A stretch of DNA of 63,566 bases, the filler included, from Reclinomonas americana ATCC 50394 (Eukaryota): NCBI GenBank assembly GCA_048213135.1. It is 9 parts of 9 records of this genome, joined end to end, with 100 filler letters (N's around TTAATTAATTAA, not from the genome) between each part and the next. Parts side by side here need not be neighbours in the genome. Positions count along the whole stretch, not along the records: positions 1 to 12,864 come from AFZH01021137.1; 8 more parts are not named here. The stretch is one strand, 5' to 3'. Both the position numbers and the translations under genes were made by a program. The notes beneath the pieces were generated by a model, which was given only the letters and a program-made list of their open reading frames with translations, was not told the DNA's origin and made no database searches. Shown here one piece after another: positions 1 through 63,566 of the stretch (positions within the stretch are counted from its first letter, which is position 1; every line of letters starts with the position of its first letter).

Positions 1-166
1 CGGTACCGGTACCGTACCGTACGTACGTACGTACCGTACCGTACGTACGTACGTACGTACGTACGTACGTACGTACGGTACGGTACGGTACGGTACGGTA
101 CGGTACGGTACGGTACGGTACGGTACGGTACGGTACGGTACGTACGTACGTACGTACGTCGTCGTC

Positions 167-232
<66 letters not shown>

Positions 233-250
233 CACTCACTCACTCACTCA
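1..250. repeat. Simple repeats (GTAC)n/(CGGTA)n, then (CT)n and (CACT)n
   Basis: Directly visible. It lies in the intron that is CT-rich in the other paralogs (e.g. 6744-6813). Confidence 0.9.
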
Positions 251-266
251 TCAACCACGCACACAG

Positions 267-3200
267 TGTTGCCGGTCTCGCCATCGACCAAACCACGGGA
301 ACCATGTATGTCGCCGACGTGAGTGTGTGGCGGCGTGCATGAATCACGGTTGATGCATTCTGCTGACTCCAACTCTGTGCGCGTATGTTCCTCTCCCACA
401 GTTGACGAACCACGCTGTGCGTGCCGTCACTGCAGGAGCTGCTGTCACCACACTGGCGGGAAACGGAGCGTCGGGGAGTGCCAATGCCACGGGTGCAGCC
501 GCCTCTTTCAACAAACCTGTGGGAGTGGCGGTGGATGCCACGAACCAGGTGGTGTATGTGGGCGACTGGAACAACAAAAGCATTCGGCGAGTGACCTATG
601 CTGGTGCGGTGACAACCTTTTGTGGCTCGGCTGGCGCGAGTGGCACTGCCGATGGCGCGTGTGCTGGAGCGGCGCGGTTCGGTGGTCCCAACGGCGTGCT
701 TCTCGTTGGAACCACACTGTATGTTGGTGAGTGCTGTGAGAGGGAAAGCACTGGGATGCCCTTCCTCCCATCCTCATCCTCCCCACCTGCGTGTGTGTCT
801 GAGTGCAGCCGACCGCGTGAACAATTCCATCCGCGCCATCGACACGGTGGCGATGACGGTGACGACGGTGGCGGGGTCAACGAGCGGCACGTCAGGATCC
901 ACAGATGCCACCGGTGAGTTTATCATCATGTGCAACCTCATGTGATCCATTTCATTCATGCTGAAAGATGACTCCAGGAACGGCCGCCCGCTTCAACACA
1001 CCTGTGGGTATGGCATACGACGCAGGAAACAATGTCATCTATGTTGCCGATGTTGAGTACCTCCGCACACTCTGAGCGTTTCGCTTCTTGATTCTCAATG
1101 CCTTGTGCTCGACGCAGTCCGGCAACAATACTGTGCGTCAACTCCGAGTGTCAGACTCGTCAGTGTCAACGATTGGCGGCGCGGCGGGTGTGAGTGGCAC
1201 AGCCGATGGCAGTGCTCTGACCGTGGCACGCTTTTGGACACCCCACAACGTCGCGTTCGATGCATCGACGGCGTCTGTGTTGGTTTCCGACTTCAATAAT
1301 CACACCATCCGTCGCCTCTCGCTGGCGTCGCAATCAGTGTCGGCCACACCCGCCACCGCCACTGGCTCCCTCGCCACCTCCATCACCGCTTCACTGACTG
1401 GATTGATGAGCAACTGGACGTACTACTATCGCGCCGTCGGTGTCACCTCCACACCCAGCACCATCAACGGCTCTACTGTGTCGTTCAGCACCACCACGAA
1501 TGTGGCTCCGACCGACATTAGCTGCTCGTCGACGACGTATGTGTCGCCGTCGGTGGCGAATCAAGTCGTTTGTGCGCTACAGACGACGGATGCCAACACT
1601 GGCCAGTCATTCACGTACTCGATTGTCGGTGGCGCCAACAGCGCAGTGTTCTCGATCAGCGGACAGTCGCTGGTGATTGTGGCGGCGGGGCAGGCGGGCA
1701 TCTCGCTGGCGGTGACGATCAGGTCGACGGACAACGGAACGCCTGCGCTGTTCTTCGACAAGGCGTTCACCATCACCACCGGTGAGGCTCTCTCTCTCTC
1801 CTACTTCTCATCTCTTTCCCTGCTGTGCTGTGCCGGTCACTCACAATATTCCTCTTGCTACCACAGCCAATCAATCGCTGGCCACGCTGGTGGCCAACAG
1901 TGTGACAACATCGTCGGCGACATTGAATGCAGTGGTGGGCAACTCTGTGGCCGCCTCGACTATGAGCAATTCATTCGAGTGGGCACCCTCGGCGGCTGCA
2001 TTTGGTGTGACGCCAGCGGTGTCGACATGGCTTGGCACGGCGGGCATGGCGGGAACAACGGATGGCACTGGCAGTGCTGCTCTTTTCAACATGCCGATTG
2101 TGAGTATCTCGCCCCTCTCGTCGGTGACTGCTCTGCTCATGGTTGTGACGACTGGCAGAGTGTTGCGGTTGATGCTTCAGGTACTGCGTTTGTGTGCGAT
2201 CAGCAAAGCCACACAATTCGACGAGTGACGGTCGGAGGTGTGGTGTCGACATTTCTGGGAACGGCGGGAGTGTCGGGCTTTGTCGATGGGATCGGTTCCG
2301 TGGCGCGGTTTAACGGTCCCGCTGGTCTATCGATCGACTCAGCCACGGGGTATTTGTACATCGCTGATGTTGTGTTTCACCGTAAATAAGCAAGTCGGCA
2401 GTCTGTCAGGAATCACTGATACAATGTCAACAGGTCAACAACCACTCGATCCGTGTCAGTACTCCTTCTGGCTCTGTATTAACGCTGGCTGGCAACGGGT
2501 CAGTTGGCACGGCGAACGGCACCGGATCGAGCGCGAGATTCAACTCACCTCACGGCATTGTGGTTGATTCGCTCAATAGAGTGATGTACGTGGGTGACTG
2601 GCAGAACAATGCTGTCAGAAAGGCGCGTGCGTTCGTTACTGTACTGCCTGTGCCAGTGAACTCACGTTCTGGTCTTACCTCTACGCAGGTCACATTCGGT
2701 GGCGAGGTCACCACGTACTGTGGCACGATTGGCTCGCCGGGTACAGTTGACGGCGCATGTGCAACAGCACAATTTGGAGGACCCAACGGTGTGGCTGTGG
2801 ACACGACGGCCAATCGGCTGTACGTCGGTGCGTGTGTGCTTGTAAGATTATTGCGATTCATTGCGTTGTGAAACATGCACTCACCCTCTGGAGATGAGCA
2901 GCTGATCGAAGTCGCCACAACATTCGTGTGATCGACATGCTGGCGATGACTGTGTCGACTCTGGCCGGTTCCCCTACTGGAGTTTCAGGATCGACAGATG
3001 CCACTGGCACTGCTGCTCTTTTCAGCACGCCAACTGGTATTCAGGTGGACCGAGGCCGAGGTGTTCTTTATGTGGCAGATGTTGCGTTTGCATACAACTG
3101 GCAGTTTTCATGTGCATCGCCTTGCCCACCATTTGCATAGAGGAGTGGCCCGATAGTTCGTCAAATTGTTATCAGCACGGGTGCTGTCACAAGAATTGCC

Positions 3201-5899
3201 GGCGCGGCCGGAGTCGGGGGCACGGCAGATGGTGATCCACTTCTTGTCGCTAGGTTCAATGGCCCGGTATACCCTGCCCCGTGTTGTCACATTTGCGATG
3301 GTGACAACCTCTCAACCCGTGGGTGCAGGCTTATATGTCGTACCACTCCGCATCTTCCACGTTGTATATCGCAGGTGCGTGCGTGATTGCCAGCGGATTC
3401 TGCAAATGCCGCTCGTTCTGTGTCTCATCAATCTTTTCTTCAGATTTTAACAATCACACCATCCGCCGACTCACCATCGGCTCCGCCACCATCACGGCCA
3501 CACCGGCCGTCTCTGGCGTCGCCTCCAGCACCACCCTCACCGCGTCGCTCACCTCACTTGCCGCCAACTGGACGTACTACTTCCGTGCCATCTCCACGTC
3601 CACTGTGCCGAGCACCCTCACCGGTTCCACTATTTCCTTCACCACCTCCAACTCGGCACCGACCGACATTGCGTGTACCGGAACGACAATGTACGTGGCC
3701 CCGTCGACGGCCAACGCCGCTCTGTGTACAATGAGCACCAGTGACAGTGACGGTGGCCAGTCGTACACGTATGCGGTCAGCGGCGGAGCGAACGGCAACT
3801 TGTTTGCGGTGAGCGCTGGTGCACAGCTGCAGATCTCGTCGGCGGGACAGTCGGGCAGTCCTCTTCTGGTGACGATTCGCTCGTTCGATGATGGCACGCC
3901 GCCCATGTTTGTCGACAGGTCGTTCAGCGTGACGGCTGGTGAGTGATAGTTGAGAGAGGTTGTTGAGCATCTATGTCGCGCATGCTGATGTTGATTGCCT
4001 TTGTCACAAAACACGCAGCACCCGCTGTGGTATCTCTGTCGACCACCTTTGTATCGGCACTTGCTGGCCAGCTGGTGACACTGACGGGAAATTGGTTGCT
4101 GGACAACTCGGCTGATGCAGCCGCGTATGTGTTGGCCACTCCTCGATGTGGCGCCACGACGCCGCCGACTGCCGTGGCCAGCACCACCATCAGCAGTGCA
4201 TTCGGCAACTCGACCAGCGTGACGCTGACGATTGGAGCGGCGGGTGCAGCTGGTGGCACGTACGAGCTGTGCGCACGATGGACGCCGACCAGCGCTTATG
4301 TGGCGGTGTCCGCATTCGCCATTGGTGAGGGGAGAGAGAGAGAGAGAGGGCAGAGAATTCGAGCTCTCTTCTTGCGTATCTTCGTCTGAACCACATGCGC
4401 AGGAAATGTTGCGCCGAGTGACATTTTGCTGTCGGGACCGCAAACGTACTCGAGTGCGACGGTGCCATTCACGGTGGGCACACTGAGCATGGTGGATCTC
4501 AACACGGGACAGACGTCTACATTCAGCATTGTGGGTGGCATGCATGCGGCTCTTTTCAGCATCGTGGGCGGCAATCAGCTGACGATCTCGGTGGCTCCGC
4601 CGCTGAGTCGGCGACTGCAAGTGTTTGTGCAAGTGAGCGACGGGGCGCTGACGTACACCAAGCAGTTCACGATTGCGTATGGTGCGTGGGTGGGGAAGGG
4701 AGGAGACGGGAAGGGAGGTAGGAAAGATGAAGAGGAATAGTTAGGCGGTTGGCACTTTGCGTCTGAGTGTGTTTGGTGCCGATCAGTGGATACAAGGGTC
4801 GCTCTGGGAGGGCAGCAATATTATGAGTTGAGGGAGAAGAATGCAGGGCCGAATTATCAGGGGTGGAGAGGAGTGAGCGATCGCACACTCGTGTTGGTGG
4901 GTGTGCGTTTATATTGCTCGCTTGATACAGAACGCAGTTGAGAGAGAGAGAGAGAGAGGTGCACGCTGCTTGTTGTCGTCTTGCTTGCTCGCTATCTCAA
5001 GCGTCACTGATTGTTCCTTTGCACGTACAATTAGAACTACGTCTCCGCAGCGTTCTTTTGTTTATTGTGCTCGTCTCTGCGACTGCGAATGGCGCTGACG
5101 ATGATTGGGTTCGTGTGCAGCATCGAATGCAGGTTGCTCCACGGTGCAGAATGGGGTGGTGGCTCGTTGCGTTGCTTGTTCTTGAGTGCGAGACATCATC
5201 TGTCTTCTCACTCTCCATCACATCGAGAGCAGCGGCGTTGGAAGTGTGCCAGTTCGAGGCAGTGGATCGACCTGGCGGCACGGTCTTGGCCGCCATCCTC
5301 GCCGTTCGAAGCGAGGTGGCGTGCTGCGAAGCGTGCGACCGTTCCACACAGTGTCGATCGTGGACATTTCTGGATGCTGCTGCGGCGTCGAACACGTACG
5401 GCGCGAGTGTGTGCACACTGAAGGCACGTGATCGAGAGAGGAGGGAGATTGTGAGGGGAGTGATAAGCTCACTATCTGTCTTGTGTTACCTGCAGAGCAC
5501 CGTGCCAGCAGCAACAGCGAATGCAGAGACCAGCAATGTGTGTGGCTCGCATTTCTGCTTGGTATCGGGACGCAAGACGAGTGCAGCGGCGTATGACAGC
5601 AGCGGGTTCCAGACCAGCACGGGTGAGTTGCTGGAATGCTCTTCGCTCAGATGAAGGAGAATCGTGACTGATGTGGTTGCTTGCATGCAGATCGACCTGG
5701 CGGCGATCTCACGTGGGCCATCACCACCGCAAGTGGACCACAAGCGTGCTCGCTGTGGTGCTCTCAGTTGACCGCCTGCGGATCATGGACATTCACGGCG
5801 TCGACAAGGCAGTGTGTGCCGAAGAGCGGCGTGGTGGCCACGTCGGTATGGACGGCATGTGCGATGAGTGGGGACTGCACGTCGGGGTTGAAGATTTGA
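267..5899 (+). CDS. NHL-propeller/FN3/cadherin-like/PAN protein, copy A (5' partial, multi-exon)
   Basis: Spliced exons give NHL blades (GVAVD..YVGDWNN..IRRV), FN3 halves (SATLNA..SFEW / LTGLMSNWTYYYRA..VSFST), cadherin-like repeats (APTDI..TTDAN.GQSFTYSIVGG..FSISG..IRSTDNG..FDKAFTI) and two PAN/apple domains (DRPGG..CC..C....CRSWTF). Stop is TGA at 5897-5899. Confidence 0.85.
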
Positions 5900-5916
5900 G
5901 TGAAGCTGGATTATTA

Positions 5917-5926
5917 TTTGGCGCCA
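5917..5926. promoter_or_regulatory. Candidate promoter element TTTGGCGCCA (E2F-like) in the A-B spacer
   Basis: Conserved in all three spacers that precede an ATG. Perfect palindrome TTTTGGCGCCAAAA at 56070-56083 and 62248-62261. Absent after terminal copy B. Confidence 0.4.
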
Positions 5927-5972
5927 GAATTGGAGTTCCAACCGTTTCCGCGTTGCGTGAGTGCATGCGCAA

Positions 5973-8900
5973 ATGCGCCTGTCTCACTCGCGCACACCCC
6001 GACTCGCTGTGGCACGCACACTCTTGTGTGTGACAGCGATCGTCCACTTGCTCATCCTCTCCATCGCCGTCCCTGCGAGTTGCGTGTGAGGGGGGCAGTG
6101 TGGGCGCTTATGCATGTATCTTATGCGCCGCTGTGTGTCTCGTTCGACTCTCACTCACGCATAACACGCACACTCGACTCTTCTCTCCATGCGCGCCACA
6201 GACGCCCAGACAGTCACTACCGCCGTTGCCAACAACATCACTGGCACCTCTGCCACTCTCAATGCATGGGTCAATCCCAACAATGTCGTTGGCGGCACCA
6301 CCAACTCTTTCGAGTGGTCCCCCTATGCTGCTGCCATTGGTATCTCTTCGGCCACAGTCGCCACCTTTGCGGGCACGGCGGGCACCTCGGGAACGACGGA
6401 TGGCGTTGGCACAAGTGCAAAATTTAACACGCCAATGGTTTGTGCGCGAAAGGTGACCCTGCTGTGCACTTTCGCTGACACAATGCGTGTGTGCTCTCCA
6501 CAGGGACTGGCCTTTGATGCGATGGGCAACATGTACGTGGGCGATTACGGGTTTGTCATGCACGCACTCATATCACTCTTCCTGTTTTCTGTCGATTGTT
6601 GATTCGTCACTTCTCTCTCTCACATGCGATGATGGCAGCAACTGTCGCATTCGGCGAATCACGCCTGCAGCCACAGTGACCACCTTTGCTGGCACAGCAT
6701 GCGGCCTGCTTGATGGCACAGGAGTGGCTGCTCAGTTCAAAAAGTGCGCTCCTGTCCTGCTCTCTCTCTCTCTCCCTCCCTCCTCTCTCTCCCTCATGCA
6801 CACACCCACACAGTGTTTCCGGTCTCGCCATCGACCAAACCACGGGAACCATCTATGTCGCCGACGTGAGTGTGTGGTGGCGTGCATGAATCACTCTTGA
6901 TTGCCACACACATTCTGCTGACTCTTGAATCTGTGCATCTCTCTTCCAGATGTGGAACCACGCTGTGCGTGCCGTCACTGCGGGAGCAGCTGTCACTACA
7001 CTGGCTGGAAACGGAGCGTCGGGGAGTGCCAATGCCACGGGTGCAGCCGCCTCCTTCAATCTGCCTGCCGGAGTGGCGGTGGACTCCGCGAACCAAGTGG
7101 CGTATGTGGGCGACTGGAACAACAACACTGTGCGGCGAGTGACCTATGCCGGCGTGGTGACAACCTTTTGTGGCTCCACGGGCGCGAGTGGCACCGCCGA
7201 TGGTGCGTGTGCTGGAGCGGCGCGGTTCGGTGGTCCCAACGGCGTGCTGCTCGTCGGAACCACGCTGTATGTTGGTGAGCGCTGTGTGATAAGGAGCACT
7301 GAGATGCCCTTCCTCCCATCCTCATCCTCCCCACCTGCTTGTGTGTCTGAGTGCAGCCGACCGCGTGAACAATTCCATCCGCGCCATCGACACGGTGGCG
7401 ATGACGGTGACGACGATGGCGGGGTCAACAAGCGGCACTTCAGGATCCACGGATGCCACCGGTGAGTTTATCATCATGGGCAACCTCATGTGATCCTTTT
7501 CATTCATGCTGAAAGATGACTCCAGGAACGGCCGCCCGCTTCAACACGCCTGTGGGACTGGCATACGACTCGGGAAACAATGTCATCTACATCGCCGATG
7601 TTGAGTACCTCCGCACACTCTGAGCGTTTCGCTTCTTGATTCTCAATGCCTTGTGCTCCACGCAGTCCGCCAACAACACTGTGCGGCAACTCCGAGTGTC
7701 AGACTCGTCAGTGTCGACGATTGGCGGCGCGGCGGGTGTGAGTGGCACAGCTGATGGCAGTGCTCTGACCGTGGCACGCTTTTGGACACCCCACAACGTC
7801 GCGTTTGATGCATCGACGGCGTCCATGCTGGTTACCGATTACACCACGCACATTATCCGTCGCCTCTCGCTGGCGTCGCAATCGGTGTCGGCCACACCCG
7901 CCGCCGCCACTGGCTCCCTTGCCACTTCCATCACTGCCTCATTGATTGGATTGATGAGCAACTGGACGTATTACTATCGCGCCGTCGTTGTCACCTCCAC
8001 ACCCAGCACCATCAACGGCTCTACTGTGTCATTCACCACCACCACCAACGTGGCTCCCACCGACATTAGCTGCTCGTCGACGACATACGTTTCGCCGTCG
8101 GTGGCGAATCAGGTCGTGTGTGCTCTACAGACGACGGACGCGAATGCTGGCCAGTCATTCACGTACTCGATTGTCGGTGGCGCCAACAGCGCAGTGTTTT
8201 CGATCAGCAGGCAGTCGCTGGTGATTGTGGCGGCGGGGCAGGCTGGCAGCTCGCTGGCGGTGACGATCCGGTCGACAGACAACGGATCGCCGCCGCTGTT
8301 CTTCGACAAGGCGTTCACCATCACCACAGGTGAGGCACCCTCTACCTTCTTCTTCATTTCTTTTCCCTACTGTGTTGTGTTGGTCATTTATGATGTTCCT
8401 CTTGCTTGTTGATGCGTCACAGCCACCCAATCGCTGGCCACGCTGGCGGCCAGCAGCGTGACCACGTCGTCGGCGACATTGAATGCAGTGGCGGGCAACT
8501 CTCTGGCCGCCTCGACAATGAGCAGCTCGTTTGAGTGGGCACCAACAACGGCTGCCTTCGGTGTGACGCCTGCGGTGTCGACATGGGTGGGCACGGCGGG
8601 CATGACTGGCTCAACAGATGGCACGGGTAGTGCTGCTCGTTTCAACAGACCGGTTGTATGTATCCGCCACTTTCGCCCTCTCGTCGATAGCTGCTCTGCT
8701 CAGTGTTGAGGCGACTGGCAGAGTGTTGCGATCAACGCATCGGGTACTGCGTTTGTGTGCGATCAATTCAATCACACAATTCGACGAGTGACGAGTGGCG
8801 GAGTGGTGTCGACGTTTCTGGGAACGGCAGGAATGTTGGGCTTTGTCGATGGGATCGGCGCCGCTGCGCGGTTTAGCTCGCCCGCTGACTTATCGGTTGA

Positions 8901-9420
8901 TTTGACCACGGGATATTTATACATTGCTGATGTTTCGTGGTGTCCTTTTGATTAGTGCACCTCGAGGGTGATATTCTCACTTGCGCGCTTTCCAGCAATT
9001 AAATCATTCGATCCGTGTAAGTACTCCTTCTGGCTCAGTGTCAACGCTGGCTGGCAACGGATCTCTCGGTGCTGCGAACGGCACCGGATCAAGCGCGAAG
9101 TTTAACGTTCCACACGGCATTGTGGTTGATTCTTTGAACAGAGTGATGTTTGTTGGCGACTGGAGCAACGTGGCTGTGAGAAAGGTGTGGCATCGCTTAA
9201 TACGTTGCATTCCTCTAGCAAATCATTGATCCTTCTGCCAGGTTACATATGGCGGCGAGGTCACCACCTACTGCGGTACGATTGGCTCGTCTGGTACAGT
9301 TGACGGTGCATGTACGCCCACAGCACGGTTTGGTGGACCAATTGGTTTGGCACTGGATTCAACAACCAATCGGCTGTACGTCGGTGCGTGCGTGCGTGCG
9401 TGCGTGCGTGCATGTGTGTG

Positions 9421-9461
<41 letters not shown>

Positions 9462-12400
9462 GCGTTTTGGAAGATCCTTCGACCAAGTATACTGACTTGG
9501 TCGAGCAAATTGGGAAGCTGATCGAGATCGTAACAACATTCGTGTGATTGACATGCTGGCGATGACGGTGTCGACTCTGGCCGGTTCGCTTACTGGAGCT
9601 GCAGGATCGACAGATGCTACTGGCACTGCTGCTCTATTTAGCACTCCAGTTGGCGTCCAGGTGGACCGAGGCCGAGGTGTTCTCTATGTGGCAGATGTTG
9701 CGTTTCGCGATTACCTGGCAGTTTTTCATGTGCATCACCTTACCCACTACATGCATAGAGGAATGGTCACACTATTCGTCAAATTGTTATCAGCACGGGT
9801 GCCGTCACAAGAATTGCCGGCACGGCTGTAGTCGCGGGCACAGCAGATGGCGATCCACTCCTTTCCGCCAAGTTCAATGGCCCGGTATGCCCTGCCCCGT
9901 GTTGTCACTTTTGCGATGGTGACAACCTCTCAACCCGTGGGTGCAGGCTTATATGTCGTACCACTCCGCGTCATCCACGCTGTACATCGCAGGTGCGAAG
10001 TCTCCATCAAGTTGTGCGATCGTCGCTCTCTCTGTGTCTCATCATTTCTCTCATTAGATTACGGCAATCACACCATCCGCCGACTCACCATCGGCTCTGC
10101 CACCATCACGGCCACTCCGGCCACCTCCGGCGTCGCCTCCAGCACTACCCTCACCGCGTCGCTCACCTCACTTGCCGCCAATTGGACGTACTACTTCCGT
10201 GCCATCTCCACGTCCACTGTGCCGAGCACTCTCACCGGTTCTACGATGTCCTTCACCACCTCCAACTCGGCACCGACCGACATTGCCTGCTCTGCCACGT
10301 ATGTCGCACCATCAACTGCCAGCATGGCTGTATGCACGATGAGCACCAGCGACGGTGATGGGAGCCAGTCGTACACGTACATTATCACCGGCGGAGCAAA
10401 CAACAGCGTGTTCTCCCTCGGTGGCGGCGGTGCGCAGCTGCAGATCACGTCGGCGGGACAGTCGGGTAGTCCATTGGCCATCACGATTCGCTCGTTCGAC
10501 AATGGCACGCCGCCCATGTTCTTCGACAAGTCATTCAGTGTGATGTCGGGTGAGTGATGTCGATTAAGAGTACTTTATCTTTTCGGTGTGGATGCTGAGC
10601 ATGTTTTTGCGCAGTGAATAATGCACCGACGGCGGTAACGCTGAGTGCGAGCTCGTACATTCCGCCCAGCACGGTGGGTCTGGCGATTGGCACGATGAGC
10701 ACGAGTGACGTGGACTCGCAGCAGTCGTTCACGTATTCGGTGGTGGGAGGTGCCAGCAGCGCGTTGGTGACGATTGTGTCTGGGAACCAGCTGCAGTTTG
10801 TGACTGCGAATGTTACAACGTCGCTGGTGGTGATTGTGCGCACGACCGACAATGGCAATCCTGCCATGTCATTCGATCAGACGCTCAACATTGCTGGTTG
10901 CGTGTTGTTCTGACTGTGTGAAGTTGTGATGCAACAAGATGCTGAATTCCTCGCATGCAGCACCCGCTGTGGCATCTATGTCGGCCACGTTTGTGTCGGC
11001 ACTGGCTGGCCAGTTGATAACACTTACGGGTACTGGATTGCTGAACAACTCGGCTGATGCAGCCGCGTACGTGTTGGCCACTCCTCGATGTGGCGCCACG
11101 ACGCCGCCGACTGCCGTGGTCAGCACCACCATCAGCAGCGCATTTGGAAGTGCGACCAGCATCACGTTGACGATTGGAGCGGCGGGTGCAGCTGGTGGCA
11201 CGTACGAGCTGTGCACTCGATGGTTGTCTGCCAAGGGATATGTGGCGGTGTCGGCATTCGCGATTGGTGAGGGGAGAGAGAGACAGGGCAGAGAGAATTC
11301 AAGCTCTCTTCTTGCGTGTCGTCGTCTGAACAGCATGTGCAGGAAATGTGGCGCCGAGTGACATTCTGCTGTCAGGACCGCAAACGTACTCGAGTGCTAC
11401 AGTGCCATTCACCGTGGGCACACTGAGCATGGTGGATCTCAACACTGGACAGACGCCGACATTCAGCATTGTGGGTGGCATGCAGGCGGCTCTGTTCAGT
11501 CTGGTGGGCGGCAATCAGCTGACGATCTCGGTGGCTCCGCCTCTGTATCGCCGACTGCAAGTGTTTGTGCAAGTGAGCGACGGGGCGTTGACGTACACCA
11601 AGCAGTTCACGATTGCGTATGGTGCGTGGGTGGGGAATGGAGGTGAAAGAGAAAGGAAGGGGGACGGGACTGTATGATTGCTGTCGCCCTCTTTTCTCCT
11701 GTGAAGCTGCACATCGGTGGGCGTGAGTGGTTGGTGCTGAGAATTGGTGGGTGCTTGTGCAGTTTGGGGCGCAGGTTGCACGACGGTGCAGAATGGGATG
11801 GTTGCTCGTTGCGTAGCTTTTGCATGAGATGTTGACGTGCGAGCCGTCATCAGTTGTCTCACTCTCCATCACATCGAGAGCAGCGGCGTTGGAAGTGTGC
11901 CAGTTCGAGGCAGTGGATCGACCTGGTGGCACGATCCTGGCTGTGATGCCGTCTGTCGCAAGCGAGGTCGGATGCTGCGAAATGTGCGATCTGTACTCAC
12001 AGTGTCGATCGTGGACATTTCTGGATGCTGCTGCGGCGTCGAACACATCTGGAGCAAGTGTGTGCACACTGAAGGCACGTGATCGAGAGAGGAGGGAGAT
12101 TGTGAGGGGAGTGATAAGCTCACCGTCTACGTGTGTTGCATACAGAGCACCGTGCCAGCAGCAGCAGCGAATGCAGAGACCAGCAATGTGTGTGGCTCGC
12201 ATTTCTGCTTGGTATCGGGACGCAAGACGAGTGCGGCTGCATACGACAGCAGCGGGTTCCAGACCAGCACGGGTGAGTTGCTGGAATGCTCTTCGCTCAG
12301 ATGAAGGAGAACGGTGACTGATGTGGTTGGTTGCTTGCATGCAGACCGCCCTGGCGGCGATCTCACGTGGGCCATCACCACCACGAGTGGACCACAAGCG

Positions 12401-12553
12401 TGCTCGCTGTGGTGCTCTCAGTTGACCGCCTGCGGCTCGTGGACATTCACTGCGTCGACAAGGCAGTGTGTGCCAAAGAGCGGCGTGGTGGCCACGTCGA
12501 CGGCGACAGCGTGTGCTACGAGTGGGGACTGCACGTCGGGGTTGAAGATATGA
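5973..12553 (+). CDS. NHL-propeller/FN3/cadherin-like/PAN protein, copy B (complete, 24 exons by manual splicing)
   Basis: Exon 1 (5973-6078) joined to 6202 gives MRLSHSRTPRLAVARTLLCVTAIVHLLILSIAVPANA-QTV, a signal-peptide-like start. All junctions are phase-consistent. It has an extra cadherin exon at 10615-10896 and ends SGLKI*. No TM segment or GPI tail seen. Confidence 0.85.
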
Positions 12554-12864
12554 GTGAATGGCTATGCTTTGGACTCTGTCGCTCGCCGCTGGTCGCGCAG
12601 GCCAGTTCTGTGATGCAACCGAGCGACGGTGGACTGATGTGGATGAGGTGGCAATGAAGAATGTGCATAATCGTGCGTTTAACCACACCACCAACAACGA
12701 TGCCTTCACTGCTTTGCTTGCTTCACGGATCCGGATCCGGCTTTGATTTATTTGCCTGGCTCTGGCTTTCTCGGGAGAACTGGATGTGCCGTGTACGATC
12801 GCAGAAAACGCGATGCGTCGATCCATGTAGGTGCGTCAAATCCACTGTTCAACCACGATTGTTG

Positions 12865-12964
12865 NNNNNNNNNNNNNNNNNNNNNNNNNNNNNNNNNNNN
12901 NNNNNNNNTTAATTAATTAANNNNNNNNNNNNNNNNNNNNNNNNNNNNNNNNNNNNNNNNNNNN
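12865..12964. other. Artificial contig spacer (N44-TTAATTAATTAA-N44)
   Basis: Identical 100-nt spacers with six-frame stops also at 23124-23223, 30336-30435, 43879-43978, 48834-48933, 51421-51520, 54576-54675 and 60718-60817. Confidence 0.98.
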
Positions 12965-13502
12965 AGCGCAGTTGCATTTCACTCACTTCTTGTGTTTGGT
13001 GTGTGAGTTTGGTATGCTCTGCGGAGGCTGCATGATTATAGTGTGAGAAGGGAAGCGAGACAGATTCACGTTTCTCTTTGTGAAACAGCTTGTAATGATG
13101 AGTGAGACGAAGATGCTGAATGTGTGAGAGAGTACGAGAAATGGCAGTCTGCAGGTTTCGCAGTTGGTTTCACTCGCTTCTTCAGTGTATTTGTGTCTGT
13201 GTCTTTCCGTCACATGTATATGCAATCGTTTGCTCGTTTTGTGCTTGTAGAACTAAGAATGAGTTCACCGTGTACAGGGATTTCTCTCTCTCTCTCTCTC
13301 TGTGACTCAGACTTCTTGCTTCCCTTTAGACGGCATCTGTGAGACATACATTCGAGAGTGAGAGATGAGAAAAGAAGCAGAAAGAGAAACGCTCGCCTTC
13401 TCTCCCAGTGAGTGCATTGTGCTGTGGGGAGGCTGCATGTACGAGAGTCACCGTTGTTAGAGTATTCCTGGCAATCACTCACTCCTTCACTTCCCCTTAT
13501 AG

Positions 13503-15550
13503 AAAGAGGAATGGAAGTCTGCTCTCGCCGCCAAGGACATGGAGGAGGACACCTTCCAGCACGCTCTCTTCAGTCAGGACGGCGAAGGATTCGTCGACAC
13601 ACTGAACAAGGCTGCCGATTTCATGGGAGCTGTTGCGTCCTCTCCTCTCTCCTTACCCCATCACACGTGACCCACTGCTCACTGTGTTACGTAAAGGGCG
13701 AGTTTTTCGAGTTCGGCACCGAGCTCTACAAGTGTCTGGCACCCGTGTACGAGACACGGCGTGACTACAACTCCCTGGCTGAGCTGTACAGCAAGCTTTC
13801 GGTGTACAATCGCAAGATTGATCGTGCAGTTGCGACTGAAATTCTCTTCCCTCTCTTTGTTGTCTCGTGTACTCACGTTGTTGGTGTGCAGTTGCGTGAG
13901 CAAAATCGCCTGCTGGGCTCGTACTACTTTGTCACCTTCCACGGCGAGCTGTTTGAGGAGATGAATGGCGGCGAGTACATTTACAAGTTGCCGAAGATCA
14001 CTCGACTTGGCGATGTCACGGAGATGTTTGAGGTGCGTGAACAGAAGATAGCAGTGCGCATCTCTCATTATTGACTCATCCGGGGTGCGCAGCGCGCCTA
14101 CGACGGCAATGTCACAATTGTGGGTCACAATACGAACGTCGCCGACATGCCCACCAGCAAGACACACGGCGTGATTCAGCTGACGTATGTGCAGCCGTAT
14201 TTCACCCCCACCGAGAGTCTCCAGCGCATCACCGACTTTGAGCGCAACTCCAACATTTGTTGCGTCCTTTCATTTGCAACGGCGTTGTTCTGGGTGTGCA
14301 CGTGTGTTGACATGTCTCGCAGCGCACTTTGTGTTCTCAAATGTGTACTCGCAAAATCGATCACGTGACGCACCGCTGGAGGAGCAATGGAAACGCAAGA
14401 CGGTGCTGCCGGTGGACGGCGGGCATCACTTCCCCGGCGTGCTCACCCGCTTCCGCGTGGACACGGCGAGAACGGTGTGTGAGGATCCATGATGATGATA
14501 ATGTTGTCGAGGTGGTGATTGCTGACACGGGGGCGTCGGTGCGCAGCAACGGTTCGAGCTCACGCCGATCCAGAATGCCATGGAGACGATTCAGACACGC
14601 ATCTCCACGCTGGCGCACCAGATTGCGCAAGTGGAGGAGAAGCACGAAGCGGGCGAGAATCCCAATTTGAATCCGCTGCAGATGACGCTGCAGGGTTCTG
14701 TGTTGCTTCGTTGCGTAAGGGGAGAAGAGGGGAAGGGGATTAGAGGGGAAGGGATGGGAGGGGAAGGGTTGAGAGGGAAAGGGAGAAGAGGAGAAGGGAT
14801 GGGAGGGGAAGAGGAGAAGGGAAGGGAGGCGAAGGGATTAGAGGGGAAGGGATGGGAGAGAAAGGGAGAAGAGGAGATGGGTTGAGTGGAGAAGGGATGA
14901 GAGGTGATGGGATACGAGGAGAAGGGTATGAGGACAAGAGACGGATTGTGAGAAGTAGAACTTTTGTCGATCGTTTTTGGCGAGAGAGACGAGGGACGAA
15001 GGAGCAGCCACGCACGCACGCACGTTATTTGAGGAGTCTGCTGGAATGAGAGATGAAAAACGCTTCGTGTTCGTCTCTGAGAAGACATAGTGCTTGCTTG
15101 TGGCTGTGTGTGAGAGTGAAGATGAGTGTGGCAGGCAGCGGCCGGTGCGCTCGTGTATGCCTATGTGTCGAGCGAGTGACAAGAGAAGAAGAATGAGAGC
15201 CAGAAGAAGAGAACGCGTCCTCAATTATCTCACCCCATCTCCACATCCACGCAGAGGTCAATGTGGGCGCGCAGGAGATTGTGCGCACCTTCCTCACCAA
15301 TCCGGAGCGCTTTGCGGCGGAGCACGTGGCCGAACTGCGCAACCTGCTGCGCCAGTTCTTGGACGCGTGTGACTTGGGCCTGACGGTGAACGAGCAATTC
15401 ATGCCGCAGAACTCGGACTTTAGGAGAGAACTGCGCGACGGCTACGCGGAGCTGAGCCAGTTCTTCCAGCCTTACCTGGTGGACCTCTCGCCGCCGACCG
15501 CTCAGCCATTGTCAATAGCCACTGGTGATGGCGCCGATGTGTTCTCTTGA
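13503..15550 (+). CDS. DOCK-family Rho GEF, C-terminal DHR-2 domain (DOCK-C/D-like), 5' partial
   Basis: Spliced motifs RLLGSYYFVTFHG..EYIYK, IQLTYVQPYF, EEQWKRKTVL, ELTPIQNAME and LQMTLQGSVLLQVNVGA match DHR-2. Confidence 0.9.
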
Positions 15551-15634
15551 TGTGTGTGTTGACGTGAAACAAATTGTTGTATAAAAAATTCGGAGAAAAA
15601 GATTAGCTAAAGAGAGTGGATTTGCGGTGCTCGT

Positions 15635-18600
15635 TTACAAGCCGAGCTCATCGACACTCCACAGCTTGTAGGTCAGGTCGTACGAGCAGGTGAGGGCAAA
15701 GGTGCCGTCTGCAGAAGGGGATGGGAGGAGGGAGGTGAGGGCACAGGGAGGAGAGAGAGAGTGAGGGCACAGGAAGGAGAGATAGTGAGGGCACAGGGAG
15801 GAGAGAGAGAGAGAGTGAGGGCACAGGGAGGAGAGAGAGTGAGGGCACAGGGAGGAGAGGGAGGGAGAGAGGAGAGTACGGGGCGAAGGCAATCAATCAT
15901 ACAACGGAATGAGCACAACGAAGGACAAAGTGCAGGCGTGCGGCGACACAAAGCGAGATCCAGGAAGATCTCCAACAGCAAATTGCCCACTCTCGGCAGC
16001 GCACAAACCTCTGGCAATGTCCATCCCCATGACGTATCCATTGTGTCCTGTTAGTCTGGCCAATTCCGTGCAGTCACGCGAGCTCCACACACGACCAGTA
16101 CCGTCAAACGACGTCGAGATGATGGCACTGCCCGACACCGGCTGTGTTGTGGGGGAGAAGACAATAATTAGGATGCGAACATTGAAGCTCATCCGCTCGA
16201 CTGCAGGCACAGCAAACCTCAAACTTGACGGCTGAAATCAACTTTGAGTGCGCCGGATACGTGATGAGCACGTCCTTTTTCCTCAAATCCCACAGCTTTA
16301 CAGTGTGGTCGTCGCTGCCAGTGACGACATGATATCTGGCGTGCACCAAGAATGTGTGAGACAAACGAAGTGCTGGTGCTGAAGAGGACACACACTCACC
16401 CGTCCGGCGAAAAGTCGATTCCCAGCACCTGCATGCATCACGTAGAGTCAGCACGCACGAAGTAGAACACAGCACACATGAGGTGGCGCACTTGCTTCGC
16501 ATGCCCGCTCAAAACCAACAGCGTTCGTCCACTACGCAAGTCCCACACTCGCACAATGCCGCCAACGTCGCTGTTGATCGAGCGAGTCAGTCACATGAAG
16601 CGAACATATGACGCATGGAAATCAACGCAACGATGATCCCAGCAGCGAGCCATCGGGGTGCACGGCCACGCCGTAGGTGCCACGCGCATGTCCCTCCTGT
16701 GTCATCAGCTCCGATTGTGTTCCCAGGTCCCACATTCTCCACGAACGATCAAAACTGTGCACAAAGAGAGATGAGGACGAGCCACGACCAGCTGGAGGAC
16801 GGCTGTATTACTCACCTGGTGGAGAACAGATACTTGCCCGTTGGATGGAACACCACCTTGCAGCAGCGATCGAAATGACCACTCAGTTTGGCAAGTGGAG
16901 TGTTTCTGCGGCGTGGCGGGATGAGCAAAGCGCGGCTGGGAAGAACAGCATGATGGAGACGAACTTTTCCTTGCTCCACAAGTACACGTCGTTCTCGGCA
17001 CCGCACGAGGCGAGAAGTACAGATGAGTCTGTGTCCATGGAGTTGCCGGTGGTCGGGTGGAAGGCGACGCTGGTGATGCGGTCGCGATGGCCTGCGAAGG
17101 GGGAGGGGGAGAAGATAGTGGGTAAAGCGGGAAAAGAGAGGGAAGAGGAAAGAGAGGGAAGCGAAGGGAAGAGAACAGGAGAGAATGGGAGAGCAATGTG
17201 GAGAGCGCAGCATTGACACAAAAACCAGTGTTGAGGCTTTGGTACGCTTTCTCATGATGCTCGTAGGAGAGAGAGGAGAAGGTGTGGAGAAGGGAGGAGA
17301 AAAGAAACGCAGGCAATGAGAAGACTAACACAAAACACCAGAGTTAAAGACACAAGATATAGTTCACGAGAGCGAGAGGAGAGGGGAAAGGGGTTGAAGA
17401 AGGGAGGAGGAGAGAGAACACAGGAAACGGGAAGACTGGGGAATGCAAGAACATGAACGCTAACGCCAGTCCAGAGGGCAGCCAAAGTTTTCCTCAAGAT
17501 ATCGTTCATGGGCGCGATAGGAGAAGGTAAAGGGTGTGAAGAAGGGAGGAGAAAAGAGAACACAGGAAACGAGAAGAATATGAACGCAAACGCCAGTCCA
17601 GAGGGCAGCGAAAGGCTTTCTCAAGATATCGTTCACGGGAGCGAGAGGAGAGGGGAAAGGGTTTGAAGAAGGGAGGAGAAAAGAGAACACAGGAAACGAG
17701 AAGAATATGAACACAAACGCCAGTCAAGAGGGCATCGGTAGGCTTTCTCAAGATATCGTTCACGGGAGCGAGAGGCAGAGGGGAGGAGAAAGAGAAACGC
17801 AGGAAACGAAATGACCACAATTTCCCTCATCCCTTTGCCTTCTACTCACCGCGATAGATCTCCGGCATGTCGGTGGCCGGCTGACACGATGGCAGAGACC
17901 ACATTTTGATGTGCTGCGTCCACGAACCAATGGCGGCCAGGGTTCCGTCGGGCGACAGTGCGCAGGCCGAGAGGGGGCGCTCGTCGCCGACTTGGGAGCT
18001 AATGTTGGTGAAGGAACGGAAGCGTGTGGCCTGCTCGTCCATGCGGGGGTGTACGTGGTTTTCGTAGGCGCGGTATTCGGCGAGGCGGGAGCGGGCCCTT
18101 TGTAGGGGGGAAGGGTGGGGGGAAAGGGAGGGGAAAGTGAGAAGGGTGGAGATGAAGGAGAACGTGATTCAAAGGAACGAAAGAATGGCGAGTGACACAA
18201 CGCCAACTGCAGAACACATGGAGGTGGTGGGATGCAGGGAGAAAGAGACACAGGGCATCGAGATCACCCCCTCTGCTCCCCCACCGTTTCCTCCCAAAAC
18301 GCACCTTTCAAACGAGTACCTCGCAATCACCTCACGCGCCGCCGTCAACTCCGCCGGGCCCTCCGTAAAGAACAAATCGGTGACCGCCGACACATCGGTG
18401 ACACGCGGTCCCGGCTCGGGTTTGCGGAACGCCTCGAAGCGCGACTGCACATCGCGCAAACGCGCCGCCTGCTCCGGATCCCTATCCATTCGCACACACA
18501 GCTCCTTCAGGCGCTCACGACGTTGCATCGGCTGTCGCGCACAAAACAAATCAGTCTCTCGATACACACGCACACAACAGCAGCTGTGCGCGCGCGCCCA

Positions 18601-20249
18601 CGCAACTCCCTCTCCAAAGAACGTCACCACCTGATCGAGTGCGCGCAGCATGGCCTTCACATCCTCCACCGCCGTCACCACGAATTGCTCGCGTGCCTTG
18701 TGCTTGACCTCCAGCTCGGCGCGCAACTCGGCCTCCTTCTCGCGCGCCAGCTTGCCCGACATGCTCATGAGGTGTGCGCGGTGCTCGGCGTCTTCGGCGG
18801 AGTCGTAGTCGCTCTCGTCGGAGCCTGCAAGGGGGGAGGAGAGGGAAGAGTGGGTGATGGGGGAGAGGGGGAAAGGGGGAGAGGGGGAAAGGGGTAAAGG
18901 GATGGAGAGGGAGAGGGAGAGGGAGAGGGAGAGGGAGTGGGAGAGAGAAGCAGAGAAAAGGTTTACGGTGCTGTGAGAGGGCGAGTGAGAGAGAACCTGC
19001 ATTGCGAGACCGCAAGCGAGAAAGATCTGCAAAGAAGAGGAAAGGCGAGAGAGCGGGAAGCGACAAGCAGGGATAAGAGACGCATTGGAGGACAGGAGCT
19101 GAGAAAGAAGCGAGACCGCGAGAGATAAACGGATTGTGAGTGTATGAGTAAACGTGAGAGGAAACTCGGCCAGCAAGAATATAAGAATGTCATGCTGTGA
19201 ATGTGCTGGTCATCAAGACATCTGTTGTTTGTTGGTGAATGAATTGTTGTTGTCGTTGTAACGAGAGACAGGGCATGCGTCGAAGAGAATGACAGGGAGA
19301 GAAAGAATGAGGAGCTGCTTGAGGAGAAGACGACGAGAGGGCAACAAAGAGAAGTGAGTGAGGAAGGAGCGACGGGCAAGAAACACACAGAAGATACGTG
19401 AGACTGAGAGCGATAAAGAGACAAGTCGTGCGAGGGACAACTTGCAAATCCCGACAAACCTTCCATCAGCTGATCGGCATCGACCATTCCCGCCATGGCC
19501 GCATCTTCCTCCTGTAGAATAACAGCAACCAAGCGATCAGAATGAATAGAACGCCAATGACAAGAAAAACAAAAAAAGAGTGTCAACTTGGACATGTCCA
19601 CACATGACTTGCAAAGAAAAGAAGAAGGCGCACAAGGAGAAGGCAAAGGTGGAGAGCAGGAGAGTGTAAGGTGTGAGAGAGTGTTTGTGTGCAACAGTGC
19701 CAGAGATGCAATGCATTAGTGAGTGAGTGAGTGAGTGAGTGAGTGAGTGAGAGAGAGAGAGAGTGCGTGTGTGCGTGTGAGTGTGTGTGTGCGTGCGTGT
19801 GTAAGAGAGAGAGAGAGAGAGTGCGCATCAGTGACAATGCACATGCAAGTGTGTGAGTGAGTGAGCGTGTGAGTGAGTGAATGTGACAGTGCCTCAGAGA
19901 AGGCGCAATCACAATGCACAATGCAAGCGTGAACATGACACAATGCACATGCAAACATGTGCGTGTGTATGTCTGTGCAAAGACAGTTCACCATGCATCC
20001 TTCCCTTCTCCCGCTCCTCACCTTCTCATCCTCCTCTCCTCCATGCGCCACCGCCACACTATCAATCTCCCCAAACGCCACTCTCTGCTGCGCGTGCTGT
20101 GTGCGCGTGGCCAGCAGGCGCGAGACACGCGCACTCTCGGCCTCGACTCGCGCGTCGTCTTCCTCATCAATCGTCGCGCCGTTTTCCTGGTGCTTTCGGT
20201 GCCGCGCAGCCTCGATGCTGGCCTCCTCCAGTGCGTCGTCAATGTCCAT
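15635..20249 (-). CDS. PRPF4: U4/U6 snRNP WD40 protein Prp4
   Basis: SFM motif [26 protein letters not shown], then [18 protein letters not shown] and [12 protein letters not shown]40 repeats include [40 protein letters not shown] and [11 protein letters not shown]. The start codon is inferred. Confidence 0.9.
17280..17810. repeat. ~127-bp tandem minisatellite (about 4 degenerate units) inside a PRPF4 intron
   Basis: GATATCGTTCA recurs at 17498, 17625 and 17752, with a degenerate copy at 17356 and conserved flanks. Confidence 0.85.
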
Positions 20250-20460
20250 GTGGTGGCGATGAGAAGGGATGAAGAGAGAAGATGTCCTGTGAGTTGTCCT
20301 TGCGGCTTCAATTGCATGCATGCATTGCAAGCAAGCAATCACAAGGCCCAATCACTGTCTCTCCCTCCATAACATCAACAACTCGTATAGACACTGTATA
20401 ATCGCGAACGGAAGCAACTTGTCTCTTTTCTTTTCTCTTTGTCTCTCTCTTCTCTTCTCT

Positions 20461-20540
20461 CCCTCTGCTGCGCCACCGCCACACAACCTCCCCAAAGGTG
20501 ACTCTCTGCTGCGTATGCATACGGCCAGCTTGCAGCGCGG
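20461..20540 (-). pseudogene. Degenerate duplicate of part of the first PRPF4 exon
   Basis: GCGCCACCGCCACAC..CTCCCCAAA..ACTCTCTGCTGCG aligns with 20045-20120 (QQRVTFGEV vs QQRVAFGEI) and carries indels. Confidence 0.65.
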
Positions 20541-20554
20541 AGGATCATGCAATC

Positions 20555-20797
20555 TGTAGGTCTAGGTCGATCGCGATATCGATATCGACATCGATATCGA
20601 TAATAATTCCAGAAGTCGACTTCTAATCCTGCAGGGGCGAGCGCATCGTCTGTAGCGTGAATGCAAGACTGCACCAACGTGCCCGACGTGCACAGCGAGG
20701 ACTATGAAGTCTGGTCGACATCGACATCGACATCGACATCGCGATCGATATAGATTGATCTTTTCCTCTGAGAGAGAGAGGGAGAGAGAGGGAGAGA

Positions 20798-20842
<45 letters not shown>

Positions 20843-20967
20843 CTAGTCGCCACACGGCGATTGCGACGCTGCACCGACGCTAACATCGAAAACATGAAGT
20901 CAAGTCGACATCGACATCGATATCGACATCGACATCGATATTGATTGTCTTTGGATCTTCTTTTCCT

Positions 20968-21002
<35 letters not shown>

Positions 21003-21085
21003 TAGGATACCGCCACAGTGAATGCGACGCTGCGCCGACGCTAACATCGATGCATGAAATCAAGTCGACGTCGACATCGACCTCT
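20555..21085. repeat. Composite degenerate tandem repeat with (ATCGAC)n and (GA)n blocks
   Basis: 3-4 units of TGCGACGCTGC.CCGACGCTAACATCGA..ATGAAGTCAAGTCGACATCGAC.. separated by GA microsatellites. Confidence 0.8.
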
Positions 21086-21140
21086 AATCTCTTTCTCCTT
21101 TGCCTTGAGAGCACTCACCACACACTCCTCCTTCTCCACA

Positions 21141-21599
21141 ATGCGCGTCACCACCTGCCTCTGGTTCAACACACAAGCGGAAGAAGCCGCCAACTTTTAC
21201 GTCTCGCTCTTTGGCGCCGACGCCGCCGAGATCACCTCTGTGACGCGCAAGCCCGGCTCCCCCGACGCACTGGTCGTCCACGTGCGCCTCCCCGGCGACT
21301 ACTCGCTGACGCTGCTCAACGGCGGTCCCGTGTACACGCTGACACCGGCGGCCTCGCTGGTGGTGCACTGCGCCGATCAGGCGGAGATTGATCACTTGTG
21401 GGAGGGACTGCTCGCCGATGGCGGCGTGGAGAGTCAGTGTGGGTGGTTGACGGATAAGTTTGGCGTGTCGTGGCAGGTGGTGCCGCGGAACCTCGGTCAG
21501 TTGATCAGCAATGCGGGTGGAATGCGGGCCATGATGGGCATGAAGAAGTTGGATGTGGCGGCGTTGCAGGCGGCCGCCGCGAGTGGTGGTGGTGAATGA
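21141..21599 (+). CDS. VOC/glyoxalase-fold protein, PhnB / 3-demethylubiquinone-9 3-methyltransferase family, intronless
   Basis: TCLWFNTQAEEAANFYVSLF..LLNGGP..SLVVHCADQAEIDHLWEGL..CGWLTDKFGVSWQVVP..MMGMKKLDVAAL is the family signature. 152 aa. Confidence 0.92.
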   Translation: MRVTTCLWFNTQAEEAANFYVSLFGADAAEITSVTRKPGSPDALVVHVRLPGDYSLTLLNGGPVYTLTPAASLVVHCADQAEIDHLWEGLLADGGVESQCGWLTDKFGVSWQVVPRNLGQLISNAGGMRAMMGMKKLDVAALQAAAASGGGE

Positions 21600-21954
21600 G
21601 AGAGAGAGAGGAGGGTGCTGCGCGACGGTTTTGCTGCAATTCTGAATCCCTCTTGGTGAAGCAACACATGACTTGATGTCAAGTATTTCGTTTGGGAACC
21701 CTGCGCCGTGGAGGTCGAGAAGCGATCGCGGGAAATCACCTGTGCGCTCCGCAAGATCGAGGTAATGATGTTTCTCGGCCAGTTCGCCTACTGATTCAGC
21801 AATGATGCCACGGCTCCGATATTGACAGCCACACACCCTTCCCCCCTTCTACCCTTATTTTCCTCGTTCACTTCACTTGCCCCCCCACCCTTTCACACAT
21901 GCACATGACACATACAGACCGACGCACAACCATTCCCTCCCTCCCCACTCCCCC

Positions 21955-23016
21955 TCACTGCGACGACGGATCCGGCGGGCTGCTCCCAGCCGATCCCGCG
22001 CTCCCTGCCGGCGGCGACGGCGTCTTGCTCGGCCGCTGTGAGGTCGGCGGTGAGACGGCGGCTTGCTTTCGTGCGGCGGCGGCCTCGGCTGCGATTTTGG
22101 AGAAAGTGAGTTTCCCCTGGGGAGCCACAGGATCCTCCGTCAAAGACGCACCTTCCGCTGCCTTGCTTCGCGTATACCTCAGCGTGCACACCGACGTGTC
22201 GCCCCCAGCTACTGAAGTCACGTCAACGTCGGGGTCTGCCTTCAAGTGCTCCACCACGCGGCCGATTGCGGTTCTGTGCTCCGCTGACGCCTCTATTGGT
22301 GTCACGATGACATCAGCACAAGAAACAGAAAATGAAGTTCATCTCCAAGCTTCAAGTACCTCGCCCAAAGTCCGCAGCAGTCAGCACTTGCGCCACGGCC
22401 AGTCGAATGTTGGGCACCGGATCCTCGCCGAGTCGTATCAATTGATCAAAGTACGTGTCGGCGAATCGCGCCCATCCAATGCCGGTGACCAGCGACGGAC
22501 ACAGGCGCACAAACCTTAACCCCACACACACACAGCAGTCAGCGACAAAGAGCACACAATGTCGGAGAAGGACATTGTCGCAACATTTGCCGCTTCTGGA
22601 ACGTCTCACTCCTTGCCATCTCCAACAGCACGTCGCGGAACAAGGACGTGGAGCTGGCGCTCTCGAGCACCCTCATCACCGTGCCCAGCTCACCCAGCGC
22701 CGCCAACCGCACCTCGGCGAACGGATCCTGCAGCAGATTGCGTGCAATGGGCTCCAGCGTGCTCTGCAAACAGCTCGATGGGCACGACACAGCCAGCTGG
22801 CCGAGTTGTCTGCAAAGTGGAGAAGTGAGTGACGTGTATTGTCATGAACGGGGGAGTGAGGGATGAGCGCGCGCGCAACTGTGCAATGGACAGTCGAATC
22901 CGCCAATTTTGTGTGGCACTCAACAGCTCCGACACCACCGGTAAAAACCTCTCCACCAGTGCTGGTGAGAGGGCCTGGAAGAACTGGCACAGCGATTGCA
23001 CCACTCCGATTTTGAC
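21955..23016 (-). CDS. HEAT-repeat phosphatase scaffold, PP4 regulatory subunit 1-like (3' part)
   Basis: NWRIRLSIAQQL, LLQDPFAEVRLAA, FQKRQMFV, LGEDPVPNIRLAVA and LKADPDVDV are PP2A-A/PPP4R1-type HEAT motifs. 5' end is lost in the gap. Confidence 0.75.
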
Positions 23017-23223
23017 CTGCGGGATGGGGAGAGGAGAGGATGAGAAGGGAGTGATGGGGAAGAGAGGGGAGGGGAAGGAGACGGAGGAGAGGAGAGGGAG
23101 AAGAGGAGAGGAGAGGGAGGAGANNNNNNNNNNNNNNNNNNNNNNNNNNNNNNNNNNNNNNNNNNNNTTAATTAATTAANNNNNNNNNNNNNNNNNNNNN
23201 NNNNNNNNNNNNNNNNNNNNNNN

Positions 23224-23272
<49 letters not shown>

Positions 23273-23597
23273 CGCATGCAGTTATTCTCTTCGTCCCCAC
23301 GCTCTTCCCTAATCACTCTTCCCCCTATGACTAGAGGAAAGAAGAGCTGCAACCAACACGGAAGCAACGTGAGCGATGCGTCTTTGTACGCATCTATGCA
23401 GTAAGAGATGGACAGAGATAGAGAGAGATAGAGAGAGAGCGCGCGCGCGAAAGAGCACAGCAGTAATACATGTGCCCTTTACCACCTCTCTTTCCGACTC
23501 GCAAATCCCCCTTGTGTTCTTCTCCGTCCTCCCTTCCTTTCCCCTTCTCTCACTACCTCCGCCCTTCCCCTTTTACCCCTTCCCCATTTACCACCCA

Positions 23598-26500
23598 CCG
23601 AGGTATACCCATCGGCATCCTGCGAGAACGTCCCGCTAAGCGGATCCACCGAGAGCACGCGCTGTAGTGGAGAAAGTGCGACAAACAGTGGCTCCGCGGT
23701 GTGTATGTCGAAGCAGTAGATCTGTGTGTGTGTGTGTGTGTATGTGTGTGTGTGTGTGTGTGCGTACAAATGAGTATCTCCTTCTCTTTCCTGCTGCGCT
23801 CCACGGAAGAGAACGCAACGACCACGGCGGCCAGTGACATGGCAGTGGGGTACTCGATGTTGATGTCGACTGTGAGATCGCGCGTCTTGATCATGTACAC
23901 TTCGGGTTCGTGGACCTGCTGGCAGCAGTGAGAGTGACATGTGTAGAGCGTGAATCATAACGGTGGCCTACACACATCGTCGGCGGTGGGCTGGCGGAGG
24001 TAATCGCCGGTCGCCAGCGGCAGCCAACTGACGCACAGCTGGCGCCGATTGGGGTGCGGTGGCAGCTTGACCTCGATGGTGTACTTGCGCTGCTTGACGA
24101 CGAGGCGCGGGGCGCGGTCGCGCACCTGCCAGCCAGATTGATGAGAGGGAGGGAGGGAGATGGATCGCAATCTCTCACAACGCAACCGAGATGCCGCAGC
24201 CCATGCGCAGCTCGCGCAGGCAGCGGGATTCCGCGTCGGTGTCGGTCTGCAGATCCTCGACGTGGAACTGATGGTGGTCGCGGTAGTGGAGGCACACAAT
24301 GTCGGTGAGAATGCTCAGTGTTTCCTCCTGGTCGAGGCAAGGTCAGTAAACGAAGAGATTATTATCCAAGAGTGGGAGGAAGAGGTTTTTCTGTTTTGCA
24401 GCGGTGAGTTCTCTCACCTGTCGCTCTGCTCTCGTTCTGACGGATTTGGAGAGATCGCGTCGCTGCAGTTGCAGGTTGGCCAGCTGCGTTGTCGGTGAGT
24501 GACTTACTTCCGTCACACTCATGCCAACTCATTATTCACCTCCATGCGCTGGGCACAGACGTGCTTGACGTGTCCACGGAGGCCCTCCTCTGTGTTCTGC
24601 AGCATGGCGTAGAGGCGTGTGTCAACTGCGGCGCGGATAGAGTGCAGCTGTGTGCGGCGCAGCGTCAGAACGAGATTGTAGAGAAGCAGGGGGAAAGCTG
24701 TGCGCAACTGTCTCGTCGTTTCCGCGATGCACTTGCATCGCATCGAGGCGCTCGACGAATGCCGCCGCTGTGTGTCGCGTCAGCGGTGAGAACGGTGAGG
24801 GGCGTGCGGAAACAATTGTTACTGACCGACGCGAGCTGACAGTTGAGTTGCCGATGGTACCAACTGCGGAAGCAGCAGGAGTGAGGTGAGTGTGATTGAA
24901 GGAAGGGTGTTCTGTCACTTCCTGCCACCTCAGTCTTCTGTCGCCATCTCTCTCTCTCTCTCTCGTTCACTCGAAGGAAAAGAGGAGCATTCTGCCACGA
25001 GAGAGCAGGAAAGAGAGAGAACGAGATAAACAGTAGCAGCAAGAGATAACTGTAGCAACTCGAATCTCAAAGCCTATCCCGTCTCTCTTTTGCTTTTTAA
25101 CTGTTTCTACTCTCATTTTCCTTGTTATCGCCATCACATTTCACTTTTCCGTCAATTTGCTAGCTTCTCAATCCCAGTATCTCGCGCATTGTTTTTTTCT
25201 CGCTCTCCCTGTCCGTTCTTTCCCCCTTCCACTCTCCCCAGGGAATGCTTCAGCTGTCTTACAGTCACTCTTGGTACTTCAACTTAATGTCCCTCTTTTC
25301 TCTTTCTATCACTCAGTGTCCTCGTTTTCTTTCATGCCTTGCAGTCCACCACTCTATCTCGACGTCTTCAATTCTCGAGCACTGCCATCTTTCTGTCAGC
25401 CCTCTCTCTCACTTTCTCCCTTTCGTTCTCCTTGTCTCCACCCCCATATCTCTCCCGACTGTCAAGACATGCCACAATGCGTGCACGTGCCGCCTTTGTT
25501 TATGGCGATCTCCTCTTTGGCATTCTTCCTCCATCTCCTTCTTCTCTCAACGTGGACGCACTCCCACATCCTCATCACTCCGATCGCACTTATCTCACTC
25601 TAGTTTCTCTTTCTTCTGCTTCCGTCATGCTTCCAACTTACAGGGCACGCCCACATGTCGTTTCCCTCTCCTTTCCCTCTCCTTGTAGTCCCTCTCTCTC
25701 ATCCCCTCTCTTGCTCTCCGTCTCCCCTCTCCTCCTTTTCTCTCACCCTGTATTCCCTCTCTTTACTTCGCTCTCTTCCCCCTTTCCCTTTTCCTTGCTT
25801 TCCCTCCTCTCTCTCTCTCTTCCCCCTGTCTCTCTTACCCCACTCTCTCTTCTTTGTCAGTCCCTTTCCTGCCTCTCCCTGTCCTTTTTCTCCTCCCCTC
25901 TCCCCTCCATCCCTTTCCCTTTCACCCCCTTCCCCCTTCCCCCTTTCTCCCCCTTCCCCTCCCTAGCACTCACTTTGTACAACCCCTCCTCCTCCCTCAC
26001 GATCCTCGTGTGCCTCGTGCAGTTGCCCCTTCCCAGAACCCTGGTCAGCCTGGACCTTACGTCACCACGAACACTGACTGGCTTCGAACGCAGCGTGCGA
26101 TTGGTGACAGCCTGCCGGGGAACAGAGCAAGGTAAGCATGCATACACCTTTCGAGAAATGCTGATCAGCCACGCACCATGTCACTCCACTCCTCGTCCTC
26201 CTCCTCCTCATCTTCCTCCTCTTCCTCCTCCCCCTCATCATCACCATCACCGTCCTTTTCGTCACGCAGAGGAGGCATGCTGATCTGCTGTCGATTGCGC
26301 CGGCGAGTGCGGGGCGCATCGGTGTCGACGGTCGTGCTGCTAAATGCCGCTGCCTGCGTGAACGTCACCGACGACTGCGACGGGCACAAGTCGTCGCCAT
26401 CCTCCTCCTCCTCCTCCACCGCCTCCACCTTGCCCTCCTCATCGTCGGACAGCGGCAGACTGATGGAGAGCATGGTGGCCGCCGCCTCGTGCATGGCCGA

Positions 26501-28770
26501 ATCGCTGCGCCGACCGACGGCCTTCATGTCCACGTCGGACTCGTCCGACTCGAGCAGCGCCGCCAGCGACGATCGACTGCGCATCAGCCGCTGGTGCGGC
26601 GTCGACGGTCCGTGCTCCTCACCCCCAGTGCATATCGCCACCGATGCCGCGCGTGGCGGCTGCTGCGCGCGAGTGCTGACCAGTGGTGCCTCGTACTCGG
26701 CGTCGCTCTCCACCATCGACTCGACAGTCGACGTGGCACGCATCGACGACGAGCAGGCGCTTCCTGTGGCGGCGACAGGTAAGCAACAAAATACTCGCTC
26801 GACAAGGAAATAGAGAGACGTGTCGCAACTCGTTGTCTGCTGCTCGTCGAGCTCATGATGCGCTCCACCTTCCACACAGAGCGGCATGAAGTCGAGTGTC
26901 TCTGTCAGGTGCAACGAGCGTCCCAGAGCTCCACCGACAAGGACACGATAGTCGTCGCCAATAGCAGCAGCAGCAGCAGCACTGGCAGCAACTTCGGCGC
27001 CCATGGCATCATCGTCAAAGGTGTCGTCGTCGTCCGGCGCCGGCATCACAGGACCAGGCGATTCCTCCAGCGCAGCTGCTACATGCGGCAAAAGAGTAAG
27101 ACACATGCAGCACGCAAGAGTGCATTGATTAACCAGTTCATGTGACGCGCAACTCGATGTCCACAGTTCGTCCAATTGCCAGTTGCACACCGTCATTGGC
27201 TGCTGCGAGACACCTGACGGGAGCGGGATATTGAGTTGACTGCCGGTATCGTGATGCAGCGGCGATATCTCAGAGCCGTTGGAGAAGTCCAACCGACTGT
27301 TTTGGAGAGACGGATGCGGGTGTGAGTTACTGTTTTGAGCGGCAGAAGAGAAGAGGACTTACCGACAGCGTCGCTTGTGCACTGGGTCGTCGTCGACGTC
27401 GTCGTCGTCCATTAGCGGACGGCTGCGCCTTCGAGTCACTGCAATGCAGGTAGTGTGAGACCGAGAAACCGGCACTTCAATTGGGGCCATGGATGTTCCA
27501 CCTGAAAGTCCGAACGGCGAAATCGAGCTTGTAGCAACTGGCGCCGCGCGTGTGCGGAGCAGCACGGGTGATATCACCGACGACGATGATGGGAACGCGA
27601 GGCTGCAAGAGAAGAATATGCAGGGATGAGGTGTGTCTCGACCAAAGTGCCAAATGGGGATACGAGAAAAAAACTCGACATGGAATACTAACCGCGGCTG
27701 CAGTGGTGGTGATTGAAGTGCAGCAGTGGAGATGCTCGTGGAGGAGTTGCGGCGGAAGACGGGCGGAGAGGCGACGGGTCGACGAAGTTGAGATTCGCCG
27801 AAATCGGCGCGCGCCAGCGCGTACGCCAACTCCGCTGCAGCAGCCTCGGCTGTTGGGGTGGTGATCTCCTGGCGAGGGCACACAGACAGAGAGAGATTGC
27901 AGGGAGTTGACAAACAGAGGGGACGTAGGTGGAGAGTGGAGATCAGATTACAGGCGTACGAGTGAGTGAAAGTGTGGTGGAGAGGTGTACAGTTGGGCGC
28001 AGCAGTATCATTGTTGGCGTACCTCGGAGTGCATGATGATATTGCAGTCGAAGGCAGTGGTCCACACGAATTGCAAGTAGCAAAAAAGAAACAAGTCGGC
28101 TCTTCTTTGCCTTTTTCTTGTATGCAGACTGTCTGCTCTCCCACAGCAGACACAGAAAAAAGTAGTGAGAGAACGGAGTGATAAATATCCGAACGTCAAT
28201 TCCGTCTTGTTGCGGCTTTCCCTCTTGGCTCGTGCGGAAGACACGCTGCATGAGAGCGCCAGAAACCGAGAGCATCCTGGCACTGGTGCACGCCTCGCGC
28301 ACCACCGGTATTCTCTCTCCGACCGGAGAGGCGATTGGATAAGCGAGAGAACGATCCAACAAACGCCATGCGGAGTGAAATCAAAATGTTTGAACGGAAT
28401 CACAGTCTCGGGCCGGCTTGTTTGGCACATACACGCATGATTGACTGACATGCACATGTAGTTGACACTCGTGCAGGGTCGGGCACTGCGAGCTGTTCAT
28501 GCCGACCAGAGAGAGTGAGAGGCTGTCTGAAACTGCCAGTTCTAGAAGAAACAGAGAGGCGGCCATCAAGCGCACTCGTACTCAGACATTGCATGGTCGC
28601 AAAACAGCCACACTGGGGGTGCAAACGAGGACGGTGGTCGGTCAGTGCAGCAACGACTGGACTTGATCCGGACTTGCCGCCGAGAGCAGACATACCGATT
28701 GTTCTTTCTCTCGGCATCTCTGCCAAATCCGGCTTGGCGCCTCTGGCGCCTCTCTCCGGCACACCGTGAT
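23598..28770 (-). CDS. Hypothetical multi-exon protein: long disordered/acidic N-part, coiled coil, possible RWD-like C-part
   Basis: GC-rich exon-like blocks with splice sites, e.g. ~27690-27868, the acidic block ~26180-27070, 24187-24327 (EETLSIL..GCGIS), VRDRAPRLVVKQRKYTIEVKL and DLTVDINIEYPT. Both ends are uncertain. Confidence 0.5.
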
Positions 28771-30536
28771 GCCAAGAAAACGCGACACTCGGCAGGGGCA
28801 TGGAGGCGAGAAAACACGCAGTCTGCAAGTCCGGATTTGCAATGCCTTCATCACGATAACATCGAAACAACAACTTTACTAATCCAAACAGCAGCAGCTG
28901 CATGATGATCGCCATCTTGAGTGAGCACCAGAAACTCAGACATCACGTGAACACTGAGAGAAAGTCGAGATTATTCTGGAGGCGAAGCTGACATCGCCGG
29001 GTAACCTGCGACAGTTGTGGAGTCTGCCGGTGCTGTGTACGGAGCCACGACCGCACGCCTGACGTGGGAGCGATCGTAAGTCGTCTATGGTGAACGCAAC
29101 TGTCGAAATCAGTGTTGTGAGATTCCGAGAAACTCTTGTGCAGACACATGAGCTCCCGAATCGAGCGGAAGTCGAACTCCGCTGCCATGCTGCTGGACCC
29201 GAAGTGCATCGCTTCTCGCCAACAGGTTGCGAGAAACTATTAGCATTTGGATGACTGCCTCCGTCGTTATACAGAAAAGTCTCCATCTGTCACTCCTCTC
29301 ACAGTGGTGCCACTAGCCAGCCGAGATACCAACAATGATGCCGCCGAACCTCACTCGACGACACTCAACCGAATGGCCATCCACAGCACCAAATACGACT
29401 TTGTTTGACTTTATTTTACATGCCCTTTCTATTAACTACTATCTAGACTCTACCTTCACAATAATAGAACGAATGCGCGGCACTGGCAACGACGTGCCAG
29501 CGCGGCATAGGAAAATAACCACACGCTGAAAGCGATACCCAAAACCATACACGGGTGACCAGCACCGGGCGTGTGTGCACCAAACAACTCGCTGGTCACC
29601 ACAGCCCATACGTGCTCCCGCACCCGACAGACACAACAGCTGCAAGCGGGCCCACAGTACCCGCCAGCACTACAAACGCAATATATAGATATAGCACACA
29701 ATACCAAACCCTTGCCACCGTAGCAAGGCACACAAACTCCAAGGAGCTACAACCCTCGCGCAATTGCCCACCAGCAACGAACACAGCGCGGAAATCCACC
29801 AAGTGACGCACACACGCCCTTCCACATGCATAAAACTGCATGCTCTACAAAACCGAAGAAAGGCAAACCAGGCATCACCAATGCATGCTCGAGGAACCCT
29901 TCATCCCGCCCTCAAAAAGCAAATAACAAGAAAACACCAAAGGTAATGACCAACACTGGCCCACCCAGCAATCGCGAGACCCGTGCCACAGACGAGCCAC
30001 TCGCCACAAACAACTGACCGTCCGAGGTGACAACAACAGAGCACACTGTGGCGGAGGTCGGGACAAACCCTTCCAACCTCACCTCCCAGCCAGCGACGAG
30101 TGATGCGCTCCACAACAGGAACGAGGAGGACAAAACCCAGTGGGAAAAAGTACCTCCGGAAGGGACCACTCGCGCCCAAGGCTGCTGACTCGTGCACCAC
30201 AAGCACCGAGACAGACCAACAGTGTGAAAACAAGCCATGCACTAATGTCACCAGTATGAAAGCAGACTCCAACCAAACGAGTCCGCCAGAGTACACGACG
30301 GTCCAAACCAGTGGCGCCGGCGAGGCTGGGAAGAGNNNNNNNNNNNNNNNNNNNNNNNNNNNNNNNNNNNNNNNNNNNNTTAATTAATTAANNNNNNNNN
30401 NNNNNNNNNNNNNNNNNNNNNNNNNNNNNNNNNNNGCTCCCTGTCGCTGTTGCTCTGCCTCTTTCTTTCCTCCTCTTTCCCTCCACTCTCCCCCTTTTCC
30501 CCCTTGCTCACCATGTCTTCCCTTTTCCCCACCACA

Positions 30537-32478
30537 GTGCGGACTCGGACTGCGACGTGGTGGTACTGGCCTTCTCAGCCGTGAACACCGACTCGCTGGT
30601 TGACGATCGCGCACAAGCCTTTCGGCAGCTGCGCGGCACGGAGGGCTCCGCCATGCGCCCACTGCCAATCGTGTCGGCGTTGATCTTTGACGGCTTGTCG
30701 GAGGATGTGTGCGCGGTGTTTGAAGCGTCGGAGCGCACGCGGCAAGAGATTCAGACGGCTCTCGACCGCGTATGTCCGCGCAGCGGTGAGTTTCTCTCCC
30801 GTCCCTCCCCTCCCATTACCCTCTGCTCACCCTCCTCCACAGACCACTGGCGCTCGCACTTTGTGGACCCCACGCCCGTGGTGGTGCCCATGTGCGCCGA
30901 CTCGCAAGCCGCACCGACCCGCACGCACTCACGGGCCATTCTGCGTCTCCTGCAGCAGTGCGCCAAGTACGCGCTGCGACCGAGTGCGCCTGTGGCCGTG
31001 GCCGCTGCCGCCGCCTCCTCTGCCTCGTTGCGACATCGCCGACAGCGTGGAGCAGCCGCAGCCGCTGCCGGCGGCGGCACTGGCAGCAGTACCGCCAGTC
31101 ACAGCGGCGGCAGCAGTGCCGGCAGCAGCAGTCGCCACGGCTCCATCTCCGCTCCGGCCAGCTCATCGACCGCGCAACAGCAACGACAACGGGCAGTGGT
31201 CAAGGCTTCGCGGGCGGCGGCCGCCACGATGGCCGTGCCGCGCAGTTTGCCGGCCTCGGTGGCCTCGAGCAGCACCACCTCGCAGAATCCCTCCACACCC
31301 GCGTGGGTGTCGCGGCCCTCGGCCTTTGACCAGTACGGCCGGCCAGTGGAGCTGTCGACCGTGGCCTTGCATCTGTGGTGCGTGGCGGAGGAGGACCACT
31401 GCCTGCGCTCAGCGCTGCTGTCGCTGCGTCGCTTCTGCGTGGCGCAGAGCTGGCGCATGTCGGCCATGAAGCGCACGAGTCCAGCCGTAGCCGTGTGGGC
31501 CCACGTGCACACGGCCGCCGAACTGCGCGAGGGTCCCTCTGACATTCCCGTGCGCTTCCCCATCAACTCGCGCCACATTCTGTGCGCGGAGCGCGGCGGC
31601 GCACGCTGCTTGCTGCTCGGCGCCGACGGACTCTTCACCGGTCTCGTCAACCACTATCTCCTCCACTCGCCCGTCTTTCTCTACGTCCGCGTGGCCGATG
31701 GCGGTGGTGCCGCATCGGCGGCGGCATCGGCATCTGATGACGCGCCACGACAGCCGCCGGCAGTGGAGCTCGACTGGACGCCGCTCGGTCGGTTGGTGAC
31801 CACTGCCGGCGAGGAGGGCACCGAGGCCGAGCTGAACGCCGCCAACCGATTCTGGAGTCGAGTGGTGGTCGACACGCTGCCGCAGTTGGCGAGCGGCGGT
31901 GGAAGTAGTGAGCAGGTTGCCGAGGAGGATGATCGGGAGTGCAAGTGAAGGGTGGAAATTTGAGCAGAGGGTCAGAGGGGCGCCAAGTGGATGCTTCTTG
32001 CCAGATACCACTGATGGAGAGTTGCCAGTTGCTCACCAGGGTGGTATGTTGCCTGCTTGTTCATGTGTCGAGCACGGCGGCGTTTCCTACTGCAAATTGG
32101 CCGACTTGGAAGGCATGTTCAGAGGCGTGGAGGCAACTGTCTGCATGGAGAGGTGAAAGCCTTGTCAGCAGGCCGCCTGCCGACATTGACGTCGCTGTAT
32201 TGAGGCAACTGCCTGCTTCTTTGCTTATTCGTGACACAACGGTGGAAGCCCTGTCTTGGCCACAAGATCAGCTTCTTGCCTGTTTGCAGTCATCTCTGCC
32301 CCTATTTGGAGGCCTTTGTTTCCCTCTTTGCGTAGTCGTGACACAAGAGTGGAAGCCTTATCTGCACTCCTGGTGGGAACATGAGCAGCTTCTTGACTGC
32401 CTGCTAAGTCCGATATCAACTTCGAAGCCTCTCTGCCACTATTTGCAGGCAATTGCTTCCCTCTTTGCACAACAATGA
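30537..32478 (+). CDS. Hypothetical protein (5' partial)
   Basis: Long GC-rich ORF 30557-31948 with one likely internal intron (~30786-30842) and a downstream ORF ending at 32478. No family recognised and the 3' exon structure is uncertain. Confidence 0.5.
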
Positions 32479-32601
32479 TGCCAGTGTGTCTTGACCATTC
32501 AGAGAGCTCCTTCCCTGCACACGAGGAACGTCACACTCGAGAGACAAGTGTCCTTCTCCTCGCGTCCTGCTCCACTCATTCACAAGTGTCTCTGAGGGAG
32601 A

Positions 32602-34984
32602 ATGGGCAAGGTCGCTGCAGTGAGTGTGTGTTGTGTGAGTGGCTTTCTGCTGAGAGTGTCTCTGTGGATGTTCCTCGGCGGATATGACACGTGTCGCGAG
32701 TGGTTTGGAAGGAGCTTTGTGCTCTCCAGTGCATTTGTGGAGAGTGAAAGACGTGAGTTGAGGGAGGAGAGGAGAGAGAGAGAGAGAGAGAGTGAGGAGG
32801 GGAGGGGGAGAGAGGAGAAGAGACTTGTCTGTGTTTGCATGCATGCATTGTGATCAATCAATCACCTTTTCTCTTGTCTACGCTTCTCTCCCCCTTCTCT
32901 TCCCTTCGTCTTCCCCTTCTTTTCCCCTTCTCTTCCCCGTTCTCTGCTCCGTCTCTCCCTCATCTTCCCCCTTGCTCTTCCCCCTCTCTCTCCCCTTCTC
33001 TTCCCCCTTCTCTCCCTCCTTCTCTCCCTCCTTCTCTCCCCTTCTCTCCCCCTTCTCCTCCCCCTTCTCTTCCCCCTTCTCTTCCCCCTTCTCCTATCCC
33101 CCTTCCCCCTCATCCTTCTCATTCCCTCCTCCCTTCACAGTCATCGAGGCCTCCGACATGGTTCTCCGCCACGAATCACCATACTCCGCGGCCTTCTTCC
33201 ACGGTCCTCCACTGCTGCTGCACGCGTACACCACCGTTCGGCAGCTGCTGCCCAACGCCGAGTTGGCCTTCCTTCTCATCTACTCGCTGCTCGATGCGCT
33301 CGGCGCGTGGTCCATTGCCTCTGCCGTGGCGTCGGTGCTTCGCCGGTGCGACAAGGAGGAGGAGTTGCATGAGGACAGGCTCAAGAAGCACCGTCAAGTC
33401 GCGGTGTTGGCTGCTGCATGGTGGGTGGAGCAGGGCGATCTCGGTTCTCTTGCTTGTCCTTCTCTACTCCTCTCGCGCTCCATCATTCACCGTCTGCTGC
33501 TCTTCTCATCATCTCCATTTGTTGTTGTACACCCCTTCCCCCTCACTCCTCTCCTTCGTCATTACTTCGTCTAATGCTCTTCGTTCCTCTTCGTTCATTG
33601 CCTTGTGAATGTGATACAAAGAAATCAAAGAGACGATCGTCGAGCAGAGCATGCGAACAGAAGATTGAGGCCGGAGGAAGGAAGAGCGACAAGAACGAGC
33701 AAAGAAAATATTCTTCAAGCTCACAGATCTCCCCCTTTCCCCCCTCCCCTTATCTGTCCATCCCTGCTCCTTTATGTTCTTTCCGCCTGCTCTGCCACTG
33801 GCTGTTTTCTCGAATCACATCAATCTCCTCTCCTTCTTTCTCCTCTCTCTGCTCCCCTCTTTTCACCCCTTTTCCCCCTCCCCCTCCCTTCCCCTTACCT
33901 TCCCCTTCCCTTCCCTGCTCCCTTATGTTCTTTCCGCCTGCTCTTCCACTGACTGTTTTCTCGAATCTCATCAATCTCCTCTCCTTCTTTCTCCTCTCTC
34001 TGCTCCCCTCTTTTTCCCCGTTCCCCCTCCCCCTCCCTTCCTCTTACCTTCCCCTTCCCTTCCCCATCTCCTTTCCCTTTCTTCCCTTCTGCCTTTTCCT
34101 CACCCTTTGCCTTTTCATCCCCCTCGCGCAGCTACGCTCTCAACCCCGTGACCATCCTCTCCACCCTCTCCCTCTCCTCCACCACCCTCCACGTCTCGCT
34201 GACGGCCGCCGCTCTGGCCGTGTCACTGCGCGGCGCCCTTCACTTGGGTGCCGCACTGCTCGCCACGGCCGCCTATTTCGGCCTGTATCCCGCGCTGCTG
34301 CTGCCGGCGCTGCTCCTGCTAGTGCCGACGTCGGCCTCGTGGTGTGCCACTCTGTCGCGCCGCCTGTCGACTACCGTGTGCTTTGCGTCGACGCTGACGG
34401 CGTTGCTGGCGTGGAGCTGGATCATCACCGGCGGCTCGTGGGACTTTGTGCACAACACGTACCTGGCGCAGGTCGCGGTGGACGAGTTTGCGCCCAACGC
34501 CGGCGTCATGTGGTACGCCTACTCGGAGATTTTTGCGCCGTTCCGCCCCTGGTTCCACTTTTTCATGGCCGTGCACCCGGCCATTTACGTGCTGCCATTG
34601 TGTGTGGCCTTTGCGCACGATGGACCGTTTGTGTTCCTCGTGCAGTGGCTGCTGCTGGCCGTGCTGCGCACGGTGCCGAGTGACGTGGAGCTGCTGTCGG
34701 CGTTGATCCTGGTGTTGGGCTTCCCTGAGCTGCTGCGCAAGAATCGCGGCTGGTGGATCTTTATCGTGATCGGAAATGCCATTCGTGTGTGCATTGCGCC
34801 GGCACTGCACACTGGCTGGTTGCATCACGAGACCGGCAACGTCAACTTTCCGTTCAAGGCCAATGTGGTGCTCGGCCTCATGCACATCATGTCGCTGGCA
34901 CTGCTGTTGCGCGCCAAATTGGGTGTGCGAGACGAACAGGAGGAGGCGGTGGAGGGGGAAAGAGGGGAAGAAGGGGAAAGGTAA
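32602..34984 (+). CDS. PIGU: GPI transamidase subunit PIG-U/Gab1
   Basis: Three exons give RLIEASDMVLRHESPYSAAFFHGPPLLL, CYALNPVTILS, AAYFGLYPALLL, PNAGVMWYAYSEIFAPFRPWF and WLHHETGNVNF. Multi-TM hydrophobicity. Confidence 0.88.
33760..34070. repeat. ~150-bp tandem duplication in PIG-U intron 2
   Basis: CCCTGCTCC.TTATGTTCTTTCCGCCTGCTCT..CTCGAATC.CATCAATCTCCTC at ~33762 and ~33913. Confidence 0.8.
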
Positions 34985-35043
34985 TGCCAAGTAAACAATT
35001 CATTTTCGTTTAAAGAGATAATACACGGACTGCACACACGTAA

Positions 35044-54600: not shown

Positions 54601-56063
54601 NNNNNNNNNNNNNNNNNNNTTAATTAATTAANNNNNNNNNNNNNNNNNNNNNNNNNNNNNNNNNNNNNNNNNNNNTTCAGCATTGTGGGTGGCGTGCACT
54701 CAGCACTCTTCAGTGTGATTGGCGGCAATCAGCTGACGATCTCGGTGGCTCCGCCGCTGAGTCGGCGACTGCAAGTGTTTGTGCAAGTGAGCGACGGGGC
54801 GCTGACGTACACCAAGCAGTTCACGATTGCGTATGGTGCGTGGGTGGGGAAGGGAGGAGACGGGAAGGGAGGTAGGAAAGATGAAGAGGAATAGTTAGGC
54901 GGTTGGCACTTTGCGTCTGAGTGTGTTTGGTGCCGATCAGTGGATACAAGGGTCGCTCTGGGAGGGCAGCAGTATTATGAGTTGAGGGAGAAGAATGCAG
55001 GGCCGAGTCATCGGGGGTGGAGAGGAGTGAGCGATCGCACACTCGTGTTGGTGGGTGTGCATTTATGTTGCTCGCTTGATACAGAACGCAGTTGAGAGAG
55101 AGAGAGAGAGAGGTGCACGCTGCTTGTTGTCGTCTTGCTTGCTCGCTATCTCAAGCGTCACTGATTGTTCCTTTGCACGTACAATTAGAACTACGTCTCC
55201 GCAGCGTTCTTTTGTTTATTGTGCTCGTGCTTTTTTCTCTGCGACTGGGAATGGTGCTGATAAGGATGATTGGGTGCGTGTGCAGCATCGAATGCAGGTT
55301 GTTCCACGGTGCAGAATGGAGTGGTGGCTCGTTGCGTTGCTTGCTTGAGTGCGAGCCATCATCTGTCGTCTCACTCTCCATCACATCGAGAGCAGCGGCG
55401 TTGGAGGTGTGCCAGTTCGAGGCAGTGGATCGACCTGGCGGCACGGTCTTGGCCGCCATCCTCGCCGTTCGAAGCGAGGTGGCATGCTGCGAAGCGTGCG
55501 ACCGTTCCACACAGTGTCGATCGTGGACATTTCTGGATGCTGCTGCGGCGTCGAACACGTACGGCACGAGTGTGTGCACACTGAAGGCACGTGATCGAGA
55601 GAGAGGAGGGAGATTTTGAGGGGAGTGATAAGCTCACCGTCTACGTGTGTTGCATGCAGAGCACCGTGCCAGCAGCAACAGCGAGTGCAGAGACCAGCAA
55701 TGTGTGTGGCTCCCATTTCTGCTTGGTATCGGGACGTAAGACGAGTGCGGCTGCGTACGACAGCAGCGGGTTCCAGACCAGCACGGGTGAGTTGCTGGAA
55801 TGCTCTTCGCTCAGATGAAGGAGAATCGTGACTGATGTGGTTGCTTGCATGCAGATCGACCTGGCGGCGATCTCACGTGGGCCATCACCACCACAAGTGG
55901 ACCACAAGCGTGCTCGCTGTTGTGCTCTCAGTTGACCGCCTGCGGCTCGTGGACATTCACTGCGTCGACAAGGCAGTGTGTGCCAAAGAGCGGCGTGGTG
56001 GCCACGTCGACGGCGACAGCGTGTGCGACAAGTGGGGACTGCACGTCGGGGCTGAAGATTTGA
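48957..56063 (+). CDS. NHL/FN3/cadherin-like/PAN protein, copy C (spans two gaps)
   Basis: Signal exon MHVSHSRTPRLAVARTLL.., exon order co-linear with copy B across contigs, ends SGLKI*. Continuity across the gaps is inferred. Confidence 0.7.
51521..51800. repeat. (TC)n and (CCT)n microsatellites (intronic)
   Basis: Directly visible next to a gap. Confidence 0.95.
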
Positions 56064-56127
56064 GTGTAATTTTGGCGCCAAAAACTGGAGTTTCCACCTT
56101 TTCAGCATTGTTTGAGTGCATGCGCAA

Positions 56128-59100
56128 ATGCGCGTGTCTCACTCGCTCACTGGACTCGATGTTGCACGCACGCTGTTGTGTGTTACAGCGATCGTCCACT
56201 TGCTCGTCCTCTCCATCGCCGTCTCTGCGAGTTGCGCATGAGGGGGCGCTTGGACTCTCACTCGAGCATCTGACGCTCACGACTCTTCTCTCCATGCGCG
56301 CCACAGACGCCCAGACAGTCACCACCGCCGTTGCCAACAACATCACTGACACTTCTGCCACTCTCAATTCATGGGTCAATCCCAACAATGTTGCTGGCGG
56401 CACCACCAACTCTTTCGAGTGGTCTCTATACACCGCCGCGATTGGTGTCTCTTCGGCCACTGTCGCCACCTTTGTGGGCACGGCGGGCACCTCGGGAACG
56501 ACGGATGGCGTTGGAGCAAGCGCGTTGTTGAACACGCCAATGGTTTGTGCGCGACGTCACAAGGCACCCGCTGCTGCGCCTGCTGTGCACTTTCGCTGAC
56601 ACAATGCGTGTGTGCTCTCTCGACAGGGACTGGCCTTTGATGCGATGGGCAACATGTACGTGGGCGATTACGGGTTTGTCATGCACGCACTCTTCGTGTT
56701 GTCTGTCGATTGTTGATTCGTCCCTTCTCGCTCTCTCACTTACACGCGATGATAATGGCAGCAACTGTCGCATTCGACGCATCACGCCTGCAGCCACAGT
56801 GACCACGTTTGCGGGAAGCACGTGTGGCTTGGTGAATGGTACAGGAGTGGCTGCACAGTTCAAAAAGTGCGCTCTCTTCATCTCTTCATCTCTCCCTCCC
56901 TCCTCCCTCCCTTTCCACACTCACACACCCACACAGTGTTGCCGGTCTCGCCATTGACCAAACCACGGGAACCATGTATGTCGCCGATGTGAGTGTGTGG
57001 TGGCGTGCATGAATCACGGTTGATGCCACACACATTCTGCTGACTCCAACTCTGTGCGCGTATTTCTCTCTCCCACAGTTGACGAATCACGCTGTGCGTG
57101 CCGTCACTGCAGGAGCTGCTGTCACCACACTGGCGGGAAACGGAGCGTCGGGGAGTGCGAATGCCTCGGGTGCAGCCGCCTCCTTCAATCAGCCGATGGG
57201 AGTGGCGGTGGACTCCGCGAACCAAGTGGTGTATGTGGGCGACTGGCTCAACAACACTGTGCGGCGAGTGACCTATGCTGGTGCGGTGACAACCTTTTGT
57301 GGTTCTGCGGGCATGAGTGGCACAGCCGATGGTGCGTGTGCTGGAGCGGCGCGGTTCGGTGGTCCCAACGGCGTGCTTCTCGTTGGAACCACGCTGTATG
57401 TTGGTGAGTGCTGTGTGAGAGGGAGGCACTGAGATGCCCTTCCACCATTCCCATCTACGTCTTCTGTCTGGTGTGCAGCCGATCGCGTGAACAATTCCAT
57501 CCGAACCATCGACACGGTGGCGATGACGGTGATGACGATGGCGGGGTCAACGAGCGGCACTTCAGGATCCACGGATGCCACCGGTGAGTTCAACATTATG
57601 GGCAACCCCGTGTGATCCATTTCATTCATGCTGAAAGATGACTCCAGGAACGGCCGCCCGCTTCAACACGCCCGTGGGACTGGCATACGACGCAGGAAAC
57701 AATGTCATCTATGTTGCCGATGTTGAGTACCTCCCCACACTCTGAGCGTTTCGCTTCTTGATTCTCAATGCCTTGTGCTCCACGCAGTCCGGCAACAACA
57801 CTGTGCGGCAACTCCGAGTGTCAGACTCGTCAGTGTCGACGATTGGCGGCGCGGCGGGTGTGAGTGGCACAGCCGATGGCAGTGCTCTGACCGTGGCACG
57901 CTTCAATTCGCCCGTGCACCTCGCGTTCGATGCATCGACGGCGTCCGTGCTGGTTGCTGATTACACCACGCACATCATCCGTCGCCTCTCGCTGGCGTCT
58001 CAATCGGTGTCGGCCACACCCGCCACCGCCACTGGCTCCCTCGCCACCTCCATCACTGCCTCACTGACTGGATTGATGAGCAACTGGACGTACTACAATC
58101 GCGCCGTCGGTGTCACCTCCACACCCAGCACCGTCGATGGTGCCACTGTGTCATTCACCACCGCCACCAACGTGGCTCCCACCGACATTAGCTGCTCGTC
58201 GACGACGTATGTGTCGCCGTCGGTGGCGAATCAGGTCGTGTGTGCGCTGCAGACGACGGATGCCAACACTGGCCAGTCATTCACGTACTCGGTTGTCGGT
58301 GGCGCCAACAGCGCAGTGTTCTCGATCAGCGGACAGTCGCTGGTGATTGTGGCGGCGGGGCAGGCTGGCAGCTCGCTGGCGGTGACGATCCGGTCGACGG
58401 ACAATGGATCGCCGCCGCTATTCTTTGACAAGGCGTTTACCATCACCACCGGTGAGGCACCCTCTTCCTTCTTCTTCATTTCTTTTCCCTACTGTGTTTT
58501 GCTGGTCATTTATGATGTTCCTTTGCTTGTTTATGCATCACAGCCACCCAATCGCTGGCCACGCTTGCGGCCAGCAGCGTGACCACATCGTCGGCGACAT
58601 TGAATGCGGTGGTGGGCAACTCTGTGGCCGCCTCGACGATGAGCAATTCATTCGAGTGGGCACCAACAACGGCTGCCTTCGGTGTGACGCCAGCAGTGTC
58701 GACATGGCTTGGCACGGCGGGCATGGCGGGAACAACGGATGGCACGGGTAGTGCTGCTCGTTTCAACAGACCGGTTGTGAGTATCTCGCCCCGTTATAAC
58801 ACGCTGCAATTCTCATGATCGAGGCGACTGGCAGAGTATTGAGATCGACGCATCGGGCACGGCATTCGTGTGCGATCAGCTGAACCACACAATTCGGCGA
58901 GTGACGAGTGGCGGAGTGGTGTCGACGTTTCTGGGAACGGCGGGAGTGTCGGGCTTTGTCGATGGGATCGGTGCGGCTGCTCGGTTTAACGCACCCACCG
59001 ACGTAGCGATGGACCCGCTCACCGGATTCTTGTTCATTATTGATGTGGGTAGTTGAATGTCCGAGGAAACTTTTCTCCGCGAGTCCTTGATCTCCTACTG

Positions 59101-62100
59101 CCACGCGTTCCAGGTTGGAAACCACGCGGTCCGTGTGAGCACTCCTTCTGGCTCTGTATCAACGCTGGCTGGCAATGGATCTGGAAGTGCAAACGGCGTC
59201 GGTTCAAGCGCAAGGTTTAACCATCCGCGAAGTATTACGGTTGACGCGGCCAGCAAAGCAGCGTACGTGGGTGACTGGAATAACAATGCTGTCAGAAAGG
59301 TGTGTGCGGTTGTTGCTGCACTGATCTGCACGGTGCAGATATCATATCCTTCGTTACAACAACCTAGGTCACATATGGCGGCGAGGTCACCACGCACTGT
59401 GGCACGATGGGGTCGTCGGGTACAGTCGACGGCGCATGTGCGACAACAGCACGATTCGGTGGACCGAATGGCGTCGCATTGGATTCCGTGGCTAATCGGC
59501 TGTACGTCGGTAGGGTTACAGTCTAGATTCAGAGGGGAGGAGAGAAGAAGAAAGAAAGGGTTGGGACGAGACAATTGGAGAGTACTGCGTGGAGCGAGGA
59601 ACACAAAGATGAGAGACCCGCGATGATGCATCGGATGGTGAGAAAATACTCCGAAGTAACAGTTGAGGGTTTCTAATGAGGACGAGGGAGGCATTCTGGT
59701 TGTGCGTATGTGTATACGTGTTTGGAGACCGTATTGGTGAGGAAAGTGCACTAATGTTGTGCTCACGAGCAGCTGATCGAGATCGCCACAACATTCGTGT
59801 GATCGACATGCTGGCGATGACGGCGTCGACTCTAGCCGGCTCGCTTACCGGGGTTTCTGGGTCAACAAATGCCACGGGCACTGCGGCTCAATTCAATCAG
59901 CCCCTTAGCATCCAGCTCGATCAAGGAAGAGGCGTACTTTACGTCTGTGATGTTGTGTTTGATGTCCACCAGCATGTTCTGTGCGTATTCTGTCTGCTCA
60001 CAAACTCAAATTCCCCGCCCCAAAGTTCTCCAACAACATCGTTCGTCAAGTTAACATCAGCACCGGCATGGTCTCCACAATTATTGGTGCTGCAGGAGTT
60101 GCCGGATCTGCAGATGGCAGCCCACTCGCGACTGCTCGCTTGTATATTCCGGTATGCTTAATCGCCAGGATGTATGGCGTCTTAACAGCTCGAAACCTGT
60201 AGCCCATTTTAATATGCAGACTGTGGTGGCTTTCGATACCGGGTCGTCAGCTCTGTACATCGCAGGTGCGCAAGGTTTTGAATTTGCCGTACTTCCCTCT
60301 ACTCATCATCTCTCTCCTTAGATTACGGCAATCACACCATTCGCCGACTCACCATCGGCTCCGCCACCATCACGGCCACTCCGGCCACCTCTGGTGTCGC
60401 CTCCAGCACCGCTCTCACCGCATCACTGACATCACTTGCCGCCAACTGGACGTACTACTTCCGTGCCATCTCCACCACCACCGTGCCGAGCACTCTCACC
60501 GGTTCCACCATGTCCTTCACCACCTCCAACTCCATGCCGACCGACATTGTCTGCTCAACTACCACTTATGTCGCACCGTCAACTGCCAGCATGCCTGTAT
60601 GCACGATGAGCACCAGCGACGGCAACGGAGGCCAGTCGTACACGTATGCGGTCAGCGGTGGAGCAAACAACAGCGTGTTCTCCCTCGGTGGCGGCGGCGC
60701 ACAGCTGCAGATCACCGNNNNNNNNNNNNNNNNNNNNNNNNNNNNNNNNNNNNNNNNNNNNTTAATTAATTAANNNNNNNNNNNNNNNNNNNNNNNNNNN
60801 NNNNNNNNNNNNNNNNNAGACGCCGACATTCAGCATTGTGGGTGGCGTGCACTCAGCACTCTTCAGTGTGATTGGCGGCAATCAGCTGACGATCTCGGTG
60901 GCTCCGCCGCTGAGTCGGCGACTGCAAGTGTTTGTGCAAGTGAGCGACGGGGCGCTGACGTACACCAAGCAGTTCACGATTGCGTATGGTGCGTGGGTGG
61001 GGAAGGGAGGAGACGGGAAGGGAGGTAGGAAAGATGAAGAGGAATAGTTAGGCGGTTGGCACTTTGCGTCTGAGTGTGTTTGGTGCCGATCAGTGGATAC
61101 AAGGGTCGCTCTGGGAGGGCAGCAGTATTATGAGTTGAGGGAGAAGAATGCAGGGCCGAATTATCAGGGGTGGAGAGGAGTGAGCAATCGCACACTCGTG
61201 TTGGTGGGTGTGCGTTTATATTGCTCGCTTGATACAGAACGCAGTTGAGAGAGAGAGAGAGAGAGAGGTGCACGCTGCTTGTTGTCGTCTTGCTTGCTCG
61301 CTATCTCAAGCGTCACTGATTGTTCCTTTGCACCTACAATTAGAACTACGTCTCCGCAGCGTTCTTTTGTTTGTTGTGCTCGTACTTTTTTCTCTGCGAC
61401 AGGGAACGGTGCTGACGATGATTGGGTTCATGAACACAGCATCGAATGCAGGTTGCTCCACGGTGCAGAATGGGATGGTGGCTCGTTGCGTTGCTTGTGA
61501 ATGAGATGTTGACGTGCGAGCCATCATCTATCGTCTCACTCTCCATCACATCGAGAGCAGCGGCGTTGGAAGTGTGCCAGTTCGAGGCAGTGGATCGACC
61601 AGGCGGCACGGTCTTGGCCGCCATCCTCGCCGTTCGAAGCGAGGTGGCGTGCTGCGAAGCGTGCGATCGTTCCACACAGTGTCGATCGTGGACATTTCTG
61701 GATGCTACTGCGGCATCGAACACGTACGGCGCGAGTGTGTGCACACTGAAGGCACGTTACCGAGAGAGGAAGGAGATTGTGAGGGGAGTGACAAGCTCAC
61801 TATCTGTCTGTGTTGCATGCAGAGCACCGTGCCAGCAGCAGCAGCGAATGCAGAGACCAGCAATGTGTGTGGCTCACATTTCTGCTTGGTGTCGGGACGC
61901 AAGACGAGTGCGGCTGCGTATGACAGCAGCGGGTTCCAGACCAGCACGGGTGAGTTGCTGGAATGCTCTTCGCTCAGATGAAGGAGAACGGTGACTTATG
62001 TGGTTGGTTGCTTGCATGCAGATCGACCTGGCGGCGATCTCACGTGGGCCATCACCACCGCAAGTGGACCACAAGCATGCTCGCTGTGGTGCTCTCAGTT

Positions 62101-62230
62101 GACCGCCTGCGGATCGTGGACATTCACGGCGTCGACAAGGCAGTGTGTGCCAAAGAGCGGCGTGGTGGCCACGTCGGTATGGACGGCATGTACGATGAGT
62201 GGGGACTGCACGTCGGGGTTGAAGATTTGA
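56128..62230 (+). CDS. NHL/FN3/cadherin-like/PAN protein, copy D (spans one gap)
   Basis: Signal exon MRVSHSLTGLDVARTLLCVTAIVHLLVLSIAVSANA-Q, two propellers and cadherin repeats. The Ig-like exon would fall in the gap. PAN exons end at 62230. Confidence 0.75.
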
Positions 62231-62308
62231 GTGAAGTTGGATTATTATTTTGGCGCCAAAAACTGGAGCTTCAACCGTTTCTGCGTTGTGTGAGTGCATG
62301 CAACCCCA

Positions 62309-63566
62309 ATGCGCGTGTCTCACCCGCGCACACCCCGACTCGCTGTGGCACGCACACTCTTGTGTGCGACGGCGATCGTCCACTTGCTCATCCTCTCCAT
62401 CGCTGTCCCTGCGAGTTGCGTGTGTGGGGCAGAGTGGGTGCTTATGCATGTATCTTATGCGCCGCTGCGTGTCTCGTTCGACTCTCACTCACGTATAACA
62501 CGTACACTCGACTCATCTCTCCATGCGCGCCACAGACGCCCAGACAGTGACTACCGCCGTTGCCAACAACATCACTGGCACCTCTGCCACTCTCAATTCA
62601 TGGGTCAATCCCAACAATGTCGCTGGCGGCACCACCAACTCTTTCGAGTGGTCTCTATACACCGCCGCGATTGGTGTCTCTTCGGCCACTGTCGCCACCT
62701 TTGTGGGCACGGCGGGCACCTCGGGAACGACGGACGGCGTTGGCGTAAGTGCTTTGTTGAACACGCCAATGGTTTGTGCGCGAAAGGTGACCCTGCTGTG
62801 CACTTTCGCTGACACAATGCGTGTGTGCTCTCCACAGGGACTGGCCTTTGATGCGATGGGCAACATGTACGTGGGCGATTACGGGTTTGTCATGCACGCA
62901 CTCATATCACTCTTCCTGTTTTCTGTCGATTGTTGATTCGTCACTTCTCTCTCTCACACTGCGCGATGATGATGGCAGCAACTGTCGCATTCGACGCATC
63001 ACGCCTGCAGCAACGGTGACCACGTTTGCTGGCACAACATGCGGCTTGCTTGATGGCACAGGAGTGGCAGCTCAGTTCAAAAAGTGCGCTCCTGTCCTGC
63101 TCTCTCTCTCTCCCTCCATCCTCTCTCTCCCTCCCTCCTCTCTCTCCCTCATGCACACACCCACACAGTGTTGCCGGTCTCGCCATCGACCAAACCACGG
63201 GAACCATGTATGTCGCCGACGTGAGTGTGTGGCGGCGTGCATGAATCACGGTTGATGCATTCTGCTGACTCCAACTCTGTGCGCGTATGTCTCTCTCCCA
63301 CAGTTGACGAACCACGCTGTGCGTGCCGTCACTGCAGGAGCTGCTGTCACCACACTGGCGGGGAATGGAGCGTCTGGGAGTGCCAATGCCTCGGGTGCAG
63401 CCGCCTCCTTCAATCTGCCTGCCGGAGTGGCGGTGGACTCCGCGAACCAAGTGGTGTATGTGGGCGACTGGAACAACAACACTGTGCGGCGAGTGACCTA
63501 TGCCGGCGTGGTGACGACCTTTTGTGGCTCCACGGGCGCGAGTGGCACCGCCGATGGTGCGTGTGC
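62309..63566 (+). CDS. NHL/FN3/cadherin-like/PAN protein, copy E (3' truncated by the window)
   Basis: Signal exon MRVSHPRTPRLAVARTLLCATAIVHLLILSIAVPA, FN3 N-half and the first NHL blades. Confidence 0.85.

Follow-up and report, generated by a model that had tools for sequence, protein, structure and literature searches.

A tandem family of predicted secreted double NHL-propeller proteins in Reclinomonas americana with a diverged second propeller

We propose that Reclinomonas americana ATCC 50394 carries a family of paralogous secreted binding proteins under concerted evolution, in which the second of two NHL propellers is the diverged module, a reading to which we assign a probability of about 0.6. 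The data show old divergence that has been retained despite gene conversion; positive selection is not proven.

Results

Five head-to-tail paralogs, here called A to E, lie on the plus strand of the window, by which we mean the whole 63,566-nt stretch of DNA analysed (Table 1), in agreement with an initial annotation that had counted at least five. That annotation had placed the tandem family at positions 267-12553, an interval that does hold copies A and B head to tail, but C, D and E lie outside it, at 48.9-63.6 kb. Because the window consists of contigs joined by spacers (44 N, 12 bases and 44 N at each joint), it cannot be inferred that A and B neighbour C, D and E.

The junctions of copy B were obtained by enumerating GT..AG pairs and keeping those that leave the frames open, which gives a coding sequence of 4716 nt whose sole stop is the terminal one. 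When the B exons are mapped onto A, C, D and E, AG/GT boundaries follow directly from the alignment in 62 of 65 exon copies, and the remaining three are resolved by two GC donors and two shifted acceptors. Low-complexity repeats at positions 1-230 cut off the 5' end of copy A, which is open as far as its terminal stop and retains its AG/GT boundaries apart from one GC donor at position 2623. From copy to copy, exons change in length by multiples of three only, except in the spacer-interrupted exon 19 of C; intron lengths vary freely, and the translated exon models of all copies contain no internal stop outside the spacers. As predicted gene models, then, the array consists of intact, intron-rich genes.

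This integrity bears on whether the copies are alleles, haplotigs or mis-assembled repeats, with their mosaic made by the assembler. The window is a chain of contigs with three spacers inside copies C and D, and some segments are 97-100% identical between copies, as such an artefact would have it; against this, A and B share one unbroken contig; likewise, one contig carries the end of C together with most of D, and another joins the end of D to the start of E. Moreover, propeller 2 differs by 17-31% at the amino-acid level, with unalignable introns there, and open frames and splice sites are kept in all copies, unlike in random chimeras. We consider an artefact of this kind very improbable.

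The least certain junction of the B model is intron 19, which connects the NHL/cadherin part to the PAN part and is unusually long (262-560 nt, versus 54-145 nt for most other introns; A has 551 nt and C 560 nt). Splice sites conserved over this long intron are the basis of the predicted join, and the PAN part may belong to a gene of its own. Upstream of the PAN exon, a candidate start for such a gene is disrupted in B and C.

Table 1. Coordinates of the predicted genes and of their domains along the window.
Feature	Position	Strand	Basis or remark
Copy A, 5'-truncated	267..5899	+	18 exons, blade 2 of propeller 1 to stop codon; exons located by aligning the DNA of B
Six-bladed NHL propeller 2 of copy A, introns included	2010..3472	+	domain coordinates carried over via protein alignment
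Copy B, complete gene model	5973..12553	+	23 exons, 1571 aa
Copy B exon 1, predicted signal peptide	5973..6078	+	start exon conserved in B, C, D, E
Propeller 1 of copy B, with six NHL blades (52-58 aa each)	6351..7866	+	Pfam NHL above cut-off; repeat register
Copy B beta-sandwich (FN3-like resemblance only) and cadherin-fold domain 1	7867..8328	+	AF2, Foldseek, Pfam
Propeller 2 of copy B (six NHL blades), where the family diverges most	8566..10086	+	identity, dS, introns
Copy B beta-sandwich and cadherin-like domain 2	10087..10548	+	50-54% identical to module 1; tblastn between modules
Additional cadherin-like exon	10615..10896	+	44% identical to cadherin-like domain 1 (tblastn)
Copy B IPT/TIG-like domain, single exon	10961..11266	+	Pfam TIG below cut-off
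Copy B cadherin-like domain 4, single exon	11343..11621	+	40% identity to cadherin-like domain 1 (tblastn)
Intron 19 of B, NHL/cadherin part to PAN part	11622..11883	+	donor and acceptor conserved in A, B, C, D
Copy B two PAN_4 domains and linker, then stop codon	11884..12553	+	Pfam PAN_4
Copy C	48957..56063	+	outside 267-12553; two contig spacers within; GC donor at 51319
Copy D	56128..62230	+	outside 267-12553; spacer 60718-60817 removes about four exons
Copy E	62309..63566	+	outside 267-12553; cut off by window end

Each predicted protein begins with a signal peptide. Six NHL blades, a beta-sandwich and a cadherin-fold domain then occur twice in succession, and a TIG-like domain, one more cadherin-like domain and a PAN_4 pair complete the chain. 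The unit duplicated inside the protein comprises a short N-terminal beta segment, the six-bladed propeller, the beta-sandwich and the cadherin-fold domain. The additional cadherin-like exon of B has no counterpart in the DNA alignments of A and C, and a spacer occupies the site in D. Secretion, as initially claimed, is supported by the conserved, predicted signal-peptide exon, which encodes the only strongly hydrophobic stretch: residues 11-36 form the sole Kyte-Doolittle peak above 2 in the 1571-aa B model. The predicted proteins are large, secreted and non-membrane.

The claim of double NHL propellers with PAN domains is likewise supported, with two predicted six-blade propellers and a C-terminal PAN pair whose profiles exceed the Pfam cut-offs. 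NHL (PF01436) scores 24.1, 33.4 and 28.7 bits on three ORF pieces against a cut-off of 20, each propeller has six in-register repeats of 52-58 aa, and propeller 1 matches Pizza/PknD, SOQ1, NHLRC2 and a teneurin-like protein among PDB sequences. An AF2 model, which covers two blades only, has four strands per blade at a pLDDT of 92.8, and the Foldseek matches listed for it are mostly NHL propellers. Both PAN_4 domains (PF14295; 36.3 and 28.4 bits in B, 37.8 and 34.5 bits in A, cut-off 27) contain cysteines, and a word-based search detected no sequence relative of them.

The "near-identical FN3 and PAN scaffolds" of the initial annotation hold in part. The PAN part is 89-98% identical between copies and the first sandwich and cadherin module 93-95%, but the second such module of B is just 82% identical to those of A and C, and fn3 (PF00041) gave no match at E <= 1 on the ORF pieces holding the beta-sandwich segments. 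The AF2 model of exon 8 is confident for the cadherin-like part only: residues 125-221 have mean pLDDT of 84-94 per 10-residue block, while the beta-sandwich part falls below 50. Every PDB match listed by Foldseek for the cadherin-like part is a cadherin or protocadherin (for example cadherin-23 EC24-25, rmsd 2.9 over 95 columns), cadherin-23 is matched by sequence at E = 0.006, and PF00028 is carried by the bacterial homologs that align there, although the Pfam Cadherin profile (PF00028) itself misses its cut-off here (14 bits versus 28.8, E = 0.07). For the most part, domains of other kinds lie between one cadherin-like domain and the next. Pfam TIG (PF01833) is a near miss, at 17.1 bits versus 20.9 (E = 0.0055).

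Six-bladed propellers could also be enzymes of the lactonase, arylesterase or amidating-lyase type, with the array serving dosage or substrate range. Weak Pfam Arylesterase matches occur on blade pieces (17.4 bits versus a cut-off of 21.3), one of them just above it (22.9 bits, E = 1e-4), bacterial NHL homologs carry precomputed SGL/arylesterase labels, and the fold search lists a peptidyl-alpha-hydroxyglycine lyase at rank 38. Yet the Arylesterase matches are confined to a stretch that also matches the NHL repeat, and the best matches, by sequence as well as by fold, are to non-enzymatic NHL domains. The central-channel strand that holds the metal in such enzymes is not conserved among the second propellers of the paralogs, and a combination of cadherin-like, TIG-like and PAN domains is typical of surface or matrix proteins. 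A catalytic role thus seems improbable to us.

Amino-acid identity between copies is 69-83% in propeller 2, versus 88-95% in propeller 1. All seven series of propeller 2 motifs quoted initially for A to D recur exactly in the protein alignment of the translated exons. Blade positions were set from the repeat register and then checked against the confident two-blade model. The further claim that differences cluster at loop motifs is upheld for the F-x-x-P-x-G and D-x-x-N-H loops, where 39 of 66 sites in propeller 2 vary versus 101 of 271 elsewhere (Fisher p = 0.002), but the innermost strand (19/24) and the A-B turn (13/23) are as variable. Propeller 1 behaves similarly, with 25 of 66 variable sites in the two loop motifs versus 35 of 266 elsewhere (p = 2e-5). 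Blade topology and the two modelled blades support a placement of both variable loops on one face of the propeller. The initial annotation had taken these loops to form the ligand-binding top face; what can be retained is that the enrichment falls in loops on one face by topology, and that passages of PMC9634614 describe the top opening of NHL domains as a diverse binding site.

The divergence of propeller 2 extends to neutral sites. Its dS is 0.47-1.07 versus 0.14-0.24 in propeller 1, its four-fold-site distance is 0.34-0.63 versus 0.11-0.17, and its introns are mostly 40-70% identical, compared with 77-100% for those of propeller 1 and 85-100% for most of the 3' introns. The contrast between scaffold and propeller 2 therefore tracks neutral divergence, which points to uneven gene conversion. 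The closest pair of copies also shifts along the gene: A and C are 87% identical in intron 10 (other pairs 47-55%), A and B are 82% and 97% identical in introns 13 and 14 (other pairs 44-60%), and A and C are again 97% identical across about 550 nt of intron 19. We interpret the conserved scaffold and variable propeller 2 mainly as a mosaic of homogenisation, as suggested by these sequence comparisons; some of its segments could be assembly chimeras, since contigs are broken by spacers inside C and D.

Purifying selection is evident on every domain in codon comparisons, with dN/dS of 0.09-0.44 in all eight regions and all pairs. The diversifying selection initially suggested is not borne out: dN/dS over the whole of propeller 2 is 0.18-0.29, the same as in the rest of the gene, and even the x positions of the loops (38-48 per comparison) reach 0.58-1.33, versus 0.12-0.24 for the rest, with none of 12 pairwise bootstrap intervals above 1. 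These tests are weak and the pairs non-independent, because only four, recombining sequences cover propeller 2, and a loop dN/dS near 1 is also expected from weak or episodic positive selection.

Discussion

A diversifying recognition repertoire, in which selection would favour new propeller 2 loops and remove homogenising conversions while the exchange of blade segments adds combinations, is possible but unproven, and we regard it as unlikely. Such a repertoire would account for the enrichment of variable sites in the loops of both propellers, for a dN/dS at loop positions that is near 1 and 4-5 times that of the rest (the ratio against four-fold-site distance is 0.9-1.1 in propeller 2 and 1.0-1.7 in propeller 1), for mosaic segments within propeller 2, and for a drop in identity that in all six pairs begins near the 5' edge of propeller 2 and stops near its 3' edge. 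It would also fit the innermost strand, which lines the central channel and is the class most raised in propeller 2 relative to propeller 1 (mean pairwise difference 0.493 versus 0.083). Against it, no comparison has a dN/dS significantly above 1 (ten of the intervals include 1 and two lie wholly below it), and the ratio over whole loop motifs is 0.16-0.49. The variable positions are also those that differ among the blades of one protein, and hence generically free positions of the repeat, and loop lengths are nearly fixed, with three one-codon indels across both propellers. Strong divergence alone suppresses recombination, and could isolate propeller 2 without selection.

No close relative was found among 1.84 billion representatives searched, the nearest being bacterial NHL-cadherin surface proteins, and no single protein among the matches listed has the whole architecture. 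With the exon joining blade, beta-sandwich and cadherin-like domain as query, 227 of these representatives match at E <= 1e-30, and the best relatives are NHL-plus-cadherin surface proteins of Bacteroidota and others (T9SS or gliding-associated giant adhesins), including proteins named as T9SS-sorting, gliding-motility-like or immunoglobulin-domain. The nearest Atlas cluster, from Bacteroidota, carries NHL, TEN_NHL and Cadherin (score 0.81, a lead only). The bacterial proteins are at most 47% identical, prokaryotic and intron-less, usually with sorting or anchor domains, whereas the family described here has 22 introns and PAN domains, duplicates its propeller module and begins with a predicted eukaryotic signal peptide.

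Bacteroides lipoproteins with an IPT/TIG domain and an NHL propeller (PDB 3tc9, 4hw6), also recovered in the sequence search, likewise combine an Ig-like domain and an NHL propeller at the cell surface, and 3tc9 is the best fold match of the two modelled blades (E = 9e-5, TM 0.78 on the query), followed by SOQ1, NHLRC2 and a teneurin-like protein. They have one propeller, without cadherin-like or PAN domains, and from the entry title we take their function to be that of an "auxiliary nutrient binding protein". The teneurin/NHLRC2/SOQ1-type NHL domains (Pfam TEN_NHL), matched by sequence and by fold, share the long blades and the glycine-rich D-A loop, but they occur in the context of a YD shell or a thioredoxin-like domain, and in single-copy genes rather than tandem families. 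TRIM-NHL proteins (Brat, LIN-41/TRIM71, TRIM2/3) have six four-stranded blades, as predicted here and modelled for two, and a diverse top opening described as the binding site (PMC9634614, PMC4015489, PMC5908797). They differ in that they act inside the cell as RNA binders and E3 ligases and have shorter blades, and homology is limited to the repeat. Toxoplasma MIC4 and similar adhesins are secreted and use PAN/apple domains as lectin modules, MIC4 being described in PMC6829480 as binding terminal galactose. MIC4 differs in having apple domains only.

Copies A to E resemble a general pattern of tandem multigene families, in which the frame is homogenised and the recognition part has diverged: their flanks evolve in concert around an old, mosaic variable region. 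The resemblance is one of sequence pattern; the classic examples are in addition defined by variegated expression, positive selection and a large number of copies.

Under concerted evolution, the reading we prefer, the predicted proteins would be adhesin- or lectin-like binders whose propellers bear the binding face; the sandwich domains would form a stalk, and the two PAN domains would provide a further end for binding or anchoring. Homogenisation by unequal crossing-over or gene conversion would explain the 88-98% identity seen in propeller 1, in the stalk and at the PAN end, and propeller 2 would have escaped it and now consist of old, partly reshuffled variants. At the unconstrained positions of the two same-face loops, in either propeller, change proceeds at about the neutral rate, and constraint on the rest is about five-fold stronger. 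The data do not show selection to be the driver of these differences, but the paralogs therefore probably differ in the putative ligand of propeller 2.

Gene family and gene models

The DNA of the window is eukaryotic in character, with about 56% G+C and short GT-AG introns. Self-comparison revealed two tandem units at 213-5904 and 6760-12558, 84-90% identical and each containing an internal repeat, and a protein-level scan added three further units downstream in the window. Placed by DNA comparison, these are five head-to-tail paralogs, here called copies A to E (see the table). The initial annotation had located a family of at least five paralogs at 267-12553; the count is borne out for the whole window by both the protein scan and the DNA comparison, but that interval holds only copies A and B, and copies C, D and E lie outside it.

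Every join in the window consists of 44 N, a 12-base linker with a stop in every frame and another 44 N, so that the window is made up of contigs strung together. Copies C and D are interrupted by three of these joins, one of them mid-exon. Copies A and B share a contig; most of D is on one contig with the end of C, and the start of E on one with the end of D; A-B and C-D-E sit on separate contigs, and linkage of the array is read only within each contig. Copy A lacks its 5' third: positions 1-230 are occupied instead by low-complexity repeats, (GTACC)n-like and (TC)n arrays, which may mark an assembly breakpoint. The gaps from the stop of one copy to the start of the next measure 73 nt (5900-5972), 64 nt (56064-56127) and 78 nt (62231-62308), a spacing that leaves very little room for each gene to have its own promoter and UTRs, and that makes one ask whether transcription is polycistronic or trans-splicing is involved.

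Table. Family members, contig joins and neighbouring genes in the window
Feature	Coordinates	Strand	Basis
Copy A	up to 5899	+	DNA comparison
Copy B	5973-12553	+	DNA comparison
Copy C	48957-56063	+	DNA comparison
Copy D	56128-62230	+	DNA comparison
Copy E	62309 to window end	+	DNA comparison
Contig join	12865-12964		
Contig join	23124-23223		
Contig join	30336-30435		
Contig join	43879-43978		
Contig join	48834-48933		
Contig join	51421-51520		
Contig join	54576-54675		
Contig join	60718-60817		
DOCK-type exchange factor (DHR-2 lobes A and C)	13412-15550	+	
GPI transamidase subunit PIG-U	33953-34984	+	
Protein kinase	36153-36902	-	
Armadillo-repeat protein(s)	38091-43721	-	
m-AAA (FtsH/AFG3-like) protease	44240-46628	-	

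Copy B served as the reference gene model. All GT..AG pairs that keep the flanking frames open were enumerated, and junctions were chosen by splice motif and blade pattern, giving 23 exons, 22 introns and a CDS of 4716 nt that encodes 1571 aa and ends in a single terminal stop. When the exons of copy B were transferred to the other copies by DNA alignment, AG and GT were present at the mapped boundaries in 62 of 65 exon copies, and the other three are explained by two GC donors (2623 in A, 51319 in C) and two acceptors shifted by the alignment. Where the GC donors occur the other copies have GT, and the frames stay open if these are GC-AG introns. Exon lengths differ between copies by multiples of three, with the sole exception of exon 19 of copy C, which is interrupted by a spacer; intron lengths vary freely, and no internal stops outside the spacers occur in any copy's model. 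The family members are intact genes rather than pseudogenes.

The least certain junction of the model is intron 19 (262 nt in B, 551 nt in A, 560 nt in C), which joins the part encoding NHL and cadherin-like domains to the part encoding PAN domains. The PAN part might instead be a separate gene, given a possible start codon, with a short hydrophobic stretch, that lies upstream of its exon; this candidate start is open in A and D and broken in B and C. Because of that break, and because the donor and acceptor of intron 19 are conserved in all four copies from A to D, we kept a single gene, and we infer that both parts belong to one protein. The intron itself (4682-5232 in A, 11622-11883 in B, approximately 54836-55395 in C) carries a (GA)n run, and A and C share 97% identity along roughly 550 nt of it; in an alignment of the linker region that of D is nearly identical to both, and B has lost about 300 nt.

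Among the other introns, intron 8 of copy C (51319-51935), which is filled with a triplet repeat and includes a contig spacer, extends to about 620 nt, its counterparts in A, B and D measuring 85-93 nt, and intron 12, which spans 74-263 nt among the copies, begins in B with a (GT)n microsatellite at 9384-9462. Exons 17-23 of copy B (10058-12553) all begin in phase 1, and mostly one exon corresponds to one domain (cadherin-like, TIG-like, PAN), a layout that would suit exon duplication; B also possesses an extra cadherin-like exon (10615-10896) that is absent from A and C. Two stop-free antisense ORFs, at 11372-12835 (-; 487 codons) and 3577-4740 (-; 387 codons), match no family and span introns of the + strand genes, and are probably an effect of composition.

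Domain architecture

In B, C, D and E, a conserved exon 1 codes for a basic segment, some 17 hydrophobic residues and a cleavage-like site of small residues. Nowhere else is the protein strongly hydrophobic, and hence it has no membrane anchor. After a short beta segment there follow six NHL repeats of 52-58 aa, which match Pfam NHL above its cut-off and, by sequence, the PDB entries of PknD-derived Pizza proteins, SOQ1, NHLRC2, a teneurin-like protein and TRIM71. The 108-aa exon containing blades 3-4 of this first propeller was modelled as four-stranded blades with a pLDDT of 92.8, and the top fold matches of the two-blade model were a Bacteroides IPT/TIG-NHL 'auxiliary nutrient binding protein', SOQ1, NHLRC2 and a teneurin-like protein; blade 6 modelled in isolation remained below a pLDDT of 50. 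The beta-sandwich behind the propeller, part of what had been described as an FN3 scaffold, gave no Pfam fn3 match and a model with pLDDT below 50, and we call it FN3-like by resemblance only. The domain after the sandwich is modelled confidently (mean pLDDT of 84-94 per block of 10 residues) and, among the listed PDB matches, resembles only cadherin and protocadherin domains, its score lying below the Pfam cadherin cut-off. The whole module of propeller, sandwich and cadherin-fold domain occurs twice, the second sandwich-cadherin pair being 50-54% identical to the first, and is followed by a TIG-like exon (17.1 bits against a Pfam cut-off of 20.9), a further cadherin-like exon and two PAN_4 domains above their Pfam cut-off.

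Variation and selection in the propellers

The initial annotation had proposed that differences between copies cluster in two loop motifs of the NHL blades, F-x-x-P-x-G and D-x-x-N. Every motif series that it quoted is found in the alignment of the five models. Propeller residues were assigned to strand and loop classes by repeat register, with which the strands of the confident two-blade model agree; by four-stranded antiparallel topology, the D-A loop (ending in F-x-x-P-x-G) shares one face of the blade with the B-C loop (D-x-x-N-H), and the A-B and C-D turns are on the opposite face. Among copies A-D, variable sites are enriched in the two motifs in both propellers, with 39 of 66 sites against 101 of 271 elsewhere in propeller 2 (Fisher p 0.002) and 25 of 66 against 35 of 266 in propeller 1 (p 2e-5), so that the proposed clustering holds. 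Two further classes in propeller 2, the innermost strand with 19 of 24 sites variable and the A-B turn with 13 of 23, equal the named loops in variability. The hot zone is the inner part of each blade, reaching beyond the two loops. The free residues (x positions) of the loops differ also between blades of a single protein, and they are the generically free positions of the NHL repeat.

Identity along the genes forms a mosaic in which the closest pair of copies switches repeatedly. Amino acid identity between copies is 88-95% in propeller 1, 93-95% in the first sandwich-cadherin pair and 89-98% in the PAN part, and falls to 69-83% in propeller 2 (56% for blades 5-6 between C and D). Silent divergence parallels this pattern: propeller 2 has an NG86 dS of 0.47-1.07, compared with 0.14-0.24 for propeller 1 and 0.08-0.30 for the first sandwich-cadherin and PAN parts, and the four-fold-site distance is 0.34-0.63 in propeller 2 versus 0.11-0.17 in propeller 1. 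The introns of propeller 2 align with many gaps and mostly at 40-70% identity; those of propeller 1 reach 77-100%, and over most of the 3' part the figure is 85-100%. Since silent sites and introns also diverge more in propeller 2, the contrast between this propeller and the conserved scaffold is mainly a matter of concerted evolution of the flanks, propeller 2 being an old, partly reshuffled core. That core contains islands of recent exchange between copies: A and C share 87% identity in intron 10, and A and B share 82% in intron 13 and 97% in intron 14. Exon identities agree with these islands, A resembling C around blades 2-3 and B in blades 5-6.

Every domain in every pair yields a dN/dS of 0.09-0.44 (0.18-0.29 over propeller 2), and no strand or loop class attains 1. 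The x positions of the loops (38-48 codons per comparison) give 0.58-1.33 relative to the propeller's own dS, and the remaining propeller positions 0.12-0.24; measured against four-fold-site distance, the ratio at the x positions is about 0.9-1.1 for propeller 2 and 1.0-1.7 for propeller 1. Of the 12 bootstrap intervals for the x positions, 10 include 1, two are entirely below it and none is above it, the comparisons being non-independent pairs among four recombining sequences, with propeller 2 near saturation. Loop ratios are thus not well below 1, as the proposal of diversifying loops needs, but positive selection finds no support. These estimates suggest that the x positions evolve about neutrally, roughly five times less constrained than the rest.

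Relatives and genomic surroundings

Searched against 1.84 billion representatives, the exon that encodes blade 6, the sandwich and the cadherin-like domain matched 8295 proteins at E <= 0.001, none of them above 47% identity. Four of the ten matches looked up were named, all bacterial surface proteins; a word-based search agrees, being dominated by bacterial cadherin proteins, and the nearest Atlas cluster comprises Bacteroidota NHL+TEN_NHL+cadherin proteins, with a score that is only a lead. The PAN exon found no relative in the sequence search, a metagenome scan returned two distant loci (51% and 47% identity over about 65 residues), and a search of the window with Rfam gave no family. The neighbouring genes listed in the table form an ordinary eukaryotic context; a conserved exon of the m-AAA protease had no match exceeding 71% identity. 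Amid these intron-rich genes, a single-exon ORF at 21045-21599 (+) strongly matches a bacterial-type 3-demethylubiquinone-9 3-methyltransferase/PhnB-like domain (114 bits).

Discussion

We conclude that the tandem family is real and well defined, and that its secreted multidomain proteins join their domains in a new combination; among the papers listed in literature searches, none describes the double-NHL/cadherin/PAN architecture in its title or abstract. PMC9634614 portrays the top opening of NHL propellers as a diverse binding site, PMC4015489 and PMC5908797 are cited for the same role, and PMC6829480 for lectin activity of PAN/apple domains. The proteins most likely act in binding or adhesion. 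We suggest that both propellers would serve as binding modules, the second differing between paralogs, that the sandwich domains would form a stalk and that the PAN pair would provide a second binding end.

The further step, that the family constitutes a recognition repertoire, we put at about 15-20%. One version of it, equally doubtful in our estimation, would make propeller 2 a specificity module built from cassettes, with blade segments and their introns swapped between tandem paralogs and selection blocking its homogenisation. Such a process would yield a heritable combinatorial repertoire of secreted binders, directed at prey, microbes or self, in a single-celled eukaryote, based on a bacterial-type module fused to PAN domains.

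What we report is a well-supported gene family with a putative binding role, and not evidence of an immune-like system. Should the gene model hold, it represents a eukaryotic architecture unseen before, in which a doubled module of NHL propeller and cadherin-fold domain, with its nearest relatives among bacterial surface proteins, is combined with PAN domains and arranged in tandem. The family also offers a clean, small case of concerted evolution that spares one domain, and, given more copies, transcripts and binding data, it could reveal whether a microbial eukaryote keeps secreted binders of different specificities.
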